The notes below the pieces were generated by a model that saw only the letters and a program-made list of their open reading frames with translations, did not search any database and had not been told where the DNA came from. From the IMG/VR virus record IMGVR_UViG_3300038853_000032: a stretch of DNA of 64,000 nucleotides; one strand, given 5' to 3'. The DNA comes from an uncultured virus (IMG/VR IMGVR_UViG_3300038853_000032) (taxonomy: Duplodnaviria > Heunggongvirae > Uroviricota > Caudoviricetes). This document shows positions 1 through 64,000 of the stretch, piece after piece. Both the position numbers and the translations under genes were made by a program. The first letter of the stretch is position 1, and the number at the start of each line of letters is the position of its first letter.

Positions 1-335
1 GTATACTTATTATTATTATCCAGATTTTCATTTGCTAAACCGTTTAAAGTCAAAAGAAGTAAAGGATTATCTACAATAACCGTTGTTAAACCATTAGCAA
101 CTGCGTTTACCACAGTTTCCTCACTATTCTTGCCCTTAACAGAGTTGGATAGACCCCAATGCAACCATATTCCGTGGAGTATCTCATGAAGAACAGTATT
201 AAGCTTATTAACAGGATCTTGCAATGAAGCTATTTTAATTTGTTTATCTTGATGAACAAACTGACCTTCAAGATCTTCTGAAGTTTCCTCCACAATCGCA
301 TAGTTCGTATAACCAATTTTAATTTTGTCGATCAT
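1..335 (-). CDS. Phage HExxH metallopeptidase-like protein, 3' end runs off the window
   Basis: Manual translation MIDKIKIGYTNYAIVEE...LNTVLHEILHGIW...EETVVNAVANGL; open to window edge; promoter at 360-388. Confidence 0.65.
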   Translation of the reverse strand, partial: MIDKIKIGYTNYAIVEETSEDLEGQFVHQDKQIKIASLQDPVNKLNTVLHEILHGIWLHWGLSNSVKGKNSEETVVNAVANGLTTVIVDNPLLLLTLNGLANENLDNNNKY

Positions 336-359
336 AATGTCTTTTCTTCATGGTTCTTT

Positions 360-402
360 ATTATAACAAAAAAAGAAGCGAAGAGCAAGATCTTCGCTTC
401 TT
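360..402 (-). promoter_or_regulatory. Sigma70-type promoter (TTGCTC-17-TATAAT) embedded in a terminator-like hairpin
   Basis: -35 at 388-383, -10 at 365-360; 12-bp stem 373-384/391-402 followed by a T tract on the minus strand. Confidence 0.75.
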
Positions 403-447
403 AATTTAATCGCAACGGAGTTTAAAATTTAACTATTACTACTCCTG

Positions 448-624
448 CTACTCTACTAATTGTATCGTCGGTTGCTGAGCAACCTCATAAGGATCAGTAT
501 CTACTTTCCACTCCGCTTCGTTATTCCAATACCCACTCATCGCCGCTTCTTCAGAGGGAGCTTTTATTTCCCATATTGAATCAACTCCGTATGGTTGCCA
601 AATACGCCAAAGTTTCTCACTCAT
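448..624 (-). CDS. Small hypothetical protein (58 aa)
   Basis: Manual translation MSEKLWRIWQPYGVDSIWEIKAPSEEAA...; start overlaps the upstream stop codon. Confidence 0.55.
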   Translation of the reverse strand: MSEKLWRIWQPYGVDSIWEIKAPSEEAAMSGYWNNEAEWKVDTDPYEVAQQPTIQLVE

Positions 625-824
625 ACCTTTTCCTTTAATATACGAATAATTTTAATACTCCGTAAAGGAACTAAAGTAGTGTACGGCGGCTCATCAATCA
701 ATAACGCACTATCGTTAATATCTAGTAACGTCCCAATCGACGTTACATCGTCAGCGATTCGCACATTGATTTCTTGACCAATCGCGTTTTGAAGATTTCT
801 CTTTAAACCTTCTTGTAGTTGCAT
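621..824 (-). CDS. Small Sm/LSm(Hfq)-fold-like protein
   Basis: 67 aa; N-terminal helix then GQEINVRIADDVTSIGTLLDINDSALLI (Sm1-like) and TTLVPLRSIKII (Sm2-like); strong SD. Confidence 0.45.
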   Translation of the reverse strand: MQLQEGLKRNLQNAIGQEINVRIADDVTSIGTLLDINDSALLIDEPPYTTLVPLRSIKIIRILKEKV

Positions 825-836
825 TTTTTTCTCCTC

Positions 837-1100
837 TCAAATAAAAACTGCATTTAAAAACCCAATAAACGTGACGGAACCAGCAATTGCATTTAAAACA
901 ATTAAAGACCTATCGTTCCAAAGACAACCGACTACCATCCACCCAAAACATCCTATACAGGTAATTAACAAGTCAATCGGAATACCAAGCATAGACGATC
1001 TCATAACCAGTCCTGCCATCACAAAAAACGAAGATACCCACTTCAAATACCAACTAACATCAGGTCTATTTGGAGTAACTTTATTTAATCTATTTTCCAC
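837..1100 (-). CDS. Small membrane protein (DUF6552-like)
   Basis: WYLKWVSS...WNDRSLIVLNA, three hydrophobic helices. Confidence 0.6.
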   Translation of the reverse strand: MENRLNKVTPNRPDVSWYLKWVSSFFVMAGLVMRSSMLGIPIDLLITCIGCFGWMVVGCLWNDRSLIVLNAIAGSVTFIGFLNAVFI

Positions 1101-1101
1101 T

Positions 1102-1269
1102 TCAATGAACCGTTGAGCTAACAGATTCGTCCAATAATAAACCTAAATTTTCTCCTAACCACTGAGCATAAGCTTCTGCTTCGTCATTCGAGTCAAACCC
1201 TTTAAAACAAACAATAACTTCTTTTTTATCCACTACAGTTCCAACTGAAAAACTAATTTGTTGTCCCAC
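1102..1269 (-). CDS. Small hypothetical protein (55 aa)
   Basis: Manual translation from GTG after a GGAGG SD: MGQQISFSVGTVVDKKEVIVCFKGFDSNDEAEAYAQWL... Confidence 0.55.
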   Translation of the reverse strand: MGQQISFSVGTVVDKKEVIVCFKGFDSNDEAEAYAQWLGENLGLLLDESVSSTVH

Positions 1270-1407
1270 GAATTCCTCCGTTAAAATATTTGCGCTGTAA
1301 ACTTTTTAATACCACCGCCCAATAATTGACAGCCCACACAGACTGCGCGTTAGTTTTAGTTTTATAAGCGTTTTCCATCAAACGAAGAACGTCCTCATTA
1401 CTTCTTC

Positions 1408-1698
1408 TTATTTCACTAATCTTGTCCATATCTTATAAGGGTCTTCCTTTTCAAAAACATTACTAATTTTATAGGGATAATTACTCTCGTTAAACCCAAG
1501 AACTACCCCTACTTCTTCTTTTAAATTATTCGCCCAAAACTTTGCCATTCGAGTATGCTTACAAGTTCGTCTACGCCATGCAGCTGGACAAGTACAGCCT
1601 CTCGATGATACAGTGTACACATCTAAAGGCTCCTTACTCGACCCAAATTTAGAAATTTGAGTATCTATATTATTCTTTTTCCTAATCAGATACTCCAT
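1408..1698 (-). CDS. SWIM zinc-finger protein
   Basis: CTCPAAWRRRTCKH matches CxCxnCxH. Confidence 0.7.
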   Translation of the reverse strand: MEYLIRKKNNIDTQISKFGSSKEPLDVYTVSSRGCTCPAAWRRRTCKHTRMAKFWANNLKEEVGVVLGFNESNYPYKISNVFEKEDPYKIWTRLVK

Positions 1699-1699
1699 T

Positions 1700-2212
1700 C
1701 TAAAAATTTCCTTCTGCTACTTGGAAAACAAATAATCCTTTAGCACGCCACATATCTACTACAGACTTCCTATCTTCAAACACAATCGTAGGATCATACC
1801 CATCACGACGCATTTTAATTAACATCTGCTCTTTAGCATACACATCCTTCTTAAAATCTAGATCTTTTCTTAGGTACATCGCATCATAAGAAACTTCAAT
1901 ATCATCTAAAAATGCTCTAGTTACCATTAAATAACGGCGCGGTCGCCCAGAACAAATAATAATACGGTGTCCTGCACTCTTCAAAAGACGAGCCATTAAT
2001 ACTACCGAAGGAATCGGAGGATCATTTCTCATAGCTTCATAAAACCCATCCCAATCCTTTGGTTTGTCTTTAATAAAATGTAAACGATGAGTAGCATCCG
2101 CTAATGTACCATCAACATCAAAAATAATATCACGAGGATCGGAATCCATAGTGGAAGTAAAAATAGGATCAGCATTACTTACTGCAAGACTTATTGCTGA
2201 AATATTAGACAT
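1700..2212 (-). CDS. HAD phosphatase, polynucleotide kinase 3'-phosphatase-domain type
   Basis: FDVDGTLAD, CSGRP, FEDRKSVVDMWR, QVAEGNF. Confidence 0.85.
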   Translation of the reverse strand: MSNISAISLAVSNADPIFTSTMDSDPRDIIFDVDGTLADATHRLHFIKDKPKDWDGFYEAMRNDPPIPSVVLMARLLKSAGHRIIICSGRPRRYLMVTRAFLDDIEVSYDAMYLRKDLDFKKDVYAKEQMLIKMRRDGYDPTIVFEDRKSVVDMWRAKGLFVFQVAEGNF

Positions 2213-2237
2213 TTGTTATCTTTCTCATTATAATGTA

Positions 2238-2281
2238 ATTATAACACAAAAAAAGCGGAGAAGCAAGAGCTTTTCCGCTTT
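2238..2281 (-). promoter_or_regulatory. Promoter TTGCTT-17-TATAAT overlapping a terminator-like hairpin
   Basis: -35 at 2266-2261, -10 at 2243-2238; stem AAAGCGGAAAAGC/GCTTCTCCGCTTT plus T tract. Confidence 0.75.
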
Positions 2282-2442
2282 ATCTATAGAAAGGAATACC
2301 ATATCCTGCCATTCAGTTTTGTATAAAAAATCTTTGAAACTTGATTTGATGTACAGTATGCGTCATTCCTAATTTCTATATTTATTATAATCTAAAAATA
2401 AAGTCAGAGCAAGTATAAAATTACAATACTTGCTCACAACGC

Positions 2443-2472
2443 AAAAAAAAGAGGCAATTATAAATTGCCTCT
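2443..2472 (-). terminator. Intrinsic terminator ending the large ncRNA candidate
   Basis: AGAGGCAAT-TTATA-ATTGCCTC followed by T8. Confidence 0.8.
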
Positions 2473-3384
2473 GTGTCAACACAAAGAAAGGTAAACTATG
2501 TTTAAATAAAAATGGGTGGTGGTGGTTAACCCGCCGTCGTGTCGTCCAACCCTCAGACCGCGCCTTTCTGGATGGCAATCCTCACAGTGTTCTAAGTCTT
2601 GTGACTGACTCCGTGTATTTATTGGTAAACACGTCACCCCTGAGAAACTGATTAACCACTGGTCTCAGATCAGAGGTATGTATTCTAACTAAAGTACCAC
2701 TTTAATGTATAGAATTACATATTTCATTTTACCTTATTGGCTGGCTTACATATCTACCTAAGTAGTAATGTAGTACCACTCCATACACTTGGGCTAAAAT
2801 GCTTCAAGAACATTTTTGGAAGGTATGAAAAACCTTAACTCCTAACGAGCTATGAGTTACCACCGGCAGTTTTTTGAGCCTTTCATAAAGTCCAGCTCAG
2901 GCAAACCGCTACCTATTTCAGTTTATTATCAACCCGATAAAAGGTGATACACGGTAAACTGAAAAACCGACTCGCTTAGGCTCCGAAGCAGGGATTCCTT
3001 GGGCTTCTTTTACCTTTCGCGGAACGCCAGTCCCTTGCTGGCTTAATTCGAAGGTTATTTATTCGATTTAAAAACTTCCATTCTAGTCGTATTAAATCCG
3101 ATTGAATGGTAATCGCCTTCTTTAGTCCGATCTGCGTCAATACCTCTACAGATCGCTAGAGTTAGGGTATCTTAACTATACAGGATCGTGCCTGTATTCA
3201 CAGTATCAACTTCCTCTGAAACCTCAGTGAGATTTCGCGCTTGATACGCTCGCACAACCAACTTCACCGAAACTCAATCTGATTGCGTCATTAAAAGTCT
3301 TACGACTTCTCGGAAGGAACTCCGTAATTTCGGCTTCGGTAACTTTTTGCTTGGTGACTACTCACGGTCGCTCAATTACCGTAT
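2443..3384 (-). ncRNA. Large (~940 nt) highly structured non-coding RNA candidate, family unassigned
   Basis: Own promoter (3391-3419) and terminator (2443-2472); no credible ORF; GC above flanks; more than 12 stems visible by eye, one closed by a GUAA tetraloop. Confidence 0.7.
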
Positions 3385-3390
3385 TTTTAT

Positions 3391-3419
3391 ATTATAACAA
3401 AATTTTTATCATTAAGCAA
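3391..3419 (-). promoter_or_regulatory. Sigma70-type promoter
   Basis: TTGCTT(3419-3414)-17-TATAAT(3396-3391). Confidence 0.8.
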
Positions 3420-3461
3420 GATTTTTTTAACATTCGTTATTTTACTTACTGATAAAAATTT

Positions 3462-3665
3462 AATTAACAGAAAGGAGGGAGGCTGTAGCGCGTTCCGTGC
3501 TACCGTTGGATCATTAACCCTTTTTTATCTTGTCACCAGAACTAGTTAGACTAGGTGGGAAGTGGTGTGGGAGGATGATGCCTCTCAATGAATAAAGGAT
3601 TTGCCGAACTTGCAAAGGCTTCGCTGAACTCGCCAAGGACTGTAAAAAACCTGTTATTCACTTAA
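3462..3665 (-). ncRNA. ~200-nt ncRNA candidate
   Basis: Promoter TTGCGT-17-TAATAT at 3701-3673; hairpins such as GUAGCAC/GCGCUAC; CU-rich tracts; no ORF. Confidence 0.45.
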
Positions 3666-3749
3666 TATAATAATATTATCAAAGTTTTAAGCATTACGCA
3701 AGAAAAAAATTAATCTTTTTATTATAATTTAAGAAACTTTTTTTTCACT

Positions 3750-3831
3750 GTATGTAGCCCCCAAACCCGCGACATACTCTGACTCACTTCCACCGTACTA
3801 TTCCTTACGGAACACCTACCAGAGTCTTACC
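3750..3831 (-). ncRNA. Structured RNA motif, copy 1
   Basis: GGUAAG..stem..CC-GUAA-GG..stem..GCGGGUUUGGGGGCUA; promoter TTGCTA-17-TATAAT at 3952-3924. Confidence 0.6.
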
Positions 3832-4120
3832 TGTTTTACCAAATGAAAGAACTTATGCAGTTGCAGTTAAACATGAAAGGGTTTAAACATTACAAAACGT
3901 TTTATCTCTCATTCAGTATATTAATTATATCTAAAATTTAACCTTTTAGCAAGTAAAAAGTGAACTTTTCAGGAAGGATTATGCCAACATAAGTTGATCC
4001 CTGGGGTAAGTTCTAACCTGCCACCTAACGCGATATATGGCCCAACGTTATTAATCCGTATCTACCTTCTTGTATACCATCTTCAGGTCTTTGATGACTC
4101 AAACGGTAGCATTTCCACGC

Positions 4121-4378
4121 CTAATAGTCAACAGCAAAATACTGCTCGTCTAGATAAAGATCAATATACTTCATCGCACTACGAATACTTGCCGCGTCCC
4201 CTCCAGCCTCGAATATATTAGAATCGACAGTTTTCCCGTCCTCTTTATAAATCAAAGTCTGTGGGAACCTTCCATAGAAAGTCATACTAATTGTAAAACC
4301 TCGATAAGGAATTCTAAGTAAAGGTGTTTTCACTTCTTCACCCTTTTCCATATCTATAACTTTTAAAGGCTTACTCAT
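4121..4378 (-). CDS. Hypothetical protein
   Basis: 85-aa ATG ORF with plausible composition. Confidence 0.6.
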   Translation of the reverse strand: MSKPLKVIDMEKGEEVKTPLLRIPYRGFTISMTFYGRFPQTLIYKEDGKTVDSNIFEAGGDAASIRSAMKYIDLYLDEQYFAVDY

Positions 4379-4397
4379 TTTTATCTTTCTATTTTAG

Positions 4398-4478
4398 GCG
4401 CATAGCCCCCAAACCCGCTATACACAATGGCTCTACTCTCAAACTATACCCTCACGGTTTACCAACTAGAACCTTACC
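4398..4478 (-). ncRNA. Structured RNA motif, copy 2
   Basis: Same 16-nt core (4403-4418 = 3755-3770), same GGUAAG spacing, covarying stems, GUGA tetraloop. Confidence 0.6.
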
Positions 4479-4760
4479 AAAAATGTGGGGCTAACAGTAG
4501 CCCCACGCGGATGCGTTACGGCATCACCCGCGACTGCAAGCAGCCGTATTAATGCCAGTCACGAGATTCAGAACTAATTCAAAATTACTCTACCAGCTCT
4601 CTTCTAGTATGATGAAGAGCTCGTGACTAAAAAATAACTTTTTCAGTCAACTGTAGGAGGGGGACTGGCTACCCCTGTAAGTTCACATTTCGCTACGTGA
4701 TGGTGGAGGCCGTGCGTTAGCTGTGATTCCTCATTAAGTTACCTCACACTTAACTCTTAG
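4479..4760 (-). ncRNA. Structured RNA candidate(s) with a pseudoknot and terminator-like hairpin
   Basis: Promoter TTGCTT-17-TATAAT at 4793-4765; 9-bp stem AGUCACGAG/CUCGUGACU; UACGGC/GCCGUA crossing GCGGGUG/CAUCCGC; GUGGGGCUA/UAGCCCCAC plus U tract. Confidence 0.5.
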
Positions 4761-5100
4761 ATTTATTATATAAAATTTTAAAGAAAAAAGCAAGTAAAAA
4801 GTTAATTTTAAAACTATTTTACTTTAAAAGAAAGAAACTTCATTTTCAACCATACCCAGTAATCTGTTAATTTCATCGAACGTACGACTTCTTTTCCTCC
4901 TACTGTTTCTTTAACATAACGAGGAATAAAGCTTTGAGATACTGGAATAGTATTTGAAGTAAACATTCCCTAAATATACTTCAAATTTGCATAAGAGACA
5001 AATTTAAAATTTTTTATTTTAAAATTTAAAGGCAAAAAAATAGACTTTCCCTAGTAGAAAAGCCCAGCTCTCATTATTTTTTTCAATAACAGTAAAAAGA

Positions 5101-5403
5101 TTATTCTTCAATAACAGTTACCCATCCTGATTTAGCCTCCGCATACCGTGCCTCCCACGCATCTCTACAAAAATTATTGTAAGAAGCTTCATCTTTGTAA
5201 TTCTCCACCAAAGTAACGGATTTCTGATCTGCATTTAAATTAGAACTTATAGAAATAAGAAGTCCCCTTGTAATAGCGTTATCAAGAGCCTCTCCAATAC
5301 CACAAGCCGTATTTACATTGTCCTCCCAAAATGCTTCCGCAGAAACATAGGTGGCAGACGGGTTTTTAAGAGATTTTATAGTATATGTTTTAGTATAAGC
5401 CAT
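5101..5403 (-). CDS. Hypothetical protein, last gene of the fibre module
   Basis: 100-aa ORF. Confidence 0.6.
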   Translation of the reverse strand: MAYTKTYTIKSLKNPSATYVSAEAFWEDNVNTACGIGEALDNAITRGLLISISSNLNADQKSVTLVENYKDEASYNNFCRDAWEARYAEAKSGWVTVIEE

Positions 5404-5414
5404 TTTTTAATTCA

Positions 5415-6245
5415 CTATACCGCTACCCACGAATCAGTAGCGTTATCCCAATTATATTTTTTCTTGTCAGACGGGTAATCCACAGGCGGATACCATTTAC
5501 CTACCTTACTTCCATTTAAACCATACCACGTCCCAGCCCCTTCTGTCAATAAAAAGTCATACGCACCATCTAATTCTTCAAAAAGCCACGCCTTATATGG
5601 TTGAGACTTAGCCCATTGAGAATCCCACCAAGTAGGAGGTTCCCAATCACTATCAGAATCTAATGTCCACGCTCCTAAAGGTTTAGGTTCAATTCCTATA
5701 AATACGTCTTTTACTGCATCATAGGTATATCCCACACCAGCATATTGCTTTCTAAAAGCGTGGTTATAAGAAGTTTGCTTCCATACACCGCTTCCGAAAT
5801 GATTAAAACAAAACGTCTCTCCATCCACATGCATAGGATTATCACCTAACGGTCCGGCAGCAGTAGAAATATCCCTTGAAACTGTTACTATTCTTTTAAC
5901 TACATTACTTCCATCTAACTCAGCAAAATGACACATAATCTTCCAAACATCAGGAGAATACCAATCTGGCGGTTCCCAATGACCGTCGTCTTTTAAGGTC
6001 CAAGCTCCTAATGGTTCCGGTTCTGGCTTAATAAACTGATCTTTTGCCGAATCATAAGTATCTCCTCTTCCTGCATAATTCGCTCTAAAACTACGGGTTT
6101 TAGTAGTTTGCTTCCAGGTTCCGCCCCAAAAATTCTCACACCATTTTTCACCGTCAACATGCTTATCAGAAGGTACATGAGCATCATCTACCACACATAT
6201 CCTTATGACTTTATTATTCTCATCCAATTCGGCAAAATACGCCAT
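5415..6245 (-). CDS. Phage tail-fibre-associated protein with a tandemly duplicated domain
   Basis: Two copies of (Y/H)FAELD..N.V.RI..V...HVDGE...WKQT....FR..YAG.G.TYD..KD.FI..EP.PLGAWTL...WEPP. Confidence 0.65.
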   Translation of the reverse strand: MAYFAELDENNKVIRICVVDDAHVPSDKHVDGEKWCENFWGGTWKQTTKTRSFRANYAGRGDTYDSAKDQFIKPEPEPLGAWTLKDDGHWEPPDWYSPDVWKIMCHFAELDGSNVVKRIVTVSRDISTAAGPLGDNPMHVDGETFCFNHFGSGVWKQTSYNHAFRKQYAGVGYTYDAVKDVFIGIEPKPLGAWTLDSDSDWEPPTWWDSQWAKSQPYKAWLFEELDGAYDFLLTEGAGTWYGLNGSKVGKWYPPVDYPSDKKKYNWDNATDSWVAV

Positions 6246-6257
6246 TACAAAATTCTC

Positions 6258-7139
6258 CTAATCTTGAAACTGGTATCTAACAATTACTACGCCATCACCA
6301 CCAATACCACCAGAGGTAGCACCGCCGCCACCACCGCCACCACCGCCACCTTTTGCGTCTGTACCTCTACTCCCTGACTGGCCCGTACCTCCTCCTGCAC
6401 CATCCGGATTCCCGTCTCCACCGTCACCCCCACTAGAACCACCGCCTCCGCCACCACCACCATAGTCAACAGAAGAACCTGTAATATCATTACCATCACC
6501 ATTACCACCCTCACCACCAGCACTACCGCCAGAAGCACCCTGACCTCCTGCACCATCAGGAGCAATGCCTCCGCCACCGCCACCACCAGTAGGACCACCA
6601 GTACCACCTTCACCAACACCACCACTCCCAGAACCGCCAGACTGCCCAGGTGAACCGCCCCCACCACCAGGACCACCATCTCCACCAGCATCCTGATATC
6701 CACCACCATAACCGCCCCCTTCAGCAGAAAGAGGAGAACTAAAAGAAGAATCTTGTCCAACTTGCCCAACTGCACCGTGTCCGCCACCAGAACCACCACC
6801 TCCAACAGTGGTTGTGTATGTTCCAACAGTAACCGCTAGCCCAGTCGCTTCTGTTCTTGCTCCGGCACCACCACCGCCCCCACCGTAGTTGGTAGTACCA
6901 CCCTTCATCCCTCCTGTCGACTGACCACCACCACCTCCGCCACCGCCACCTATTATCATATACTCCACTACATTATGAGTTCCATCCGCTGGTCCAACTG
7001 AAGTAACTTCAAAATTACCAGATGAAGTAAATGTGTGAACCTTATAACTACCATCAGTGGCAATAGTTCCACCAGTAGCCTCAACCCAACCAACTGCTCC
7101 TCTTCTTCCTATAAATCGTGGTGCTAATACAAAGGGCAT
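6258..7139 (-). CDS. Glycine-rich domain virion/fibre protein
   Basis: ATGGTIATDGSYKVHTFTSSG...VEYMIIGGGGGGG...GGDGVVIVRY. Confidence 0.8.
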   Translation of the reverse strand: MPFVLAPRFIGRRGAVGWVEATGGTIATDGSYKVHTFTSSGNFEVTSVGPADGTHNVVEYMIIGGGGGGGGGQSTGGMKGGTTNYGGGGGGAGARTEATGLAVTVGTYTTTVGGGGSGGGHGAVGQVGQDSSFSSPLSAEGGGYGGGYQDAGGDGGPGGGGGSPGQSGGSGSGGVGEGGTGGPTGGGGGGGIAPDGAGGQGASGGSAGGEGGNGDGNDITGSSVDYGGGGGGGGSSGGDGGDGNPDGAGGGTGQSGSRGTDAKGGGGGGGGGGATSGGIGGDGVVIVRYQFQD

Positions 7140-7141
7140 AA

Positions 7142-8698
7142 CTATACCTTGCACTTCAAAGTGAAGCGCACTCCTTCCCCAGGTTCCGATGAACCTATCT
7201 GATCAATTTTAAAACTTATGCGATCCCCTGACACAAAAACAGCAGTAGCGCCTAAGGTTCCGGCACTTAATGAAGTAGCGCTTGCAGCAAATTGCGGTCT
7301 TGTAGCATAAATACTTGTACCATTCTTTTCTATGTCTACAATAAGTGCTGCGCCAGTAGGAGCTGTATCAACATACCCCGCTTCCCCAACAACAGTTGCA
7401 GGCCGTGCCATTACAAGTTCACCGTAAGTAGCCGCTGCTACATCTTCTTTAACCATATCAGCATCAAAACCTGCTGTAAAAGCAATATCATAAGGAAGAC
7501 CGCTATAGTTAGTACTATTAAAGTTTTGGGTGTTAGCAACATAAACATTAGCTCCTATGTAAGCGTTACCTTTTACATCCAGATTAGCGCCAGGAACTTT
7601 AGAACCTGCGTAACCAACAGCAATACCTCTGGCAAATTTGACATTTCCTGTCGTGTTGGCACTATAAATTTGTGTAACAGTTCCTGAAGCGGCAGACCCA
7701 ATTCCAATAGAAGTTCTCAGAGTGTCCCCAGATTCAGCTACAGGATCAGTACTTCCGTCTCCAACAATCATTTCACTATCACCAAGAGCACTCATTGCAG
7801 TAATAGCACCTGTCCCACTGCCAAGTAAGACGCCTCCATCGGTTAACGACGAAGCCCCTGTTCCACCGTCACTTACAGGAACGTCGGTTCCTCCTGCTCG
7901 ATAAATAATATTACCCTCTACGTTAATATCACCTGCGCTTGCTCTAGCTACTGTCGTATCAGATGCAGCACCAATATTAACAGCGGTAAATTGGGGACTG
8001 TCCCCGGTACCTACACCAATAGAAGTTCTAAGCGTCGCCCCACTTTCTGCAACTGGATCAGTGGTTCCATCACCAACAATCATTTCGCCATCACCGAGCG
8101 CGCTCATAGCAGTAACAGCACTTGTTCCGCTGCCAAGCAAAACACCGCCGTCTGTTAAAGAGGTAGCGCCTGTCCCCCCACTTCCTACAGCTAAAGCACT
8201 TCCCAAAGTTAAAGTACTTCCTGTAGTTACCGCTCCAGTAAGAGTGGTAGCGCCACCAATATAAACATTATTCTTTACATCCAAATTCGCTTGAGGAACG
8301 CGACCATCAGTATAACCAACTGCTAAACCTCTAGTTACATACGCATTACCAGTTAAATTAGCTGTATAAATAGTTCCTGAAGAAAGAGCGTTAGCTCTCA
8401 TTTTAGCGCCACCTACACTTAAACTACTAAGCTTAGCTTGGGTAATAGTGGCATCACCTACAGTAGCAGTAAGATTAGCTATAGTTGCCTTGGTAACAGG
8501 CTGCCCAAGTTTATTCGTTTTCATAAACTCAACTTCGTCTGTTTTTCCTATACTAACAGACACATTCCCTAAATGAAGAGAATTGGCATCGATATACAAC
8601 TCTTTCCAACGTCGCTGAGGTTTACCAAGTGAAACCGAATTATTGGCGAGGGGAGTAACATTACCTGTTAAAAATCCGGGTCTTCCTATATATGCCAT
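7142..8698 (-). CDS. Tail fibre-like protein with internal repeats
   Basis: MAYIG start, SLG...RWKELY, duplicated GGTGA(T/S)SLTDGGVLLGSGT..., Gly/Ala/Thr/Ser-rich. Confidence 0.75.
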   Translation of the reverse strand: MAYIGRPGFLTGNVTPLANNSVSLGKPQRRWKELYIDANSLHLGNVSVSIGKTDEVEFMKTNKLGQPVTKATIANLTATVGDATITQAKLSSLSVGGAKMRANALSSGTIYTANLTGNAYVTRGLAVGYTDGRVPQANLDVKNNVYIGGATTLTGAVTTGSTLTLGSALAVGSGGTGATSLTDGGVLLGSGTSAVTAMSALGDGEMIVGDGTTDPVAESGATLRTSIGVGTGDSPQFTAVNIGAASDTTVARASAGDINVEGNIIYRAGGTDVPVSDGGTGASSLTDGGVLLGSGTGAITAMSALGDSEMIVGDGSTDPVAESGDTLRTSIGIGSAASGTVTQIYSANTTGNVKFARGIAVGYAGSKVPGANLDVKGNAYIGANVYVANTQNFNSTNYSGLPYDIAFTAGFDADMVKEDVAAATYGELVMARPATVVGEAGYVDTAPTGAALIVDIEKNGTSIYATRPQFAASATSLSAGTLGATAVFVSGDRISFKIDQIGSSEPGEGVRFTLKCKV

Positions 8699-8742
8699 TA
8701 ATACTTCCTTTGTGAAAATAAATTAGTAAAATATATCCACAT

Positions 8743-9072
8743 TTAAGATTGCTCCAGAACTGAAACTACTGCTGATAGTGAGGCGGAGGCAGAAGATTTG
8801 ACTCTCATTTCATCAGCAGCTTCTAAAACAACTTTTTGATCTCCTCCAATTACTACTAAAGAACTTCCAACAGGAATTGGAGCGTTTCTTATCAAATGAG
8901 CCTGAAAAGAAGTATTTGCTATAAGTAAAACATTTGCATTAACTTCTGCAGCAGAAATATTAGCAAGAGAAAGTCCGATAACAGTAGAAGTAGTACTTCC
9001 CGGAGCTTTATAAACTCTACGAGACTCAGTACCTATTATTCCTGTTATACTGTTTTTAAATGCATTCGCCAT
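8743..9072 (-). CDS. Small phage structural/fibre accessory protein
   Basis: MANAFKN...TVIGLSLAN...IPVGSSLVVIGGDQKVVLE, a type seen next to fibre genes. Confidence 0.6.
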   Translation of the reverse strand: MANAFKNSITGIIGTESRRVYKAPGSTTSTVIGLSLANISAAEVNANVLLIANTSFQAHLIRNAPIPVGSSLVVIGGDQKVVLEAADEMRVKSSASASLSAVVSVLEQS

Positions 9073-9120
9073 AGCAATATCCTTTTACCATTTAAGTACT
9101 CGGCTTTTTTAAATAAAAAA

Positions 9121-9177
9121 AATTCCGGTATCCTTTGTATGATACCGGAATTTAGAAAAAATAGCAACTATTTTTTT
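9121..9177 (-). promoter_or_regulatory. Promoter TTGCTA-17-TATCAT with inverted repeats over both elements
   Basis: -35 at 9167-9162 lies in an AAAAAATAG/CTATTTTTT hairpin; -10 at 9144-9139 overlaps the 12-bp inverted repeat AATTCCGGTATC/GATACCGGAATT. Confidence 0.55.
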
Positions 9178-9204
9178 ATGAATTACTGCTCTTGACTCCA
9201 ATCT

Positions 9205-9516
9205 TTAATCAGTAGTTCGTAAATAAGACAATAAATCTCGTAACGCGGTTTTAGTTACTCCAAGAAACCCATCTACTTTAAAAGGCACAATGGTCTCTAA
9301 GTCTCTCAAAAGTTCTTTCTTACTCAGACCTTCTGCCTTTCTTTTACCTAAAGGTTTAGGAGGAACAATATACGTCCCTTCACGGACTAACTTAGCTCGA
9401 ACCGACTTCACAGAGCGATTCAACTGATTAGCAACTACCTCTATCCCTTCATTTCCCCACTCGGAGTAAAGTTCTAAAAGACGTTGAGTTTCTTCGTTTG
9501 TATAATTCACAGGCAC
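9205..9516 (-). CDS. HTH-like phage DNA-binding protein
   Basis: NYTNEET...VANQLNRSVKSVRAKLVREG. Confidence 0.55.
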   Translation of the reverse strand: MPVNYTNEETQRLLELYSEWGNEGIEVVANQLNRSVKSVRAKLVREGTYIVPPKPLGKRKAEGLSKKELLRDLETIVPFKVDGFLGVTKTALRDLLSYLRTTD

Positions 9517-9827
9517 GGTTGGTCCCCCTGCTCCTCAAGAATAACATCTACTGCCCATTGCGCTAAATGGTTCCAATCTGCGCTCAAGTCTGCTTTATCC
9601 GCCACATAACGAAGAGCGTCAAAAATCTCATCATCAGAAACATTACACAACGTCCCTTCGTATGGAGAAGACTCATAATTCGAACGAACGTCTGCAGGAG
9701 AAATAGACATAAAACAAACTATCTTATGTTTCTCTTGCAGGGCGTAAAAATCATCCCAAACATTAGACATTTGTTCAAGCCGCCTTACTTGTAAGTTCGT
9801 CGTTATGTTCCGCAATAAAAGACTCAA
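9507..9827 (-). CDS. Hypothetical protein (real start probably at MSNVWDD)
   Basis: ORF track. Confidence 0.55.
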   Translation of the reverse strand: MSLLLRNITTNLQVRRLEQMSNVWDDFYALQEKHKIVCFMSISPADVRSNYESSPYEGTLCNVSDDEIFDALRYVADKADLSADWNHLAQWAVDVILEEQGDQPCL

Positions 9828-10014
9828 CTCGATCTTTTAAACCAAATATGATTGCCCACTCGTCCTTATAAAAGGTAATAGGAAACCGTCGAATACCATT
9901 AATTTGAACAGCACCCTTTGGTGAAACCTTAACCACAATATCGCGAACATTCTTAGCTTTTTCAGCAGTTAACGCTGCTACCAACTCTTCACGACTCATA
10001 CTATCTGTATTCAT
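9775..10014 (-). CDS. Conserved small hypothetical protein, possibly nucleic-acid binding
   Basis: KVSPKGAVQINGIRRFPITFYKDEW. Confidence 0.65.
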   Translation of the reverse strand: MNTDSMSREELVAALTAEKAKNVRDIVVKVSPKGAVQINGIRRFPITFYKDEWAIIFGLKDRVESFIAEHNDELTSKAA

Positions 10015-10051
10015 ATTCTATTTTTTCCTTCTTAGTTTCAAGTTATATCCT

Positions 10052-10095
10052 ATTGTATAAAAAAAGAGAGGAAAATGCAAGATTTTTCTCTCTTT
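10052..10095 (-). promoter_or_regulatory. Promoter TTGCAT-17-TACAAT inside a terminator-like hairpin
   Basis: Stem AAAGAGAGAAAAAT/ATTTTCCTCTCTTT with -35 at the loop and 3' arm. Confidence 0.7.
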
Positions 10096-10123
10096 GAAAT
10101 AGACTATAAAGTTAAAAATGTCA

Positions 10124-10810
10124 TTAATTTTTAACTACTTGAAGAACTTTTTTTACTTTCCACGGAGTAAAAAAGATTGTACTTAAACTAAAATTAGTAA
10201 TCCCTAAAATCTTATAATCACAAAAGTCTTGCGGACTATAAATACCCCCACCAGCAATTATTTCTAATCCAGGAAATTGTTTCTGAATTTGAGGAATATA
10301 CTGAAGATTAAACTTCTTTACTTCTTTTCCACTCAAGCCTCCTTTATCAACAGATACAGTATTACTCAAATGAATGCGATTAATACCATAATAAGATAAG
10401 AAGTCACATTGATTAAAAATATCATTATTAGGTGATAATTTACAAGAAATCCAATCATATTTAAGTATAAAATGAGTTAAAGTAGCAGGATTAATGAAAT
10501 AATTATAAACATTCGGACATGATAAATTTAACTCTATTTTTTGACCTGCTGGAACAATATCAATAAACTTATCCCAATCGTCATTAAGAGCAGCTAAAGA
10601 AACCACAGAAGAAGTATCAAACGACACTTTTCTAATTCCAGGATTTCGTAAACCTATTTTATTTACCCATCCTCTTTTCGTATATCTTAGTGTTTTAAAA
10701 ATTTGTCTTATTAAGCCTGATCGAGGATCAGGAGTAAAAGAACCACGAATAGAAATAGTATTTTTTAAATTAATCCATGTTCCAAAAGGCGGTGAAATAT
10801 AAATACTCAT
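10124..10810 (-). CDS. Dihydroorotate dehydrogenase-like FMN TIM-barrel
   Basis: NKIGLRNPG, ELNLSCPN, SNT, GGLSG, IIAGGGI. Confidence 0.75.
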   Translation of the reverse strand: MSIYISPPFGTWINLKNTISIRGSFTPDPRSGLIRQIFKTLRYTKRGWVNKIGLRNPGIRKVSFDTSSVVSLAALNDDWDKFIDIVPAGQKIELNLSCPNVYNYFINPATLTHFILKYDWISCKLSPNNDIFNQCDFLSYYGINRIHLSNTVSVDKGGLSGKEVKKFNLQYIPQIQKQFPGLEIIAGGGIYSPQDFCDYKILGITNFSLSTIFFTPWKVKKVLQVVKN

Positions 10811-10844
10811 GTCTTTTAACTAGACTATGGTATAAAAAATGTTG

Positions 10845-10970
10845 TTACTCTATTGTAGTTTCTTCTGCAATTTCTTCCTCAACAACAGACTCTGCCTCTT
10901 CAGACTCTCCTAAACAAGAAGCAAGTCCTATAGCAAATAAACCTACTATAGATAATTTCAATAAATTCAT
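10845..10970 (-). CDS. Small acidic lipoprotein (41 aa)
   Basis: MNLLKLSIVGLFAIGLASC lipobox; AGGAG SD. Confidence 0.6.
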   Translation of the reverse strand: MNLLKLSIVGLFAIGLASCLGESEEAESVVEEEIAEETTIE

Positions 10971-11201
10971 TATTTTATTCTCCTTAAAATATAGGCGCAA
11001 AAAGCCCCACTAACGAAAAGCAATTTCATTGCGGCGTTACTAACGTCGGAAAATTTCATTTTCCACGCTTTGTCCCAGCTGTTCAAGCCTTGTTCTATAA
11101 AGTTTTCACTTCGTGATTTACGTTTTTTCATTACGTTAATGCCTTATAGTAGCATATGTTTGTCCCAAATGCAAATAAAATTTTCTAATATTACCACACT
11201 A

Positions 11202-11918
11202 TTACAAGCTTTGTAAAATCTGAAAAGTTTCCCACCAATCCCTCACTGCATAAACATGATCTTGTGTATTATTCCGATTTCGAATAGCCTCTGCTAACGG
11301 CCAATCATTTCCTTTTTTATGAATCGCATCTCCAAAAAAGAAAATCTCTCCGACTTCTCCTAAGTGATCTAATATCTGAGACTTATTTCTTCCTCTTGGA
11401 TACAAATCCACTCCAGTTTCTCCACCGACCGAAGCCTCTAAACTTGGAAAAGCTTCGTTAAAGTCTGCTGCAATCTGATGTCTTTCTCCACTGTGCTCAT
11501 CATACTTTATGTAAAGCTTTTTTTCTGACCGTACTGCGCCACGACCAACAATACTAAAGTTTACTAACCCAGTTCGTTCTTCAATGTGTTGCCCAGTTCT
11601 CAGTGGAAAGGGACTTTCCTTCAGTCTTTTTCGCAACCATCTTTTTACGGTTTGGGGAATCACCCAATCACTATGATAAGTTTCTTTTCCTTTTTTCCAA
11701 ATAGAATTACCCGCACAGTTATAGACAGCCGCTACCACTTCGGTAATCGGACGCCCAACTTGTTCTAAAGTTTTTGGATGGTCACTTCCGGTAATTAGAT
11801 AAACATTACGCAAGGTCGCCCAGTCAAGAAAAAATTCTTCAAATTCTGGGTCGATTAACTCACGGCTCGGAGTAAGAGTCCCATCAACATCAAAAATGTA
11901 AATAGTATAAAATGACAT
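11202..11918 (-). CDS. HAD-IIB phosphomannomutase (eukaryotic PMM-type)
   Basis: FDVDGTLT, ITGSD, IEERTGLVNFSIVGR, FFGD..GND. Confidence 0.85.
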   Translation of the reverse strand: MSFYTIYIFDVDGTLTPSRELIDPEFEEFFLDWATLRNVYLITGSDHPKTLEQVGRPITEVVAAVYNCAGNSIWKKGKETYHSDWVIPQTVKRWLRKRLKESPFPLRTGQHIEERTGLVNFSIVGRGAVRSEKKLYIKYDEHSGERHQIAADFNEAFPSLEASVGGETGVDLYPRGRNKSQILDHLGEVGEIFFFGDAIHKKGNDWPLAEAIRNRNNTQDHVYAVRDWWETFQILQSL

Positions 11919-12145
11919 GATAAGTGAAAATGCCTTTTCAAACGAAAGAAAAAATAATAGTCTAGCCAGAGAAAGCTACCTACCGTAACAAGATTAATCC
12001 CGCCAATTAAAACAATAAACGGAAAAACCCAAAGAACTTCCACGCAATAAGGAATAAAAAATTCTTTCGGAACTGCCCACCAAGGCCAACGAAGCTTTTG
12101 CGGATCAAAAGAGTAATGACGGTAGTCATACATTTCCCACATCAT
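11855..12145 (-). CDS. Hypothetical membrane protein
   Basis: Hydrophobic ORF overlapping its neighbours. Confidence 0.4.
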   Translation of the reverse strand: MMWEMYDYRHYSFDPQKLRWPWWAVPKEFFIPYCVEVLWVFPFIVLIGGINLVTVGSFLWLDYYFFFRLKRHFHLSCHFILFTFLMLMGLLLRAVS

Positions 12146-12639
12146 CGATCTAACCGATAAAAAATATGATCTTCAAGCTCCATAATACGTGTTAATTGAG
12201 AAGCCCAATGTGGTAAAATATTAGACTCGTGATAATGAGTTGCGCCTTCCGTAAAATCTAAATGATCTGCACTCACTAAAGTCTTAGATAAATTCAAAGC
12301 ATAGTTCCACGCATCTAATTCTTTTGGAACATCACTTAACCCATCACAAAACCAACTAAACTGACACCTATTTCTCACCGGATATTCTGGTCTCCAAGAA
12401 TAAGTCGGCCCTTGATAAATTACTTCACAAATACTCTTAGGATAACTAGAATGTTGTACTCGATTAAAAACCACTAAAGAAACTGCTATTTGAGCAGCTA
12501 ACCCTTGATCTCTAGCTTCAAAATACATATTCTTAGCTAAACATATCTGATCTTCGGGGTCAATTAAACCGCACCGCGTACATCGAGTCTCTCCCTCATG
12601 CGAAGTAAAAAAGAAAATCAAAAGAAACACGGTTATCAT
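12142..12639 (-). CDS. Cell wall hydrolase (SleB/Hydrolase_2)
   Basis: CLAKNMYFEAR, V.NRV, CQFSWFCDG, GATHYH, HIFY. Confidence 0.9.
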   Translation of the reverse strand: MITVFLLIFFFTSHEGETRCTRCGLIDPEDQICLAKNMYFEARDQGLAAQIAVSLVVFNRVQHSSYPKSICEVIYQGPTYSWRPEYPVRNRCQFSWFCDGLSDVPKELDAWNYALNLSKTLVSADHLDFTEGATHYHESNILPHWASQLTRIMELEDHIFYRLDR

Positions 12640-12652
12640 TAACTTGTAGGAT

Positions 12653-13432
12653 TTAAACCACTTTTCTTTCAATGTCTGACTCCTCACATAACGCTCCATA
12701 TTGTAACTCCACTATTTGTAATAATTCTTTTCCTTCATTCGCTAACTGATGCCAATCCCCTTTCTTAATAAAATATCTTTCTCCTGTTTCTAAAGGTTTA
12801 GGATCATGTTCTCCATAAAGAACCCCAGTCCCCTTCACAACATGCCAAAACTCATTTCGATGAAAATGTCTTTGGTAAGAAAGTTTTTCCCCAGGTTGCA
12901 CAATTAATTCTTTTACTTTAGAAGTGGGAGGATAATCTTTTAACACTCTCCACTCACCCCAATCCCTTTTAACTGGAAAAGTTTCCCAGTCTTTTAATAT
13001 CCAGGAACTACTTTGAACCTTGCCTCCTCCCACATTAAAGATACACCTCACATTATGCTCTTCACACCAACCTATTTCTGGTACGTTATTTTCTGTCCGA
13101 TCTCCTCCGTTTAAAAAATTAAGACGATATCGAGGAGGAGGATATGCGTTTAATGCTTTTTTAATTCCTTCAATAGCATTACCGCCTGAATCATCAAACG
13201 GAATCACTTCCCAAACAGACCTCATATTACTTACAATAGCCGCTCTATCTTCCCAAGGCATAAAAGGACGACCCTTTTTCTTAGTTAACCACGCATCTGA
13301 GTTTAGCAGAACAAGAATTTTTCCATGCCTCGCTGCTTTTCTAAAGTAATCTATATGACCTCGATGAAGAGGGTCAAATCCACCACTTACTAAACTAATC
13401 TCAAATAATATATCAGTTCTTTTACTTTCCAT
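12653..13432 (-). CDS. Cytidylyltransferase-like domain fused to a mannose-6-phosphate isomerase-type cupin
   Basis: SGGFDPLHRGH, NGGDR, KVQSSS; WGEWRVL, LSYQRHFHRNEFW, EESDIER. Confidence 0.85.
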   Translation of the reverse strand: MESKRTDILFEISLVSGGFDPLHRGHIDYFRKAARHGKILVLLNSDAWLTKKKGRPFMPWEDRAAIVSNMRSVWEVIPFDDSGGNAIEGIKKALNAYPPPRYRLNFLNGGDRTENNVPEIGWCEEHNVRCIFNVGGGKVQSSSWILKDWETFPVKRDWGEWRVLKDYPPTSKVKELIVQPGEKLSYQRHFHRNEFWHVVKGTGVLYGEHDPKPLETGERYFIKKGDWHQLANEGKELLQIVELQYGALCEESDIERKVV

Positions 13433-13664
13433 CTACTTTCCTAAATCCTAAAACACCCACCAAACACACCGGACAATAAGGTTCCATTACTGCAGCACCA
13501 ATATAATTATCGGCAGCCCCACAACCCCTCGGATCATCTTTTGGTCTGCTCTTTGGGGTTGGGCTGTGGACTCCTGGCGCAACAGCTCCTGCAAAATCCC
13601 ATAAGTATCCGCATTTTTCACAAATATAACTATCTGCCATATAACTCTTGCATTTCTTCTTCAA
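13422..13664 (-). CDS. Small Cys-rich hypothetical protein
   Basis: CEKC and CPVC pairs. Confidence 0.5.
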   Translation of the reverse strand: MKKKCKSYMADSYICEKCGYLWDFAGAVAPGVHSPTPKSRPKDDPRGCGAADNYIGAAVMEPYCPVCLVGVLGFRKVDGK

Positions 13665-13778
13665 GTCTCATTATCTGAAGATTCCAGTCTACACTTCTTG
13701 GATAGTTACTATACGCTGGACCCACTCGATCAATTAATTCTTTTTCTAACTCTTTCCAGTTCATTAATTATTTTCCTT

Positions 13779-14210
13779 TCAGATACAGTTTAGTATTGGT
13801 TTCTTTTTTGAACTTTCTTCTATTATTCTGTTTCTTAACTCTGTTGTGGAAAAAGAATGTTGTCTCCTGTTAAAATAACACTTGTCCAAACTAATATCTC
13901 TACCTGTAAATTCTTTATCTTTATATTCTTCCCCGATAATCCTTACATCGTACTGAATTGACTTGAGGATCAGAAGTAAGTCTGCTTCTGTTTCGTATAC
14001 TAAAGTTTCATCTACCAAAATACAACCCTTCACTTGAATGTATCTTTCAAAGATACTTTGAATCGGTTTATTCTTCTCAGGACGATCAATTGTCGGGTCT
14101 GTCTGAATACAAGCAATTAGCCAATCACACCGAGTCTTAGCTTCTTGTAACATTAAAATATGACCCGCATGAAATAAATCAAATGTACTAAATGTGATTC
14201 CTCTTTTCAT
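13779..14210 (-). CDS. Glycerol-3-phosphate cytidylyltransferase-like
   Basis: FDLFHAGH, SFSTTELR. Confidence 0.85.
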   Translation of the reverse strand: MKRGITFSTFDLFHAGHILMLQEAKTRCDWLIACIQTDPTIDRPEKNKPIQSIFERYIQVKGCILVDETLVYETEADLLLILKSIQYDVRIIGEEYKDKEFTGRDISLDKCYFNRRQHSFSTTELRNRIIEESSKKKPILNCI

Positions 14211-14548
14211 TATGTTTCTTCTCCACCAGGTTTTTCACTAAAATATTTCATCTTATCAGGAACATTAACCCAATCATCTGCGTCTTCAGGGGGTGTTCCT
14301 TTTCGACAGATATTAGGCCAGCGTTCCGAATACTTTAAATTAAAACTTATTACTTCTCCATAATCACCCACTGCATCAGGGACAATAGCCTCTATCGGAC
14401 ATTCTGGCTCACAAACACCGCAATCGATACACTCGTCAGGATTTATAACCAGCATATTTTCCCCCTCATAAAAACAATCAACAGGGCAAACTTCTACACA
14501 ATCCATATACTTACACTTAATACAGATATCAGTTACGATATAAGTCAT
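14210..14548 (-). CDS. fdxA: 7Fe ferredoxin
   Basis: [21 protein letters not shown]...[12 protein letters not shown]. Confidence 0.95.
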
Positions 14549-15095
14549 TATATCTTCTTACAGTCACGTCTCCAAAAGTCATGATTTCCTCTATATTGTC
14601 TGTAATAGAATGTAATACCGTAGGGCCTCGACCATAACGGTTAAAAGTAATCTCACCTGTTCCATAAACAGGTCTAAACATATCTGGTTCTTCCCCTACT
14701 ATAGTTTTAAAATCTTCAGGAATAATAGTAACTCTAGCAGTATGTGTCCCATCCCAATCACATCCTCCAAATCCTTTAGGTAATTTGGCAACTGTCATTA
14801 CTGCCTCTTCAATTCCTTCATTCCTAATTAAATGAGAAGCAGAAGGAACAGTAACAATCATATTTTTCGAATTACCCATTCTCGCCCAATAAACTGCGTT
14901 CGAACGTAGGTCTTTACCTATCCGATACAGGTACTCGCCATTTTCTAACTTCCTAATGTTATAAGGATCATTCATCGCATAAGATTCTATATAATTTTCC
15001 TCTCCCTTCGTCAAACGAGGAAAAGTTAGTTCCATCAGTGTTAACAACAAAACTAAAGTTCCAAGCATCACTTTCATACGGGTATCTCTCCCCAT
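14529..15095 (-). CDS. Hypothetical exported protein
   Basis: N-terminal hydrophobic segment. Confidence 0.6.
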
Positions 15096-15105
15096 TTTTA
15101 TCTCC

Positions 15106-15471
15106 TTAATCCTTATTTAAACTGTCAATAAACTTCTCTCGTATCTTTTTTCTTAATTCATGAAAAAAATTTCTCAAAGTATACTTATCATTGTTATCAA
15201 CATAACATTTAGGACGAAACTTTCGTTTATTAGTCTCAATGACTTCATAACTAAGTCCCTTTCTTTTAGCAAAAGCTATTGCTTTTTCTTTACTGATAAA
15301 ACGCAAGTGCTCCCCCACCTGTTTATTCACATCGTCGCACCCAGTCCACCCCATTAAAGGCTCAATATACTGAGGAGAAGAAAGGTTGTATTCAACTGTC
15401 CAATGCTTATTATGTTTTAAATCCGCTTGCATCACACTGCGAGCTCGTTGATATATACGCACGTCTTTCAC
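15106..15471 (-). CDS. Respiratory complex I accessory subunit, NDUFS4/ETC_C1_NDUFA4 family
   Basis: VRIYQRARSVMQ..W.VEY...EPLMGWTG..D...Q..LRF.SKE.AIAFA...G..Y. Confidence 0.85.
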   Translation of the reverse strand: MKDVRIYQRARSVMQADLKHNKHWTVEYNLSSPQYIEPLMGWTGCDDVNKQVGEHLRFISKEKAIAFAKRKGLSYEVIETNKRKFRPKCYVDNNDKYTLRNFFHELRKKIREKFIDSLNKD

Positions 15472-15686
15472 TTTATAAAACTTTCATACAGATAATCTAT
15501 TAATTTTTTTCCTGAATAAAGAAATGCAACAACAACAATAATTAATAAAATATCATAAGCCGCTTCTCCAGTATCAATTTTAAGTCCTTGAAAAGAAACA
15601 CCCTCGTCAGAAGATGCTTGTTGTGCAACCTCCACATGCGTGACATGGGAATCAGGATCGGTCTCTACCGTAATAGTTTTACTCAC
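15468..15686 (-). CDS. Small membrane protein
   Basis: Single C-terminal transmembrane segment. Confidence 0.55.
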   Translation of the reverse strand: MSKTITVETDPDSHVTHVEVAQQASSDEGVSFQGLKIDTGEAAYDILLIIVVVAFLYSGKKLIDYLYESFIK

Positions 15687-15688
15687 TT

Positions 15689-15973
15689 TTAATTTTTTCC
15701 TTTCTGATGAGACATAGCGTAAGCGTGCAAATCTTTAGCTTTACGAACCACATCTTGTAACTGAGCAAAGTTTTGCCAAGGTTTTAAAACAATACCAGAA
15801 CCAAACATCAACTTTGCGATTGACAAATCCATACAATTAACAATAGGAGGATTAGAAAGAATAATCGAACCCGACTGCACGTCATCACGACAAAGAATTA
15901 CTAAACTATCATCTGCGTATGCCCTATCACTAAGTAAAAATATACTTAAACTTAATAAAAATTTTTTAACCAT
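15689..15973 (-). CDS. Hypothetical exported protein
   Basis: Signal peptide ending AYA. Confidence 0.6.
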   Translation of the reverse strand: MVKKFLLSLSIFLLSDRAYADDSLVILCRDDVQSGSIILSNPPIVNCMDLSIAKLMFGSGIVLKPWQNFAQLQDVVRKAKDLHAYAMSHQKGKN

Positions 15974-16144
15974 ATTTTAATCTACCCTTGAGATTATATT
16001 TCAGAACTTAAATTACGTATCCTCCTATAGTAATCTTCAAGTCCTGGATTATCTCTAAATAACTTAAAAATATCTTCCTTCGGAACCTGCTCTGAGTATA
16101 TACACTCTGCTAATAACTTAAAATTGTCTTCTTGTGTTTTCATC

Positions 16145-16327
16145 TTAATTAATAGTTACTTTTTTTTGATACAACTCTAGTTGAGTAATTACTACCTGTA
16201 AACGAGCACTAAGCTCTTCTAATTGAGTATTGGCGTCCACAACCTGAGCAATAAGCCAACCTATAATAAACTCTGAATCCTGTCGAGGTAACTTTCTAAT
16301 TTCTGCGATAACTTCATCATGCGTCAT
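16145..16327 (-). CDS. Hypothetical coiled-coil protein
   Basis: ORF with SD. Confidence 0.55.
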   Translation of the reverse strand: MTHDEVIAEIRKLPRQDSEFIIGWLIAQVVDANTQLEELSARLQVVITQLELYQKKVTIN

Positions 16328-16343
16328 TATTTCTTAATCCTCT

Positions 16344-16417
16344 TGGAGCGGATAACCGAATTTGAATCGGTACTAAAAGCTTGGAAGGCTCTTGTGCTGC
16401 CATTACACCATATCCGC
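16344..16417 (-). tRNA. tRNA-Gly(TCC) with encoded CCA
   Basis: GCGGATA TGGTGTAATGGCAGCAC A AGAGC CTTCCAA GCTTT TAGT ACCGA TTCAAAT TCGGT TATCCGC TCCA. Confidence 0.95.
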
Positions 16418-16443
16418 ATTAACAGAAAAATAGATACTCCTCT

Positions 16444-16716
16444 CTAAACACTATACGCTCTTCCTTGATCAGTTAAGTACACAAAAGTCATTTTATCTCC
16501 GTGAACAGAAGTTCGTTTTACATAAACTAAATTAATGTGTTGTAACTGAGTAACAATTCCCGCAACACTTCTTTGAGAACGTTTCATAAAAATTCCCAAA
16601 TCTGCTGTAGTAATGTCACTAAAATCCGGTTCTTCATCTTTTAAATACTTTTGTAAAACTTTTAAAAGAGACTTCCCTAACTTAGTCGGTTTCTTCTTCA
16701 TATCTACGTTTTTCAT
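16444..16716 (-). CDS. Winged-helix DNA-binding protein
   Basis: TTADLG...SQRSVAGIVTQL...LV...VYLTDQG (MarR-like). Confidence 0.6.
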   Translation of the reverse strand: MKNVDMKKKPTKLGKSLLKVLQKYLKDEEPDFSDITTADLGIFMKRSQRSVAGIVTQLQHINLVYVKRTSVHGDKMTFVYLTDQGRAYSV

Positions 16717-16815
16717 TTGCTGCCCAATACATTAATCCACTAGCTAAATTACCTGCCATTAAACCAATAGGAAGAATAATAATAATAAAAAAGAAAATAG
16801 CCAATAACAATTCCA

Positions 16816-17376
16816 TTATATTGCAAACTCCTGTAATACGCTCATCTTTCTATGATCCCGATATAACCGACCCATCTCGTTTTGATCGGGTAAATAGGTA
16901 TTTAACCACTGATTTCTAATTTCCCGATAAAACATTTTAAATACGTCACCATGTGGTTTAATTCCAATCATATTATGAACTCTTTTATGAGTATACTGAG
17001 CAGCATGCGCTACCTCATGACACAACTGCATCATTAAGCGATCATGGGTATTATCCGTATAAAAATTTCCAATTTCAGAATCATCCTGATAAGATGCGTA
17101 TTCATAGACTTTTTGAGGAACTTTCGCATTAGGGGCTTTACGCCCACAAACACGCCACATAGCCATAGAAACGCCTGCGCCTCCATGTCGGTTATACCAC
17201 CCACCTCGTGAAAAACGACGGTGAGTACTCCAATCTAAACGAATGTGTGTAAGTTGGAATTTTCTCATACTAGAATAAGCAGAAGATTCTTGTAACCACT
17301 CCTCTAATTGAGTTAGTTGATGTTTGGCATAACAATTCCAATAATCTTTATAATTTAAATATGCTGTATTATTCAT
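16816..17376 (-). CDS. SprT-like HExxH metalloprotease
   Basis: CHEVAHAAQ...PHGDVFK; start moved to MNNTAY because the upstream sequence is a promoter. Confidence 0.7.
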   Translation of the reverse strand: MNNTAYLNYKDYWNCYAKHQLTQLEEWLQESSAYSSMRKFQLTHIRLDWSTHRRFSRGGWYNRHGGAGVSMAMWRVCGRKAPNAKVPQKVYEYASYQDDSEIGNFYTDNTHDRLMMQLCHEVAHAAQYTHKRVHNMIGIKPHGDVFKMFYREIRNQWLNTYLPDQNEMGRLYRDHRKMSVLQEFAI

Positions 17377-17415
17377 TCTTATATAATAACACAAAAAAGA
17401 ACGACTCTGCAATAA

Positions 17416-17973
17416 TTATTTATAGATTCCAAAACTCAGTGTGATAGAATCCGTAGGATAATATGCTTTATGATTAGTATTTTTTGGAAGATAAACCCAA
17501 TCATTTGTGCCTAAAGAAATCCGGCGTTTTTTAAGTTTAATATCCTTTTTTCCTCGTAAACAGTATATCAAAACACCCATAGGATCTTGATGAAAATTAA
17601 AAGAAAAAGAATTTTTCTTTCCAAAATATATATGACAATCTACTTTTGAAGCACCAAAAGCTCGCTGTAAATTTTCACAAAATTTAATATAGTTATTATT
17701 ATAACTTTCTATATTATTAATTTTAACTAATGATTTTTCTTTTAAAAAACCATACAACTCTGCCACTGAGTGACAATGATGATTAACTAACGAACTATTT
17801 TGTGAAGAATCAATAAAAAATATAGACTCAGTACTAAAATAATTAGGATCTAATATCACATCCTCATAATAAATATCTAAAGACCTGTCAGGAATATAGG
17901 TAGCTTTACCAACTCTATTAACATTAGAAGCAATAGACATTAAAGCTAAAAAACTATTTTTAAAATCTTTCAT
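17416..17973 (-). CDS. JmjC/cupin oxygenase-like protein
   Basis: CHIYFG..SF.FHQDP..VLIY..RGKK...WVYLPK.T.HKA. Confidence 0.75.
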   Translation of the reverse strand: MKDFKNSFLALMSIASNVNRVGKATYIPDRSLDIYYEDVILDPNYFSTESIFFIDSSQNSSLVNHHCHSVAELYGFLKEKSLVKINNIESYNNNYIKFCENLQRAFGASKVDCHIYFGKKNSFSFNFHQDPMGVLIYCLRGKKDIKLKKRRISLGTNDWVYLPKNTNHKAYYPTDSITLSFGIYK

Positions 17974-18886
17974 TATACCAATCTAACAAATGCTTAAATC
18001 CATTACACGAATATGTTAAGTCTTTAACATCTCTCAAATGCTCAGATAAACACGAACCTAAATAATCACATTTAGAACAATACAAATTATTACTCACTCT
18101 TTCTTTTTCCACATCAGTCCACTCTAAATATTCTTCAAAACAATCAAACTCTAAAAAGTACTCGTTATCCTGTTTATCAAACTCTAAAGTAGCGAACTTG
18201 CCAGTAGGAGTTAAATAAACATGACTATCACTAAAGGCGCTCTTATAATAAGAACCGCTTTTGGTAATACTACCTTTAATTAACTTTTCATTAATAAATT
18301 CAAAATTTTTGGGAACCCCACTTGTAATCCACTTAATAACAAACTTTTCGTATTCTGTGTATAAAATATCTTGAGAATTAGCTTGACTAGTAGAATAGGG
18401 TTTAATTTCTACACTTTTAATAGCTGAACATAAGTTTAATTCACTGATCATTTCTTCTACGTTTTTTTTAAGTATACAACGAGAAGCTAAAATTAATACA
18501 GCTAAAGGTTTAGAAGAAAACATCATATTATTAAAAACTAATCTACGTTTTTCTCTGCAATCAAAATCATAACTAACTGTTAAATCAACCCCTTTCCTAA
18601 ATAAAACAGGAACCATTGCAGAAAAATTTGTAATAATATTAATAGAAGAGGAATACTGCTCTAACATAGGTAGCAAAGTATTTAAGTATCTAGAAGGTAA
18701 TAAAGCTATTTCTCCACCGTATAAATCTATATGCGTAATTTCTACCTGTTCAGATACTGACGCTAATCTACTATCAATAACAGTTAAAGGAGTAGTTAGC
18801 CTGTCTGATAACTGAGGTGATGTAAGATAACAAAACTTACATCTAAAATTACAATAATAAGTAGGATTCACACTAACAGTAAACAT
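17960..18886 (-). CDS. Radical SAM enzyme with C-terminal Cys cluster
   Basis: CNFRCKFC, YGGE; CSKCDYLGSC...C. Confidence 0.9.
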   Translation of the reverse strand: MFTVSVNPTYYCNFRCKFCYLTSPQLSDRLTTPLTVIDSRLASVSEQVEITHIDLYGGEIALLPSRYLNTLLPMLEQYSSSINIITNFSAMVPVLFRKGVDLTVSYDFDCREKRRLVFNNMMFSSKPLAVLILASRCILKKNVEEMISELNLCSAIKSVEIKPYSTSQANSQDILYTEYEKFVIKWITSGVPKNFEFINEKLIKGSITKSGSYYKSAFSDSHVYLTPTGKFATLEFDKQDNEYFLEFDCFEEYLEWTDVEKERVSNNLYCSKCDYLGSCLSEHLRDVKDLTYSCNGFKHLLDWYNERF

Positions 18887-19500
18887 TACTGAAAAATAAT
18901 CTCAGACAAAGGAACTGATGGTTTACGGGTAACAAAATTATAAGTCGCATCTACCCATAATTTTAAGCGTTTAGGTTGATAATCCCATATCTTTTTTCTT
19001 TCTCTGTTATTATCTAAAGTTCTAACACAAGACCACGAACAAGGTATATGGCTACACATACGGTGAGGGTCTAAAGGGTACATGGTAATATTAGTATAAT
19101 ACTTTTTAACAAGTTGGGAACGCAATATCTGTTTTTTATATAATTCGTAATATGAAGTTTTAGAATGGGCAGTAGCAAGGTTATTTTTTGAGTAGTTTTC
19201 TACACAACAACTGGGGTATCCTAATATTAAACCTATTTTCTCGTGATCATCGTTTTTCCAAGCCTCTCTAAAAATATCAAAAGAAATACTATAACTCACA
19301 AAGATGGCTGTATCCGATTTATCTTTAAGATAAAAGAGTGGAACGTGAAGTTTTTTACAAAAGTAGACAAAAAGAGGATTAAGAGCAAATCGTGCATCTA
19401 ATAAGCAAGCGGGTTTTTGCTTATTCCCAAACTGAATAAAATCTAAATAATCATGTTTTTTTAATAATAGGTATTTAAGTAAAAAAAGTTTTGGAAACAT
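18886..19500 (-). CDS. DUF483-like protein
   Basis: GLILGYPSCCVENY, HIPCSWSC. Confidence 0.6.
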   Translation of the reverse strand: MFPKLFLLKYLLLKKHDYLDFIQFGNKQKPACLLDARFALNPLFVYFCKKLHVPLFYLKDKSDTAIFVSYSISFDIFREAWKNDDHEKIGLILGYPSCCVENYSKNNLATAHSKTSYYELYKKQILRSQLVKKYYTNITMYPLDPHRMCSHIPCSWSCVRTLDNNRERKKIWDYQPKRLKLWVDATYNFVTRKPSVPLSEIIFQ

Positions 19501-19503
19501 TAT

Positions 19504-20214
19504 TTAATCAAATACCTCCGCGCCATGAATAAGAGCATTATTAATAAAATTATAAGAAAAACCGCAACCACACATTAAAACGTAACGGGAAGTATCTTTT
19601 TGAAAATAATCAAGTCCGTGATGTACAAAAAGAGGATTCATGTTATTTAAGATAATAACCTCATTAGGTTTAGGCTCTATTTCATATACCTCCTCAAAAA
19701 CAGCTTCTTTTGAAATCCTGTCAAAATACTCTTCGGGATAATAATGAGGAATTTGAGTGTTAGAAGAAGTAGTACACTTATCTACCTTGGCCACTCTAAA
19801 AATGCCATTAGGCAGTTCTCCTCCATAAACTAAAATTTGCATAAAAGAAGAATCAAAACCATCCCAATGCCAAGGTATAGAATTTTTTCCCAGAACTTTA
19901 TTTATCATAATATTATAATTATCAAAACTTCCGTATAAAGTTTTCCAAAAAGTAAACTCTTTTCTAGACTGAATAAGAGAAGATAGTAAATCATTATACC
20001 TTGTACAGTTTAAATAATAATCAGAAGTACGATGCGCTATAGGGCCATCCCAACACGGAGAAAAAATATTCTCTACTTTATCGTTTGCAACTTCAAGAGT
20101 ATAATCTTCTTCCTCCATCATTGACAAAAATTGGTTATACATAGTTGGTTCAATATCTAAAGTAGTAAAACCTTTATGAAAATAATCATCTAGTGAAAAC
20201 ATTACAATACGCAA
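19504..20214 (-). CDS. Fe(II)/2-oxoglutarate oxygenase-like
   Basis: PWHWDG...P..NEVIILNN.NP.FVH...RY. Confidence 0.7.
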   Translation of the reverse strand: MRIVMFSLDDYFHKGFTTLDIEPTMYNQFLSMMEEEDYTLEVANDKVENIFSPCWDGPIAHRTSDYYLNCTRYNDLLSSLIQSRKEFTFWKTLYGSFDNYNIMINKVLGKNSIPWHWDGFDSSFMQILVYGGELPNGIFRVAKVDKCTTSSNTQIPHYYPEEYFDRISKEAVFEEVYEIEPKPNEVIILNNMNPLFVHHGLDYFQKDTSRYVLMCGCGFSYNFINNALIHGAEVFD

Positions 20215-20217
20215 TCC

Positions 20218-20763
20218 TTAATCGTGCACAAAACCAAAACTTGTAACAATTCTATCAACATCCAATTTTAAATACTCTACTTTATGCTCCCACATAGAAG
20301 TATGATCTAAAATAACTACATCATATTTAGCAGGGTAAATACACCCCATCTCTTCTTTAGTAAATGCATTTCTTATTTGTAACGCTCCACCAGTTTTTTT
20401 ACTCATGTTACTAAAGTATAAAAGAACTGCTATATTAGAACCTTCTTTAGTATCACTGTGCCACACATCAGTTCCAGGATCTACGCCATTAACAAATCCA
20501 TCATTATCGCCTAAATAGTATTTACCAAAATGTTTCTTAATATATTTTTTACCTACGTACCGATGAGTTTTTACAAGAGAGTTTAATAACCTCTCATTTT
20601 TAGCACAAACTTTAAAACCATCGGTATCGACCCAGGTAATGTTAAAATTCTCTAAATACTTAAAAGATTCCTTATCATTAAAGCGTAAAAAACCTTTAGA
20701 CAAAAGAGGAGTATGATAACGTCTATGCCTAACTGCTTTCCACATTTCAAAATCTTCTAGCAT
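20218..20763 (-). CDS. Fe(II)/2-oxoglutarate oxygenase
   Basis: WHSD..EG...LLYF...GGAL...WEHKV...R. Confidence 0.8.
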   Translation of the reverse strand: MLEDFEMWKAVRHRRYHTPLLSKGFLRFNDKESFKYLENFNITWVDTDGFKVCAKNERLLNSLVKTHRYVGKKYIKKHFGKYYLGDNDGFVNGVDPGTDVWHSDTKEGSNIAVLLYFSNMSKKTGGALQIRNAFTKEEMGCIYPAKYDVVILDHTSMWEHKVEYLKLDVDRIVTSFGFVHD

Positions 20764-21818
20764 TAATTCAGTTTATTTATCCTCATAATATCGGAAGCTA
20801 TTCTCTTCATCTTAACACAGTGTTGCTCTACAACATCAGCCTCTTTTAAGTCTTTAACAGTTTTCCTACAACCATTACAAATACTAAACATAGGACAAGT
20901 AAAACACTCATTTTTTAGACTTACCAAATCTGGATTATCTTGAAGCGGAGTAAAAAACTGCCCTTCCATTTCTTTTTTAAAACTTATAGACTCGTCCTGA
21001 TCATCTCCAAAAGCACCGCAAGAATAGTAATCTCCGCTTGGATTAAAAGCTCTAATTCCCTCGTCGCAGTTGCGGCATTGAGGACAAGAAGTGTTTCCAA
21101 TACTGAGCCTTGTCATCATCTGTTTAGTGTTAAATTCCCAAGGAGCCAGTCCTTCGTTGTAAACTTCTAAATAAATTTCATAAATTTTAGATAACAAATA
21201 AGGATCTTTTTGATCTCCAGAAGCCATAGCGTAGTTTAATTTACACTCAACTCCAACTTTTTCTGATCTATTATAATTATGTAAAGTTCCCTGTGGCTCC
21301 TCAAAATTACTCATTTTTCGTGCCAACTCTACATTTTTAACAGCGAACTGCTCATTACCCTTAGTAATAACAGATATAAAGTCCGGACGGTATCCAACAT
21401 ATTCCAACATAGCATCGGAGCAATACCAAAAATCACTTTCAGTAAATAAACTATAATCTCCTTTAAGCCTGCCATCTCCATAATTAAAAGAAGTAGTAAC
21501 TCCTACTCGTTCATTATCAAACAATGATACCCACTTCTTAGGGTTTTTATAAAACGGCCACAGATTTGTAGTTAAAGCAATAGAAGTAGATAAATTATAA
21601 TTATCTAAATACTCAATAATTTTCCAGTAATAAGAAGGATCAACCATTAAAGGGTCTCCTCCATTAACAATAATTGTTTTAGTCTGCGGAAAACGTTTTA
21701 AAAAACGAAAGATATAATCATGAGATAATAAGTCGGATTTATGAGCAGCGATACGGGTAGAAGAACAAAAAGTGCATTTAAAATTACATAACTCCGTTGG
21801 CTTAATAATGAGTTCCAT
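20763..21818 (-). CDS. Radical SAM/SPASM-type enzyme
   Basis: IKPTELCNFKCTFC, NGGDP; CPQCRNC..YSCG..CFTCPMFSICNGC..C. Confidence 0.92.
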   Translation of the reverse strand: MELIIKPTELCNFKCTFCSSTRIAAHKSDLLSHDYIFRFLKRFPQTKTIIVNGGDPLMVDPSYYWKIIEYLDNYNLSTSIALTTNLWPFYKNPKKWVSLFDNERVGVTTSFNYGDGRLKGDYSLFTESDFWYCSDAMLEYVGYRPDFISVITKGNEQFAVKNVELARKMSNFEEPQGTLHNYNRSEKVGVECKLNYAMASGDQKDPYLLSKIYEIYLEVYNEGLAPWEFNTKQMMTRLSIGNTSCPQCRNCDEGIRAFNPSGDYYSCGAFGDDQDESISFKKEMEGQFFTPLQDNPDLVSLKNECFTCPMFSICNGCRKTVKDLKEADVVEQHCVKMKRIASDIMRINKLN

Positions 21819-22815
21819 GACTGTCCACGTAATCGTACACGTCTTTTAACCAACACTCTTCCTGGGTTCGAGTATCAGACAAGTCATGGCTCAAATAACA
21901 CCCTAAAGAACATCGGCTAAAATGATGACACTCTAAACAATTATAATCTTCCATAAACCTACGTTCCATATCATTCTTATTTCTTTTATATCCCTCATAA
22001 TAACCACCTAGTAAAATCGTACACATTCCCGACCTATTATTCGGTAAAATGGTGTAAGTATCTTGACAACTCATTCTTATTTTTTTACGAGAAAAGTAAT
22101 CTTTGATAGGTAGACAGTCAGGATAATTATCCACTAAGAACAACATTAATTTTTTTAAATCTACATCCTTAGGCATAAATTGTGTTGAATGATTTTCAGG
22201 TGTGTAATAATCAAAATAAATATCAAAATGAGTATATAAATAACCAAAAAAAGGTGTCTCATAAGACAAAAATTTATTAATAGCTGGTTTTGTCATTATA
22301 ACATTAACTGTTCGAATCCAGTGATTAAGTTCTCTTACGTTTTTCTTAAAAACACTAAAAGTTTCGTTATTAAACCGTGAGTGTGGATCATAAGAAGTCA
22401 TTAAATACACACGAGAATCTAATAAAAATAAACGAGCCATCAGCTCGTCCACTCGTTTATAATCCGAAAAAACTAAATTAGTAGTAAATGCGACTTCTAA
22501 AGATATTTCAAACCTGTGAGCCCACTCAAATAAAGAACTTACAAGATCATAGTAATCTTTAAATGTGCTTTTTTCTATTAAATCTGAAAATACCTCACCT
22601 CCCATCAAATGAACAGAAAATTGAGTACGACCAGCTTTTTTTAAATTAAGAATTGCTTTAATAATGTAATCTTTTTTTTCTTTTATATTGTAAAGACCTT
22701 CCCTAGAAGAGTGATCTTGAGGACAAAAGCGACACGCTAAGTTACATTGTTCAAATAGGGTAACAATAATTTCCCCGTTTATAGTTCTTTTTTCAGCGTA
22801 ATCTAATATCTCCAT
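21802..22815 (-). CDS. Radical SAM enzyme with C-terminal Cys cluster
   Basis: CNLACRFC, MGGE; CLECHHFSRCSLGC..C. Confidence 0.9.
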   Translation of the reverse strand: MEILDYAEKRTINGEIIVTLFEQCNLACRFCPQDHSSREGLYNIKEKKDYIIKAILNLKKAGRTQFSVHLMGGEVFSDLIEKSTFKDYYDLVSSLFEWAHRFEISLEVAFTTNLVFSDYKRVDELMARLFLLDSRVYLMTSYDPHSRFNNETFSVFKKNVRELNHWIRTVNVIMTKPAINKFLSYETPFFGYLYTHFDIYFDYYTPENHSTQFMPKDVDLKKLMLFLVDNYPDCLPIKDYFSRKKIRMSCQDTYTILPNNRSGMCTILLGGYYEGYKRNKNDMERRFMEDYNCLECHHFSRCSLGCYLSHDLSDTRTQEECWLKDVYDYVDSHGTHY

Positions 22816-23441
22816 TAGGGAGCGCGGTCCGTTGAAACAATATCCTTTTTAGATTCCCAGTCAACTATACAATTACATACAATTGCCCATCGAGTATGTT
22901 CTCCCAAATAACGAGAAACTTCGTGCCATATATAAGCAGGAGCTGCCACAAGGGTTCCACGAACTGGAACAATAGTTTTCGTTTTTGGACTACAAAAAGT
23001 AATTTGATTAATAAACTTAGGATCATGCAGAAGCAAATCTCCTCCCTGTCCTTGTACTACATCCAAATAAAAAACAGCAAACGCATCTACATCCGAATGA
23101 GAATGGGCGGGTTTATAATCAAACTTTTTCATAGGAGTAATGCGTGACAAAGAGTCAACAGACAAAGAGAAGCTTAAATTATGTCCATGTCGACGTCCCA
23201 ACTCACCAAAAGCGTCAGTAAACATAGCCTTAAGTTCTAATTGCTCTGGAGTACCTTCCTCAAAAACATTAGCATCAGCATCTCCTGCCTCCACATAATC
23301 AATTCCTTTTTCTGCCTTTAATAGCTCTAATTTAGCCTGCATTTGGTTAGCTAAATTAGTATACCAACTATCTTCCAAATCATACTCACGCCAAATAATG
23401 TGAGTTTCAAAAGCAAAAAATGACATATTTTTAATGTGCAT
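22815..23441 (-). CDS. Putative Fe(II)/2OG oxygenase (TIGR02466-like)
   Basis: PAHSH, VFYL...GGDLLLHDP, P.YIWHEV, R.AI..N. Confidence 0.75.
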   Translation of the reverse strand: MHIKNMSFFAFETHIIWREYDLEDSWYTNLANQMQAKLELLKAEKGIDYVEAGDADANVFEEGTPEQLELKAMFTDAFGELGRRHGHNLSFSLSVDSLSRITPMKKFDYKPAHSHSDVDAFAVFYLDVVQGQGGDLLLHDPKFINQITFCSPKTKTIVPVRGTLVAAPAYIWHEVSRYLGEHTRWAIVCNCIVDWESKKDIVSTDRAP

Positions 23442-24183
23442 CAGTGTAATCCTTTCCTAAGGCCTTAAGCATAGAAAGAAGAAAATTATGCTTAGTAGCA
23501 TAATAATAAAATAAATTTTTTCCATGAAACATATACTCTTCAAATTGCGGCTTAAAGTAATAAAGGGTTCCTAAAGGTTTTTGATAGTAATTATGAAAAA
23601 AGAAATCTAAAGAAAATAAATTAACTATACTATAACCCACATACTCCCTGTTAGTAACTATTTCTATCCCGTCAGTTAAAAATTTTTCATCATTTAATTC
23701 GGGTAAACATTTTTGTGCATAAATAGTACAAGAATCTAAAAAAGTTACCCAACGCGAAACAGTACTCGTATTTTGCCTAATATAAAGATCTGCTTCCGAA
23801 AGAGAAAAATAAGGATTAGGATAAGCATTCTCTATATCATATCCTTTATAACGAAATACTATAGAAGAAGCAGCTAAATTAAATACTGGAAGATTAACTA
23901 CTGCTGGTAAAGTCATATACTCATAAAGAAGCGATGACCTTTTTTCAAAATCTAAAGCTTTAGAAAAAGTTAAATCCGCAGGAACATCTAAGTTAGACAA
24001 GTAAACTAAAAGTTTTTTATCCTGCAATTTACTACAAGAGTAATCAATATGAAATGATAAGTCTTTATTTTCAAAATACTTTCTTAAATTTTCAATTTCT
24101 ATAGGGACTACACAATTTATAATATTACCAAGATCAGGAGTATCTATATTTAACACTATCTCCTTCCTCTCGAACCGTGACAA
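23431..24183 (-). CDS. Hypothetical protein coupled to the putative substrate gene
   Basis: 250 aa, overlaps the end of 24156-24746. Confidence 0.7.
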   Translation of the reverse strand: MSRFERKEIVLNIDTPDLGNIINCVVPIEIENLRKYFENKDLSFHIDYSCSKLQDKKLLVYLSNLDVPADLTFSKALDFEKRSSLLYEYMTLPAVVNLPVFNLAASSIVFRYKGYDIENAYPNPYFSLSEADLYIRQNTSTVSRWVTFLDSCTIYAQKCLPELNDEKFLTDGIEIVTNREYVGYSIVNLFSLDFFFHNYYQKPLGTLYYFKPQFEEYMFHGKNLFYYYATKHNFLLSMLKALGKDYTDAH

Positions 24184-24746
24184 CTAGTATGACAACTAGA
24201 ATGACAATAAAACTCTTGAACTGTTACAGCGTTATCTTTTAAAGAATTCCACTGATTATAAAGTGCTGTTGTAAAGTCATTAAAATTAGACGCATCAATT
24301 TCTTCATCAGTCTCAACGTCATCAGCTGCTGCTAAACTTGACAAAGTATTGGACTGTTCGTAAGTATTAGAACTTAAATGAGTAACGTTTGTTTCGTTTG
24401 AATCAATAGTGTCGTTATCTCGATACTGCTGTAAATTAACCTTGCGAATTTTTGTAAAAATAGAAACGTAATTAACTAAAACTGTAGCTAATTGTGCTGC
24501 TGTAATTTTAGAATCCGTAATTTTATCAGTTCCAGGAGTTCCTAAAGTACCACTTCCTAACCCAATCGCTCCTGTAGTAAGTGCCGCAGGAATGGCATTT
24601 TGCAGCGTTTGCCCAGTAGAATTACTCGGCCTGTTACCACTATCCCATACAATAGCACTCTCAATATTGTCTCTTACATTATCAAGAAAACTATTTACCA
24701 TTCGCTGTTTGGTTACAGCTTCACCACTTGAAGGAGTATCACTCAT
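24156..24746 (-). CDS. Putative radical SAM substrate protein with C-terminal (CHxS)3-RGRR tail
   Basis: Ends EFYCHSSCHTSCHGSRGRR; the rest is Thr/Ser/Asn/Ala-rich with no other Cys. Confidence 0.7.
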   Translation of the reverse strand: MSDTPSSGEAVTKQRMVNSFLDNVRDNIESAIVWDSGNRPSNSTGQTLQNAIPAALTTGAIGLGSGTLGTPGTDKITDSKITAAQLATVLVNYVSIFTKIRKVNLQQYRDNDTIDSNETNVTHLSSNTYEQSNTLSSLAAADDVETDEEIDASNFNDFTTALYNQWNSLKDNAVTVQEFYCHSSCHTSCHGSRGRR

Positions 24747-24758
24747 AATTATCTCCTA

Positions 24759-25061
24759 TTAACAGTTACGTTTAATTCTACGCAAAGCTTTTTTAGCGAA
24801 TTTTTCTGCGTATACACTATCGTGTATTACTTTATTAAACCTATCTTCTACACAATTTAAAAAAATCTTTTCTTCTCTACCAAATCTAAAGGTTTGAAAA
24901 GCACATTGTTTTATAATTGTTCTTGAATCAAAGCCATACGGCCAGGTGAATTTTCCAGTAATAGAGTCGATTCTAGAACTACAACTTTCTGGACTAAAAC
25001 TAAAAGTTGGCGTTGAAATCGTAAAAACCATTAAAATTGGTAGTATAATTTTATATTTCAT
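24759..25061 (-). CDS. Small exported protein with four Cys
   Basis: Signal-peptide-like N-terminus. Confidence 0.6.
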   Translation of the reverse strand: MKYKIILPILMVFTISTPTFSFSPESCSSRIDSITGKFTWPYGFDSRTIIKQCAFQTFRFGREEKIFLNCVEDRFNKVIHDSVYAEKFAKKALRRIKRNC

Positions 25062-25070
25062 TATAACTTT

Positions 25071-26111
25071 TTATGCTACTAACTTTTCAGTAGCGTTCCT
25101 TTCTTTTAACTTTACCATTAAACTCCTAGCTGAACCACATTGGTCGTCCTCCCAAGCCAATTGATGACAATCTCCACCACAATAAGCAAAAACAGGGCAC
25201 TCATAACACCTAGGATCACGAGAAAGCTCACACGCAATTATATGTTGTCTACTGGGATTATATAATAATTTTACTATATTATCATCGATATGTCCATAAA
25301 AATCTTCAGGCGCTGAATTTGGACACCCTCCAATAGTACCGTCAGCGTTGATAGTAAATATTTTTTGTTCACAGTTACGACAAAAAGTAGCTTCTTTAGT
25401 GCCATGAGTAAATTTTCTTAAAATCGAATTTAAAAATACATTATCAAACCAGCCAAAAGCATTATGATGTACCGTATCTTCGTACAGTTGAACAAACCAT
25501 CTATCTAAATCTTTATTAGAAGGTAAAATATGGTTGTTTTTTCTTGCACTCCCATTCACAGTAATACGCTCTAAATGCAAAGCATCCACATTTAAAGACT
25601 TAACAAATCGTAAAATTTCAATAGGTCTTTTAGCAATAACATCCTTACTTAACGAAACAAATAAAGAAACATAATTATCAGAGTTCTGAGTTAAAGTATT
25701 AATATTTTTTAACCATAAATCATATTGTTGAGAATTAGCAAACCTAATGGTAGGGTCCCAACTCGTCCCAATTTGTCCCCTTAAAGCTGTCTCAATAAAT
25801 TCTAATTTATCATCATCTAAATTAAAAACCAAATTTGTACAAACCCCATAGCTAGAGCTATCCCACAAATGATGAGTGCCTCTCCACACAGACCACATGT
25901 CACTAAGGGGTGCCAAAAACGGTTCTCCTCCATGAAACTCCACATGGATATCTTTAATCGTTGAAATATCATTTTTAATCCTTTTAAACCAATCTATCGT
26001 TTTTTCTGCATTAAAATATATTTTTCTCCCACGACTCCCAGAAGTAAAACAATGAGCACAATCTAATTGACATGTTTCCGTTGTTTTCAAATATACCATC
26101 AAGCTTCGCAT
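25071..26111 (-). CDS. Radical SAM/SPASM-type enzyme
   Basis: KTTETCQLDCAHC, FHGGEP; CRNC...GGCPN...CYECPVFAYCGGDC..C. Confidence 0.92.
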   Translation of the reverse strand: MRSLMVYLKTTETCQLDCAHCFTSGSRGRKIYFNAEKTIDWFKRIKNDISTIKDIHVEFHGGEPFLAPLSDMWSVWRGTHHLWDSSSYGVCTNLVFNLDDDKLEFIETALRGQIGTSWDPTIRFANSQQYDLWLKNINTLTQNSDNYVSLFVSLSKDVIAKRPIEILRFVKSLNVDALHLERITVNGSARKNNHILPSNKDLDRWFVQLYEDTVHHNAFGWFDNVFLNSILRKFTHGTKEATFCRNCEQKIFTINADGTIGGCPNSAPEDFYGHIDDNIVKLLYNPSRQHIIACELSRDPRCYECPVFAYCGGDCHQLAWEDDQCGSARSLMVKLKERNATEKLVA

Positions 26112-26758
26112 AATTGTTCAACCGCAGCCGTCACATCAGGAAATTCTGTTTTTATGATTTTCCAACATGCTTTTGCTACTTCAATATGCTCTTGCTGTGT
26201 TCCGTGCCCTGTTCTAAGCTGACAGTAATGAATCCAAGACCGTAAACTTCCAGCCATATAAAGTTTACTCACAGCTAACCCCTCCGGTAACAAAGCTCTT
26301 GCTTGTTCTTTAGCAATCCCCTTAAAAAGAGCTTGTTGGTAATATTTATCACTTTTTTCTTGTATAGTGGTTTGTACTTTATACCACCATTGTAATAAGT
26401 TTTCATCATTCGTTTTCACAGAATTTTGGCGATTCTTATGATCTTGTAACCTTGCTTCTCTTAAAGAAAAAGTTTTAACTTTTGCATACCGCTGAGAAAA
26501 TTCTTGAAAAGCAAAAGAACGATGACGTAAAATTTGTCGCGCAATATCCCGCGTAGTCTCAATTTCCATTGTTATATGAACCATCTCAAAAGGGCTCCAA
26601 TGCCCTTCCCTAATCATATAACTTAATAACTTAGACCCTGTTCCAAAATTACTTTGATTATTAGGGTTAGAAACTCTGGCACAATATGCTACTACATCAC
26701 TAGCACTATCCCCAAACTCATCTATTGGCCTCGTTACCCCAACAAGTTTAACTGTCAT
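26099..26758 (-). CDS. thyX: Flavin-dependent thymidylate synthase
   Basis: HWSPFE, QILRHRSFAFQEFSQRY, KEQARALLP, LRSWIHY. Confidence 0.97.
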   Translation of the reverse strand: MTVKLVGVTRPIDEFGDSASDVVAYCARVSNPNNQSNFGTGSKLLSYMIREGHWSPFEMVHITMEIETTRDIARQILRHRSFAFQEFSQRYAKVKTFSLREARLQDHKNRQNSVKTNDENLLQWWYKVQTTIQEKSDKYYQQALFKGIAKEQARALLPEGLAVSKLYMAGSLRSWIHYCQLRTGHGTQQEHIEVAKACWKIIKTEFPDVTAAVEQLCEA

Positions 26759-27104
26759 TATTTTCTAAATCATTTATTAAATCGTTTAAATACCATTGAG
26801 CCTTTTTTAAATCTTGAATCTGTAATTTAAGGTTACTACTTTTTAAATTATAGCGACTCACATACTTGATAACATTAGACTGGTTCCAATTCATTCCCCA
26901 CGACTTAATATACTGAGTAGTTTCAATTCCTTTATTATAATGAGGAGGGTGGTTAACTAAATCCGCTCTTTCCTGCGGAGAACCCCAACTAAAAGTAACA
27001 TTAGAGGTATTAAAACCCATCTCATCACTAAACATTTTTACCTGCGCTAAATCTTTTAGCTTACTAGTTTCCAAACCAACCCCCTTTCCAAAAGCTTTCT
27101 TCAT
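26748..27104 (-). CDS. DUF3310 protein
   Basis: VNHPPHY..GIE...NVIKYVSRY..K...DLKKAQWYL. Confidence 0.85.
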   Translation of the reverse strand: MKKAFGKGVGLETSKLKDLAQVKMFSDEMGFNTSNVTFSWGSPQERADLVNHPPHYNKGIETTQYIKSWGMNWNQSNVIKYVSRYNLKSSNLKLQIQDLKKAQWYLNDLINDLENNDS

Positions 27105-27231
27105 ACGTAGTAATAACCGGTATCTTCAAAATGCCACCATAATACCATAAAAAAAGTCCCTCTTCTTCAGAATAGGACTCGTAAAACATATTAGCACTGA
27201 ATCCCTTCTCTATACAAAAATTATTACTTAT

Positions 27232-27260
27232 AGTATAGTATAAAGAAAAGGAGATGTCAA
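27232..27260 (-). promoter_or_regulatory. Near-consensus sigma70 promoter upstream of the DUF3310-thyX-radical SAM gene run
   Basis: TTGACA-17-TATACT. Confidence 0.75.
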
Positions 27261-27266
27261 GTTAAA

Positions 27267-27488
27267 TTATACATTTGCATTGAGCATTGAAAGACTAGAA
27301 ACTACCGAGTTTGCTAAAAAAACTTGAAACAGATTTTCATCAGCTGGATATAGTTTTTGACAGTTTTCACACGCAGCTGTATTATGCGGAAGAAACTTAC
27401 CTCTTTTTACCCACGTTTCCTGGGTTTTACCACACGTAGGACACCGTAAAATAGCAGTATAAACACTCATTACCAAACTTCCCACCAC
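27267..27488 (-). CDS. Zn-ribbon protein
   Basis: CPTC...CENC. Confidence 0.6.
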   Translation of the reverse strand: MVGSLVMSVYTAILRCPTCGKTQETWVKRGKFLPHNTAACENCQKLYPADENLFQVFLANSVVSSLSMLNANV

Positions 27489-27970
27489 GGTTTTTCGGAT
27501 TTGCTTTTCTCTTCCATTTGTTGTTTTTTTTCGTCATGATTATTCTGCGCCTGCTCAATATTAATACTTTGTTGGTTATAATACTTATCGTAAGCAACAA
27601 TCACAGCTTTTTGTTGTTCAACTAATTGCCTAATTTTAGCTAAATTAACACTTAAAGATTCATAACCTTTATCATTTACTCCAAACACAACAGCATCATA
27701 TTTTTTCTTTTCTAACTGAGCAAAAACTTGATCTACATTAGCTTCTGTTATTATTACCCATTCTATAGCATCAAGCTTAATTTGTTCTACAGGGGGTAAC
27801 AAAAGTGGAACTTTTTCTACAGGAGAAGTTAGAACTTCTATTTTTTTAACACTACTACATGAAGTAACACTAATTCCCAAGATAATTGGGATTAGCAACA
27901 GCTGGACATGCTTTATTAATTTGACTTGGTTTTTCAGCTTGTAACTCCTTTTCCGTGTGCGTAGCGCCAC
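27470..27970 (-). CDS. Putative o-spanin-like lipoprotein (real start likely closer to the lipobox)
   Basis: LLLIPIILGISVTSC lipobox, Pro-rich linker, overlaps the upstream TM-coiled-coil gene. Confidence 0.6.
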   Translation of the reverse strand: MALRTRKRSYKLKNQVKLIKHVQLLLIPIILGISVTSCSSVKKIEVLTSPVEKVPLLLPPVEQIKLDAIEWVIITEANVDQVFAQLEKKKYDAVVFGVNDKGYESLSVNLAKIRQLVEQQKAVIVAYDKYYNQQSINIEQAQNNHDEKKQQMEEKSKSEKPWWEVW

Positions 27971-28355
27971 TCAATAATTCAAAACAACGTAACGAATCTA
28001 CTGTACCTTTAGTAATAATCCTAGCAATAGGCCGTGGTTTTACCACAGCTAATTTTCCTATATCACGTTGTCCTAGTAACTTACTCACTTTATTGAATTT
28101 TCCACGTAAATCTTCAACTTGTTGTCGGGACTCTTCAAACTTTTTTTGAGTTTCAGTTGCTAAGTCATGAGCTAAAGCTATATCCTTGGCTTGTTGTTTT
28201 AAAGTAGCTTTCTGTGTTTCCACAGAAAGTTCTAATTTAGCGTTATTCTCATGTAAAATAGCTATTCTTTTTTGGGTGTCCTGGTAGTACCAATAGAACC
28301 CGCCGCTTGCCGCCATTAAGACAACAAGAAGTATTGCAGCTATTTTTAATCCCAT
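27870..28355 (-). CDS. Putative i-spanin
   Basis: N-terminal TM followed by a long coiled coil. Confidence 0.65.
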   Translation of the reverse strand: MGLKIAAILLVVLMAASGGFYWYYQDTQKRIAILHENNAKLELSVETQKATLKQQAKDIALAHDLATETQKKFEESRQQVEDLRGKFNKVSKLLGQRDIGKLAVVKPRPIARIITKGTVDSLRCFELLSGATHTEKELQAEKPSQINKACPAVANPNYLGN

Positions 28356-28440
28356 AATTACTGCATTCCTTTCATTAGTTTAAAAAATGACTTTAGCCAC
28401 CGTTTTTCCCCATCATTGTGGTAATATTGGGTAAAAAGTA

Positions 28441-28614
28441 TTAATCTTCTTTCCACACAATATTATAAATAGCCCAAATAATAGCTACATAAACGGCGGT
28501 CTTTACTAAACTAAAGCCGCCAATCAAAACAAATAACGCAGCAGCGCCAATTAGAATACCATTCCATGAGCTTTTTTCTGCTACTCTTGCTTTAATCCAA
28601 TCTACTACTTTCAT
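28441..28614 (-). CDS. Small two-TM protein, holin candidate
   Basis: MKVVDWIKARVAEKSSWNGILIGAAALFVLIGG...; AGGAG SD; next to spanins. Confidence 0.5.
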   Translation of the reverse strand: MKVVDWIKARVAEKSSWNGILIGAAALFVLIGGFSLVKTAVYVAIIWAIYNIVWKED

Positions 28615-28633
28615 AATTATCTCCTAAACATTA

Positions 28634-28879
28634 TTACTCGGAGGTAGCTCCTCTACGATGAAATGCCCAAGCAATTACGCCAACAGCTACTAACCCTACG
28701 AGTCCCTGACTGCCAAGGTCAGCTACAATTTTGGTAATATTGCCTATAACATCTACTCCAAAGAACGGGATTACGGTTCCTCCAAATATAACTTGTAGTA
28801 CAACCACAAGGGCGACAACTACAATACCTAACTCGGTTATAGAACCTGCCCAATCTCTAACTTTTGTAAGCCAATCCAT
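28634..28879 (-). CDS. Membrane protein
   Basis: Hydrophobic helices; GSQGLVGLVA. Confidence 0.65.
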   Translation of the reverse strand: MDWLTKVRDWAGSITELGIVVVALVVVLQVIFGGTVIPFFGVDVIGNITKIVADLGSQGLVGLVAVGVIAWAFHRRGATSE

Positions 28880-29011
28880 ATTAAATTCTCCTTATGTAAT
28901 TCAATTTGGCGGCTAAAGTCACTTAGTGTATGCGTTACGACCCAGTTTGCATTTTAGCCAACGGATTTTCTAACGCATATTGAATTTTTTTATCAAATTT
29001 TGCTTCTAATT

Positions 29012-29254
29012 CTACTTCAGCCAGGATAAATCTCTCACATGGCGAATCTGAGAACTTTCGCTATTCATTATGATAACCTCTTTAATTACTGTATTTATTT
29101 CTTTGTGCCAAAAATTTAAAAATTTATGTATACGTGGATAGTGCGGCTGACGATCCATCGTTTGCCAAATAAACTCTTGTATCAAAGTGTTATATTGGGG
29201 TCTGTAATATAATACATTTACAGTAGTTAAAATCTTTTTTCTGAGTACCAACAT
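29012..29254 (-). CDS. Usg-family protein
   Basis: TT..V.YYRP....IQEFIWQ..D..P.YPRI.KFL.FW..EI. Confidence 0.8.
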   Translation of the reverse strand: MLVLRKKILTTVNVLYYRPQYNTLIQEFIWQTMDRQPHYPRIHKFLNFWHKEINTVIKEVIIMNSESSQIRHVRDLSWLK

Positions 29255-29278
29255 CCGTCTAAAATTTATTCCTTAAAA

Positions 29279-29485
29279 TTAAGGAGGATTCGCTAACTTA
29301 CTAAGAGTTTCTTCATAATCATCTATTACTCCTAGTAATTCTCGTATATCATGACGATAAGCTTTCCACCAGTTAGTATCCCTTTGAGTATATTTATCAT
29401 CGACTCTGTTATTATTATCTGCTAATTTCAGCCTCTCAAGTACGTCATTTTTAATTTTGTTGATTTCATCTTCGCTTCTCAACAT
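29279..29485 (-). CDS. Hypothetical protein
   Basis: ORF track. Confidence 0.55.
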   Translation of the reverse strand: MLRSEDEINKIKNDVLERLKLADNNNRVDDKYTQRDTNWWKAYRHDIRELLGVIDDYEETLSKLANPP

Positions 29486-29804
29486 TATTTAATCTGCTTT
29501 CTTCTTCACAATGATATTCTTCACTATTCTCCCACACATAAATCTTACAATTCATTTCCATCATTTCATCAACAAGTTTGTCTTGGCATACTTTTTTACC
29601 TTCAACCATATTAAGAAACCGACAATCTTTTTTTGTTATTTCGCTCAACAATAAGTCATGAGTAGGGGGCTTATCTTCAAATAATAGCGCGCCATCAACC
29701 ATTGTCTTAGACCAACCAACTACTTCTAAAAATAAAGGAACCTCAAAAAGCCCGCACCCTGTTAACCACCAACATACTAAAAATACACATGCTGCTTTTT
29801 TCAT
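29466..29804 (-). CDS. Lipoprotein
   Basis: LTGC lipobox. Confidence 0.65.
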   Translation of the reverse strand: MKKAACVFLVCWWLTGCGLFEVPLFLEVVGWSKTMVDGALLFEDKPPTHDLLLSEITKKDCRFLNMVEGKKVCQDKLVDEMMEMNCKIYVWENSEEYHCEEESRLNNVEKRR

Positions 29805-30092
29805 TACCTATCTTTGATGTTATTATACAAGTCAAATAAAGATCGAACCTTATCTTGCAATACTTGAATTGAAGAGTGCATTTTTGCCAACACTATAACT
29901 AAGGTAATAAAAGCAAGTAGCATTGGCCATACGGTATTAGTAATTCCTAAAATATCATCCATCGTATTTCCTAATTATATTGTGAATTTATTACTACACT
30001 TGGTACAAAAGCTGTAGGAGGGATCTTATTCGCAATAACAAATAGGTATAATAATCCTCCTTTCATAACTAACCTCTTTGTAGCATATGAAA

Positions 30093-30413
30093 TTAGAGTA
30101 CATTAAACGACTCCCCGCAACCACACGAAGACTTAATGTTAGGATTATCTAATTTCAGTAAGCTACCAAAAATATCTTTCTTATAATCAATTCTCATTCC
30201 AGCAAGATAAAGCAAACTCATTGCATCTACAATTAAATTATTGCTTTTATCCAAAGGAAACTCTTCATCATCACTTAATGGCAAGTCTACTAACTGCCAA
30301 TCATAAGTAAATCCTGAACATCCCCCGCCTTTAACAGCTAATCTTACTCTCTTATCATTAGTATGCATAATATCTAATAAATGAGACTTAGCCGACTCTG
30401 TTATCGTGATCAT
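30093..30413 (-). CDS. iscA: A-type Fe-S carrier (IscA/HesB)
   Basis: GGGCSGFTY, CGCGESF. Confidence 0.92.
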   Translation of the reverse strand: MITITESAKSHLLDIMHTNDKRVRLAVKGGGCSGFTYDWQLVDLPLSDDEEFPLDKSNNLIVDAMSLLYLAGMRIDYKKDIFGSLLKLDNPNIKSSCGCGESFNVL

Positions 30414-30603
30414 AGTCTTTATACTTGTGATAAATCTGCACGACCCTCTCCCACCTACGATTTGTTAATTTACCGTATTGAAGTTGAGCAGTCAAACAAT
30501 CTCTTATTATCTTCCTTTCAATAGTAATTAAAGGGCAAAAAAGAAAAAAATCTTCTAAACTTTTAGATATATAATTTTTATTATAAGTAACCTTCGTCCT
30601 CAT
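30388..30603 (-). CDS. Hypothetical protein
   Basis: ORF track. Confidence 0.5.
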   Translation of the reverse strand: MRTKVTYNKNYISKSLEDFFLFCPLITIERKIIRDCLTAQLQYGKLTNRRWERVVQIYHKYKDYDHDNRVG

Positions 30604-30611
30604 AGCAATAT

Positions 30612-31271
30612 TTATTTTTCTAATTTCAACTTATAAAATTGATTAATCCTGTATTTTAAATCAGGAATATGAACCAAAGCATTAGTTTCGAAAATTTGTG
30701 GCTCGTTGTTCTCCACCGTAATTACAATTATTATTTTTTTAATATTAGTCTCATAAAGCTCGTTATGAGCATAAGCGTAAGCCGCACACTGAATAAAGTA
30801 ATCTTTAATTTGCTTAACATACTTCTTCTTCCTTGAAGTTTTAAAATCAATAATAGCAGGAACATTTTTCCATTTCCCAACCATATCAGTACGGCCAGCA
30901 AACTCTAAATCTTTACTCCACAAAACTAATTCTTGTCCCCATACCTCTGTTATCCCTTTCTCAACCTCTTTAATCAAATCCTTAGTCATTTGAATAACGT
31001 CTAAAGATTCTTTTGCTAAACTACCATAAATATCTTCATCATTAAAAAATTTCTCTGCATATTCATGAATTAAAGTTCCACGATCTGTAGCCAATTTAGA
31101 AATTCTTTGAGCTTCCTCTTCCCCTACTTTCTCTCTCCATGCTTGTAACCAAGCCTGGTTAGCTGTTTTTCCTAAAACAGTAGTAATAGAAGGAAAATCA
31201 CCGTCAGGAGTAAAATAAGTACGCCCTGACGGTAAGGTTTCCGAATTTATATTATACTGGTAATCAAACAC
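30612..31271 (-). CDS. PD-(D/E)XK exonuclease (phage type)
   Basis: PSITTVL, RGTLIH, AGRTD, IIDFKTS, QCAAYA. Confidence 0.88.
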   Translation of the reverse strand: MFDYQYNINSETLPSGRTYFTPDGDFPSITTVLGKTANQAWLQAWREKVGEEEAQRISKLATDRGTLIHEYAEKFFNDEDIYGSLAKESLDVIQMTKDLIKEVEKGITEVWGQELVLWSKDLEFAGRTDMVGKWKNVPAIIDFKTSRKKKYVKQIKDYFIQCAAYAYAHNELYETNIKKIIIVITVENNEPQIFETNALVHIPDLKYRINQFYKLKLEK

Positions 31272-31272
31272 T

Positions 31273-31680
31273 TTAATTTATAGAATAAGATATCTTAGTA
31301 GGCCCTGAAGAAGGTTTATCAAAACCCTTAGTAAAACCTTGTCCTATTGCTAAAACACAAGAGTTACCGGAAGTAAAATGCTCTACAAAAGTAAAAGTTT
31401 GCGTAGTAGGATTAAAATAAACTTCATAAATAAATTTTCCTTTATAATCAATTCCACTAAAAGCACTTTCTTCCTTATAATGTTCTATAACCTGTTCCTG
31501 AACAGTTTGAGTACTGCTACACACATGCATATGAATAATACTATATTTTATTCCACCTACAATACGATCTTTATGAATATCAAAGTCCGTAGGAGGAGGT
31601 GATGGTCTATTTAAATTTTGTGCTAAACTAGCAAAACTGCTAATTAGCACAAATAAAAATGCTATAAAATATTTTTTCAT
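31273..31680 (-). CDS. Hypothetical exported protein
   Basis: Signal peptide. Confidence 0.6.
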   Translation of the reverse strand: MKKYFIAFLFVLISSFASLAQNLNRPSPPPTDFDIHKDRIVGGIKYSIIHMHVCSSTQTVQEQVIEHYKEESAFSGIDYKGKFIYEVYFNPTTQTFTFVEHFTSGNSCVLAIGQGFTKGFDKPSSGPTKISYSIN

Positions 31681-32183
31681 ATCTGTGTTCTCACTTTTAT
31701 TCGTCTTTTCTTAGCCATTCGAAGTCTCAAACGGCTAACTCTTTCAGTAAATACAACCCCATTTAAATGATCTAACTCATGTTGAAAACATTGTGCCCAA
31801 TCATCTACTAAATCATGTTTACGCACTGAACCAAACTGATCGTAATACTCTACTTTAATATATTGACATCTTTTTATTTTAAGATACAAATCAGGAAAAC
31901 TAAGACATCCTTCAATATTTTCCTGTTGAATTTCAGATTTTTCTAGTATCTTTGGATTCCAACAAACATACCTTCTTTCCTCATTACCCATAACAAAAAC
32001 TCTAAAATTTAAACCTGTCTGATTAGCAGACAAACCTATCCCACCTTGAGTATACATAAGATTTAATAAGTCATTACTAACTTCTTCTAAAAAACTTTTT
32101 TCAGAGTAAAGATTTAAATCATACTCTTTTACGGATTGACGTAAAAATTTAGAAGATTCGTTTAAAAGTTTTAATTTAGACAT
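31677..32183 (-). CDS. def: Peptide deformylase
   Basis: GIGLSANQ, EGCLS, QHELDHLNG. Confidence 0.95.
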   Translation of the reverse strand: MSKLKLLNESSKFLRQSVKEYDLNLYSEKSFLEEVSNDLLNLMYTQGGIGLSANQTGLNFRVFVMGNEERRYVCWNPKILEKSEIQQENIEGCLSFPDLYLKIKRCQYIKVEYYDQFGSVRKHDLVDDWAQCFQHELDHLNGVVFTERVSRLRLRMAKKRRIKVRTQI

Positions 32184-32211
32184 GAATGTATAGTATCATA
32201 AAAATAACCAT

Positions 32212-33141
32212 TTAGCAAGTAGTATTTGAACTTGTTATCTTTTTACGAAGATAATCAGGAATCTGAGGACTAAAATACGGAATCATCTCGTTTCTTACTC
32301 TGATACATTCTTTCTTATCGTATCCATTAAGAATTGCGAGGCGAATTCCGCCAATTGGGTTCTGATAATATAACTCAGGACGATCAATTTGGTAACTAAC
32401 TAAGTTTTTACATAACTCTTTTACTTTCTTTAGACAGATTTTATATTTTACACCACTTTCTCCCCAAATAGCAAATAAATAAAATTTATCTATTTGATCT
32501 TTAAATTCCCAAACTTGATTTTCATAAAGACCAATAATACTATTCATTAAATTATAATTACCCAGACGATCTATATCACCCATTCGTAAGTGAACTTCAA
32601 TAATTACAGGTGTAATATCAGTAATAGTTTCCAAACAAACACACCCTGTATAATTAGGTAATCTAGCCTCTATCCAGTTACAAATATAATGCATAATCAG
32701 GTCAGAAGGAGTTTCAACTTCCCAGTAGTCAAACATTCCTTTTCCTATAGAATGACCTTTAAAACTCACAGCCCACACAGGTAATCCTTTTACTACCATA
32801 ATATCATGACTGTAATGAATTCCATCTACCCACGTCATCCACATACATCCTGGGTGGTAATATTTTTCCAACTCTGTCGAGTTATTAATTTTTCTTGCTT
32901 CGATTCCGCCTCCAAACATATTATAAATAGGTTTTATTACAATAGGATATTTAGAGGGTGTTACCCCTATTGGTCCTCCCGGAACATTTTGTGACAAAAC
33001 TACCTGCAGTTTATTATATACCCAACAGTCCTCTTTAAAATAAGCCCAAGCAACATTATCAGTAGTTGGAATATCTACTGCAGGTTCTTTTAATTTTTCA
33101 TAACAATTTAACTGGCGAGGATCATATTCAAGAAATGCCAT
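32212..33141 (-). CDS. Hypothetical protein, possibly ATP-grasp-like
   Basis: YPIVIKPIYNMFGGG, IIEVHLR. Confidence 0.55.
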   Translation of the reverse strand: MAFLEYDPRQLNCYEKLKEPAVDIPTTDNVAWAYFKEDCWVYNKLQVVLSQNVPGGPIGVTPSKYPIVIKPIYNMFGGGIEARKINNSTELEKYYHPGCMWMTWVDGIHYSHDIMVVKGLPVWAVSFKGHSIGKGMFDYWEVETPSDLIMHYICNWIEARLPNYTGCVCLETITDITPVIIEVHLRMGDIDRLGNYNLMNSIIGLYENQVWEFKDQIDKFYLFAIWGESGVKYKICLKKVKELCKNLVSYQIDRPELYYQNPIGGIRLAILNGYDKKECIRVRNEMIPYFSPQIPDYLRKKITSSNTTC

Positions 33142-33144
33142 TTT

Positions 33145-33170
33145 AAAAAAAAAGGGGGCTTTTGCCCCCT
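33145..33170 (-). terminator. Intrinsic terminator after hsp20
   Basis: AGGGGGC-AAAA-GCCCCCT plus T tract. Confidence 0.8.
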
Positions 33171-33187
33171 AGTTAAATAAGCTTTTA

Positions 33188-33628
33188 TTATGTAGAGATA
33201 TTTATAATTCTCTCTTTTCTTTCTTCTGGTAGAATTTTTTCTAAACCAATCGAAAGTAATCCGTTTTTCAATGACGCTCCTTTAATTACTACGTCATCTG
33301 CAATGTTAAACTTTCTAACAAAGCTCCGAGTAGCTATACCGCGATACCAATGAGAAAAATCATCTATTTCTTTTTCTTCTTTCTGTCCGGTAATTGTTAA
33401 AGTTCCGTCTACATACTTTATTTGAATCTCTTTATCAGTAAAACCCGCTAAAGCAAGTTCAATTATGTATTTTCCGCTATCACTTTTATGAATATTATAA
33501 GGCGGATAATTAGATACACCAGCAGGATCTTCCAACAAGGTGTCTAAAAGCTTTATCATATGATCAAACCCTACAGTTTGACGTCGATAAGGTGCCCAGT
33601 CAAAAACACTAGGTAAATTTGTAACCAT
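33188..33628 (-). CDS. Small heat shock protein Hsp20 (IbpA-like)
   Basis: NYPPYNI, ELALAGF, RGIATRSF, NGLL.I.L. Confidence 0.95.
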   Translation of the reverse strand: MVTNLPSVFDWAPYRRQTVGFDHMIKLLDTLLEDPAGVSNYPPYNIHKSDSGKYIIELALAGFTDKEIQIKYVDGTLTITGQKEEKEIDDFSHWYRGIATRSFVRKFNIADDVVIKGASLKNGLLSIGLEKILPEERKERIINIST

Positions 33629-33735
33629 TTTCTCGTTTCTCCTTTATTAAGCAAGATTAATACGGGAGTCCACATTGTGCAACTCCCTTTGGTTTAGTCT
33701 ATAATTATAATACACTAAATTAACCTATCTGTCAA
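33629..33735 (-). promoter_or_regulatory. hsp20 promoter and ROSE-like RNA thermometer leader
   Basis: TTGACA-17-TATTAT; hairpin GGGAGU/ACUCCC, then UCUUGCU facing the SD AGGAGA. Confidence 0.6.
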
Positions 33736-33755
33736 GATAATTATTAATTTAGAAT

Positions 33756-34073
33756 TTAGAATTTATAAACGTATTCAAAAAATATTTGACCAGCATTCTC
33801 GCCGTAATCGATTCCTTCGGAAGTACGTTTCGTAAGAAAGTTAGGTGATCTTCCGACTTGACGATCCCAGGCCGCCCTCAAGGAATGATTTTGTAGAAAC
33901 TCTTTTGTAACAAAAAGTCTCATTCTATTCTGAGTTCCATCATCTGTATCAAATTGATATCGTGATCCCACGCTGAGACCATCAGTCAATGAGAGCCCTC
34001 CTTCTGCTAAAACTGGACTAGTTATAAGTCCCATTCCAAGCAAGAAACTCATTCCAATAAACATTTTCTTCAT
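33756..34073 (-). CDS. Exported protein, possibly a small outer-membrane beta protein
   Basis: Signal peptide; C-terminal FEYVYKF. Confidence 0.55.
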   Translation of the reverse strand: MKKMFIGMSFLLGMGLITSPVLAEGGLSLTDGLSVGSRYQFDTDDGTQNRMRLFVTKEFLQNHSLRAAWDRQVGRSPNFLTKRTSEGIDYGENAGQIFFEYVYKF

Positions 34074-34190
34074 TTTTATTTCTCCCCTTATTTTTTAGAC
34101 CCCAATTATTGAGTCTGTAAAAAGTATAGCACACGAGTAAGAAAAATTCAATAAAAATTTTCTTCATTTTTTTTAATTCTGCTTATTACT

Positions 34191-34454
34191 TTAAAGACAA
34201 AAAGATAAAAGAGTATTAACTTGCTCATTCTTATCCTCTGTCTCTTCTTTATTACGCTTATGAACAATTTTAGCCGTAGCCCTAATAACAGCTGGTGATA
34301 AGTCGTATTCTTCTTTTAAAGATTTAATAAGCCCATTTACAGTTTCTCTAGAATCTTCTTGTAAAACCAACTGATGAACAATTTCAGTAATTTTAACTTT
34401 TATTTCGGTTCCATTCAAAGGTGAAACAACCTTTTCTTTTTTAGATTGCGACAT
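34191..34454 (-). CDS. Small dsDNA-binding protein (T4 DsbA/GapR-like)
   Basis: Coiled coil followed by LKEEYDLSPAVIRATAKIVHK. Confidence 0.5.
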   Translation of the reverse strand: MSQSKKEKVVSPLNGTEIKVKITEIVHQLVLQEDSRETVNGLIKSLKEEYDLSPAVIRATAKIVHKRNKEETEDKNEQVNTLLSFCL

Positions 34455-34902
34455 TTCTATCTTCTTTCTCTGTATTATCTACAACTAATTTAAGCACTTG
34501 TTTACGTTTAATATCTGGTATAATTCTTACCAATCTTTCTTGTACAAGCTCATCTAAAACATGAGTAGTAAACGCTTTTACACACTCTTCTTTATTAACT
34601 ACGTTAGAAGTTGGAGGAAGTTTTTTTGTTATTACTACTGGATTATCTTGCCAGTATTTTTCAATCATATTTTGAACGTATAACAAATTAGCAGACCCAA
34701 TTTTACGAGGATTCTCTAATAATTCCGCTTTTAAATCAGGCGCAAGTGCTTCATCACTTTCATCTACATGACGAGGATGAACTAATTCCCATAGTCCTCC
34801 TACATAGATTAAACCTTCCTCTTCGTCAATAATATCTTGGGGTTCTCCTCCTAAAATTTTGCCAACAGTAGTAATTAATTTTTTATACCCTTTAACTCTC
34901 AT
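34441..34902 (-). CDS. Hypothetical protein
   Basis: ORF track. Confidence 0.6.
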   Translation of the reverse strand: MRVKGYKKLITTVGKILGGEPQDIIDEEEGLIYVGGLWELVHPRHVDESDEALAPDLKAELLENPRKIGSANLLYVQNMIEKYWQDNPVVITKKLPPTSNVVNKEECVKAFTTHVLDELVQERLVRIIPDIKRKQVLKLVVDNTEKEDRNVAI

Positions 34903-35762
34903 ATTTGTACCTCTGGTGAAAAATAAGTTGTTCTATTATCATTTAAATGCAGCTTTTTAACGGGATTCCCATAAGGATCTTCGCTTTGAGAATATACCAT
35001 TATGCCTGTTCTAGCTTTTGTCATATCTTTTGCCTGGGACGGAAAAGCAACATACTTACCCTGATTATTGTACAAATCAGAGTAATTTTTAATTGTTGCC
35101 CCTCCTGTTTCAAAGCTGTTTTGTAACACTTTACAAACAGCATGATATAACTGACGCAACTCTCTTTCCGAACATTCTTGAATAGTTTTTGCTGGATGAA
35201 GGCGAGCTAAAAATAAACTTTCACTTTTATAAATATTTCCGACTCCTGAGACATTTTTTTGTTCCATTAAAAATTTGACAAGAGTATCTTTAGAACGTTT
35301 ATAACAGATTTTTAACCACTCTTCTATAGAACAAGGTGCATTTAACATATCAGGACCTATTTCTGCTAATTTTCTATTCAATGCTTCCATAAATAACGCT
35401 CTACTAAAAAACTTTAATGTTCCAAAGTTTCTCATATCACAATAATAAATTTCAGATTGATCAGTAAAAAGCCACCTAACTCTGGCATACTTATTAGCCT
35501 GAGTTTTATAGGTTCCCGTCATTCCCAGACCTGAAAAAATAACTCCCGAATTCATTACCCAATAAATAAATTTACCTTTATTACTAACTCCTAATACTGT
35601 TTGGGGATCATAATTAACAGCCCAATCTCTAAAATCAACAAACCCATCAGGCTCTTTTTTAGTATAACGACCCGATAAAATTTCAATATCTTCAATAGTT
35701 TTATTTTGCACAACCCCATTTAGTTGTCGTGCAATCGTAGTTACTTCTGGTCCTTCAGGCAT
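34899..35762 (-). CDS. Fpg/Nei DNA glycosylase
   Basis: MPEGPEV, KGKFI, LGMTG, GPD, SGVGNIYKSESLF. Confidence 0.92.
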   Translation of the reverse strand: MPEGPEVTTIARQLNGVVQNKTIEDIEILSGRYTKKEPDGFVDFRDWAVNYDPQTVLGVSNKGKFIYWVMNSGVIFSGLGMTGTYKTQANKYARVRWLFTDQSEIYYCDMRNFGTLKFFSRALFMEALNRKLAEIGPDMLNAPCSIEEWLKICYKRSKDTLVKFLMEQKNVSGVGNIYKSESLFLARLHPAKTIQECSERELRQLYHAVCKVLQNSFETGGATIKNYSDLYNNQGKYVAFPSQAKDMTKARTGIMVYSQSEDPYGNPVKKLHLNDNRTTYFSPEVQI

Positions 35763-36013
35763 TAATGTAACATCCTATTTTTAAAAACAACAGTAGGATG
35801 AATTTCGTCTAAATTAGAAGCTGCATATGACAACATATTAGCCACAGCTTCGTTATTAGCTAATAAATGTTGATACTGTTCAACGGCTACTTTTAAAGAA
35901 GCTCCAGCCATTTTCATCCTGTCTTGAGGGTTTTGGGAGAAATGGTTAATTACCTCCCATAAATCGTTCTGCATTTTCCGCATTAATTTTTCATCGTCTT
36001 TCGTAAATTTCAT
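35762..36013 (-). CDS. Hypothetical protein
   Basis: ORF track. Confidence 0.6.
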   Translation of the reverse strand: MKFTKDDEKLMRKMQNDLWEVINHFSQNPQDRMKMAGASLKVAVEQYQHLLANNEAVANMLSYAASNLDEIHPTVVFKNRMLH

Positions 36014-36266
36014 TTTTTCTTTTCTCCGTTATTAATATTTTTTGAAGTGATTCTAACCTATCAAGACACCGAATACCTTTTCTAGAAAATTTTCCATCAT
36101 TAACAATCTCACTAGTTATCAGTTTTAACTCTTGATACCAACGACCTAACCTCTCACTACTAAATTCGTTACTAATAACATTCTTTATTAAATTACCTAA
36201 CTGCCTTCGTTCTTCTTCGGCAGCCCACTCCATTCCACCACTCACTACTATTTCCTTTCTACCCAA
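35991..36266 (-). CDS. Hypothetical protein
   Basis: ORF track. Confidence 0.55.
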   Translation of the reverse strand: MGRKEIVVSGGMEWAAEEERRQLGNLIKNVISNEFSSERLGRWYQELKLITSEIVNDGKFSRKGIRCLDRLESLQKILITEKRKNEIYERR

Positions 36267-36628
36267 TCATGTACTCGATAAGTATTATAAAACCATCCCA
36301 GCTCTTTAGAAATAGTATTAAATTTTATACCATCATTTAAAAAATGAGAATTTATAATTTTTTTAAAATTATAGAAAAACAAATGCCAAGGATTTTTTAA
36401 GTTTAAATGGTTAGTTAAATTTTCAGAACACTTTTCTCCATACCACTTATTATTAAAAGACGGATGAGTATAAAATTTATATTGACGTAAATCTGCTTCT
36501 AAAAAAGTAAATATTTGATAAAAATTTTCTAATTTTTGGGAAACTGAGAGAGAAGACTCTCTGTGTACTCTCCGAAGATTCTTAATTAAATTAAGATACG
36601 GATTTTTAGATTTTTTCTGTATTTTCAT
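36248..36628 (-). CDS. Hypothetical protein
   Basis: ORF track. Confidence 0.55.
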   Translation of the reverse strand: MKIQKKSKNPYLNLIKNLRRVHRESSLSVSQKLENFYQIFTFLEADLRQYKFYTHPSFNNKWYGEKCSENLTNHLNLKNPWHLFFYNFKKIINSHFLNDGIKFNTISKELGWFYNTYRVHDWVERK

Positions 36629-36633
36629 AATAT

Positions 36634-36945
36634 TTAATTATCTCCGGCAAAAGCATAAGTAAGTAACTCTATCCTACACGGAGGTAAAAGTCCCCACATC
36701 TCTTGTTTATTATAGTATTTCATATTTTCTAGAATATCTAGAAAATCATTAATTTCTTTGGCAGAGTAATTATATTCATTTATTTCCCTGCTAGCAGAAA
36801 CCCGCATAGCAGCCTCGCTCATCCAAGACATAGCAAGAGGAATATTCCATTTTACTACGTACTTAGCATCTTTTATCACAGATATAACATCTGTTATTCC
36901 GATACTGAATATAGAAGGTGAAGATGATGATTTTTTTCTTGGCAT
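36634..36945 (-). CDS. Hypothetical protein
   Basis: ORF track; last minus-strand gene before the strand switch. Confidence 0.6.
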   Translation of the reverse strand: MPRKKSSSSPSIFSIGITDVISVIKDAKYVVKWNIPLAMSWMSEAAMRVSASREINEYNYSAKEINDFLDILENMKYYNKQEMWGLLPPCRIELLTYAFAGDN

Positions 36946-36973
36946 TAGTAGTCCTTATGTTATCAGTTTTTAT

Positions 36974-37002
36974 TTGACACTTGAATAGAAATAATATATA
37001 AT
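36974..37002 (+). promoter_or_regulatory. Perfect consensus sigma70 promoter at the strand switch
   Basis: TTGACA-17-TATAAT. Confidence 0.85.
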
Positions 37003-37009
37003 AAAAATT

Positions 37010-37189
37010 ATGTACATTACTAGACAAGATTTAAAAGTCGAGATCAGAGATTTACACGGCCAAATTCGAGAAGTAATTTCTGACTTTAATGGAACAATAC
37101 GCAGCATTAATGAAGATATTACCCAACTTCAAGAACGTGTTACTAATCTTGAATCTATAATAACAAATTTAAAAGGTTTTGGCAAATAA
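37010..37189 (+). CDS. Small coiled-coil protein, apparently leaderless
   Basis: MYITRQDLKVEIRDLHGQIREV...; ATG 7 nt after the -10. Confidence 0.6.
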   Translation: MYITRQDLKVEIRDLHGQIREVISDFNGTIRSINEDITQLQERVTNLESIITNLKGFGK

Positions 37190-37436
37190 AAAAACGATGT
37201 TTAAGCTAATCGGAATATATTTAGATTCAAATCAAAAAACTTATGTGGACTGGACATTAACTCAATGTACAAACATTAGTGATAGAGAATCCCAATTTTA
37301 TAAAGACAATCCTTTATGTGAAAAATACCAAATTTCACGATTTCCTGCTTTTATACTCTTAAAAAACAATGTGTTAACCCGTTTTATAATAGGAAAATAT
37401 CCTTATAAAACTCTTAAACGTAAACTCTTAATATGA
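37179..37436 (+). CDS. Hypothetical protein with a thioredoxin-like C-terminal pattern
   Basis: KYQISRFPAFILLKN; no CxxC. Confidence 0.45.
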   Translation: MANKKTMFKLIGIYLDSNQKTYVDWTLTQCTNISDRESQFYKDNPLCEKYQISRFPAFILLKNNVLTRFIIGKYPYKTLKRKLLI

Positions 37437-38005
37437 ATGTATTAATAGTTTTTGCACATCCTAATCCTCATAGCTTTTGTGCTGCTCTTAGAGACACTTT
37501 CATTGAGGGGGTTAGAACTAATGAACACACGGTTAAGATTATAGATCTCTATAGGGATGAATTTAATCCCGCTTCTCCAGGAGATAACCAAATCACGCCT
37601 ATTGTTAATAGATATCAAAAGAAACTTAAAAACTGTGATTATTTAGTTTTTATTTACCCTATTTGGTGGTTTAGAGCACCTGCGATTCTTGAAGGGTGGT
37701 TTGATAGAGTTTTTACTCCTGGGTTTGCTTTTAAATTTAAACACTTAGTAGGTAACTATGGACGTCCTATAGGATTGTTACCATGTAAACAAGCACTTAT
37801 AATTAACACATATGGATCACCAGCTATCGCTACTAAGTATTTTTATATGAATATCCCTTTTAGACGACTCAAACGTGGTATTCTTAAGATGTGCGGAGTA
37901 AAGAAAATTAAAAGATTTAATTGCTGGTCAGTTCCATTCGTCACAGACGAAAAAAGAAAAAAATATTTAGATAAAGTATTCAAGTTAGGTAAAAAAATAA
38001 AATGA
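37433..38005 (+). CDS. NAD(P)H:quinone oxidoreductase (flavodoxin_2)
   Basis: AHPNPHSF, YPIWWFRAPAILEGWFDRV. Confidence 0.9.
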   Translation: MNVLIVFAHPNPHSFCAALRDTFIEGVRTNEHTVKIIDLYRDEFNPASPGDNQITPIVNRYQKKLKNCDYLVFIYPIWWFRAPAILEGWFDRVFTPGFAFKFKHLVGNYGRPIGLLPCKQALIINTYGSPAIATKYFYMNIPFRRLKRGILKMCGVKKIKRFNCWSVPFVTDEKRKKYLDKVFKLGKKIK

Positions 38006-38301
38006 GAATAGAAGTTTATAAAAACGACGTGGGAAAAGCGTATAAAATATTACAAAAAAAGTTAAATAACGAAGGGGTTTTAAAGAAACTAAAAGAAAAA
38101 GAGTTCTATCTTAGTAAAGGAGAAAACAGCAGAGTTAAACGTAAACGTGCTATTGCCCGTTGGAAAAAACAAGAAAAGAAACTCTTAAAAGCGTTAGAGC
38201 GATCTGAAAGGTTTCAAAGAAGAAGATCTTCCCAAACTAATTCTCATTACTCTCGACGCATAACTCCAATAAAAGCTAATAAAAAATTGAAACATACTTA
38301 A
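38002..38301 (+). CDS. rpsU: Ribosomal protein bS21
   Basis: IEVYKNDVGKAYKILQKKLNNEGVLKKLKEKEFY..K.E..RVKRKRAIARW. Confidence 0.85.
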   Translation: MRIEVYKNDVGKAYKILQKKLNNEGVLKKLKEKEFYLSKGENSRVKRKRAIARWKKQEKKLLKALERSERFQRRRSSQTNSHYSRRITPIKANKKLKHT

Positions 38302-38345
38302 AAATACGCTATAATATAAATATTGAATTAATAGGAGATATTTAT

Positions 38346-38594
38346 ATGAGAGCTTTTCAAGGTGTTTTTAAGAAAAAATCTGGCGAAGAACGTATTATGT
38401 TTTTCGCTAAAATTAAAGACTTACCAAGTAATTTTTTAACTAATAAAGTTGCCGGAACTGGAAATGAGTTACAATACCCTAAAGGAATGGAATTAGTTTG
38501 GGATTTAGAAGAAGATGACTTTCGTATTTTTAATTGGAAAACACAAATTGAATCTATTAAAGAATATGAAGTAAGTGATCAATATTTTATATAA
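38346..38594 (+). CDS. SH3/WYL-like beta-barrel protein
   Basis: FKKKSGEERIM...VWDLEEDDFRIFNW; promoter TTGAAA-17-TATAAT at 38287-38315. Confidence 0.6.
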   Translation: MRAFQGVFKKKSGEERIMFFAKIKDLPSNFLTNKVAGTGNELQYPKGMELVWDLEEDDFRIFNWKTQIESIKEYEVSDQYFI

Positions 38595-38613
38595 AATATC
38601 AGGGAGAAAATAA

Positions 38614-39021
38614 ATGTTTGCACAAAGAGCACAACCTGAATTACCCTTAGAAAAATTGACCATAGAAACAAAGGAAGGTAAACGACTTTTTAGAGTTGAA
38701 GTAGCTCATACTAAAGAGCAACAAACTACTGGTCTAATGGGAAGAGCAAAACTAACCCCAGATCGTGGAATGTTGTTTGATTTAGGAACAGAACGAACTG
38801 TTCACATGTCTATGCTTAATACTCCTTTTTCTTTAGATATTCTTTTCATTAAAAGTGATGGAAAAATAGCATCTATTGTACCTAATACGCGTCCATATTC
38901 TACTTACCACATATCTTCCGGTACTAAAGTAAGAGCAGCACTAGAACTTATAGCTGGTGCACAATTAGGAATTATGCCTGGTGATAAAGTGTATCATTCT
39001 GTTTTCGGAGATACTGAATGA
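38614..39021 (+). CDS. DUF192 protein
   Basis: VEVA.T..Q..GLM.R..L....GMLF, M.NT...LDILFI, LELIAG. Confidence 0.9.
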   Translation: MFAQRAQPELPLEKLTIETKEGKRLFRVEVAHTKEQQTTGLMGRAKLTPDRGMLFDLGTERTVHMSMLNTPFSLDILFIKSDGKIASIVPNTRPYSTYHISSGTKVRAALELIAGAQLGIMPGDKVYHSVFGDTE

Positions 39022-39497
39022 AATTTATAACATTTATTGTTTTTTTAATCCTTATTACTACAAGTTATGCAGAACCTCTTCCTGGAGGTTATAATATGTG
39101 GGGTGTGGGCGATGAAGAACCTATGGAAGATCAAACCTGTGAACACTGTGGTCGAACGGGTGCAGATATAGAAGATACTGAATTAGCCCGCTTTACTTTA
39201 TTTGTTCGTGAGGTAGAAGATTGGTTAGCAATTTCAACTAATACCGCAATGAGAGCAATAGTTTGTCGCTTATCAAAACATAATATGAGTCTTAGCGCAC
39301 TTCATCGTGCCACAGGTATTTCAACCACTGACTTACACAATGCTACAACAAAATTAATGCATATGGGCCTTGTTCGACTTGTAGAAGTTAATCACGCGGG
39401 TATTGTTCTCGCAGAGTATAATAGTGAAGCCCAAAAACGTATAAAAAAATACGCCAGTTGGTGTGTAAGCGACGACGAGTGTGGAATAGAGAAATAA
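39018..39497 (+). CDS. Hypothetical protein
   Basis: Signal-like N-terminus and HTH-like segment. Confidence 0.55.
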   Translation: MKFITFIVFLILITTSYAEPLPGGYNMWGVGDEEPMEDQTCEHCGRTGADIEDTELARFTLFVREVEDWLAISTNTAMRAIVCRLSKHNMSLSALHRATGISTTDLHNATTKLMHMGLVRLVEVNHAGIVLAEYNSEAQKRIKKYASWCVSDDECGIEK

Positions 39498-39528
39498 AAA
39501 AAGTACAACAAAAATAGATATTATTGAT
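39489..39528 (+). repeat. 40-bp direct repeat, left copy
   Basis: GAGAAATAAAAAAAGTACAACAAAAATAGATATTATTGAT, identical to 42201-42240. Confidence 0.9.
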
Positions 39529-39617
39529 ATGATTAACAAAGGTGCTGAACAAGGATTGTGGAAATTACAAGTATAAGATAATGGCTTGGATGAATAAGAA
39601 CTTCACCGAAAGTGAAG

Positions 39618-39686
39618 TGTTGGATACCTCATATGAGAATGCCCTAGAAAAATTTAGGATGATGGTTAATACAGTCAATTTTGTTG
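39618..39686 (+). repeat. 69-bp direct repeat, copy 1
   Basis: Matches 41539-41607 with 3 mismatches. Confidence 0.85.
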
Positions 39687-39835
39687 GGGGGGAGAAATGA
39701 AAAAAACCGTATTTATTTTTAGGAGTAAAGCCAAGGATTTTAACCTAAAAAAATTAATACTAAAGAAACACAATAAAATTTTCCCAGGAAATATGACACT
39801 TTCTGAAATATCAAAGAGGTTTCAAAGGGGGGATA

Positions 39836-40506
39836 GTGATGCGACTAAAAACACTGGATAAAACGACAATGGACGAAACGACAGCGGTGAAGTCGTTCAG
39901 ACTTGCTGCTGAACAGGGGAATGCCAATGCCCAGTACAATCTGGGTGTGATGTACCAACAAGGATGGGGGGTTCCTCGGGACTACAAGAAAGCGGTTAAG
40001 TGGTTCAGGCTTGCTGCCGAACAGGGGGATGCATATGCCCAGAACAAACTGGGTTTGATGTACCGTAATGGACAAGGTGTTCCACAGGACTACAAGACTG
40101 CGGTGAAGTGGTACACACTTTCTGCCGAACAGGGGNNNNNNNNNNNNNNNNNNNNNNNNNNNNNNNNNNNNNNNNNNNNNNNNNNNNNNNNNNNNNNNNN
40201 NNNNNNNNNNNNNNNNNNNNNNNNNNNNNNNNNNNTGCGGTGAAGTGGTACACACTTTCTGCCGAACAGGGGGATGCCGATGCCCAGTACAATCTGGGTT
40301 TGATGTACCGTAATGGACAAGGTGTTCCACGGGACTACAAGAATGCGGTGAAGTGGTTCAGGCTTTCTGCCGAACAGTGGTATGCCATGGCCCAGTACAA
40401 TCTGGGTTTGATGTACCAACAAGGATGGGGTGTTCCACAGGATGATAAGACTGCGGTGAAGTGGTTCAGACTTGCTGCCGAACAGGGGTGTGCCATATAT
40501 GATTGA
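39836..40506 (+). CDS. Sel1-repeat protein interrupted by an assembly gap (N at 40136-40235)
   Basis: Repeated AVKW(F/Y).L(A/S)AEQG.A.AQ.NLG.MY..G.GVP.D; 108-nt period. Confidence 0.85.
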
Positions 40507-40585
40507 TTCTTTTAATTACCAGGTGCCAACGCTTGTTTCAAGGGAGGGGGGAATAGTGGTGCATTGAGCCAGGGGTTCGAGGGCA

Positions 40586-40617
40586 AAAAAAGGCCCCTCC
40601 TACAGGAGGGGCCGTTG
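40586..40617 (-). terminator. GC-rich intrinsic terminator
   Basis: GGCCCCTCCT-GT-AGGAGGGGCC plus T7 on the minus strand. Confidence 0.75.
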
Positions 40618-40637
40618 TCTGAAAGAGTCCAGGGGGA

Positions 40638-40781
40638 TTATGCGGCCAGCAATTGCCGCGCACCGGTTGCCACTTTGTTATAAACAATGGTGGATCGGTG
40701 CTGTACGTCCGCGTGGTTGATATTACGTCCAGTTGGCTTCAAGGCGTGAGTCGCGCTATTAAAAAGCCACCAAGTTGGACC
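40638..40781 (-). pseudogene. Orphan 3' gene fragment
   Basis: GPTWWLFNSATHALKPTG...RQLLAA* followed by a terminator, preceded by an in-frame TAG and no start. Confidence 0.4.
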
Positions 40782-40970
40782 CTATAAGGGGTTTACAGAC
40801 GGAATCCGATTAATTATTATGGGATAAATCGCACATTTATGGTGATGGTTAAACCAAGGGCATTGAAACCCTCAATGTCGCAGGGAATCGTGAGAGCAAG
40901 TCTCGCGGAATACAAGAGAGAGTGAAAAACTTCATCGTTGCTGTTGTAACGGAACTAAGAGAGGAAGAAA

Positions 40971-41381
40971 ATGGATATTAGAGACCACGCAGAAAATTTG
41001 ATAGAGCAGGCTCGAAAGAAGCCACCATATTTTGTCTATCATGGTGACCTCGATCAATACCACTCAACAGCCACTTGGGGGCCTGTTTGGGGGCAGTCAA
41101 GGGATTCTGATGCCCTTGAGCGTTCCAATTGGGACGTAGTAACCAAAGCCCTTACAGAGAAATTTGGAGAAGAGTCCGAAGAGAATGGTTGGATGATTGA
41201 GAGGGCAGGTCATTGGGCTGTAGGCTGGGTAGAGTCGATCACAATCAAGCTCGTGAATAAGGAGAACGAGCCGACTCCTCAAGCTCTGATGGTGACTGAG
41301 TTTCATTGCAGTAAAGAGGATTACCCTATCCTTGATGAAACGGATTTCTGCGAAAAGGAATGGGAAAAATTTCACCCGTAG
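40971..41381 (+). CDS. Phage hypothetical protein
   Basis: RDSDALERSNW, HWAVGWVE, DYPILDE; GAGG SD. Confidence 0.75.
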   Translation: MDIRDHAENLIEQARKKPPYFVYHGDLDQYHSTATWGPVWGQSRDSDALERSNWDVVTKALTEKFGEESEENGWMIERAGHWAVGWVESITIKLVNKENEPTPQALMVTEFHCSKEDYPILDETDFCEKEWEKFHP

Positions 41382-41538
41382 TTTTTCCTCTCACTTCTCT
41401 GCAAACAGATGGGAGGATCTTCCTGAAGAGGAGGAGATCCATGAGTTCTTGATCGAAACCAAGATGGTTGTTCCAGAGGAATAACCTGAACAGAAGAGAG
41501 TGCGAACAATTTGGCTGACTACATTCGTGAAAGGAAAA

Positions 41539-41607
41539 TGTTGGATGCCTCATATGAGAATGCCGTAGAAAAATTTAGGATGATGATTAATACAGTCAAT
41601 TTTGTTG
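41539..41607 (+). repeat. 69-bp direct repeat, copy 2
   Basis: See 39618-39686; followed by a GAGGAGG SD. Confidence 0.85.
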
Positions 41608-41621
41608 AGGAGGTTTAAATA

Positions 41622-42104
41622 ATGACTACATTCGTGAAAGAAAGCGCCGAGGCGTCATCCCGGCGTTGTGTCCGGGGTCTGACGAGGCAGCTACCTCCGA
41701 AACTGAAAGGCAAAACGATGACAAACGAAAGGACAGCCGGGAGTGGCGACTACTCAGAGATCAAGCGCTTAGTCAAAATTCACAACTGGGCTATAGAAAC
41801 CATGAGAGACCGTCTAGCGGACAACATACGAGACCGCATGTGCGAGATGCCACTGTCGGTCATGGTTCGCGATGGCTGGCGAGAAGTCGGAGCGCCAGCA
41901 TACGACGGTCCCGAAGAGTTCGAAATCCTACTGGGAACAGGTGGTCCGGCGGTCCGCATCTGGGGAACCTTGGGCAAGTACGGTGTGCCGGATCGGGTCG
42001 AGCTACAGAACCAAGATTGGTTCACACAGTGGGAGCGTGTCCCGTTCGAGACGGACACCGCAGTTCTGAGAGCGTTTTGTAGTCAATTCTATTTAGGAGA
42101 CTGA
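41622..42104 (+). CDS. Phage hypothetical protein
   Basis: PEEFEILLGTGGPAVRIWG...LQNQDWFTQW; high GC. Confidence 0.7.
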   Translation: MTTFVKESAEASSRRCVRGLTRQLPPKLKGKTMTNERTAGSGDYSEIKRLVKIHNWAIETMRDRLADNIRDRMCEMPLSVMVRDGWREVGAPAYDGPEEFEILLGTGGPAVRIWGTLGKYGVPDRVELQNQDWFTQWERVPFETDTAVLRAFCSQFYLGD

Positions 42105-42200
42105 AACATACTGTTGATTCTGGGCTTACGCGATAAGCATACAAAATACTTTAGCGATCAAATTGGATTAGATAACGCTTGTAAAGAATTATATGGGAGG

Positions 42201-42240
42201 GAGAAATAAAAAAAGTACAACAAAAATAGATATTATTGAT
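42201..42240 (+). repeat. 40-bp direct repeat, right copy
   Basis: Identical to 39489-39528. Confidence 0.9.
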
Positions 42241-42241
42241 C

Positions 42242-42343
42242 ATGTATGAATTAAAAGATTACCTAAATGCTATAAATTACACAAAAGAACCTCTTTTGGA
42301 TACTAAGGATGAACAATGGGAGTCGATGCTAAAACCGCTTTGA
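42242..42343 (+). pseudogene. 33-aa ORF resembling the N-terminus of a T4-like clamp-loader small subunit
   Basis: MYELKDYLNAINYTKEPLLDTKDEQWE, then an unrelated tail and stop. Confidence 0.45.
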
Positions 42344-42346
42344 AAG

Positions 42347-42652
42347 ATGATTAATTTTGATTTTAAAAAAGACTTATACCATTTTTGGAATAACACAGCT
42401 AAAAAAAGTAAATGGCCTCAAGTTTGTACTCATACCAAATTTGATAAGATGTATGATGAAAAAAAAATTTTTAATGACGAAAGTAGATGGAGAACACCAA
42501 TTTCAGAACCAAATTTAATGAGCCTTTCTGTGAAACTTGATAAAATTAGAGAAGAAAACAGAAATCTACAAAATGAAATCGTATCTCTAACATATAAAAA
42601 TAAAGAACTACATAAAGAGATACAAAAACTAAAACAGAAGGAGCAACAATGA
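42347..42652 (+). CDS. Hypothetical coiled-coil protein
   Basis: ORF track. Confidence 0.55.
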   Translation: MINFDFKKDLYHFWNNTAKKSKWPQVCTHTKFDKMYDEKKIFNDESRWRTPISEPNLMSLSVKLDKIREENRNLQNEIVSLTYKNKELHKEIQKLKQKEQQ

Positions 42653-42930
42653 ATAACCCCATTCTTACAAAACTATGCTTAATCACCTTACTTTGTAGTT
42701 TCGTAGGAGAAACAGCGTTCTCTAAAGAAGCAACATCCCCCACTCTCACCACTCCCCAAGAAAAACCTATAAAATTTGACTTTAATAATTGGAAACACCG
42801 TACACTTGTTATAAAACACTTGAGTATTAGCGACTTTTATAATCTCGCCCCACATCCTAATTGGAAAATAGGTAGAGGAAAGTGTCGTAGTAAATGGACA
42901 AATCTTACTACTAATGAATGTCTAGAATAA
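42649..42930 (+). CDS. Hypothetical exported protein
   Basis: Signal peptide; GGAG SD. Confidence 0.55.
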   Translation: MNNPILTKLCLITLLCSFVGETAFSKEATSPTLTTPQEKPIKFDFNNWKHRTLVIKHLSISDFYNLAPHPNWKIGRGKCRSKWTNLTTNECLE

Positions 42931-42949
42931 ATAGTCTCGATGATAGAAG

Positions 42950-43192
42950 CAAAATAAGCAGACAGGACACGGGGGCAGTACCCGTCACCTCCACCACCAG
43001 TATTACAAAAAGTTTCATAGGGGGTGAATTAGGATCGACTGATGTAGTAAAAGCAACTGGAGAGACAGGTGAGCAAGCAACCTAAACTGCAAGAAACTTA
43101 TAAATGCCAACGATAATGAGGCATTTGAGGAATATGCTTTAGCAGCTTAATTTTCTCGGGGTTCGGAGGCACCTGGCAACAGAAGCCTCCAT
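42950..43192 (+). ncRNA. ssrA: Circularly permuted (two-piece) tmRNA
   Basis: Acceptor piece GGACACGGGGGCAGTACCCGTCACCTCCACCA (ends 42996) precedes 5' GGGGGTGAATTAGGATCGAC (43020); G3:U70 pair; tag 43106-43150 ANDNEAFEEYALAA*. The 5' boundary is approximate. Confidence 0.92.
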
Positions 43193-43221
43193 CTCATACA
43201 CTAAGAATATATCTTATACAT

Positions 43222-43247
43222 GGGGTCCTTTGGACCTCCTTTTTTTT
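43222..43247 (+). terminator. Terminator after tmRNA
   Basis: GGGGTCC-TTT-GGACCTC plus T tract. Confidence 0.7.
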
Positions 43248-43279
43248 ACTTTTAATCCTGTCTGTATTTACACCCCCAC

Positions 43280-43308
43280 TTGCTATTTTTTAAAAATTTA
43301 TGTATAAT
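43280..43308 (+). promoter_or_regulatory. Promoter of the glycan cluster
   Basis: TTGCTA-17-TATAAT. Confidence 0.75.
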
Positions 43309-43315
43309 ATATATA

Positions 43316-44044
43316 ATGATATTACAAAAAGAAACTAAAACCAAATACAAAACAGATAATCTTTCTCGAACACAATTAGCTAATTTTTTTAAAGACTATA
43401 CTTTAGAAGAAAAAGAATATGATCTAATCTGGGATGAATGGTTTTTAGAAGAATCTATCCGATGTCACGCAGATTTTGGAGGGGAATATGCAGGATCAGG
43501 AACTTTAGATTATATTGAAGGATTGATTCTGTACACATTAATTCGAAGAATTAAACCGCATGTTGTCTTTGAAATTGGTACAGCCCAGGGAATGAGCGCA
43601 GCTCTAATGGCAGAAGCTGTAATAAAAAACTCTAATAATGATAAAATTTTATGTGTAGATAACAAATTACCACATAGAATAAGTACCCACTTTACGAAAG
43701 CTATGGAAAAAGACACAATTGAGTTTTACGAAGCCGATGCATTTGAATTTTTAGCAGAAATTGATAAAATCCCTGACTTTATTTTTGTTGACGCAGATCA
43801 TCGCCAACCTTTTTGTACGAAAATAGCTGAACTACTTCACGACTCTTTTCCTAATGCCACTTATGCTTATCATGAATGGTCTCTTTCAACTATCTCAGGG
43901 CCACCAGAAATAAATTATATTTCGCGTTCTGAATGGTTATATCAATTTCACGAAAGACCCGCTTTTGAAAAATTCTTTAACCACCCCAAATATAAACACA
44001 ACGGATTTGTAGGAAGTTGTGGACTAGGAGTTATTACTCAATGA
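43316..44044 (+). CDS. Class I SAM methyltransferase (Methyltransf_24-like)
   Basis: VFEIGTAQGMS, DFIFVDADH. Confidence 0.8.
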   Translation: MILQKETKTKYKTDNLSRTQLANFFKDYTLEEKEYDLIWDEWFLEESIRCHADFGGEYAGSGTLDYIEGLILYTLIRRIKPHVVFEIGTAQGMSAALMAEAVIKNSNNDKILCVDNKLPHRISTHFTKAMEKDTIEFYEADAFEFLAEIDKIPDFIFVDADHRQPFCTKIAELLHDSFPNATYAYHEWSLSTISGPPEINYISRSEWLYQFHERPAFEKFFNHPKYKHNGFVGSCGLGVITQ

Positions 44045-44736
44045 TTATTTATTTTAGATGCACCAGCAAAAAAGAAACTGTAAGCGGAGTAGAACGTTGG
44101 GTTGAGTGTAGCAAAGACGAAATGGTTTTAAAATGTTGGATGAGTTTACAACTAGCTGCTGTTCCTAAAGACGATAGCTTTGTTGTACTTCACGACGAAC
44201 TGCATCCTGACAGCTTACAGTTTCTTAAAGAAAGCTGCACTTGTAGCACTAACTTTATAGAAATAGAACCTCATAATATTCAAGATAGGGCGCATACGTT
44301 TAAACTAATATCTGTTTTAGAAGAAAACCTAAAAGAGGATGAAGATAACAAAATTCATTATATCGTAGAAGATGATTATCTTCACACCCGAGATTCTCTC
44401 TCTAAATGTAAAGAAATTTTTAAATTTTGGGAACATTTTGTTATTCCCTATGACTATCCTGATCGCTACACTATTGATAAAAATCCCTGCGGAGTTATAG
44501 TAGGCCCCTCCTGTCATTGGAGAACTAATCCCAGCGCCACATATACTTTAATGGCTAAAAGAGACACGTGGAATTCTGCATTAAGCACTATTAGAAAACA
44601 CGCTCCTCATAATTTTACAGAAGAAGCTTTTACACAGCATCCATGTATTAGTCCCATTCCAGGAGTTGCTACCCACCTTACTAAATATCATATGAGTCCA
44701 GTTGTTGATTGGAATCAAGTTTGGAATAGATTATAA
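44041..44736 (+). CDS. GT-A glycosyltransferase-like
   Basis: YIVEDDYLH, PYDYPDRY, SPIPGVATH. Confidence 0.7.
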   Translation: MIIYFRCTSKKETVSGVERWVECSKDEMVLKCWMSLQLAAVPKDDSFVVLHDELHPDSLQFLKESCTCSTNFIEIEPHNIQDRAHTFKLISVLEENLKEDEDNKIHYIVEDDYLHTRDSLSKCKEIFKFWEHFVIPYDYPDRYTIDKNPCGVIVGPSCHWRTNPSATYTLMAKRDTWNSALSTIRKHAPHNFTEEAFTQHPCISPIPGVATHLTKYHMSPVVDWNQVWNRL

Positions 44737-44737
44737 A

Positions 44738-45538
44738 ATGGTTGATTCAACTCCTATAAAAAGAGAAATTAAAGAAGAAGAGATCACAACTAAATTTGAG
44801 CGTGAACAGTACTTAAATCAAGAACTAAGCAAATTTACTGATGCCGGAGGCGTCACTTTTAATTTTGAAGGAGAAAAAGGCGAACCTCCTCATTTAGATT
44901 TAGTATACGATTTTGTGAGATGGTATCCTTCCGATATAAACGAGCACTTACCTATTCTAAGAAAATACGCCTCTCGTTGTAACACTGTTTGTGAATTTGG
45001 AACTAATGATTTTACTAGTAGCATAGGGCTAATCAGCGGATTTCCCAAACACTTTATAAGTTTAGATATTGTTGATCCTGATATTTTTTCTCTTACTTTT
45101 GAACCATTCAGTCCTAACAGAAAACCAGACGAAAAACCAATGGTTATTAAATTAGATAAAAATACGATAAATCAGATAGCGACAATTAACGGTGTAGATT
45201 TTAGGTTTATTCAACAAAGTTCATTGGAATTCTCATTTAATTCTGTAGATCTATTATTTATCGACAGTCTGCATACTTATACCCAATTAATGGGAGAACT
45301 TCAACTTCACGCTACAAAGGTAAAAAAATATATTATTTTACACGATACAGAATTTTATGGAGATAAAGGACAAGATTCAAAAGACGAAAAAGGAAACTAC
45401 CTGTGCCCTCTTTGGGAAACTAAAGGAATCGGAACTGCGCTTCGAGAATTTGTAAAAAATCCATGGACAGGATGGGTTATAGACGAGCATTTTGAAAATT
45501 GTAACGGACTAACTATTTTAAAAAGACCGTGGCTTTAA
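44738..45538 (+). CDS. Class I SAM methyltransferase (Methyltransf_24-like)
   Basis: SDINEHLP, EFGT, DLLFIDSLHTY, KYIILHDT. Confidence 0.8.
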   Translation: MVDSTPIKREIKEEEITTKFEREQYLNQELSKFTDAGGVTFNFEGEKGEPPHLDLVYDFVRWYPSDINEHLPILRKYASRCNTVCEFGTNDFTSSIGLISGFPKHFISLDIVDPDIFSLTFEPFSPNRKPDEKPMVIKLDKNTINQIATINGVDFRFIQQSSLEFSFNSVDLLFIDSLHTYTQLMGELQLHATKVKKYIILHDTEFYGDKGQDSKDEKGNYLCPLWETKGIGTALREFVKNPWTGWVIDEHFENCNGLTILKRPWL

Positions 45539-45738
45539 ACTTTTTTTTCCAATTAGGTTCTTTTGTTCACAATCCTGATAAACCAAATTGGGGAATAGGA
45601 CAAGTACAGTCTATGGATAGACACAGGGTAACTGTTAACTTTGAAAACAAAGGAAAACTCTTAATTAATACTAATATAGTTAATTTAGAGCTTATTTATG
45701 ATATTGAAGAATACCAAAATACAAGAAAAGATATATAA
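45529..45738 (+). CDS. DUF3553 protein
   Basis: V.NP.KP.WGIGQVQS....VTVNFEN.GK..IN. Confidence 0.8.
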   Translation: MALNFFFQLGSFVHNPDKPNWGIGQVQSMDRHRVTVNFENKGKLLINTNIVNLELIYDIEEYQNTRKDI

Positions 45739-46664
45739 TGACAGGATATAGCCAAGAATTAGACCACGAAACAGTAGAACAACAAATAACAGAAGCTCAA
45801 CACGTTTTAGCAGGTCCGTGGGTAGGAGAATTTGGATGGGAATTATTCTGCTATCAAGGCTATTTAAGAAATCTTCATAAGAATAATTCACATCTTAAAT
45901 CTTTTACCATTATTAGCAGAACAGGAAGAGGTATTCTTTATGAAGATTTTTGTGATACTTATATTGAATGGGACTGTCCTGGAAAAGCACTAACAGGTGC
46001 TTTATGTATGGACTGGAGCGTAGAAAATATTCACGAAAAAATTATGCAAGAACTAAATCTTGACCAATGTTTATGGATTCCTACTCAACAATTTATTATT
46101 AATTATCACGCAAGCGGTCCCGAATACGATAAATACATGAAAATTTTTAAACAACGTCAAATATTTAAAGACTACGGCGTTCATCAAGAAAAGTTACAAT
46201 ATGATGTTGTGATTCATGCACGCGCTACTAATAAACGTCAAACAGGGAACCAAAACTGGCCCATCGAAAAATGGAATGAACTAGGAGAAACACTGCATAG
46301 CAGAAACTTAAAAGTAGCATCTATTGGTATTGATGAAGAAGCTTACTTAGTCCCACACAGTGACAATTATATGAACCAACCTTTAGAGGTAACTGCGAAT
46401 ATTTTAAAAAGTTCTAAATGTATTATTGGAACATCTAGTGGTCCCATGCACTTTGCTACTTTATGTAAATGTCCCCAAATACTAATTTCTGAATGTGTAG
46501 AAAGCGGAGGAAAAGATAACGAAAGACGTTACAAAGAAGACTGGAACCCCTTTCAAACTCCAGTCACCTTAGTAAAATATCCTAACTCTCAAACAGATAA
46601 TGGGTGGAATCCGCCTGTTAATACTGTTATAGAAACTTTAGAATTAAGTAATTTTTTAATCTAA
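45738..46664 (+). CDS. GT9-like glycosyltransferase
   Basis: GPWVGEFGWE, NWPIEKW, SSGPMHFA. Confidence 0.75.
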   Translation: MTGYSQELDHETVEQQITEAQHVLAGPWVGEFGWELFCYQGYLRNLHKNNSHLKSFTIISRTGRGILYEDFCDTYIEWDCPGKALTGALCMDWSVENIHEKIMQELNLDQCLWIPTQQFIINYHASGPEYDKYMKIFKQRQIFKDYGVHQEKLQYDVVIHARATNKRQTGNQNWPIEKWNELGETLHSRNLKVASIGIDEEAYLVPHSDNYMNQPLEVTANILKSSKCIIGTSSGPMHFATLCKCPQILISECVESGGKDNERRYKEDWNPFQTPVTLVKYPNSQTDNGWNPPVNTVIETLELSNFLI

Positions 46665-46972
46665 TGATTTATTGTTTTGATCTTGATGGAACACTTGTTA
46701 CGAGTACAGAGGACGGCTCTGGAAAACCGCATTACCATAAAGCTCAACCTATATACAAACATATTGAAAAACTAAGAAAATTGTACAAAGAAGGACACAA
46801 AATTGTTATTCAAACTGCACGAGGATCAGGGTCGGGAATAGATTATACCGAATTAACAGAATCTCAATTACAAAAATACGGCATACCTTACCACAAACTT
46901 AATATTGGTAAAAAACCTCCTGCCGATATTTACATTGACGACAAAGCGTTAAATGTTAAAGACTGGATATAA
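46664..46972 (+). CDS. Small HAD phosphatase (capsule-biosynthesis type)
   Basis: FDLDGTL, TARG, KPPADIYIDDK. Confidence 0.85.
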   Translation: MIYCFDLDGTLVTSTEDGSGKPHYHKAQPIYKHIEKLRKLYKEGHKIVIQTARGSGSGIDYTELTESQLQKYGIPYHKLNIGKKPPADIYIDDKALNVKDWI

Positions 46973-46980
46973 AAAGTAAT

Positions 46981-47826
46981 ATGCGTAATATTATATTAGC
47001 CGCTGATCATAACGGAATTGAATTAAAAAAGGAAATTAAAAATTATTTACGACAAAACTCAAATTACAATCCTATTGACTTAGGACCTTTTGATAATACT
47101 AAAGTTGACTATCCTGATTATGCTTATCAAACAGGTAAAATAATATCTGATAATGATGCTCAATACGGAATTTTAGTTTGTGGAACTGGAGTAGGAATGA
47201 GCATTGCGGCCAACAAAGTTCCAGGAATTCGTGCAGCATTAGTTCACAACACAGAAACAGCTCCATTAACTAAAGAACACAATAACGCGAATATACTTTG
47301 TTTAAGTGCTTGGGTGGTAAATAAAGAAGTTAGTCTTGAAATCGTACAAGATTGGCTAAACGCTAAATTCGGTGAATACCGACACGTAAAAAGAGTGGCT
47401 AAAATTGATCGTAATCCTCATAATAAAATAGTTTTTACCAACGGGGTTTTTGACTTGATTCACAGCGGCCATATTGATCTTCTCAACTTTGCCAAATTAT
47501 TAGGAGATAAATTAGTGGTAGGAATAAACTCCGACGCTTCCACTAAACAGCTAAAAGGAAAAACTCGACCTATTAACAAAGAAAAAGACAGAAAAAAAAT
47601 CATCGAATCACTTAAAGCCGTGGACGAAGTTATTATATTCGATTCTGTATATACATTAGACCTTATTAAACAAATTCAACCCCAAATTGTTGTTAAAGGA
47701 GGAGAGTGGACTGCTGAAAAAATTAGACAAAGAGACCGTATACCTCAAAATATAGAGATATACGTTTACCCTTTTAAAGAAGGTTACTCTTCTACCAGTA
47801 TAATTAATAGCATAAAGGAGGTATAA
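46981..47826 (+). CDS. RpiB ribose-5-phosphate isomerase fused to an HldC/RfaE-II nucleotidyltransferase
   Basis: AADHNG, DYPDYA, CGTGVGM, HNNAN; FTNGVFDLIHSGH, NSDAS, VKGGEW, SSTSII. Confidence 0.9.
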   Translation: MRNIILAADHNGIELKKEIKNYLRQNSNYNPIDLGPFDNTKVDYPDYAYQTGKIISDNDAQYGILVCGTGVGMSIAANKVPGIRAALVHNTETAPLTKEHNNANILCLSAWVVNKEVSLEIVQDWLNAKFGEYRHVKRVAKIDRNPHNKIVFTNGVFDLIHSGHIDLLNFAKLLGDKLVVGINSDASTKQLKGKTRPINKEKDRKKIIESLKAVDEVIIFDSVYTLDLIKQIQPQIVVKGGEWTAEKIRQRDRIPQNIEIYVYPFKEGYSSTSIINSIKEV

Positions 47827-47829
47827 CAA

Positions 47830-48474
47830 ATGAGTATTCGTCGTCAAGTATGTAAATACAATAAAATGTTGCCTACTCTTCAGTTAGTTACTTGGACGTC
47901 TGGTAATATTAGCATCGCAGATGAAAAAAATCTTTATATTAAACCTAGTGGAATCTTATTTGAAGATCTTACCCATAAAGACATATCAGTAGTAGAAATT
48001 AAAACTGGTAATCATTTACAAGGCCGTAAACCCTCGACAGATACTGAAAGTCATCGAATAGTATACAAACATAAACCACATGTCAAAAGCATAGTTCATA
48101 CACATTCTACCTACGCTACAGCATTTGCCGCTTGTGGAAAAGATATTCCTGTACTTCTTACTGCAGCCGCAGATGAGTTTGGACAAGCCATTAAGTGTTC
48201 TGACTATGCAGAGATAGGAGGAAAAGAAATAGGACATGAAATTTGTAAATACATGGAACCTACCGGGGTTGTGTTGCTTAGAAACCACGGAGTATTTACA
48301 ACCGCTAAAACAGTAGAAGAAGCTCTTAAAAAAGCTGTGATGGTAGAAGATGTTGCTAAAACTACCTACCATGCTCACATGCTAAAAACTCCTATAGAAT
48401 TAACTTTAGAGCAAATCCGTAACTGCTACGAAAGATACCAAAACACCTATGGACAAAATAATTCTAATCGGTGA
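47830..48474 (+). CDS. L-ribulose-5-phosphate 4-epimerase (class II aldolase family)
   Basis: WTSGNIS, IKPSG, PSTDT..H, VHTHSTYAT, LRNHG. Confidence 0.85.
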   Translation: MSIRRQVCKYNKMLPTLQLVTWTSGNISIADEKNLYIKPSGILFEDLTHKDISVVEIKTGNHLQGRKPSTDTESHRIVYKHKPHVKSIVHTHSTYATAFAACGKDIPVLLTAAADEFGQAIKCSDYAEIGGKEIGHEICKYMEPTGVVLLRNHGVFTTAKTVEEALKKAVMVEDVAKTTYHAHMLKTPIELTLEQIRNCYERYQNTYGQNNSNR

Positions 48475-49327
48475 TACCATTATAGACGTCAACACGGAAG
48501 GAACCCTATTAGGAACTTCTAGTGAATCGCCTACCCTTGTAATATCTAAAAATAAAGAAACTACGACTTTAGGGGGAGCCGCGTTAGTTCACAGAAATTT
48601 ACAACAACTTCATTGTGAACATCAATTTATCACTGGAATAAGTACCAAAGATCGTGAAAACAACGTATTTTCTGACCCAACCATTTCTTACGTCTACACC
48701 CAAAAAAACACCACCACTAAACACAGATACTGGTGTGATAAATATAAATTACTCCAGGTAGACACTATAGATAACTCGCCCATAACAAAAACTGAGTTTG
48801 AAAAAATAAAAACTACTATTACTAACACTAATCCTAATTTAATCATAGTTGCAGATTATCGACACGGATTTTTATCAAATGAACTAATAACTTTTATTAA
48901 TGATTTTAATAAACCGATTATTTTGGATTCCCAGGTATCTCAAAACCCCGCTAACCACCACCTCTACAAAAACATATACTTAACCTTGCTTAACCAACAC
49001 GAAGCTTCTCAATACGCTCTTAACGTTAATTGGGACAAACCAGAGATATGGGCTTCAGAATTATGTAATAAGTTAGATTCGCAAATTTTCATAGTAAAAT
49101 TTGCTGAAAAAGGGTGTATATACTTAGACAAAGAAAAAAATAATTTCATTAAGTTTAAAACAACTTCTGTTAAAAATCCAATAGACACGTCAGGTGCAGG
49201 AGATGCGTTTTTAGCAGGGCTAATATCAGAATGGAAAAACATACCACTTTTTGATGGAATCAAATTCGCAGTAAACTGGGCTACTGAGTCTGTAAAAGTA
49301 AAAGGAGCTAACCCACCTAATGAGTAA
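48449..49327 (+). CDS. PfkB kinase, HldA/RfaE-I heptose-kinase-like
   Basis: IGD.IID, S.ESPTLV, LGGAA, ADY.HG, DTSGAGDAF. Confidence 0.85.
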   Translation: MDKIILIGDTIIDVNTEGTLLGTSSESPTLVISKNKETTTLGGAALVHRNLQQLHCEHQFITGISTKDRENNVFSDPTISYVYTQKNTTTKHRYWCDKYKLLQVDTIDNSPITKTEFEKIKTTITNTNPNLIIVADYRHGFLSNELITFINDFNKPIILDSQVSQNPANHHLYKNIYLTLLNQHEASQYALNVNWDKPEIWASELCNKLDSQIFIVKFAEKGCIYLDKEKNNFIKFKTTSVKNPIDTSGAGDAFLAGLISEWKNIPLFDGIKFAVNWATESVKVKGANPPNE

Positions 49328-49730
49328 TCTCTACGGACCGCAAACCGTTCCAAAAATTCAAAATTGCACAGATTTTAGAACAAAGTACTGGGGATGGATA
49401 AAAACTTGTATTGCTACACACGATTTTACCATAAAACATATTTTTATGAAAAAAAATAGTCAGAGTAGTTTAGAATACCACGTTAAAAAAAATGAAAATT
49501 ATTACATCCTTGAAGGAAAATTAAAAGTTGGTATGCGTATAGGAAGAGCTAAAAATAAAGAAATTATACTCAATAAAAGTGATGTATATCATATACCTCC
49601 AGGATTAATGCATATGCGTATAGCTTTAGAAGACACCCATATCATTGAGTGGTCTAATAAAGATGAGGACAGTGATTCTCACATAGTAGAAGATGGTAAA
49701 ATATATGAACATAAGGTTTTTGACAAATGA
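49320..49730 (+). CDS. Cupin (sugar isomerase-like)
   Basis: KYWG, SSLEYH.KK.E, HIPPGLMH. Confidence 0.75.
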   Translation: MSNLYGPQTVPKIQNCTDFRTKYWGWIKTCIATHDFTIKHIFMKKNSQSSLEYHVKKNENYYILEGKLKVGMRIGRAKNKEIILNKSDVYHIPPGLMHMRIALEDTHIIEWSNKDEDSDSHIVEDGKIYEHKVFDK

Positions 49731-50410
49731 AACTATTTTTAGATACTGCTAATTTAAAAGATATAGACATTGCTTTAAGTAAAGGATTTATTCACGGTAT
49801 AACTACTAACCCTTCTTTAATGAGTAAAGAACCTAAAGGTAACTATATTGAGCATATGAAAAAAATTGTAAACTTAATACAAAGGGACGACAGACGTATA
49901 AATTTAAGTGTAGAAGTTTTTGCAACTACTAAAGATGAAATGATAAAACAAGCTGAAGATATAGTCTCTGCTCTTAATTATAAAGATTTAAGCATTAAAA
50001 TTCCAATCGGATGGGAAGAACTTGAAGTAATTCATACTTTATCCCAAAAAAATATAAGCATCAATTGTACTTGTATTTTTAGTGAAGCCCAGTGTATGCT
50101 AGCAACTAACGCAGGAGCTCGATACATATCTATTTTTGGTAATAGAGTAAAAGACTTGAGAGGAAGTTTCGTTACCCCTACTAAAAATATGAGAGAATGG
50201 TTAGACTTAAATAGATGGTACCTATCAGATACAGATACAGAAATAATTGTTGGAAGTATTAGATCAGCTCTAGATATAGTTGAAGCCCAATTAGCAGGAG
50301 CCCATATTGTAACTGCAGGACTTCAACACTATAAAGCTGCAAGTGAGCATGCAGGAACTACCGAATCTGTTAACGCATTTTTAGATGATTTTAAGGAGTG
50401 GATGTCATGA
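49727..50410 (+). CDS. Transaldolase (TalC/FSA family)
   Basis: FLDTAN, GITTNPS, IKIP, NCTCIFS. Confidence 0.92.
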   Translation: MKLFLDTANLKDIDIALSKGFIHGITTNPSLMSKEPKGNYIEHMKKIVNLIQRDDRRINLSVEVFATTKDEMIKQAEDIVSALNYKDLSIKIPIGWEELEVIHTLSQKNISINCTCIFSEAQCMLATNAGARYISIFGNRVKDLRGSFVTPTKNMREWLDLNRWYLSDTDTEIIVGSIRSALDIVEAQLAGAHIVTAGLQHYKAASEHAGTTESVNAFLDDFKEWMS

Positions 50411-51267
50411 ATATGATGTACGCAGCGGTGTTTACCCCTACTTCTACAAATACTCCACAAGCTCATGTTTTTGAAGAGTTGGGCCATACTTTAACTAAAT
50501 ACGATATTAAAGAAAAATTAATTACTAATAAGAACTCGTCCGAACGTGACACAGATCTTATTGAAATGTGCAAAACAGTAACCCCTGATTTTCTACTTAT
50601 TAGTAAAGGTGCAGGATTAGACATTAGAGTTATTGAAGAGTGTAAAAAAGTTTGTCCCATAGTCTTATGGTACATGGACCCGATGATAAATGTAGACGAA
50701 GAATTGTTTCAAAAAATTCACAAATCAGACTATGTTTTTTATGCTGCTCCTGCTGTTTATAAAAAACTTAAAAATGAAAACCCTAACAGCTACTTTATTC
50801 ATGAAGGATACGATTCAACAGTTCACAAATTTTATGATAAAATAGATTATGTTTATGATACAAGTTTTATTGGTGTTTTAAAAGAACACCGTGCTCAATA
50901 TTATAATCATTTTAACTTTAATTGTTTTACGGATAAATTTAATCACGATCACAACAGAATTGTTAATCAAACTAGGATTAATATTAATTTTACTAATAAT
51001 CGAGAAGGAACATCAGATAGAGCATATAAAATTATGGGATCGGGAGGATTTCTATTAACAGAGCCTTGGGAAGACTTACAAAAAGATTTTATTCCTGGTA
51101 CAGAAGTAGCAGTATTTAACGACGAAAAAGAGTTTAAAGAAAAAATAACATACTATTTAAATAACTGGATGGAAAGAAAAAATATTGCAAGAAACGGATA
51201 TAATAAAGTCAAAAAGTTCACAGTAAAAAATTGGGCTAAATTTATTATTGAAAGGGTACAAAAATAA
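50398..51267 (+). CDS. CgeB-like glycosyltransferase
   Basis: LWYMD, SDRAYKIMGSGGFLLT, KI.YYL...ER..IA.NG. Confidence 0.8.
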   Translation: MDVMNMMYAAVFTPTSTNTPQAHVFEELGHTLTKYDIKEKLITNKNSSERDTDLIEMCKTVTPDFLLISKGAGLDIRVIEECKKVCPIVLWYMDPMINVDEELFQKIHKSDYVFYAAPAVYKKLKNENPNSYFIHEGYDSTVHKFYDKIDYVYDTSFIGVLKEHRAQYYNHFNFNCFTDKFNHDHNRIVNQTRININFTNNREGTSDRAYKIMGSGGFLLTEPWEDLQKDFIPGTEVAVFNDEKEFKEKITYYLNNWMERKNIARNGYNKVKKFTVKNWAKFIIERVQK

Positions 51268-52139
51268 TGATTGCTAACTTAATTGGAGTAGGGTATTGGG
51301 GGTCTTTTATTTATAAAACCTTAAAAGATACCGGATTTAAAACAATTAATCTTTGTGATCCTAAAGTGCCAGGAGCTTGTACTAACTATAAAAAAATGGA
51401 TCAGGCAGAATTTGTTTTTGTTGCTACACCTGTTTCATCTCACTTTGAAATTTGTGAACATTTTTTATCGCAAGGTAAAAGAGTATTCTGTGAAAAACCT
51501 TTAACTGCAACAGCTAAGGAAGCAGAAGAATTATATAAAATTGCAGAAAAACATAACACTTATTTATTTGTGGACTGGGTATTTACCTATAATTATGGAG
51601 TAGAATTAATAAAACAGTATGTAAAAGATAAAGAAAATAAAGGAAATCCTATTGCTCATGCCTACATGCAAAGAAAAAACACCCGAATAAACCATATTAC
51701 CGATATTAACGCTAAATTAGATTTAGCAGGGCATGATATCTCAGTCTTATTAACTCTTACTGACCAAATAGTTATGGCAGTTAAGTGGACCGAATACCGA
51801 AAAGACTCAAAATCTCCTTATACTGACAGTGCTATAGGAAACTTAAAATTTGGAAGATTTGATGCTATAGTCGACGTTAGCTGGTATAATCCTTATAAGG
51901 CAAGAGAATCAGTAATAAAGTTTACAAACGATGAGTACGTTATTTGGAACGACGCAAACCAAACTGTAGCTTTTCAAGACAATTTTAGAGACAAACCTCT
52001 TACCATTAGTTACGCAGCCCATGCTTCCCCACTAGAAAGAGCTATAAAACAGTTTCTAATACTTAATAATACGTCATATCAAAAACAAAAAGACCTAACC
52101 CTAAGTATTTTAAGGATTCTAAATAATGACAGCGATTAA
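51267..52139 (+). CDS. Gfo/Idh/MocA oxidoreductase
   Basis: GVGYWG, VATP..SH, CEKP, DLAGHD. Confidence 0.88.
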   Translation: MIANLIGVGYWGSFIYKTLKDTGFKTINLCDPKVPGACTNYKKMDQAEFVFVATPVSSHFEICEHFLSQGKRVFCEKPLTATAKEAEELYKIAEKHNTYLFVDWVFTYNYGVELIKQYVKDKENKGNPIAHAYMQRKNTRINHITDINAKLDLAGHDISVLLTLTDQIVMAVKWTEYRKDSKSPYTDSAIGNLKFGRFDAIVDVSWYNPYKARESVIKFTNDEYVIWNDANQTVAFQDNFRDKPLTISYAAHASPLERAIKQFLILNNTSYQKQKDLTLSILRILNNDSD

Positions 52140-53325
52140 ACTTAATGATCTTGCTTTACAATGGGAAGCTATAAAAGAGGAGTGTCTTCCCAAAATTAAC
52201 AAGTTTTTAGAAAGCGGCTATTATATTGGAAACCCTATCATAGCAGAATTTGAAGAAAATTTTGCTGAATATATAGGAACTGAATTCGCAGTTGCTGTTT
52301 CTAACGGTACAGATGCTTTAAAATTAAGTTTGCAATCTTTAGAGTTAACAGGAAAAACCTGTGTCTTAATGCCTGCTAATACATATATTGCCAATGCTTT
52401 CGCAGCATCTTATTTTAATTACGAAATTAAGTTAATTGATTGTGATCAGTATTATGGTATAAAAATAAGTCACTTACACGCTTGGCTAGCAGGTAATCGA
52501 GAAAAATATGATAACGTAATAGTTATGGGAGTTCATTTATATGGTTACCCTGTTAATATTGAGAGATTAAAATCACTTTGTGTTTTATATAAAGTTTATC
52601 TCATTGAAGACTGCTCTCAAGCACACGGAGCAATGGTAAGAGTAGGAAAAGTAGGTAATTTTGGAGAGTTATCAGTATTTTCGTGTTATGCAGCAAAGAA
52701 TCTAGGAGCCGCAGGAGAGTGTGGTGTTATTACTACTAACCACTCTGATTTAAAAGATATATTACTCAAATTAAGAAATATGGGAGAAGAACAAAAGTAT
52801 ATTCACACACGAATAGGTTGGAATAACAGACCTCAAGCGTTTCAATGTATTATTTTAAATGAAAAACTTAAATATTTAGACGAGTGGAACAGCTACCGCA
52901 GTCGCATAGCCGAACGATATAATAAATTACTAAAAAACTTACCAATTATGCTTCCAAAAGAACCAGATTGGGCTGTAATTTCAGTATTTCATTTATATGT
53001 AATTAGAACTAACAAAAGAGACGAACTACAATCTTTTTTATCTAAAAAAGAAATTGAAACAGGAATTCATTACCCAGTTCCAATTTCAAAAGCCCCTGCG
53101 TATGACCACTCTAACCCTGAATATCATTACGCTGATTATTTTTCTGTGTCTACTCCCACACCTAACCAAAATAACGCTGCATCTCATTACTCATCGCTTC
53201 AAAATCTCATCAATACTCACAAATGGCAAAACCAACTTCTTAGTTTACCAATGCATCCGTTCTTAACTGATAATGAGGTAGATTATGTAGCATCATCAAT
53301 CGAAGAATTTTTTAATGAAAAATAA
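52126..53325 (+). CDS. DegT/DnrJ/EryC1/StrS aminotransferase
   Basis: SNGTDAL, VHLYG, EDCSQAHG, SCYAAKNLG, SLPMHP. Confidence 0.92.
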   Translation: MTAIKLNDLALQWEAIKEECLPKINKFLESGYYIGNPIIAEFEENFAEYIGTEFAVAVSNGTDALKLSLQSLELTGKTCVLMPANTYIANAFAASYFNYEIKLIDCDQYYGIKISHLHAWLAGNREKYDNVIVMGVHLYGYPVNIERLKSLCVLYKVYLIEDCSQAHGAMVRVGKVGNFGELSVFSCYAAKNLGAAGECGVITTNHSDLKDILLKLRNMGEEQKYIHTRIGWNNRPQAFQCIILNEKLKYLDEWNSYRSRIAERYNKLLKNLPIMLPKEPDWAVISVFHLYVIRTNKRDELQSFLSKKEIETGIHYPVPISKAPAYDHSNPEYHYADYFSVSTPTPNQNNAASHYSSLQNLINTHKWQNQLLSLPMHPFLTDNEVDYVASSIEEFFNEK

Positions 53326-53782
53326 AACTAATATTTATGACTCACAAATTAGGAACTGTAGATTAGAAACCGGTATCACAATTATTACTCCAGTTAATTT
53401 GTATGAATGTACTATTGGTGCTTATACAAAAATAGGACCTTTCGTAGAAATTCAAAGAGGAGTTTTTATTGGAACTCACTGTAATATTCAATCACACTCT
53501 TTTATATGTGAACAAGTTACAATAGGGCACCACTGCTTTATTGGACATGGAGTTATGTTTACTAATGATTCGTTTAAAAAGGGCAACCCTAACCCAGATC
53601 CTAATAGTTGGGAAGAAACTATTATCGGTAATAACGTAAGTATTGGGTCAGGAGTCACTCTTTTACCTGTTCAAATTTGTCCTCATGCAGTAATTGGAGC
53701 TGGGTCTGTTGTTACTAAAAATATTAGTCAACCTGGAATTTACTTTGGAAATCCCGCTAAATATTATAGAGAAATTACATGA
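53315..53782 (+). CDS. Hexapeptide-repeat N-acetyltransferase (WbpD/FdtC-like)
   Basis: IGPFVEIQ, IQSHSFICE, GHGVMFTND, GNPAK. Confidence 0.88.
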   Translation: MKNKTNIYDSQIRNCRLETGITIITPVNLYECTIGAYTKIGPFVEIQRGVFIGTHCNIQSHSFICEQVTIGHHCFIGHGVMFTNDSFKKGNPNPDPNSWEETIIGNNVSIGSGVTLLPVQICPHAVIGAGSVVTKNISQPGIYFGNPAKYYREIT

Positions 53783-54609
53783 AAAGCGTTTTTATTACTT
53801 TTCCCCATGCTTTAGGCGACATGCTATTACTAATACCCGCGCTACGAGCTTGGTGTGAAACAAACGACCCAGTCTCTGTAATTATTCAAAGAAGATTCAA
53901 TAGTTCTCCCTTTGATAATTGTCCTTATGTAAAAAAAGTATACTACGAACTAAGCGATCCATGGCAAGACTACGGACCTCACAATACTGTTTTTGGGTTT
54001 CCAGCCACTGCGCTTCAAGGACAAGTTACTGCAGAAAAAAACGGACGTTTAGGAAGAGGGGATTTAAGAGTTATTGCATATGCAATTGACCCAGAAATAG
54101 CTGGAGGATTAAATAAAGCCAAAGTGTTTAACTATGCAGATATGATAGGAGTAGACATAAAAAACTACACACCCCAAGTTTTTATCTCTAATAAAGATAA
54201 AATGGAAGCTCATAAGTTAATTTATAAATTAGTAGGAAATAACCCCTATGGATTTATACAAACTAATAGCGGCGATCCTGACCGAGGACTTCCAAGTAAT
54301 TATGGTCAAAAGTGGTTAAAAGTTAATAAAAATTTAAAACATTTTATTGAGTTAGAACAAAATTTACAGGTAAACGACCTGTCTATTAACGCAATGTTTG
54401 AAGTAATGAGACTAGCTACAGGTGTAGTAGTTCCTAATTCTGTATTTTGGCAAGCAGCAGGAGCAATGGGGAAAAAAGTAGATTTAGCATATTTTTCTAG
54501 AGGAGAAGAAGATTTAAATAGAAGAAAATATGAAATACATTATGGAAAAAAAGAACCTTTTTATAATGAAGAATTTTATAAGAGCGTAGTGTTCGAGTTA
54601 GCACAATGA
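53779..54609 (+). CDS. GT9-like protein, paralog A
   Basis: FPHALGD, NSVFWQAAGA. Confidence 0.65.
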   Translation: MKSVFITFPHALGDMLLLIPALRAWCETNDPVSVIIQRRFNSSPFDNCPYVKKVYYELSDPWQDYGPHNTVFGFPATALQGQVTAEKNGRLGRGDLRVIAYAIDPEIAGGLNKAKVFNYADMIGVDIKNYTPQVFISNKDKMEAHKLIYKLVGNNPYGFIQTNSGDPDRGLPSNYGQKWLKVNKNLKHFIELEQNLQVNDLSINAMFEVMRLATGVVVPNSVFWQAAGAMGKKVDLAYFSRGEEDLNRRKYEIHYGKKEPFYNEEFYKSVVFELAQ

Positions 54610-55391
54610 AAGCTCTTATTATCTTTCCTCATGGTTTAGGCGACCAAATTGCCCTTGTTCCTGTACTCCGGGCATGGTCAGAAAAGAATCATATCCCTTC
54701 TATAGCCATTCAACGACGATTTAATAGTTCACCTCTAGATAATTGTCCTTATGTAAATAAAGTATACAATATTCTTAGTGATCCGTGGCAAGATTACGGA
54801 TTCCATAACCTAAAAGTAGGGATTCCGGCAACTCAAAACGAAGGGCTCGCAACAGCTTACCGCCACGGGTATTCTCATACAATTTTCGTAGCTAATACAG
54901 AAGAATACCTTTCCACGTTTGAAGTAGACATCAAAAATTATAAGCCAGAAGTTTTTATATCTAATGAAAATAGGATGCTTGCCTCAAAAATAATCTACGA
55001 ATTAGTAGGAAATAATTCATACGGCTTTGTACAGACCCAAAGCGGAGATCCTAATAGAAACTTGCCTCCTAAATACGGAAAAAAATGGTTACAAATTAGA
55101 AAAGAACTGCCACACGTTATTGAAGTAGGAAAAGATGTTCACCCACACGACCTTTCTATTAATGTTCTTTTTGAAATTATGAATAGAGCAAAAGCTATTG
55201 TTCTTCCCAATTCTGTTTTTTGGCACGCTGCAGGAGCTTTAAATAAAAAAATTGATCTAGCTTACTTTCCGAGAGGGCAAAAAGACCTAGACGGAATGAA
55301 ATATACCAGATATTACGAAAGAACTAAGCCTATATACGATGAAAAATTTTATAAAACTACTGTGTTTCAATTAGAAATGTTGCCATCATGA
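54606..55391 (+). CDS. GT9-like protein, paralog B
   Basis: FPHGLGD, NSVFWHAAGA; collinear with paralog A. Confidence 0.65.
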   Translation: MKALIIFPHGLGDQIALVPVLRAWSEKNHIPSIAIQRRFNSSPLDNCPYVNKVYNILSDPWQDYGFHNLKVGIPATQNEGLATAYRHGYSHTIFVANTEEYLSTFEVDIKNYKPEVFISNENRMLASKIIYELVGNNSYGFVQTQSGDPNRNLPPKYGKKWLQIRKELPHVIEVGKDVHPHDLSINVLFEIMNRAKAIVLPNSVFWHAAGALNKKIDLAYFPRGQKDLDGMKYTRYYERTKPIYDEKFYKTTVFQLEMLPS

Positions 55392-56320
55392 ATAAAGACA
55401 CTAAAATTTGGGGTATGAGTTTTAGCCTTATCGGCGATTTAATCGCTGGTTTACCACAACTAAATTACTTTGAAAAAAAATATCCTGGAAGTTATAAGTA
55501 TTGGGGAATACACAAAAAAATGTCCCATGCAGCTCCTCTCTTTTATAACCATCCATTAATAGATAGAATTAAAATTACAGACACATGGGGAGGATTCGGA
55601 GAAAACGACTATGAACTGGCGTCACAATGCGAATTTACTACAAGACAGTTAGATCATAAAAACAAAACCCTTCTTAACGCACGCCCAGAAGATTACTGGT
55701 ACAATGATCATGATATTGTTGAACAACTCGCTCGCATGTCAGGTATTTATGATATTCAAGAAGTTTTAACAGAAGAGGAACTTCGTCCTCAACTATCTCA
55801 GTGGTTCGAAGCTGATTTTGATTTTATAGAAAAAAATGAAGGTTATACTAAATCAAGAACTAAATCAAACTTAATTCCCTCTAAAAGTATAGTTATTTGG
55901 CCTTTTAGCGGCTACGGACACTGGCCTTCTCGCTCTCCTTCTACCCAGTGGTGGAATACCTTAGTAGACACTTTAGTTAATAATAATTTTACCATATTTC
56001 ATTGTGGGTGGATAGAAGAACCTCATTTATCTAACTTAGACAATTATGTGCGTTGCGTAAACTTACCGTTTTTTGAACAAATTAAGATTAGTCTTGCTAC
56101 TAAATTAGCAGTTGGAGCTGACAGCGGGTCTATGTGGACATTAGGAGCCTATTCTCATCCAGCTATCCATCTTATGACTAATTGGCGAGATGGACACACT
56201 ACAAATTTTAGTGCAATGAATCCCGTTAACATTAAGGGAATATCACACTTTGCTCCTCCATCAAGTGATCAATGGCCACACAACGATATATTAAACAATA
56301 TTTGGGAGATAATAAAGTGA
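55388..56320 (+). CDS. GT9 heptosyltransferase-like
   Basis: LIGDLI, HPLID, VGADSGSMW. Confidence 0.75.
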   Translation: MNKDTKIWGMSFSLIGDLIAGLPQLNYFEKKYPGSYKYWGIHKKMSHAAPLFYNHPLIDRIKITDTWGGFGENDYELASQCEFTTRQLDHKNKTLLNARPEDYWYNDHDIVEQLARMSGIYDIQEVLTEEELRPQLSQWFEADFDFIEKNEGYTKSRTKSNLIPSKSIVIWPFSGYGHWPSRSPSTQWWNTLVDTLVNNNFTIFHCGWIEEPHLSNLDNYVRCVNLPFFEQIKISLATKLAVGADSGSMWTLGAYSHPAIHLMTNWRDGHTTNFSAMNPVNIKGISHFAPPSSDQWPHNDILNNIWEIIK

Positions 56321-57522
56321 TTAACGCTAAAAAAGTATACACATGCAGACTATGTGGCTCTATAGATTTGGTTTCATTTTTTAGCACTGGAGAAATATAT
56401 ATTAATGATTTTCCGAGCACACCAAGTGGAAACAGAGGAAAAGCAGATATGACTCTAACCAGATGTGAAAAATGTAGCTTAATTCAACTTGATCAAACAG
56501 TAGATAACGAAGTTTACTTTGACTACTGGTACGAATCTAAACTAAATAAAAAAATTATTAATAATTTAAAAGATATAGTAACAACAGCAAGAAATGAAGT
56601 TACTTTAGAAAAAGACGATTTAGTTCTTGATATTGGAGCTAATGACGGAACTCTTTTAAGTTTTTACGAAGACTTACCTGTTATAAGAATCGGATGTGAC
56701 CCTGCCAAGTCTATTCAAAATGATCTTACTAAACATTGTGAATACACTATTAATGATTTGTGGAACAAACAAGCCTGGGATAATCTTCCATTATCTAATA
56801 AAAAAGCTAAAATTATTACTGCTATTGCAATGTTCTATGATTTAGATTATCCTAACGAATTTGTTCAAAGTATAAAAAAAGTCTTACACCAAGACGGAGT
56901 GTTTATAGTTCAACTTATGCCTGCCATCCCAATGTTAATGAAATTTGATATTGGAAATGTCTGTCACGAACACTTACTTTATTATACCTATCAATCATTA
57001 GTAAGACTATTTAAGCAGCAGCACTTAGAGATTTATAATGTAAAAGAAAACGATATTAACGGAGGGTCGTATCAATTATGGATTAGACATGCTTTAAGCC
57101 TTAACGGGTCATTGTTTTACCCTGAACAGTATGCACCTCACCTTATTGAAAAGTGGGTAAAACAGGTTAAAATTAATAAAGAAAACACTATTAACTTTAT
57201 CCGCCAAAAAGTAAAAGAAGGTAAAAATGTTTATTTTTACGGGGCATCTACTAAGGGTAACACAATTGCTCAGTGGTATGGTTTAACTTCTAAAGACATA
57301 AAAGGGGCAGCAGAAATTCACCCTAATAAAATCGGAAGATATATGGTAGGGTCTCAAATTCCAATAGTAGACGAGAAAGAAGCCCGTAAAGATGCGGACT
57401 ACTTCCTAGTTACCGGATTTGGTTTTAAAGATATTTTCATTAAAAAAGAAAAAGAATTTTTAGAAAAAGGCGGAAAACTGATTTTTTGTACTCCTACCTT
57501 TGAAATAATCAGTAATCAATGA
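56317..57522 (+). CDS. NDP-sugar C-methyltransferase-like
   Basis: CRLC..C..C zinc site, DIGANDG, HEHLLYY, YGASTKGN. Confidence 0.88.
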   Translation: MINAKKVYTCRLCGSIDLVSFFSTGEIYINDFPSTPSGNRGKADMTLTRCEKCSLIQLDQTVDNEVYFDYWYESKLNKKIINNLKDIVTTARNEVTLEKDDLVLDIGANDGTLLSFYEDLPVIRIGCDPAKSIQNDLTKHCEYTINDLWNKQAWDNLPLSNKKAKIITAIAMFYDLDYPNEFVQSIKKVLHQDGVFIVQLMPAIPMLMKFDIGNVCHEHLLYYTYQSLVRLFKQQHLEIYNVKENDINGGSYQLWIRHALSLNGSLFYPEQYAPHLIEKWVKQVKINKENTINFIRQKVKEGKNVYFYGASTKGNTIAQWYGLTSKDIKGAAEIHPNKIGRYMVGSQIPIVDEKEARKDADYFLVTGFGFKDIFIKKEKEFLEKGGKLIFCTPTFEIISNQ

Positions 57523-58649
57523 AAATTACAACTCCTGCTCTTATATTTGATGAAAAAACGTTAGAATACAATACTATAACTACTCACGCAACCTTAGATA
57601 TAGCAAAATGTAACTTATTTTACTCCGTCAAAGCGTGTTCTGTTCCTAATGTGTTACAAACTTTAAATAAATTAGTACATGGATTCTCTTGTAGCACTTT
57701 TAACGAAGTTAAATTGGCCCACCAAGAAAGTAATAATAACTCCTTACAATTAGTCGGTCCTTGGATAGAAACTCAGAAATTAAAAAAATATGGCGAATAC
57801 TTAAATTACATTATTTTTAACTCTTTACCACAATGGAAACAGTTTAGCACACAGATTCCCTCTCATGTTCAACAAGGAATAAGAATTAATACTCAACTTT
57901 CTTTTGTACGGTTAGAAGAATACGACCCATGTAGATGGGGTTCAAAACTAGGGGTTCCAATATATGAGTTAGCTAAGTTACAACCTCAAGATTTAATAAA
58001 CATTAAAGGACTTCATTTTCACACTAATTCTTACGTTCACGACTTTGCATGCTTACTTGCTACAATTAAACACCTTGCAAGCGTCATCCCTCATCTGCTA
58101 AGACACGTAAAGTGGATTAATTTAGGAGGGGGATATGATCAGAGATCTGCTACACACATAGAAGCTTTTTTTGAAGGCGTTCAGTTATTGCGAGAAGAAT
58201 TTAACCTTGATGTATTTGTTGAACCAGGTTACTTTATGGTAAGCGAAGCAGGAAGAATTAAAACTACAGTATGTGATATATTTACGGTAGATAGTAATCA
58301 AGTAGTAATTTTAGATACTACAATATATCATTTAGGCTGGTTAGCCTCTTATAACCCCTATATCCAAGTTAAAGAAAGTTCCTCTTCAGGATCATATAGT
58401 TATAACTTATCTGGCTGTAGTTGTTCCCCTGGAGACGTTTTTGGTCAATACAGATTTGATGAACCTCTTAAAATAGGATCTCAATTAACTTTTTTAAATA
58501 TGGGAGGGTATGGACTAAGTAAGGTTACACGTTTTTCCGGAATTGAAGCACCCTCGGTTTATTGGAAAGACAAAACCGGTTCGTTAACTTTACTCTATAA
58601 AGATTCATTTGAAAATTACGTAACACACTTGGGAGGTACTAAATGTTAG
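57519..58649 (+). CDS. PLP-dependent decarboxylase (carboxynorspermidine decarboxylase-like)
   Basis: YSVKAC, YDPCRWGSKLG, GLHFH, NLGGG, EPG, C.PGDVFG. Confidence 0.8.
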   Translation: MKITTPALIFDEKTLEYNTITTHATLDIAKCNLFYSVKACSVPNVLQTLNKLVHGFSCSTFNEVKLAHQESNNNSLQLVGPWIETQKLKKYGEYLNYIIFNSLPQWKQFSTQIPSHVQQGIRINTQLSFVRLEEYDPCRWGSKLGVPIYELAKLQPQDLINIKGLHFHTNSYVHDFACLLATIKHLASVIPHLLRHVKWINLGGGYDQRSATHIEAFFEGVQLLREEFNLDVFVEPGYFMVSEAGRIKTTVCDIFTVDSNQVVILDTTIYHLGWLASYNPYIQVKESSSSGSYSYNLSGCSCSPGDVFGQYRFDEPLKIGSQLTFLNMGGYGLSKVTRFSGIEAPSVYWKDKTGSLTLLYKDSFENYVTHLGGTKC

Positions 58650-59581
58650 AAACGCCATCTCAATTACCGTATCCTAGTTTTGTAATGAATTTTCCTTTTT
58701 CTCTATCAACTGAAGTTCCCAATAATTTCATGACACAGAGACACACAGAAGAAGAAAGAATACTTGATCGACCTAAAGCATACCAACAATTTATGAGTCT
58801 ATATAATTTTGCCGCAACTGAAAGTTTAATATATCTTTTACCCAGTCATCAAAATTTATACCAAGACTTACCATATATTGCTAACCTGGGAATTTACTTA
58901 CCCCATATTATAGACCGTAACATAATTCTTTTAAGTAATTTTGCCTCTGAACCAAGACAAGGTGAAGAAACAGTAGGTAAACCTTTTTTTGAACTAATGA
59001 ATTACGAAACGATTAACTGCCCTTATAAATGGGAAGGAGAAGCCGATTTAAAATATCTATACGATAATATTTATATAGGCGGGTACGGAATCAGATCAGA
59101 AATAAAAGCCTACGAGTGGATGGAAGCAAATTTTGGTATGAAGATTATTAAACTTAAAATGGATAACCCTGCTTATCTTCATTTAGACTGCACCATTTTT
59201 CCTATGACCAAAACTAAAACTTTAGTTTCTTATCCAACTGCCTATAATAATCAAGAACTATTAGAAATTTCAAAAGTAACAGAAATTATAGATGTATATT
59301 ACAACTTTAAATATCCAGATACAGTAGCAAGAGTTTGTAATTCTTGTCTAATAGGGAATAAAGTTCTTACAGCGTCACGGCTCCCTGACGTACCAAAAAA
59401 TTATTACTCCAATATAGAAGGAGGTAATTTATGGGAGATAGAAACAGAAAAAATTTCTTTTTTAAAACACATATGCGATAAAATAGGGTTAGAGGTGATA
59501 ATATTTAATATTTCAGAATTCGAAAAATCAGGAGCATTACTAAGCTGTATGTTTATGCACTTAAATTATTGGAAAGATTAA
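58643..59581 (+). CDS. Amidinotransferase/DDAH-superfamily enzyme, copy 1
   Basis: RQGEE, WEGEAD, YLHLDC, EFEKSGALLSC. Confidence 0.85.
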   Translation: MLETPSQLPYPSFVMNFPFSLSTEVPNNFMTQRHTEEERILDRPKAYQQFMSLYNFAATESLIYLLPSHQNLYQDLPYIANLGIYLPHIIDRNIILLSNFASEPRQGEETVGKPFFELMNYETINCPYKWEGEADLKYLYDNIYIGGYGIRSEIKAYEWMEANFGMKIIKLKMDNPAYLHLDCTIFPMTKTKTLVSYPTAYNNQELLEISKVTEIIDVYYNFKYPDTVARVCNSCLIGNKVLTASRLPDVPKNYYSNIEGGNLWEIETEKISFLKHICDKIGLEVIIFNISEFEKSGALLSCMFMHLNYWKD

Positions 59582-59588
59582 ATTAAAA

Positions 59589-60608
59589 ATGACAAAAAAA
59601 GCGTTAATAACAGGAGTCACAGGACAAGATGGAGCCTATTTAAGTAAGTTTCTACTCAATAAAGGGTATAAAGTTTACGGAGGGATTAGGCGCGGAAGCA
59701 CGGATAGTACCTGGAGACTAGAAGAACTTGGTATATTAAAACAGATTGAGCCCGTATTTTTAGAACTTTTAGAAGAATCAAATATTACTTATATCGTTAA
59801 AACACTGCAAGTAGATGAAGTCTATAACCTTGCTGCAATGAGTTTTGTCAGAAGCAGTTTTGATCAACCTCTTTATACAACTAATGTAGTAGGATTAGGA
59901 GCTTTACGATTTTTAGAAGCTATTAAACAAGAGAGTCCCCACACCCGTTTTTATCAAGCATCATCTTCAGAAATGTTTGGTAAAGCATTAGAAACCCCAC
60001 AAAATGAAAAAACTCCTTTTTACCCTAGATCCCCATATGCAATAGGAAAATGTTTTGCTCACTATACCTCTATTAATTATAGAGAAGCCTATAATATTCA
60101 TAGTAGTTGTGGAATTCTTTTTAACCACGAATCTCCTTTAAGAGGGTTAGAGTTTGTAACTCGTAAAATTACTTCTACCTTAACTAGAATTGTTAGGGGA
60201 GAAAAAATAACTTTAGAATTGGGAAACATAAACGCCCAAAGAGATTGGGGTTATGCAGAAGACTACGTTAAGGCTATGTGGTTAATGTTACAGCAAGATA
60301 ACCCTGACGACTATGTTGTTGCTACAGGAAAAACACATACAATTAGAAAATTCTTAGAAAAATGTGCTAAATACTTAGATTTAACACTGAATTCTATAGG
60401 AACAGGTGCTGATGAGAAAATTTACGATCAATACGGAAATTTAATAGTAAAAATTAATCCAGTTCATTTTCGTCCTACTGAAGTAGATTTACTTCTAGGA
60501 AACGCGGCCAAAGCTAAAGAAGTACTAAAATGGGAAGCTACTCATAGCTTAGATGACTTAGTTGAAATGATGATTCAATCTGATTACGATAAAACTAAAA
60601 TATGTTAG
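59589..60608 (+). CDS. gmd: GDP-mannose 4,6-dehydratase
   Basis: ITGVTGQDGAYL, YQASSSEMFG, FYPRSPY, FNHESPLRG, RDWGYA. Confidence 0.96.
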   Translation: MTKKALITGVTGQDGAYLSKFLLNKGYKVYGGIRRGSTDSTWRLEELGILKQIEPVFLELLEESNITYIVKTLQVDEVYNLAAMSFVRSSFDQPLYTTNVVGLGALRFLEAIKQESPHTRFYQASSSEMFGKALETPQNEKTPFYPRSPYAIGKCFAHYTSINYREAYNIHSSCGILFNHESPLRGLEFVTRKITSTLTRIVRGEKITLELGNINAQRDWGYAEDYVKAMWLMLQQDNPDDYVVATGKTHTIRKFLEKCAKYLDLTLNSIGTGADEKIYDQYGNLIVKINPVHFRPTEVDLLLGNAAKAKEVLKWEATHSLDDLVEMMIQSDYDKTKIC

Positions 60609-61537
60609 AAACGCCATCTCAATTACCGTATCCTAGTTTTGTAATGAATTTTCCTTTTTCTCTATCAACGGAATTTCCAAACAATAAATGGATGAAACAG
60701 CTTTCTCCTCGATTAAGACAAATAAATAAACCAAAAGCTTATCGACAGTTTATGGATTTATATAATTTTGTATCTAGCTCTGGTTTAGTATATCTTTTAC
60801 CCAGCTACCAAAACTTATACCAAGATTTAGTATACATAAGTAGTATAGGAATTTATTTACCTCACATCACGGATCGTAATATCATTATCTTAGGTAATTT
60901 TACCTCTAAACCCCGACAGGGTGAAGAGAGTATAGGTAAACCTTTTTTTGAACTAATGAATTATGAAACTATTAACTGTCCACACAAGTGGGAAGGAGAG
61001 GCTGAACTAAAGTATCTCTATGATAATATTTATATAGGCGGGTATGGAATCAGGTCAGAAATAAAAGCCTATGAGTGGATGGAAGAAAAGTTTAATATGA
61101 AGATTATTAAACTCAAAATGACTTATGAGGGTAGTTACCACTTAGACTGTAGTGTTTTCCCGCTGACTCCCACCAAAACTCTAGTTTCATACAATTCTAA
61201 CTTTACTAAAGAAGAACTATTAGAAATTTCAAAAGTAACAGAAATTATTAATATTGGACCAAACGATCTTTTAAATGGCTTATGTAATTCTGTCCGTATA
61301 AACGACACAGTACTGTCTGGATCAGGTGTACCAGATTTAACTATAGATGATGACGGGTATGAACAGGCAAAGGAATCCGTTGCTACATTAGAAAAATTAT
61401 GTGCTCAAGAAAACTTAGAACCAGTTATTTTTAGTATGTCAGAATTTGGAAAATCAGGAGCTGCGTTAAGCTGTTTATTTATGCATTTAAACTATAATCG
61501 GTACAATAAAATAAAAAATGGAGTAAAAGTAACGTGA
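60602..61537 (+). CDS. Amidinotransferase/DDAH-superfamily enzyme, copy 2
   Basis: RQGEE, WEGEAE, YHLDC, EFGKSGAALSC. Confidence 0.85.
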   Translation: MLETPSQLPYPSFVMNFPFSLSTEFPNNKWMKQLSPRLRQINKPKAYRQFMDLYNFVSSSGLVYLLPSYQNLYQDLVYISSIGIYLPHITDRNIIILGNFTSKPRQGEESIGKPFFELMNYETINCPHKWEGEAELKYLYDNIYIGGYGIRSEIKAYEWMEEKFNMKIIKLKMTYEGSYHLDCSVFPLTPTKTLVSYNSNFTKEELLEISKVTEIINIGPNDLLNGLCNSVRINDTVLSGSGVPDLTIDDDGYEQAKESVATLEKLCAQENLEPVIFSMSEFGKSGAALSCLFMHLNYNRYNKIKNGVKVT

Positions 61538-62541
61538 ATATTTATATTACAGGAATAGCAGGTTTAGTAGGAAGTAATTTAGCAAGAAAATTACTAATTA
61601 ATAAACATCATGTACGAGGCTGTGACACGTTAATAGGAGGATATGAAGATAATATTCCTAAAAATGCTGCGTGGACACAAACAGATATTTTAAATCAAGA
61701 AGAAATGGTTAAAGAATTAAAAGATGTAGACGTTATCGTCCATACCGCAGCTCTACCATATGAAGGTTTAAGTGTGTTTAGCCCTTCTTTAGTAGTTCAA
61801 AATATTGTAGGAGGAACAGTAAGCTTAGCTTCTGCGGCAATCCAAAATAATGTAAGAAGATTTATTTTTTGTAGTTCAATGGCTCGGTACGGAGCCCAAA
61901 CTCCTCCTTTTAAGGAACATTATGAAAAAAAACCTGTAGACCCTTACGGAATGGGAAAAGCACAAGCTGAAGATATGTTGTTTCTTTTAAACGAAATTCA
62001 CGGATTAGAAGTTGTAATTGCTGTTCCTCACAATATTATTGGAGTAGGTCAACGATACACCGATCCATACCGTAATGTAGCAGCAATTATGATTAATAGC
62101 ACATATATGAACAATAAAATTTACGTTTATGGGGATGGAGAGCAAAAAAGAAGCTTTAGTGATATATCTGACTGCATTAACGCTTTAGCTCATATGGTGG
62201 TGAGCGATAGAAACCTTCACCGAGAAGTTTACAATATTGGCCCAGATAAAAACGAAATCTCTATTCGTGAGTTGGCAGAATCTGTGTCTGAACTTACTAA
62301 TAAAGAACCAAAGTTAATATATGTTCCAGATAGGCCGAGAGAAGTTAAAAACGCCTACTGTTCTAGTGATAAAATTAAAAAGGAATTTAACTATAATGCT
62401 TCAGTTCCTCTCACAGACACATTAACTAGTATGATAGAATGGATACAAGAACGAAAACCACAACCCTTTAATTACCATCTCCCTATAGAAATCACTAATC
62501 GGGCTCACTTACCGCGCACCTGGACAGACAAGCTATTTTAA
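61534..62541 (+). CDS. NAD-dependent epimerase/dehydratase
   Basis: TGIAGLVGS, SSMARYG, YGMGK. Confidence 0.9.
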   Translation: MNIYITGIAGLVGSNLARKLLINKHHVRGCDTLIGGYEDNIPKNAAWTQTDILNQEEMVKELKDVDVIVHTAALPYEGLSVFSPSLVVQNIVGGTVSLASAAIQNNVRRFIFCSSMARYGAQTPPFKEHYEKKPVDPYGMGKAQAEDMLFLLNEIHGLEVVIAVPHNIIGVGQRYTDPYRNVAAIMINSTYMNNKIYVYGDGEQKRSFSDISDCINALAHMVVSDRNLHREVYNIGPDKNEISIRELAESVSELTNKEPKLIYVPDRPREVKNAYCSSDKIKKEFNYNASVPLTDTLTSMIEWIQERKPQPFNYHLPIEITNRAHLPRTWTDKLF

Positions 62542-62928
62542 ATGATTACTGCCCCTATTTCGTTTGGAGAATTAGTTGATAAAATTACAATTCTCGAACT
62601 TAAAAAGCACTATATTAAAGATGAAAAGAAACAAGAAAGTATTAATCACGAATTAAAACTTTTAATTCTTTTATACGAAAAAGAAAAAAGTATTAATGAA
62701 GAAGAAATTGAAGACTATAAATTTAATTTATCGCTACTTAATCATAGTTTATGGATAATCGAAGACGATATTCGAAATAAAGAAAGAAAACAAGAATTTG
62801 ACAAAGAATTTATTAAGTTTGCTCGATCAGTTTATCTTAAAAACGATGAAAGAGCCGCCTTAAAAAGAAAACTAAATAAAATAGTTAATTCAGATATTAT
62901 CGAAGAAAAATCTTACCAAAAGTACTAA
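62542..62928 (+). CDS. DUF6165-like protein
   Basis: PISFGELVDKITILELK, LW.IEDDIR, NDERA.LK. Confidence 0.8.
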   Translation: MITAPISFGELVDKITILELKKHYIKDEKKQESINHELKLLILLYEKEKSINEEEIEDYKFNLSLLNHSLWIIEDDIRNKERKQEFDKEFIKFARSVYLKNDERAALKRKLNKIVNSDIIEEKSYQKY

Positions 62929-62930
62929 AA

Positions 62931-63617
62931 ATGTACACAATAGTTAAAAATTTTTTAACACATGAACAATGCGATTCCCTAATTAAGCGCTTTGAAACAA
63001 GTACAGAAATCGGAGTTAGAAGCCGAATTCGTGGAAAATTAGCTAACTTTCACCCAAAAGAAAAAGAACCTACACCAGTTTTATACGATAAACACTTACT
63101 AATAGCACACTGTTATGATATACCCTTTGATGATCCAATTACGTCTCTAACCTGGAGTTACATTAAATATTTTAGTTCGCATCATAACTTTAACATAACA
63201 CATCAAGAAGGTTTTATAGTTCATAAGTATGCTAAAAACGGCCATTTTGCGTGGCACACAGATGGCAGTACTTATTCAAACCCCCCACCTTGGTCAAGTT
63301 CCAACCCTGAAATGAGAATAGGTATTTCCGAAACTAAATACGATAAATTAAGTGTTACAATCCAACTTAGTGCCTCTACAGACTATGAAGGAGGTGAACT
63401 TCAATTTGGACAAGATTCAGAAGGCAAAACAGAAAGACCCGTAACAGAAACATATGATGACTTAAAAAAATGGAAAAAGTCTATTAATGCTATTACTACT
63501 ATTTCCCAAGATAAAGGTACTCTCTGTATATTTAACGGTTTTTCGTATCATCGCGTAACCCCCATAACTAAAGGAACCCGATATTCTCTATTAAACTTTT
63601 ATCAAGGACAAAAATAA
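62931..63617 (+). CDS. Fe(II)/2OG oxygenase (PKHD-type)
   Basis: WHTDG, KLSVTIQLS..DYEGGEL, HRVTPITKGTRYSL. Confidence 0.88.
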   Translation: MYTIVKNFLTHEQCDSLIKRFETSTEIGVRSRIRGKLANFHPKEKEPTPVLYDKHLLIAHCYDIPFDDPITSLTWSYIKYFSSHHNFNITHQEGFIVHKYAKNGHFAWHTDGSTYSNPPPWSSSNPEMRIGISETKYDKLSVTIQLSASTDYEGGELQFGQDSEGKTERPVTETYDDLKKWKKSINAITTISQDKGTLCIFNGFSYHRVTPITKGTRYSLLNFYQGQK

Positions 63618-64000
63618 TGCATCATACCATAATTAAAAATTTTTTAAAAGATGATGAATGTGATTATTTAATAAACTATTTTAAAAAAGACTCATCAACA
63701 AAAAAGATGGCATATGCACGTGACGATAGCCTAGTTTATGATACGCAGTTGTTAAAGATGGAATATAGTAACACAGTAGCCTGGAACCGTAAAATAGTAA
63801 AAGGAGAATTTTCCCTATTTAATAACACTAACCTAATAAACAAGAAAATATGGGATGTAATTATACATTATAGTAAACAAAATAATTTTAACATAACAGA
63901 ACAAAGAGGAATTTTCATTCAAAAATACACAAAAAATGGACATTTTACTTGGCACACAGACGGATATGGCTGGACGTATAAACCCCCACACGGACTGCCA
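63617..64000 (+). CDS. Fe(II)/2OG oxygenase paralog, truncated by the window end
   Basis: MHHTIIKNFLKDDEC...KYTKNGHFTWHTDG. Confidence 0.8.
   Translation, partial: MHHTIIKNFLKDDECDYLINYFKKDSSTKKMAYARDDSLVYDTQLLKMEYSNTVAWNRKIVKGEFSLFNNTNLINKKIWDVIIHYSKQNNFNITEQRGIFIQKYTKNGHFTWHTDGYGWTYKPPHGLP

What the first reader, a model, noticed from the sequence alone, without database searches (positions are those of the whole stretch)
2443..3419. ~940-nt separately transcribed, densely structured ncRNA candidate
Seen: promoter TTGCTT-17-TATAAT, an intrinsic terminator, no credible ORF between them, and many inverted repeats (plus-strand text): ACGGT/ACCGT at the 5' end, AAGTC-ttac-GACTT (GUAA loop on minus), CCGAAA/TTTCGG, GTATCAA/TTGATAC, TACAGG/CCTGTA, CGATCTG/CAGATCG, AGCAGGGA/TCCCTTGCT, TTTCAGTTTA/TAAACTGAAA, GTGAC/GTCAC, and long-range GTGGTTAA/TTAACCAC. 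Established: phages carry large ornate RNAs such as GOLLD and ROOL. I could not match this one to either from memory, so it may be a divergent member or a new class.
Basis: partly seen in the sequence, partly recalled or inferred. Interest (0 to 1): 0.85.

Follow-up and report, generated by a model that had tools for sequence, protein, structure and literature searches.

The report
Orphan 940-nt phage noncoding RNA
A marine T4-like phage makes a roughly 940-base RNA that codes for no protein, folds unusually tightly and turns up in ocean RNA samples, but it has no detectable relatives, so its shape and job remain untested.

Summary
On the minus strand a TTGCTT-17-TATAAT promoter (3419-3391) and an intrinsic terminator (2472-2450, U-tract to 2443) bracket about 940 nt with no credible ORF. 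Its folding energy is exceptional: z = -5.7, against -0.07 to -2.0 for six coding controls. No Rfam family matches, even at E<=10.

RNA-library contigs from four studies lie inside it (union 2612-3381). One starts 2-4 nt from the predicted start site. One carries a non-templated tail that fits a minus-sense RNA.

What could not be shown is conservation. BLAST, nhmmer and exact-motif scans found no relative in 44 related phage records, 19 syntenic loci, IMG/VR or GTDB genomes. No covariation test is therefore possible.

The context is informative. The RNA is the last cassette of a 2.9-kb array in which five copies of one promoter drive ORF-free, GC-rich units. Related T4-like marine myophages carry equivalent arrays. 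They share a conserved upstream RNA ("RNA-B") that shows compensatory base-pair changes, but the cargo behind it varies.

Best reading: a real, lineage-specific, structured early ncRNA in a PeSL-like swappable cassette. Its function is only inferred.

The parts
3391..3419 (-). Promoter P_A: -35 TTGCTT (3419-3414), 17-nt spacer, -10 TATAAT (3396-3391). The predicted start site is about 3383-3385.
   Evidence: Sequence. It is one of five copies of the same promoter with the same spacing. An RNA-library contig begins at 3381.
2443..3385 (-). RNA-A, the ~940-nt non-coding transcript that is the subject of the finding.
   Evidence: No ORF or coding signal. MFE z = -5.7 against coding controls. RNA-library contigs cover 2612-3297, 2737-3381, 2684-3227 and 2827-3001. 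No Rfam family matches.
2949..3384 (-). Predicted domain 1, closed by the pairing AUACGGUAA/UUACCGUGU. It contains the best-defined hairpins (pair probability 0.85-0.99).
   Evidence: Partition-function fold. This is a prediction only.
2503..2925 (-). Predicted domain 2. Its closing helices are weak (probability 0.1-0.4), but the internal hairpins at 2678-2720 and 2796-2816 are well defined.
   Evidence: No RNA-library contig laid here covers 2450-2611.
2443..2472 (-). Intrinsic terminator: 10-bp stem, 3-nt loop, eight U.
   Evidence: pair probability 0.93.
3395..3466 (-). AT-rich 28-nt inverted repeat lying over and upstream of P_A. It is a stem-loop next to a promoter, which is a PeSL-like layout.
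   Evidence: I2.
3440..3670 (-). RNA-B, a conserved upstream ncRNA with its core at 3469-3589. Promoter P_B is at 3717-3666.
   Evidence: An nhmmer profile built from relatives hits 3589-3469 at E 1.6e-6. The motif is present in 19 IMG/VR loci. In 16 aligned sequences, 9 of 20 predicted pairs show compensatory changes. An RNA-library contig covers 3479-3653.
3750..3968 (-). Cassette RNA-C. Promoter P_C is at 3968-3924. The ~170-nt ORF-free unit ends in a hairpin with loop GGGUUUGGGG (3785-3755).
4395..4809 (-). Cassette RNA-D. Promoter P_D is at 4809-4770, the ORF-free unit is ~280 nt, and the terminator is at 4506-4485. A conserved block follows at 4478-4395, carrying the second GGGUUUGGGG-loop hairpin (4433-4403).
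   Evidence: The block is 88% identical over 85 nt to L028.
4121..4378 (-). Small gene (85 aa) embedded in the array. It is absent at the equivalent place in L028.
   Evidence: coding score +0.30.
1700..2428 (-). Downstream neighbour: its own copy of the promoter (2428-2377) and a gene for a polynucleotide-kinase-type HAD phosphatase (2212-1700).

Best explanation
RNA-A is a genuine, separately transcribed, non-coding early RNA of about 940 nt, made from the minus strand of a T4-like marine myophage. It is the last unit of a 2.9-kb array (2213-5100) in which five copies of one sigma-70-type promoter each drive a GC-rich unit, with stem-loops or terminators at several unit boundaries. Most units have no ORF. 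Related phages keep the array, the promoters and the upstream RNA-B, but carry unrelated cargo in the slot behind RNA-B. This is the pattern expected if the repeated promoter/stem-loop modules act as recombination points, like the PeSL cassettes of T4-type hyperplastic regions, here moving RNA genes as well as ORFs.

Shown: the transcription-unit anatomy, the absence of coding, the exceptional predicted folding, the presence in RNA libraries, the orphan status, and the cassette context.

Inferred: the RNA acts through its fold as an abundant, stable early RNA that binds or sequesters a host factor (a ribonuclease, an RNA-binding protein or an RNA-directed defence component), rather than through antisense pairing. 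I put this mechanistic step at about 0.2-0.25 on its own.
For: - Promoter, terminator and the five-fold promoter repeat.
- No coding signal. There is no translated similarity to 741 kb of held loci or to the rest of the window.
- MFE z = -5.7, against -0.07 to -2.0 for six coding controls. GC is 0.42-0.46 against 0.27-0.29 in the adjacent spacers.
- Contigs of four RNA libraries from four studies lie within it, with no base differences (one has a 2-nt insertion). One contig starts at 3381, 2-4 nt from the predicted start site. One carries 19 non-templated T before 2737 on the plus strand, i.e. an A tail on a minus-sense RNA, or oligo-dT priming on one.
- The TT insertion seen in one run falls in a predicted unpaired A-run between two helices.
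- Equivalent ORF-poor promoter arrays occur in four relatives.
- The cargo behind RNA-B falls into three clusters plus three singletons, one of which is RNA-A.
- RNA-B shows compensatory changes at 9 of 20 predicted pairs, and a 'type II' cargo at 25 of 47. The slot therefore holds selected RNA structures in relatives.
- No significant complementarity to the rest of the window; best E 0.07.
Against: - No homolog of RNA-A was found, so not one base pair is supported by covariation. The fold rests on thermodynamics alone, and the opposite strand scores as well.
- The population is nearly clonal: L021 is identical over 1-5378. Purifying selection therefore cannot be measured.
- No RNA-library contig laid covers 2450-2611, so the 3' quarter and use of the terminator are unverified.
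- Contigs cannot give expression level, and RNA libraries can contain DNA (caveats printed).
- Non-homologous cargo in the same slot is also what neutral filler would look like.
- The binding or decoy mechanism has no direct evidence.
Confidence: 0.6

Rival explanations
1. Transcribed filler. The sequence is a functionless remnant, such as a decayed or foreign cassette, that sits behind a strong early promoter because of cassette shuffling. Its low folding energy would be incidental to its GC-rich composition and history.
For: No homolog in any collection searched. The slot holds unrelated sequences in different phages, and in L117 it holds ORFs. Both strands fold equally well.
Against: z = -5.7 was computed against dinucleotide-preserving shuffles, so composition is controlled, and it lies far outside six coding controls. 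A dedicated promoter and a strong terminator are both kept. There is no trace of a former reading frame or of translated similarity. Relatives' cargo in the same slot shows compensatory changes.
Confidence: 0.2
2. Precursor RNA. The 940-nt transcript is cut into several smaller stable RNAs, in the way T4 processes its tRNA and stable-RNA cluster (recalled from general knowledge). The functional units would then be the pieces.
For: RNA-library contigs end at different internal places (2612, 2684, 2737, 3227, 3297). One is flanked by adapter sequence at both ends, 2612 and 3297. The predicted fold has two domains with many autonomous hairpins.
Against: Contig ends are not RNA ends (caveat). There are no tRNA-like or known processed-RNA motifs. 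Contigs of 544-686 nt show that long stretches persist in one piece.
Confidence: 0.1
3. DNA-level element. The region would work as DNA: an origin primed by a promoter-driven R-loop, as at T4 oriF/oriG (recalled), or simply a recombination hotspot. The RNA would be a by-product.
For: Dense promoters in an ORF-poor region. The repeated promoters do look like recombination points.
Against: There is no change of sign in cumulative GC skew here. The switch in gene orientation is near 37 kb. A 940-nt stretch that is GC-rich and folds exceptionally tightly is not expected of an unwinding element. No iterons were found.
Confidence: 0.06
4. Divergent member of a known large RNA family (GOLLD, ROOL, OLE, HEARO, raiA, group I/II intron, RNase P), or a protein-coding stretch read in an unusual way.
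For: Its size and its phage context resemble those of GOLLD and ROOL.
Against: cmscan against 4227 Rfam families gave no such match at gathering thresholds, nor at E<=10 with permissive filters. The best row is a terminator look-alike (DapZ, 31 bits against a threshold of 56). Flanking genes read normally in table 11. ORFs inside have negative coding scores.
Confidence: 0.03

Closest known systems
GOLLD and ROOL (large ornate RNAs, often phage- or prophage-borne; Rfam families; cryo-EM multimers reported in PMC12286853, seen only as a search listing and abstract start)
   Same: A phage-borne transcript of several hundred nucleotides, non-coding, with many hairpins and its own transcription signals. 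Function is unknown.
   Different: There is no covariance-model match. No conserved family stands behind RNA-A at all, whereas GOLLD and ROOL are defined by wide conservation and covariation. The tRNA adjacency said to be typical of those families (recalled) is absent here: the nearest tRNA is at 16.3 kb.
PeSL cassettes (promoter-early stem-loop modules) of T4-type hyperplastic regions (PMC4122927, abstract read; PMC2839356, search listing)
   Same: Short composite early-promoter/stem-loop repeats bound variable cassettes in a T4-like myophage. Related phages differ by replacement of what lies between the repeats.
   Different: Published PeSL cassettes carry small ORFs, whereas most units here, RNA-A included, are ORF-free structured RNAs. 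The repeat sequence is specific to this phage clade. Recombination at the repeats is inferred from mosaicism and has not been observed.
RNA-B family
   Same: It lies in the same array, on the same strand, with the same promoter type, and is also present in an RNA library.
   Different: RNA-B is about 200 nt, is conserved in 20 loci counting the window, and shows compensatory pair changes. RNA-A is 940 nt and unique to this lineage.

Membership tests
GOLLD (Rfam) | Match to the family covariance model at or above its gathering score | tested here: not met
   No row for this family at gathering thresholds over the whole window, nor at E<=10 over 2200-5100.
ROOL (Rfam) | Match to the family covariance model at or above its gathering score | tested here: not met
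   No row at gathering thresholds or at E<=10.
OLE, HEARO, raiA, group I and group II introns, RNase P (Rfam) | Match to any of these covariance models | tested here: not met
   None of the 10 rows returned at E<=10 belongs to these families.
Large ornate RNA as a kind (not a family) | Conserved secondary structure supported by covariation among homologs | not testable with these tools
   No homolog was found: GenBank phages; IMG/VR motifs; 44 related records; 19 syntenic loci; GTDB genomes. The only other full copy, L021, is identical.
Large ornate RNA as a kind (not a family) | Folding energy well below that of shuffled sequence and of local coding sequence | tested here: met
   z = -5.7 against -0.07 to -2.0 for six controls; z = -5.1.
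Independent ncRNA gene | Own promoter and terminator, with no ORF between them | tested here: met
Independent ncRNA gene | Evidence of an RNA product of the stated strand | tested here: met
   Contigs of four RNA libraries (four studies) lie inside it. A non-templated 19-T loose end sits before 2737, and one contig starts at 3381. Caveat: these are contigs, not raw reads, so ends and level are not proven.
PeSL-type cassette (T4-like hyperplastic regions) | Repeated composite early-promoter/stem-loop sequence at cassette boundaries | tested here: met
   Five promoter copies with identical spacing. Stem-loops lie upstream of P_A (3395-3466) and of P_B (3785-3755). Promoters are 75-90% identical to those of L028.
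PeSL-type cassette (T4-like hyperplastic regions) | Related phages differ by insertion, deletion or replacement of the DNA between the repeats | tested here: met
   The arrays of the window, G002, G019, G028 and G046 share promoters and some modules but not cargo. Six cargo types lie behind RNA-B.
PeSL-type cassette (T4-like hyperplastic regions) | The host phage is a T4-like myophage | tested here: inconclusive
   The exonuclease is 38-40% identical to the one beside gp33 in T4-like cyanophages. There are PHROG hits to pelagiphage and cyanophage proteins, and relatives carry a phoH-like gene end (read from the alignment). No capsid or tail hallmark gene lies in the window.

The most novel reading that the evidence does not exclude
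RNA-A is the first seen member of a new class of large (~0.9 kb), fold-dependent phage RNAs. More broadly, T4-like marine myophages carry a previously undescribed system: arrays of promoter-bounded, exchangeable ncRNA cassettes. Each array has a conserved 5' module (RNA-B) followed by a hyper-variable structured cargo. The system would be an RNA counterpart of the protein-coding hyperplastic regions, used early in infection for host take-over or counter-defence.
Probability: 0.3. Interest if true: 0.8.

Novelty: new variant of a known kind. Interest (0 to 1): 0.6.

Why it matters
Large structured phage RNAs are few (GOLLD, ROOL) and their functions are unknown. This is a candidate of similar size that appears in ocean RNA libraries from four studies. 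The stretch that carries it is held by DNA runs of nine studies, leaving out the one that may be its source.

It also sits in a genomic device that seems to swap RNA genes the way T4-type phages swap small early ORFs. If that is real, it widens the known repertoire of phage accessory functions from proteins to interchangeable RNAs.

The work also supplies a conserved, covariation-supported handle (RNA-B) with which to find such arrays.

If RNA-A proves to be filler, the result still matters as a caution: a very low folding-energy z-score plus transcription is not enough to call an ornate RNA.

Tried and rejected
1. Known RNA families. Rfam at gathering thresholds over the whole window and at E<=10 over 2200-5100 gave nothing relevant.

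2. Coding. PHROG and Pfam scans at E<=1 of 16 small ORFs in 2369-5403 gave only chance-level rows. tblastx of RNA-A against 741 kb of held loci and against the window gave a best E of 0.15-0.87.

3. Homolog hunts, all negative for RNA-A:
   - GenBank phages by blastn.
   - G001, the nearest IMG/VR fragment.
   - Loci around relatives of the phosphatase gene: 20 loci, not syntenic.
   - Loci around relatives of the 276-aa gene: none in IMG/VR. The metagenome scan gave L021 (identical), L022 (ends at 3665) and L023 (no array).
   - Three exact motifs in IMG/VR returned only chance seeds, and one in GTDB genomes returned nothing.
   - BLAST over 44 related phage records gave one 32-nt chance row.
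   - blastn and nhmmer over 19 RNA-B-bearing loci.
   - nhmmer profiles of type I and type II cargo.
   - Local alignment against four cargo RNAs: z of -0.3 to +0.4.

4. This scan's own earlier findings: nothing on record.

5. Parts of 1200-6200 without RNA-library cover (1200-2201, 2245-2611 and 4420-6200). Contig depths (220, 56, 14 and 3.6 for RNA-A, against 3.8-7.9 for RNA-B and the 85-aa gene) cannot rank expression.

6. Population variation. L021 has no difference in 1-5378, and L022 has 11 differences in 3665-5420, none of them informative for structure.

7. RNA-B motif in GTDB genomes: none, so there is no sign of a host origin.

9. Literature. Searches for phage or pelagimyophage ncRNA arrays found no description. 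PMC7029224 has no occurrence of 'noncoding' or 'non-coding'. These searches cover only the held open-access library.

10. Not attempted:
   - A single-sequence covariance model of RNA-A sub-domains. Models are limited to 400 columns, and power from one sequence would be low.
   - A search of the large protein databases with the spurious ORFs.

Full report
**What is there.** Window 2213-5100 is a 2.9-kb stretch with almost no ORFs in an otherwise densely coding phage sequence. All its signals are on the minus strand.

- Promoter: -35 TTGCTT at 3419-3414, a 17-nt spacer, and -10 TATAAT at 3396-3391.
- Terminator: a 10-bp stem at 2472-2450 followed by eight U.

That gives a transcript of about 940 nt, which I call RNA-A.

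The consensus scanner did not list the promoter, because TTGCTT matches TTGACA at only 3 of 6 positions. It is nevertheless one of five copies of a single phage promoter with identical 17-nt spacing. The copies are at 2428-2377, 3419-3391, 3717-3666, 3968-3917 and 4809-4758.

**Not coding.**
- The three minus frames carry 18, 20 and 26 stops, and the longest open stretch is 62 codons.
- I trained a hexamer coding score on 24 long genes of the window. The seven ORFs scored inside RNA-A get -0.38 to -0.01. Eight held-out real genes get +0.08 to +0.48.
- Sixteen small ORFs of the region gave no meaningful PHROG or Pfam hit at E<=1.
- tblastx of RNA-A against 741 kb of fetched phage loci and against the rest of the window found nothing below E 0.15.

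**More structure than chance.**
- The MFE is -275 kcal/mol, with z = -5.7 against dinucleotide-preserving shuffles.
- Six 936-nt coding segments of the same window gave z between -0.07 and -2.0. The tool's own estimate for RNA-A was z = -5.1.
- GC is 0.42-0.46 inside RNA-A, against 0.27-0.29 in the spacers beside it.
- The opposite strand folds equally well (z = -5.4), so folding does not give the strand.
- The partition-function fold suggests two domains. Domain 1 (3384-2949) is closed by a long-range helix and holds several hairpins with pair probability above 0.85. Domain 2 (2925-2503) is less certain. All of this is prediction.

**Transcription.**
- Twenty public runs from 13 studies hold the 2213-5100 stretch or part of it. 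Six are RNA libraries from four studies, and four DNA rows may be the source sample.
- I laid one RNA run from each of those four studies on 1200-6200. Each has a contig inside RNA-A: 2612-3297, 2737-3381, 2684-3227 and 2827-3001. None has a base difference.
- One contig has a TT insertion after 2869. That position lies in a predicted unpaired A-run.
- The 2737-3381 contig comes from a poly(A)-type library. Its upstream end, 3381, is 2-4 nt from the predicted start site.
- The same contig carries 19 non-templated T before 2737 on the plus strand. That is an A tail, or oligo-dT priming at the A-rich run there, on a minus-sense RNA.
- This is positive evidence for an RNA of the proposed strand. 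Because these are contigs, neither the level nor the true ends are shown, and nothing laid covers 2450-2611.

**Not a known family, and no relatives.**
- Rfam (4227 models) gave nothing at gathering thresholds. At E<=10, the best row is a terminator look-alike.
- One metagenome contig (L021) is identical over window 1-5378. A second (L022, 97.9% identical) ends at 3665.
- I reached the phage's clade through its exonuclease gene (30612-31271). That gave 45 IMG/VR loci at 35-100% identity.
- BLAST of RNA-A over 44 of those records found only one 32-nt chance match. Two of the 44 are at least 90% complete.
- Three exact motifs in IMG/VR and one in GTDB genomes gave only chance seeds or nothing.
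- Profiles and alignments against the relatives' RNAs were also negative.
- The closest relatives (82-83% exonuclease identity) are fragments that do not reach this part of the genome, judging from the coordinates.
- RNA-A is therefore an orphan in everything I could search, and no covariation test is possible.

**The context changes the picture.** On the minus strand the 2.9-kb stretch reads as follows:
1. P_D, then a ~280-nt ORF-free RNA with its own terminator.
2. A conserved block ending in a hairpin with loop GGGUUUGGGG.
3. An 85-aa gene.
4. P_C, then a ~170-nt RNA ending in a second copy of that hairpin.
5. P_B, then RNA-B.
6. An AT-rich stem-loop, then P_A, RNA-A and its terminator.
7. 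Another copy of the promoter, then the phosphatase gene.

A relative found through the hairpin motif (L028, in record G002) has an equivalent 2.7-kb ORF-poor array. It carries at least seven sites of the same promoter form, of which the consensus scan lists five. Its proteins are 55-63% identical to the window's.

Three more relatives (G019, G028, G046) have arrays that are 75-80% identical to one another.

**RNA-B is conserved.**
- RNA-B (window core 3589-3469) is found by a profile built from the relatives at E 1.6e-6.
- Its motif is present in 19 IMG/VR loci and in no GTDB genome.
- In 16 aligned sequences, 9 of 20 predicted pairs show compensatory double changes.

**The cargo behind RNA-B varies.**
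- What follows RNA-B falls into three clusters plus three singletons. RNA-A is one of the singletons.
- One cluster ('type II', 9 sequences) shows compensatory changes at 25 of 47 predicted pairs.
- In another locus the slot holds ORFs.
- So the array encodes selected RNA structures, the slot after RNA-B is hyper-variable, and the boundaries are the repeated promoter/stem-loop modules.
- This matches the PeSL cassettes described for hyperplastic regions of T4-type phages (PMC4122927, abstract read; PMC2839356, listing only). The difference is that most cargo here is RNA.

**What kind of phage.**
- PHROG hits, an exonuclease related to the one beside gp33 of T4-like cyanophages, and a two-piece tmRNA point to the marine T4-like pelagimyophage/Melnitz-like group.
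- A phoH-like gene end flanks the relatives' arrays, which points the same way.
- Two-piece tmRNAs are reported to be common in that group (PMC9004378, passages read).
- A genome survey of pelagimyophages does not mention non-coding RNAs (PMC7029224, term search).
- My other literature searches found no description of such arrays. They cover only the held open-access library.

**How it most likely works.**
- Shown: RNA-A is a discrete early-promoter unit, non-coding, with exceptional predicted folding, present in RNA libraries, lineage-specific, and sited in a cassette slot.
- Inferred: it has no significant complementarity to the rest of the window. Accessory early cassettes of T4-type phages are thought to serve host adaptation. 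I therefore think it acts through its fold, most plausibly by binding or titrating a host factor early in infection.
- I give about 0.85 that it is a real ncRNA transcript, about 0.5 that its fold is functional, and about 0.2-0.25 to the sequestration mechanism itself.
- The main rival is functionless transcribed filler (0.2). Lesser rivals are a precursor of smaller RNAs, a DNA-level element, and hidden membership of a known family or hidden coding.

**Verdict.** The wider result may be the more valuable one: ncRNA cassette arrays with a conserved, covarying RNA-B in a clade of marine myophages. Interest 0.6.

Noticed in passing
window 3440-3670 (-), core 3469-3589; also L104-L122: RNA-B is a ~200-nt ncRNA family that is not in Rfam. 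It is conserved in 19 IMG/VR loci plus the window. It has a long-range stem (GCAUCAU/AUGAUGC and CUGG/CCAG alternating with CCGA/UCGG), a hairpin with loop ACGGAA, and a pyrimidine-rich tail. Nine of 20 predicted pairs show compensatory changes. The motif is absent from GTDB genomes.
   Followed up: partly
L105, L108, L109, L111, L113, L115, L118, L119, L122 (downstream of RNA-B): 'Type II' cargo is a ~330-nt conserved structured segment in which 25 of 47 predicted pairs carry compensatory changes. It ends in a GCGGG...GGGGCU-loop hairpin. A further conserved ~190-nt unit follows it.
   Followed up: partly
window 3755-3785 and 4403-4433 (-); L028 4990-5020: A repeated hairpin with the conserved loop GGGUUUGGGG and a variable stem. 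It lies at the 3' end of units, just before the next promoter or gene. A related loop occurs in the type II relatives. It may be a processing, terminator or protein-binding site.
   Followed up: partly
window 41638-41696 (+): A type II hammerhead ribozyme candidate scoring 35.8 bits against a gathering score of 37 (E 8e-6 in a 351-nt search). The CUGAnGA and GAAA core and a GUC site are aligned. It lies at the 5' end of ORF 41622-42104.
   Followed up: partly
window 39482-42240: A GC-rich island (GC 0.45-0.61, against about 0.33 around it) is bracketed by direct repeats: 47 nt at 39482 and 42194 (94% identical) and 85 nt at 39608 and 41529 (91% identical). This looks like an insertion or duplication. 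It holds a Sel1/TPR-like repeat gene whose middle is masked by N (40137-40235).
   Followed up: partly
window 42884-43241 (+): A two-piece (permuted) alphaproteobacterial-type tmRNA gene in a phage, with tag ANDNEAFEEYALAA. This is a known feature of the phage group (PMC9004378).
   Followed up: partly
window 6300-7000 (-): Nearly all divergence between the window and the near-identical contigs L021 and L022 is concentrated in the glycine-rich protein gene 6258-7154. This is probably a host-recognition hot spot.
   Followed up: no
window 17960-26111 (-): Four paralogous radical-SAM genes (phrog_1802) lie within 8 kb, among sugar-modification genes.
   Followed up: no

Follow-up and report, generated by a model that had tools for sequence, protein, structure and literature searches.

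The locus and its gene-poor island

The window, by which we mean the whole 64,000-nt stretch analysed here, belongs to an uncultured virus (IMG/VR record IMGVR_UViG_3300038853_000032). It is phage DNA, encoding a polynucleotide kinase, a thymidylate synthase, an exonuclease, an endolysin and a spanin. Also encoded are a peptide deformylase, a transaldolase, a 2OG-Fe(II) oxygenase and a run of radical-SAM and sugar-nucleotide genes. The window carries a two-piece tmRNA of the alpha type, a kind reported in Melnitz-like and pelagimyophage-type marine T4-like phages (PMC9004378). Related virus fragments measure 34–46 kb and are rated 14–28% complete, so the genomes would be roughly 160–240 kb long.

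A gene-poor island of about 2–2.3 kb (roughly 2440–4800) holds one orphan ORF, no other ORF above 54 aa and no tRNA gene. It contains sigma-70-like promoters of the TTGCxx, 17-nt spacer and TATAAT type, and terminators too (Table 1). From the most upstream of these promoters runs a non-coding unit of about 280 nt, which precedes copy 2 of the motif described below. This promoter is missing from the promoter scan list because its first hexamer shares just 3 of 6 positions with the consensus. The unit upstream of copy 2 (window 4845–4551) is 67–72% identical to the related loci L156, L198 and L137, and the terminator-like hairpin ends directly before copy 2.

Further along the minus strand, the block following the ORF is conserved in related phages, and an indel between loci L121 and L122 breaks any reading frame in it. 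The hairpin-plus-promoter cassette after it is predicted to drive a unit of about 170–200 nt that ends in copy 1, and cassettes of this kind have several repeats in related loci. Past copy 1, window 3731–3673 matches promoter regions in at least 8 related loci. The hairpin module of the next unit has homologs at 2766–2844 of L172 and elsewhere. The large non-coding RNA at the end of the island has no ORF above 54 aa and no Rfam match.

Table 1. Elements of the island, with positions in the window
Element	Position	Strand	Remarks
Sigma-70-like promoter, TTGCTT / 17-nt spacer / TATAAT	4765..4793	-	Read from the sequence
Intrinsic-terminator-like hairpin and U-run	4485..4506	-	9 pairs (6 G-C), then an ATTTTT tail
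Copy 2	4393..4478	-	GGUAAG, stem 1 with GUGA hairpin, stem 2, GGGUUUGGGG loop at 4407-4416
Orphan ORF, 85 aa	4121..4378	-	Inserted between copy 2 and the block listed next; outside the domain
Conserved non-coding block, follows the motif in related phages	4050..4120	-	79-81% identity to L198, L213, L137, L156 and L183
Conserved hairpin-plus-promoter cassette	3919..4048	-	Promoter 3952-3924: -35 TTGCTA 3947-3952, -10 TATAAT 3924-3929 (promoter scan)
Copy 1	3745..3831	-	GGUAAG, 5-bp stem 1, fully paired GUAA hairpin, loop 3759-3768
Promoter-like site, TTGCGT / 17-nt spacer / TAATAT	3673..3701	-	48 nt past stem 2 of copy 1
Neighbouring hairpin module, 5' arm then CCUCCCACAC stretch	3503..3582	-	Candidate pyrimidine-rich RNA of the same island
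Large non-coding RNA, ~0.77-0.94 kb	2443..3381	-	Promoter 3391-3419; not part of the domain

Two copies of a double-stem motif

As aligned to the covariance model, the two copies of the motif are 87 nt (copy 1) and 86 nt (copy 2) long. A preliminary description of this DNA had given a spacing of 77 and 76 nt; the difference of one base holds, and the figures themselves were not reproduced. The architecture that it outlined is present in both copies on the minus strand. Each begins with GGUAAG and continues with stem 1 (GACUC/GAGUC in copy 1 and GGUUCUA/UAGAGCC in copy 2), which encloses a GNRA hairpin (CC-GUAA-GG and CC-GUGA-GG, respectively). Stem 2 follows (GUAUGUCGC/GCUACAUAC with one C-U mismatch in copy 1, GUGUAUAGC/GCUAUGCGC in copy 2) and presents the same GGGUUUGGGG loop in both. 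Behind stem 2 come an A-run in copy 1 and AAAAUAG in copy 2.

In the aligned columns, identity between the copies is 76%. An identical 16-mer around the loop occurs exactly twice in the window, at 3755–3770 and 4403–4418, both on the minus strand. About 0.18 matches are expected, and none of 100 shuffles gave two or more. Copy 1 indeed has no gene downstream, as had been remarked, and a promoter-like site comes next instead.

Single-sequence folding recovers both outer stems and gives z-scores of −1.31 and −2.31 for the copies and −2.77 for the opposite strand of copy 1, which is not significant by itself. The minimum-energy fold of copy 2 contains both stems, and the loop is unpaired in the predicted folds of both copies. 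Since folding of single sequences is not decisive, the case for the element depends on its homologs.

Close homologs and covariation

Homologs were sought by pattern scans made from conserved pieces, over IMG/VR and in one metagenome scan. They yielded 3 IMG/VR contigs and 31 of the 102 loci listed by the single metagenome scan, the remaining 71 being G+C-rich chance matches as judged by eye rather than by a model scan. A bare 14-mer scan of IMG/VR gave 1 real locus among the 120 listed, the rest being chance occurrences in G+C-rich DNA. The covariance model R1, run on the 34 loci, gives a match of at least 87 bits in each.

Across the 64-kb window, R1 finds copy 2 at 87.3 bits (E 1.7e-20) and copy 1 at 71.4 bits (E 2e-16). 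The third-best match scores 14.2 bits, so the window has only these two copies. The metagenome contigs L154 and L204 carry both copies unchanged and come from the same or a nearly identical phage, so they do not count as independent.

The 18 distinct close homologs were aligned with MAFFT, which is blind to structure. Compensatory double changes occur in 6 of the 21 predicted pairs, three in each outer stem. Pairing is kept in 97.6% of the paired cells and falls to 26–46% when the partners are slid by 1–3 columns. There are 29 cells with a double change, where shuffles give 9.2 ± 2.3 and 0 of 500 reach 29. Counting the pairs that have at least one double change gives 6 versus 4.4, a value reached by 79 of 500 shuffles and not significant at this depth.

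Exchange of U-A for U-G is frequent, one pair for example having 9 U-A and 9 U-G, which is consistent only with RNA of the minus strand. The earlier proposal of a functional RNA family is thus supported, dozens of further homologs being found in which compensatory changes maintain both outer stems.

A wider family of RNA domains

In these loci R1 also gives additional, weaker matches 200–800 nt from the main copy, and from these we built the broader model R2. It finds 58 matches, 43 of them distinct, from 22 sources, with 2–4 diverged paralogs per island; the L172 island has four, at 1955, 2480, 3009 and 3227. In the window R2 returns only copy 2 (64.5 bits) and copy 1 (46.4 bits). Among the 43 distinct members, double changes are seen in 19 of 19 pairs, and 95.7% of the cells are paired versus 29–47% after sliding, in an alignment that was fitted by the model.

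The family begins at its 5′ edge with a conserved GGNARG (GG-N-A-R-G). Stem 1 has 5–7 pairs; what it encloses can be as short as a few nucleotides or as long as a hairpin of about 50 nt. A conserved A and one to three linker bases separate stem 1 from stem 2, which has 7–9 pairs and is closed by GC pairs (RGC/GCY). The loop carries two G-tracts, GGG-N2-3-(G)GGG, around a centre that reads UUU, UAA, AAC, CAC, UGA, AGA, AGC or longer. In one paralog class a GGAGG lies within an internal loop.

What is constant across the family, accordingly, is its purine-rich unpaired segments: the G-tracts, GGNARG and the A persist while the interior of stem 1 varies. The GNRA hairpin and the identical loop vary in the family alignment and are hence traits of one subfamily. 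The preliminary description had included both in its motif. The hairpin is absent from part of the family, and the GGGUUUGGGG loop is lineage-specific, paralogs keeping the two G-tracts with a varied centre.

All copies are oriented like the promoters. Their place within the units varies: some begin about 8 nt behind a predicted transcript start, others are central or 3′-terminal. By a loose promoter pattern, the next promoter-like site is 144–874 nt away from main copies, and a −35 hexamer follows 'mini' copies after 4–5 nt. Many copies sit at the 3′ end of a unit, before the next promoter or terminator, and this placement suits a cis-acting role just as well as the docking role proposed below.

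The order of modules differs between phages, and the promoter cassettes recur in related islands. Copy 1 occupies the slot that a diverged paralog has in L198, while its nearest match in sequence (75%) is the main copy of L162; exchange between paralogs is thereby indicated. The genes flanking the islands vary as well, with polynucleotide kinase in the window phage and AdoMet decarboxylase in L172. An ORF of at least 50 aa lies within 120 nt in 13 of 57 domain contexts, mostly as short GTG or TTG frames.

We are highly confident that the two copies belong to an undescribed RNA-domain family of about 65–100 nt in uncultured marine and aquatic T4-like phages, with the architecture given above. 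The alignments show a two-helix domain with the mark of purifying selection on its fold and on three purine-rich unpaired elements. Each phage has 2–4 such domains, carried by different non-coding transcripts that are driven by promoters within a single gene-poor island.

Transcription of the island

Contigs from the island are present in four metatranscriptome runs. The large non-coding unit is covered in all four (2612–3297 at a depth of 220, 2737–3381, 2684–3227 and 2884–3190). The contig 2737–3381 ends at the predicted start, and its loose end of poly(A) type fits minus-strand RNA. Another contig, 3479–3653, covers the neighbouring hairpin module. These contigs indicate the presence of RNA rather than its levels or transcript ends.

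A contig of low depth (7.9) spans 4039–4419 and takes in the orphan ORF with 27 nt of copy 2 (4393–4419), ending one base short of the conserved loop-closing GC. Copy 2 is covered in that part only, and copy 1 has no RNA-contig coverage in the four runs. As contigs drop small RNAs, the missing coverage of the copies is uninformative either way.

Comparison with known classes of RNA

Screening of the whole window against Rfam 15 (4227 models, glnA/Downstream-peptide among them) at gathering scores returned only the tmRNA and one tRNA, so the motif is unrecognised in that sense, as had been claimed. At E ≤ 10, region 3400–4900 gave two chance-level matches, neither of them on the copies, and at E ≤ 5 the L172 island gave three. 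No Rfam riboswitch, ribozyme, GOLLD or ROOL model matched the island at E ≤ 10. Nor did blastn of the window island and the L172 island find a match in 50,697 cultured-phage records, or tblastn of a 518-aa neighbour one among cultured phages.

A pattern scan over the bacterial and archaeal genomes of 185,579 species gave 55 matches, the best at 21.8 bits with R2, and none was real. Among the listed matches of publications containing the loop 10-mers, none has the 14-mer or concerns phage RNA.

Several familiar explanations were tried and rejected. An intrinsic terminator does not apply, as neither copy appears in the terminator scan and the tails have no U-tract. Among 43 members, 0 have an intramolecular G-quadruplex in their minimum-energy fold, compared with 58 of 860 shuffles. 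A riboswitch or leader in a 5′ UTR fails because the domain has no conserved place upstream of a homologous gene.

In the CsrB/RsmZ sponges, several hairpins per locus show one purine-rich loop motif, and GGA defines it. The present domains are alike in forming several hairpins per locus with a conserved purine-rich loop, which suggests titration of one partner. A sponge of this very type was rejected, since GGA is missing from the commonest loop GGGUUUGGGG and from several variants.

The small stable RNAs of the T4 tRNA region, GOLLD and ROOL are clustered structured RNAs of large phages, of unknown function. The neighbouring RNA of about 0.8–0.9 kb is abundant in RNA libraries. The island differs from them in having no Rfam match and no tRNA gene.

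Phage HK022 reportedly has two diverged put RNAs per genome, downstream of its early promoters. Its putL and putR are described in PMC8632103 as phage-encoded, cis-acting non-coding double hairpins of about 65 nt whose function depends on the fold. The likeness, drawn from that description, is to RNAs of another phage group, the lambdoid phages, whereas here there are 2–4 copies, a strictly conserved G-tract loop and a 5′ GGNARG. A put RNA is encoded downstream of an early promoter and ahead of the terminators that it overrides, and beside this the positions here are mixed: one class lies directly before a terminator, copy 2 directly after one and copy 1 before the next promoter.

A second likeness is to the PeSL cassettes. 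PMC4122927 describes, in T4-like phages, repeated TTGYVH-N17-TAWWAT promoters with a stem-loop just upstream of each. With their repeated sigma-70-like early promoters, upstream stem-loops, concentration in plastic regions and association with module shuffling, these cassettes look much like the island. The PeSL position fits the 'mini' copies and roughly copy 1 (48 nt), while many domain copies are more than 100 nt from any promoter-like site, unlike the PeSL stem-loops. Those stem-loops are moreover simple hairpins with variable loops, in contrast to the two helices, conserved unpaired purines and RNA-level covariation of the domain.

Candidate partners of the loop

The 64-kb window contains no exact complement of the loop elsewhere. 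No conserved partner in cis emerged in the individual loci, the best duplex sites differing between paralogs. One loop-duplex site recurs, with UUU loops only, and it uses the GC that closes the stem. Kissing of AAACC in the inner hairpin with GGUUU in the loop, as judged by eye, fits the main type and neither copy 1 nor the other paralog classes. A helix closing the domain through its 5′ and 3′ flanks was likewise rejected: over 42 distinct contexts the flanks pair no better than shuffles (mean z −0.27).

A peculiar neighbour of the domain is the 11-mer CACCUCCUUUC, which equals the 3′ end of bacterial 16S rRNA. In 12 of 21 related loci it stands 12–17 nt behind the main copy, each time on the RNA strand, and it is invariant over 10 diverged sequences. 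Where it follows, RNAalifold predicts a closing helix of 4 invariant pairs with no covariation. In the window it follows neither copy, and stretches of the CCUCC type are found in neighbouring units (3564–3580 and 3468–3482). The 16S-like element and the CCUCC stretches together raise the idea that the G-loops mimic a Shine-Dalgarno sequence.

Such pairing was rejected by comparison with composition-matched shuffles. All 18 loop variants (18/18) pair with CACCUCCUUUC or with the 16S tail no better than the shuffles, which bind as well or better in fractions of 0.19–0.98 for the CACCUCCUUUC element and 0.54–1.00 for the 16S tail, the latter being a generic sequence. The preliminary description had guessed at a decoy, a ribozyme or a loop-pairing RNA; of these, simple loop pairing with a partner of the Shine-Dalgarno type does not stand up to the shuffles.

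Discussion

We propose that the domain may serve early small RNAs of the phage as a modular docking unit with the G-tract loop as its recognition surface, and assign this reading a probability of roughly 0.4. It draws on the covariation, the modularity, the non-coding promoter-driven setting with RNA contigs over parts of the island, and a loop that is unpaired without a conserved cis partner. Pfam and PHROGs scans of the ORFs flanking the islands speak against it in that they found no conserved RNA-binding protein gene. Also against it are the loops, which pair with the co-encoded anti-Shine-Dalgarno-like element no better than shuffles and lack an exact complement elsewhere in the window, and the RNA contigs, which miss copy 1 and take in just 27 nt of copy 2.

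The docking units would belong to early small RNAs of the phage that act in trans. The common recognition surface would be the G-tract loop, which a stable stem exposes and which the other purine-rich single strands flank. A protein would be the likeliest partner; a pyrimidine-rich RNA loop, for instance one of the CCUCC-type elements encoded alongside, would be a less likely one. The variable sequence around the domain may carry functions specific to each RNA. With its repeated domains, the island might then titrate or scaffold the partner early in infection.

A cis-acting element is the main alternative, though a rather unlikely one. It could be a terminator/promoter stem-loop of the PeSL type that defines or protects 3′ ends, or a put-like modifier of RNA polymerase for reading through the island terminators. 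In its favour the domain is 3′-terminal in 5 of about 8 paralog classes, with the next −35 at 4–50 nt or a terminator U-run at 29–39 nt. The 'mini' copies have a U-rich run after stem 2 and then the next promoter. The island cassettes resemble the PeSL elements of T4-like phages (PMC4122927), and the put RNAs of HK022 (PMC8632103) set a precedent for phage double hairpins acting in cis.

A cis role sits less well with the window copies, neither of which has a U-tract behind stem 2, and copy 2 follows a terminator instead of preceding one. The G-tracts and the 5′ GGNARG are conserved, whereas the loops of terminators normally are not. The distance of the main copies to the next promoter-like site is also large, and one class begins close behind the predicted transcript start.

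An improbable reading makes the domain either an aptamer that binds a ligand, perhaps with its repeats as a sponge, or a small ribozyme that cleaves itself, with GGNARG, the A and the G-tracts making up its pocket or active site. Aptamers and small ribozymes typically combine variable helices with invariant junction and loop nucleotides, and the domain matches this pattern. The only RNA contig reaching copy 2 does stop by the loop-closing GC, but a single contig end at such depth is no evidence of cleavage. Against this reading are also the failure to match an Rfam ribozyme or riboswitch even at E ≤ 10, the absence of a tertiary loop partner or a general closing helix from our searches and the contexts, most of which have no expression platform or downstream gene.

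Shine-Dalgarno mimicry, in which the G-rich loop and other purine tracts would attach to the 16S rRNA 3′ tail, or else to CACCUCCUUUC, and redirect translation, is very improbable. The frequent and invariant CACCUCCUUUC behind the main copy and the GGAGG of one paralog class speak for it. The loop variants fail against the shuffles, however, neither window copy is followed by CACCUCCUUUC, and the helix predicted to close around the element lacks covariation.

That the element works as DNA, for example as a hotspot of recombination or as a site where a protein binds, is scarcely credible. The island is indeed mosaic, its modules and promoter cassettes being shuffled between phages, and cassettes of the PeSL type are proposed to mediate shuffling (PMC4122927). 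Yet compensatory changes maintain two helices, the frequent G-U pairs would become A-C mismatches in the opposite strand, and every copy is oriented like the promoters.

A 5′-UTR regulator of ORF 4121–4378 is the least believable, and comparison of the sequences largely refutes it: stem 2 of copy 2 does end 19 nt before the ATG, matching the roughly 20 nt noted earlier, and one RNA contig spans 4039–4419, but copy 1 has no ORF, few of the domain contexts have one, the ORF is an orphan without a family match whose relatives are confined to its own 99%-identical cluster, and the orthologs of copy 2 in L121 and L122 lack it, the motif of L121 being followed at once by the conserved block. That copy 2 lies next to this ORF, as noted in the preliminary description, is hence incidental.

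Returning to the docking reading, we can extend it speculatively, and the extension is quite doubtful. The G-tract domain might be a handle for one phage or host protein that joins the early small RNAs into ribonucleoprotein particles. Their arms, such as the 16S 3′-end look-alike and the CCUCC stretches, might capture Shine-Dalgarno regions and reprogram host translation. If true, abundant ocean phages would possess a guide-and-handle RNA system without a described counterpart.

Structured non-coding RNAs of phages are few and come mostly from cultured coliphages. The family reported here is new to the databases searched; its general kind, the phage-encoded structured small RNA, is known, and its architecture and setting are unusual. 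It is a well-supported RNA family, and the only carriers found are T4-like phages that are uncultured and come from marine, estuarine and freshwater settings. The models R1 and R2 provide a direct means to annotate it and to profile the proteins that co-occur with it. These results suggest that abundant phages devote a sizeable, early-expressed locus to RNA functions overlooked by current annotation.

Transcribed units of the island

The gene-poor island holding both motif copies is covered best by RNA contigs over its large non-coding unit, in all four RNA runs (4/4). The depth over this unit reaches 220 in one run; in another, one end of its contig coincides with the predicted start, while the contig has a loose end of poly(A) type at 2737. 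The unit contains no ORF longer than 54 aa, finds no match in Rfam and is ended by terminator-like sites near 2510 and 2443-2472. Its slot in the related locus L198 is taken by a different non-coding unit of ~580 nt, which has a member of the motif family at its end.

The smaller non-coding unit is higher in G+C than its surroundings and carries GNRA-capped hairpins. Its homologs occur in three related loci (L156, L198 and L137) with 67-72% identity. The conserved hairpin module, which has a CCUCCCACAC stretch directly after its 5′ arm, is spanned by an RNA contig (3479-3653) and has its counterpart at 2766-2844 of L172.

In a poly(A)-selected RNA run, a relative's contig (5 differences in 54 nt) stops at window position 3996, and the loose end of this single contig there consists of 19 consecutive T (plus strand). 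These T residues might represent the poly(A) tail of a minus-strand RNA, as this one contig weakly hints. Such an RNA end would possibly fall within the conserved hairpin that precedes the 3952 promoter.

Element downstream of the main motif copy

An invariant CACCUCCUUUC, identical in sequence to the 3′ end of 16S rRNA, follows the main motif copy by 12-17 nt in 12 of the 21 related loci, and all 12 have it on the RNA strand. The window offers only the looser CCUCCCUCCUUUCUG as a counterpart, and this is located in another unit.

Features of the window and of related loci
Feature	Position	Strand	Remark
Large non-coding unit, ~0.77-0.94 kb	2443-3381	minus	promoter 3391-3419 to terminator-like sites
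Hairpin module	3503-3582	minus	conserved; arms CAUCAU / AUGAU
Promoter cassette	3919-4048, 3673-3731, 3381-3459		repeated
Non-coding unit, ~280 nt	4479-4758	minus	between promoter 4765-4793 and terminator 4485-4506
CCUCCCUCCUUUCUG	3468-3482		looser counterpart of CACCUCCUUUC
CACCUCCUUUC	L172 2580-2592		also in L131, L140, L142, L144, L152, L157, L162, L168, L194, L200, L135
tRNA-Gly(UCC)	16344-16417	minus	single
Radical-SAM cluster	17960-26111	minus	four paralogous proteins, all matching phrog_1802
tmRNA, alpha-type	42884-43241	plus	two-piece (permuted); tag ANDNEAFEEYALAA

Other RNAs and genes

Among the RNAs of the 64-kb window, Rfam and ARAGORN recognise only the tmRNA and the tRNA-Gly(UCC). 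The four radical-SAM paralogs (308-351 aa), together with the heptose/cytidylyltransferase, aminotransferase, epimerase and methyltransferase genes on the other arm, are suggestive of a large locus for sugar or nucleotide modification.

Promoter cassette and module order

The promoter cassette of the window is found also at many sites in L123, L172 and L198, one cassette recurring both within single phages and across them. The related islands differ in the order of their modules. This cassette repetition with differing module order resembles the shuffling proposed to be mediated by PeSLs, the composite terminator/promoter stem-loop cassettes of T4-like phages (PMC4122927).

Follow-up and report, generated by a model that had tools for sequence, protein, structure and literature searches.

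The gene cluster

The window analysed here is a 64-kb stretch (64,000 nucleotides) of DNA from an uncultured virus of the Caudoviricetes, whose minus strand carries at 17416-26111 a packed run of genes, adjacent ORFs overlapping by 1-17 nt or being separated by 3-12 nt. A preliminary description had presented this run as radical SAM (rSAM) enzymes and oxygenases around a Cys-tailed protein, and all of its genes were found where it placed them: the 196-aa tail protein, accompanied by four rSAM enzymes, three 2OG-type oxygenases, one JmjC-like cupin, one DUF483-like protein and two unknown proteins.

26099-26758: thyX, directly upstream of the cluster
25071..26111, minus strand: rSAM_A, radical SAM enzyme, 346 aa, full SPASM domain
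24759..25061, minus strand: 100-aa protein with a hydrophobic N-terminus
24156..24746, minus strand: tail protein, 196 aa, alpha/beta body and C-terminal tail, the proposed substrate
24159..24206, minus strand: the tail, CHSSCHTSCHGSRGRR, three Cys-His-x-x units followed by R-G-R-R and the stop codon
23431..24183, minus strand: p20767 (phrog_20767), conserved, directly after the tail gene
22815..23441, minus strand: 2OG-Fe(II) oxygenase, 208 aa, accessory (PF13759, phrog_81)
21802..22815, minus strand: rSAM_B, 337 aa, SPASM-like C-terminus with 7 Cys
20763..21818, minus strand: rSAM_C, 351 aa, SPASM-like C-terminus with 8 Cys
20218..20763, minus strand: 2OG-Fe(II) oxygenase, 181 aa, accessory (PF13640)
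19504..20214, minus strand: probable third 2OG-Fe(II) oxygenase, 236 aa, accessory (hhalign)
18886..19500, minus strand: DUF483-like protein, 204 aa (PF04467)
17960..18886, minus strand: rSAM_D, 308 aa, short C-terminal cluster of 4 Cys
17416..17973, minus strand: JmjC-like cupin Fe(II) oxygenase, 185 aa, core member (PF08007)

These four are the only rSAM-like ORFs in the whole window, and the surroundings of the operon in the window itself are metabolic genes, not structural ones. Two members belong to the window's own phage lineage. The 100-aa protein has no significant family match in Pfam, PHROG or NCBIfam, and its phmmer homologs lie only in loci L005-L007, which are that same phage; it is an insertion peculiar to this lineage, placed between rSAM_A and the tail gene and outside the conserved core. 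The DUF483-like protein (PF04467, 27.6 bits, cut-off 25) has phmmer homologs in L005 and L006 only.

Radical SAM enzymes

CxxxCxxC is present in all four rSAM ORFs, and each matches phrog_1802 (E 4.6e-63 for rSAM_A, 2.4e-37 for rSAM_B, 5.5e-52 for rSAM_C and 1.4e-34 for rSAM_D). The SPASM model TIGR04085 scores 34.3 bits against rSAM_A (cut-off 27) and 22.1 bits, under that cut-off, against rSAM_C, which passes PF04055 (30.5 bits, cut-off 29.5). Orthologs keep CxxxCxxC in 57/57 (full-length), 72/72, 53/53 and 56/57 cases for A, B, C and D. C-terminal cysteines conserved at 100% number eight (auxiliary) in rSAM_A, seven in rSAM_B and eight in rSAM_C, and in rSAM_D they are C270, C273, C279 and C294; the earlier division into two enzymes with SPASM-like arrays and two with shorter Cys clusters is thus replaced by one in which only rSAM_D is short. 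Judged by the conservation of CxxxCxxC, of the auxiliary cysteines and of the H-x-D...H set of the cupin in orthologs, the enzymes look active.

The solved relatives nearest to the rSAM_A profile (E 5e-8 to 1e-6) are 5wgg, 8vpo, ChlB and anSME, enzymes that act on peptides or proteins. The first of these (E 5.3e-8), labelled only 'Radical SAM domain protein' in the search, we take to be CteB, and anSME aligns over its full length (E 1.1e-6). Kinship to characterised enzymes is distant, with E about 1e-7 and NCBIfam equivalog scores all far under their cut-offs. No RRE-type or other N-terminal recognition domain was found in the cluster enzymes.

Oxygenases and cupin

The JmjC/cupin call, like that of the DUF483-like protein, holds above its Pfam cut-off (PF08007, 27.0 bits against 22). 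The cupin also matches phrog_8014 (E 1.9e-19), its H128-x-D130...H168 is 100% conserved in 43 orthologs, and it heads the cluster in most loci and closes it in the window.

Three Fe(II)/2OG oxygenases had been called as well, and the residues expected to bind metal and 2OG are conserved in all three. Two score just below Pfam cut-offs of 27, each with 26.3 bits: the protein at 22815..23441 (PF13759), which matches the phrog_81 2OG-Fe(II) oxygenase and whose orthologs keep H113, H115, D140...H173...R184, and that at 20218..20763 (PF13640), whose orthologs keep H102-x-D104...H160...R171. The protein at 19504..20214 has no match in Pfam, PHROG or NCBIfam; hhalign aligns it with the 2OG_181 group (88.6% probability, E 2.6e-6), it keeps H116-x-D118...H198...R210 and it is probably the third such oxygenase. 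Of 40 complete loci, 20 have homologs of these oxygenases, a distribution that marks them as frequent accessories and not as core members.

The Cys-His tail

As first described, the cysteines of the 196-aa protein are confined to its C-terminus: there are three, all inside the last 16 residues. The tail motif occurs once in the six-frame translation of the window, and in four whole phage genomes of 224-490 kb its pattern is found exactly once per genome, always in the syntenic gene (reversed-pattern control, 0). The same 16 residues, identical, end ORF068 of Ralstonia phage RSL2, and the C-terminus of the protein matches phrog_35144.

The invariant tail residues in alignment A1 are C, H, C, H, C, H, S, R, R and R. 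Over 130 unique tails the three His are kept in 130, 130 and 129, and the three Ser positions in 123, 112 and 115, so that of the (CHxS)3 repeat originally proposed the Cys-His part is fixed and the Ser part is not. An aromatic-x-x unit was ruled out as the fixed element, the invariant unit of these tails being Cys-His.

Conservation is far stronger in the tail than in the body, a diverged alpha/beta domain of about 165-290 aa with an identity of about 25-30%. The tail is present in 53 of 60 homologs, the other seven being shorter than the query (110-184 aa) or divergent before the end. An exhaustive search with the body only (residues 1-180) gave 26 matches, 19 of them full-length; all 19 end Cys/His-rich, and 17 also have an R-x-R-R-type terminus. 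The AF2 monomer model (pLDDT 70.7) is predicted, with moderate confidence, to be compact, globular and not fibre-like, and its body has no fold match in the PDB and no recognised fold.

Conservation across phage loci

Independently of the tail, 80 loci were fetched with the rSAM_A profile alone, and the 72 that were testable were scored for CH..CH..C[HNY]..R.RR at the end of an ORF no more than 2.5 kb downstream of rSAM_A. Such an ORF is present in 69 of the 72, and in 59 of these 69 it starts within about 100 nt of rSAM_A, the gene immediately upstream of the tail gene in related loci; the tail is therefore both conserved and co-located with the enzymes. Four cultured phages were found by homology to rSAM_A or phrog_20767, and in all four the syntenic gene has the tail.

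The conserved order is cupin, rSAM_A, tail protein, p20767, rSAM_B, rSAM_C, rSAM_D. Of 80 loci retrieved by means of the tail, 40 have all seven genes, and the fixed-order enzyme set surrounds the tail gene in all four cultured phages too. By this comparison of loci the core is four rSAMs, the cupin and p20767 around the tail protein, a set that many large phages carry. Apart from the tail protein, the clusters contain no conserved candidate substrate.

The product of p20767 is 241 aa long if it starts at about 24156 and 250 aa from a TTG at 24183. It matches phrog_20767 (E 2e-54; 74 homologs), and its AF2 model (pLDDT 87.5, pTM 0.84) has no match in the PDB (best Z 4.6). Its orthologs have no conserved C, H, D or E, and a degenerate rSAM was rejected (hhalign probability below 1%). 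We propose that it is an adaptor or chaperone, and it may be the former because no enzyme has an N-terminal recognition domain.

The adjacent thyX had led the preliminary description to offer nucleotide modification as an alternative. A nucleotide or DNA hypermodification pathway, to which the tail protein would be incidental or regulatory, could also draw on the two DHFR genes within the RSL2 cluster and on the weakly viperin-like N-terminal 80-100 residues of the rSAMs. It is weakened because only 7 of 80 loci have thyX next to the cluster, 3 of which are the window's own phage. The viperin matches, moreover, are limited to the shared Fe-S motif region (35.9 bits, cut-off 180), the clusters have no conserved glycosylase, kinase, transferase or DNA-binding component, and the sole invariant non-enzyme partner is the tail protein; we regard such a pathway as very improbable.

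Virion association

The suggestion that the tail protein is possibly virion-associated gains direct support from one homolog, gp170 of Agrobacterium phage Atu_ph07 (31.89 kDa, numbering confirmed by computed mass), which is listed in the published virion proteome with 8 unique peptides and 35% coverage, silent on the tail peptide (PMC6102473, Supplementary Table S5). The products of the neighbouring genes, gp164-169 and gp171-175, are absent from that proteome, the cluster enzymes among them. The gp170 peak lies in gel fragment 1, the top slice, where proteins of 87-139 kDa peak, whereas 14 of 16 proteins of 29-33 kDa in the same table peak in fragments 7-13. Since the gel buffer as described held no reductant (PMC6102473), disulfide-linked oligomers formed through the three Cys could explain this position without an enzymatic crosslink. 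The preparation was PEG-purified and the table includes non-structural proteins, among them a RecA-like protein, ribonucleotide reductase and topoisomerase (PMC6102473), so the presence of gp170 is not proof of a structural role.

Gene context points the same way. Virion, baseplate or spike genes lie upstream of the cluster in Atu_ph07, Phosso, RSL2 and DT01, tail or virion structural genes in locus L034 and collagen-like tail-fibre genes in L055. In the L034 variant a Peptidase_S74 domain (PF13884, 44.8 bits, cut-off 22), a self-cleaving chaperone of tail fibres, directly follows the Cys-His repeats.

In trimeric fibres and spikes of phages, the tips, for example that of T4 gp37, bind iron through His motifs. 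The tail might likewise be an unmodified metal or Fe-S site, or a metallocofactor scaffold, on a possibly trimeric structural protein, the rSAMs acting on another substrate or assembling the bound cluster. Its invariant residues are exactly Cys and His, metal ligands, with period 4; a short helix in the AF2 model at residues 183-189 (low confidence) would put the Cys on one face; the L034 fusion to a trimerising domain suggests that three chains could pool ligands; and metal, as well as disulfides, could account for the anomalous migration of gp170. This would leave unexplained the fixed order of rSAMs, cupin and phrog_20767 and the peptide- or protein-modifying SPASM enzymes as nearest solved relatives, and the cluster offers no conserved alternative substrate. 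We consider an unmodified site unlikely.

A classical RiPP, with the body as a long leader and the 16-residue tail released after modification as a bioactive peptide (for example a metallophore, a toxin or a signal to host or competitors), is in our estimate a still more doubtful proposition. As in most RiPP precursors the core motif is at the extreme C-terminus, and multi-enzyme tailoring, here including a B12-binding rSAM in 14 loci, is a usual feature of RiPP clusters. After the operon the window carries a gene for a SprT-like metalloprotease (23.6 bits, below the cut-off of 25.6), but its homologs occur in 3 of 80 loci, 2 of them the window's own phage, and the clusters have neither a conserved protease nor a conserved exporter. 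Against release also stand the detection of the body itself in virions, the place of self-cleaving domains in variants, which come after the repeats and not before, and the size of the body, far beyond that of known leaders.

Proposed explanation

We think it fairly probable that the cluster is a phage-borne protein-maturation cassette whose enzymes would place crosslinks and hydroxyl groups on the Cys/His tail of a virion protein; phages thus probably modify a structural protein by radical chemistry. The original interpretation is supported in part, by the conservation and co-location of the tail and by the virion link; the 2OG oxygenases prove to be accessories, and Ser is not fixed. In such a cassette the body of the tail protein would be a docking domain and phrog_20767 an adaptor for the enzymes. 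The SPASM-type enzymes would abstract hydrogen atoms within the tail, and the carbon atoms would be joined to the three Cys sulfurs, giving thioether rings of the kind known from SCIFF, ranthipeptides and CrpC, and/or to the imidazoles of His, the chemistry of HaaB and HtkB; sites or reaction types may be shared out among the four paralogs. The cupin and the accessory oxygenases would hydroxylate tail residues, likely His and Arg because PF08007 is presumably the family of ribosomal Arg and His hydroxylases. The product would enter the virion while the enzymes stay out, as seen for one homolog, gp170, and would serve as a tail- or baseplate-associated component, its modified Cys/His tail and basic end forming a rigid tip, possibly metal-binding or covalently linked.

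Comparison with known systems

No published description of this phage system was found in the literature. Among solved or curated enzymes, rSAM_A is nearest to the SCIFF/ranthipeptide maturases CteB and PapB (E 1.2e-12 to TIGR03942, 3.5e-11 to PapB) and to anSME, whose target is Cys, either in a C-terminal Cys-rich peptide or in a protein motif. The phage rSAMs differ in substrate motif and in having no N-terminal RRE domain, and the SCIFF, ranthipeptide and anSME equivalog cut-offs are missed at least 7-fold (47.6 against 349, 42.9 against 340, 21.8 against 425).

The His-directed cyclophane synthases HaaB and HtkB (triceptides), in the accessible part of their description, join C2 of His to the beta carbon of a side chain inside a three-residue motif (PMC11499958). 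The phage tail likewise has three H-x-S/A/N triplets; unlike those short peptide substrates, as far as described there, it has invariant Cys and a variable third triplet residue, and no specific similarity of the phage rSAMs to HaaB or HtkB was detected.

The L034 fusion resembles trimeric tail fibres and spikes that end in a Peptidase_S74 intramolecular chaperone, and its C-terminal portion shows matches to the ends of many proteins of long tail fibres and baseplates. The fusion is found in 1 of 80 tail-fetched loci, and the window protein, unlike such fibres, ends at RGRR without the domain and has a body predicted to be globular.

CrpC, an rSAM/SPASM enzyme of Methanococcus voltae, puts ranthionine thioethers on the full-size Cys-rich protein CrpA, according to the part of the report available (PMC13692751). 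Compared by that description, both systems pair a SPASM rSAM with a neighbouring full-size Cys-containing protein and not a short peptide. CrpC is a single enzyme that carries an RRE domain of its own, and CrpA is Cys-rich throughout, whereas the phage has four RRE-less paralogs and just three Cys, all within a tail of 16 residues.

Among named systems, the bacterial HXS anti-phage defence (HxsA, HxsB, HxsC, HxsD) comes closest; in it, by the accessible portion of its account, rSAM enzymes mature the HxS-repeat protein HxsA and the modification maps to a His/Ser motif (PMC13128918). Like CrpA, HxsA offers a precedent for the maturation proposed here. Every test of membership failed: family-level similarity is weak (rSAM_A to HxsB, E 6.6e-10; rSAM_C to HxsC, E 2e-6), equivalog cut-offs are missed (38.3 against 370 for HxsB, 26.9 against 267.9 for HxsC) and the phage locus has no HxsA or HxsD match. 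To the extent that account goes, in both systems more than one rSAM and a small or unknown partner would mature a full-size protein with short, His-containing basic tandem repeats. HxsA there has five His-Xaa-Ser repeats without Cys and HXS is a host defence in the periplasm, whereas the phage fixes Cys and His, places its repeats at the exact C-terminus, employs four rSAMs plus a cupin and, being phage-encoded, would deliver its product into virions.

Gene cluster

Every gene of the preliminary description was found at 17416-26111 on the minus strand. The listing comprises thirteen minus-strand ORFs, the upstream thyX included, whose neighbours lie 3-12 nt apart or overlap by 1-17 nt.

Genes of the cluster and its upstream neighbour
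26099-26758, minus: thyX, upstream neighbour of the cluster
25071-26111, minus: rSAM_A, radical SAM (rSAM) enzyme with CxxxCxxC, phrog_1802
24759-25061, minus: 100-aa protein with hydrophobic N-terminus
24156-24746, minus: 196-aa tail protein with C-terminal Cys-His tail
23431-24183, minus: phrog_20767 protein
22815-23441, minus: 2OG oxygenase (208 aa), PF13640/PF13759-type, 26.3 bits
21802-22815, minus: rSAM_B, CxxxCxxC, phrog_1802
20763-21818, minus: rSAM_C, CxxxCxxC, phrog_1802
20218-20763, minus: 2OG oxygenase (181 aa), PF13640/PF13759-type, 26.3 bits
19504-20214, minus: 236-aa protein of unknown family, probably a third 2OG oxygenase (hhalign against the group of the 181-aa protein)
18886-19500, minus: DUF483-like protein, 27.6 bits (Pfam cut-off 25)
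17960-18886, minus: rSAM_D, CxxxCxxC, phrog_1802
17416-17973, minus: JmjC-like cupin, PF08007 (JmjC_2), 27.0 bits (cut-off 22)

The tail protein has three Cys in total, all inside its last 16 residues (CHSSCHTSCHGSRGRR); this segment, three Cys-His-x-x repeats followed by R-G-R-R, is here termed the tail. Homologs of the DUF483-like and 100-aa proteins are restricted to the window's own lineage, and the 64-kb window contains no rSAM-like ORFs besides these four. We favour, with moderate confidence, the reading that the rSAM/oxygenase cassette would mature the tail of a virion protein by radical crosslinks and hydroxylation.

The window looks like a piece of a large phage with many auxiliary genes, and also encodes peptide deformylase, Hsp20, Fpg, transaldolase and spanin-like lysis proteins. 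A 121-aa protein (15106-15471, minus) belongs to the NDUFS4 family (NADH dehydrogenase ubiquinone Fe-S protein 4; PF04800, E 7.5e-26), unusual in a phage, and ARAGORN called a tRNA-Gly(TCC) at 16344-16417 (minus). Around 37000-38000 both GC skew and coding strand flip, from minus-strand to plus-strand genes; transcription diverges here, and the site may also be a landmark of replication. ARAGORN also called, with an asterisk flag, a tmRNA gene at 42903-43241 (plus; tag peptide ANDNEAFEEYALAA), just past a GC-rich patch at 40-42 kb (GC 0.47 vs ~0.33). The ~20 kb from 43280 to 64000 (plus) hold more than 20 genes of sugar-nucleotide and glycan synthesis, which for a phage is a very large glycan pathway: methyltransferases, a GT9-like protein, another glycosyltransferase, an RpiB-cytidylyltransferase fusion, class II aldolase, PfkB kinase, transaldolase, DegT aminotransferase, hexapeptide acyltransferase, C-methyltransferase, PLP decarboxylase, GDP-mannose 4,6-dehydratase, epimerase and a 2OG oxygenase.

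Coupling of the tail to the enzymes

Tail and enzymes are strictly coupled. Searches by tblastn with rSAM_A and with phrog_20767, the conserved protein whose gene directly follows the tail gene, gave 16 and 15 phage records, from Agrobacterium phage Atu_ph07, Sinorhizobium phage Phosso, the Ralstonia/Burkholderia RSL2/RSF1/FLC group and Pseudomonas phage pPa_SNUABM_DT01. In all four cultured phages read (Atu_ph07, RSL2, DT01 and Phosso) the syntenic gene bears the same C-terminal tail: FCHSSCHASCHNSRSRR in Atu_ph07 gp170 (296 aa), VCHSSCHTSCHGSRGRR in RSL2 ORF068 (186 aa), whose last 16 residues are those of the window, ICHTSCHTSCHSARGRR in pPa_SNUABM_DT01 and YCHTSCHASCHSSRSRR in Phosso. The rSAM_A query also weakly matched an ORF annotated as HxsB (KF114877.1, 80210-81220; 24.9% identity, E 8e-7) of Leptospira phage vB_LnoZ_CZ214-LE1, which may be a phage or plasmid-like element carrying a bacterial HXS defence system.

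Neither tblastn searches of 50,697 phage records with the tail protein and with one short-class tail protein nor megablast of the whole region gave a match; tail-protein homologs are probably concealed by the BLAST low-complexity filter and a diverged body. Homologs were found via the neighbouring enzymes and the tail pattern, not by direct tail-protein similarity. A word-seeded search of a protein collection gave 60 homologs, 53 with the tail; the other seven, six of them on contigs <4 kb, either fall short of the query's length (110-184 aa) or diverge ahead of the C-terminus. An alignment of 26 homologs shows invariant C, H, C, H, C, H, S, R, R and R, with a body of ~25-30% identity. Since both this search and the first locus scan (80 IMG/VR loci) retrieved their members through the tail, we performed three tail-independent tests.

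rSAM_A test. The best 80 of 367 relatives found with the rSAM_A profile alone were taken as loci, and 72 of these had an identifiable rSAM_A ORF followed by 1,200 nt or more of sequence. An ORF ending in CH..CH..C[HNY]..R.RR and starting at most 2.5 kb downstream of rSAM_A was present in 69/72, beginning ~100 nt or less from rSAM_A in 59 of the 69. Of the three misses, one is a Hint-fused variant, and the flank of the other two extends for only 1.2-1.4 kb.

Body test. Exhaustive phmmer with residues 1-180 only against 1.84 billion representatives gave 26 matches. All 19 full-length body matches (181-228 aa) end Cys/His-rich, and 17 also have an R-x-R-R-type terminus; within this group P0148 ends ...CHGSI, and in P0154 a Gly-rich extension follows. 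Among the phmmer matches, the tail that has degenerated most is ...CHNYSQHINHSNRGRR.

Genome test. The back-translated tail pattern occurs once per genome, in the syntenic gene, in each of the four cultured phages (224-490 kb); the reversed control occurs 0 times.

The preliminary description had named a tail that was unconserved, or located apart from the enzymes, as evidence that would count against it; instead the tail was recovered at 69/72 loci and in 4/4 genomes, and 19/19 full-length bodies had a Cys/His-rich end.

Among 130 unique tails Cys is found in 130 at each of its three positions, His in 130, 130 and 129, and Gly14 in 126, the constancy of Cys, Arg and the first two His being partly predetermined by how the set was selected. 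The fourth repeat residue is Ser in 123, 112 and 115 tails and otherwise Ala, Asn or Asp. Because Cys and His are near-constant and Ser is replaceable, the fixed unit is Cys-His rather than His-x-Ser.

Cluster organization and distribution

Gene order recurs with little variation: cupin, rSAM_A, tail protein, phrog_20767, rSAM_B, (2OG), rSAM_C, (2OG), rSAM_D; in the window the cupin has shifted to the opposite end. All seven core genes, that is these without the 2OG oxygenases, are present in 40 of the 80 loci fetched through the tail. Eleven further long-form loci have an incomplete core, eight of them truncated by contig ends and three variants (L034, L041, L074). Half of the complete loci (20 of 40) have homologs of the window's three 2OG oxygenases, and several kinds of 2OG oxygenase are found. 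Other accessories are a 355-412-aa protein of unknown family (34 loci), a B12-binding rSAM (14 loci) and a weak, sub-threshold GNAT-like match (2 loci). RSL2 has two DHFR genes (PF00186, E 2.1e-48 and 1.2e-17) between rSAM_B and rSAM_C (L002:15030-16179). thyX adjoins the cluster in the window's clade; L010 and L011 have it on the opposite strand. A link of the cluster to one-carbon metabolism through the DHFR pair and thyX is possible but weak.

The remaining 29/80 loci have a short form, with 126-140-aa proteins that bear this tail and, at 25 of the 29 loci, are encoded as tandem pairs; the median number of rSAM-like ORFs within 10 kb is 6 (maximum 8). In the one short-form locus that was annotated (L055:9683-20126) the pair directly follows two collagen-like tail-fibre genes and is followed by five phrog_31457 paralogs, each with CxxxCxxC; two phrog_1802 rSAMs lie on the opposite strand.

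The system is essentially phage-borne: a prokaryotic collection (one genome per species, ~185,000 species) yielded only nine loci, all metagenome-derived (MAG, 'uncultured' or bin). Four of these nine are in Bdellovibrionota MAGs (e.g. L087, L089), on contigs up to 247 kb. Campylobacter phage CP220, with 11 rSAM genes (PMC2853527), is unrelated; the tail pattern occurs 0 times in its 177.5-kb genome, and it was not among the rSAM homologs.

Enzyme families and active sites

CxxxCxxC is present in all four rSAM proteins and in 238/239 full-length orthologs (57/57, 72/72, 53/53 and 56/57 for the orthogroups of rSAM_A, B, C and D). All four match a single phage family, phrog_1802 (E 4.6e-63 to 1.4e-34), and form four orthogroups that are mutually related (hhalign 96-99.5%) yet distinct. 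The profile searches proposed in the preliminary description bore out the rSAM and SPASM assignments: PF04055 (cut-off 29.5 bits) is passed by rSAM_C (30.5; the other three score 18.6-24.6, below it), and the SPASM model TIGR04085 (cut-off 27 bits) by rSAM_A (34.3; rSAM_C scores 22.1, below it). The SPASM hallmark is a seven-Cys array at the C-terminus that serves two auxiliary clusters. Its division into two SPASM-like proteins and two with shorter Cys clusters needs revision. Fully conserved C-terminal Cys number 8 in rSAM_A, 7 in rSAM_B and 8 in rSAM_C, all SPASM-like, and rSAM_D alone is short, with 4 (twitch-like).

A PDB search with the single rSAM_A sequence gave 0 matches, and a profile was required; this matched 5wgg (E 5.3e-8), 8vpo, ChlB, anSME 4k37 (full-length, E 1.1e-6), MoaA and YydG. 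The best NCBIfam matches were anSME, PapB, DynA, CbpB, DarE and HxsB, every one far under its cut-off. For rSAM_A, membership was rejected for anSME (TIGR03942, 47.6 bits, cut-off 349.45), SCIFF maturases (TIGR03974, 21.8, cut-off 425) and the ranthipeptide enzyme PapB (NF047865, 42.9, cut-off 340). Viperin membership was likewise rejected (NF038283; best 35.9 bits, for rSAM_D residues 10-94 only, cut-off 180), and PADLOC placed the cluster in no defence system, its sole matches being pVip-like and confined to the rSAM N-terminal stretch.

These viperin-like matches, limited to the Fe-S motif region, bear on nucleotide modification, the alternative that the preliminary description drew from the neighbouring thyX. 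Beyond thyX its sole further hint is the DHFR pair of RSL2, and thyX lies beside only 7/80 clusters, three of the seven being the window's own phage; we regard this alternative as very improbable.

In all four rSAMs CxxxCxxC begins at residue 12-24, leaving no space for an N-terminal RRE domain. The preliminary description had called for RRE detection, and a Pfam search of the operon proteins gave no PqqD/RRE domain. The missing N-terminal recognition domain is the reason to consider phrog_20767 as a possible adaptor. That protein has zero conserved Cys, His, Asp or Glu and a confident AlphaFold model (pLDDT 87.5). Foldseek against the PDB gave no match to it, a wide VIA-align search reached Z 4.6 at best, with a few rSAM barrels at ~Z 3, and the ESM Atlas gave no usable match. 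A dead rSAM paralog was rejected (hhalign <1% probability against all four rSAM groups). Complex prediction of phrog_20767 with the tail protein scored 0.00, which is uninformative in either direction.

The PF08007 match of the cupin exceeds the cut-off, though the aligned part is residues 154-183 only; its facial triad H128-x-D130...H168 is 100% conserved in 43 orthologs. We take PF08007 to be a family of ribosomal-protein Arg and His hydroxylases. The 181-aa and 208-aa 2OG proteins score slightly under the PF13640/PF13759 cut-off of 27 bits. The 236-aa protein matches the group of the 181-aa protein (hhalign probability 88.6%) and conserves H116-x-D118...H198...R210, so from its sequence it is probably a third 2OG oxygenase; the motif residues H-x-D...H...R are conserved in all three candidates.

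Tail-protein variants and virion association

AlphaFold predicts a compact alpha/beta body for the tail protein (pLDDT 70.7, pTM 0.69), for which Foldseek found no PDB match at E <= 0.001 and a wide VIA-align search reached Z 4.1 at best. In L034, whose cluster directly follows two tail/virion structural genes, four repeats are followed by a Peptidase_S74 'chaperone of endosialidase' domain (44.8 bits, cut-off 22). Peptidase_S74 is a self-cleaving trimerisation module of phage fibres and spikes, and the fusion points to a trimeric, fibre-like assembly. A close relative (70% identity) at L008:9992-11239, on a contig shared with L096, has four Cys-His repeats without RGRR and then two successive Hint/intein-like modules reaching past the contig end. 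With a self-cleaving domain after the repeats in both L034 and L008, the mature protein would again end near the repeats. Elsewhere the repeat array is expanded about four-fold, to ~14 Cys-His units with NV(P)V spacers (L033:9977-10672), two tail proteins stand in tandem with termini ...CHSSCHSNVTCYNSRGRR (L050:9962-11336), or the terminus is ...CHTSCHSNCNCNRGRR (L036:9974-10522). Upstream of the cluster, Atu_ph07 and Phosso have virion structural genes, RSL2 has one gene for baseplate assembly and one for a virion structural protein, and DT01 has a central spike gene.

The tail might instead be a metal site or cofactor scaffold and no crosslink substrate. Its ligand-type residues would suit that role and the S74 variant could be accommodated, but the fixed enzyme set would be left without a substrate, and we consider this unlikely.

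The preliminary description had called the tail protein possibly virion-associated, and the virion proteome of Atu_ph07 agrees: Table S5 records Gp170 (31.89 kDa) with eight unique peptides and 35.16% coverage, and its rows from gp57 on contain neither the enzymes nor phrog_20767 (gp164-169, gp171-175) (PMC6102473). The tail-bearing ORF has a computed mass of 31.89 kDa; since the masses of gp176 and gp177 also agree, the gene numbering is identical to that of the proteome table. Gp170 was found in gel fragments 1-9 with its maximum in fragment 1, the peak fragment of proteins of 87-139 kDa; that of the 43.5-kDa capsid protein is fragment 6 (PMC6102473). Among the 16 proteins of 29-33 kDa in the rows from gp57 on, 14 peak in fragments 7-13; fragment 1 holds the peak of the other two, gp170 and gp616 (one peptide) (PMC6102473). 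This homolog is thus associated with the virion and migrates as a high-mass species that withstands heat and SDS. No reductant is among the stated components of the loading buffer (PMC6102473), so disulfides via the three Cys may suffice for this migration. The preparation was PEG-purified and included some non-structural proteins (PMC6102473).

A body present in virions, as for gp170 (PMC6102473), also speaks against a true RiPP whose tail is released as a peptide, as does the lack of a conserved protease or exporter in the clusters. The core-like motif at the C-terminus and the multi-enzyme tailoring would fit such a product, which we nevertheless think quite improbable.

Proposed maturation

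The cassette is conserved, its active-site residues are intact and one homolog of the tail protein is present in virions. In the maturation that we favour, the tail-protein body would be a docking domain and phrog_20767 possibly an adaptor; the SPASM-type enzymes would join carbon to the sulfurs of the three Cys, to ring carbons of the His, or both, the four rSAM paralogs sharing out sites or reaction types; the cupin and 2OG oxygenases would add hydroxyl groups; and the product would be incorporated in the tail or baseplate region. This putative chemistry is read from the nearest relatives of rSAM_A.

More tentatively, and with some doubt, the rSAM-oxygenase line could serve several unrelated phage lineages, both jumbo phages infecting Agrobacterium, Sinorhizobium, Ralstonia, Burkholderia and Pseudomonas and uncultured phages with contigs up to 480 kb. 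On this reading it would give a virion protein associated with the tail or baseplate a Cys/His tip that is covalently crosslinked and may bind metal, and the position of gp170 at the top of the gel would reflect covalent linkage to itself or to other virion proteins. Short-form tandem pairs beside collagen-like fibres, with 6-8 rSAM genes, support a fibre role and suggest that the modified tail serves as a modular tip for a fibre or adhesin.

If the proposal is true, this would be the first radical crosslink put into a virus particle by enzymes, and a four-rSAM cassette dedicated to one virion protein would bring radical chemistry into phage assembly. It would account for many 'auxiliary metabolic' rSAM and 2OG genes of some large phages and would offer enzymology a compact substrate motif with four diverged SPASM/twitch enzymes. 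The carriers Atu_ph07 and Phosso are cultured and infect laboratory hosts, which opens the system to testing.

Comparison with known systems

Maturation of ribosomal products by rSAM/SPASM enzymes is known for bacterial and archaeal peptides and a few proteins. For virions, the known post-translational modifications comprise crosslinks formed autocatalytically, proteolysis and simple group transfers. A literature search for the string SCHGSRGRR gave 0 occurrences and, among the matches listed, shorter tail strings occurred solely within German-language words and no description of the system appeared under phage rSAM/RiPP and virion modification. Where papers on cultured carriers name the cupin, rSAM and 2OG genes, these are merely itemised as accessory (PMC8066314, PMC11898562), and a T4-like genome with 12 rSAM genes from a marine virome was interpreted in terms of Fe-S metabolism (PMC5332604).

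The proposed tail chemistry has precedents in CrpC, a thioether-forming enzyme that acts on the protein CrpA (PMC13692751), in HtkB with HaaB, which perform His-C2 crosslinking (PMC11499958), and in HxsA. In HXS, a bacterial defence system, the rSAMs HxsB and HxsC together with HxsD mature HxsA, which has five basic His-Xaa-Ser repeats; the matured protein, 8 Da heavier on SHRSS, blocks entry of phage DNA in the periplasm (PMC13128918). Membership of rSAM_A in HxsB (TIGR03978; best 38.3 bits, E 6.6e-10, cut-off 370) and of rSAM_C and rSAM_B in HxsC (TIGR03977; 26.9 and 12.6 bits, cut-off 267.9) was rejected. Among the operon proteins no HxsA or HxsD model matched (NCBIfam, E <= 0.1), and Pfam found no peptidoglycan-binding domain, a feature of HxsA. 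The phage tail also differs in that its Cys are fixed and its repeat Ser replaceable. HXS is the closest named system, to which the phage cassette is broadly alike in working without being a member. The cassette would mirror the HXS of the host, which sets an rSAM-matured His-repeat protein against phage DNA entry, and raises the question whether related chemistry is used by both sides at the cell envelope. The kind of process, rSAM/SPASM maturation of a ribosomal product, is known; new would be its phage-borne location, the four paralogs, the virion protein and the Cys-His motif.
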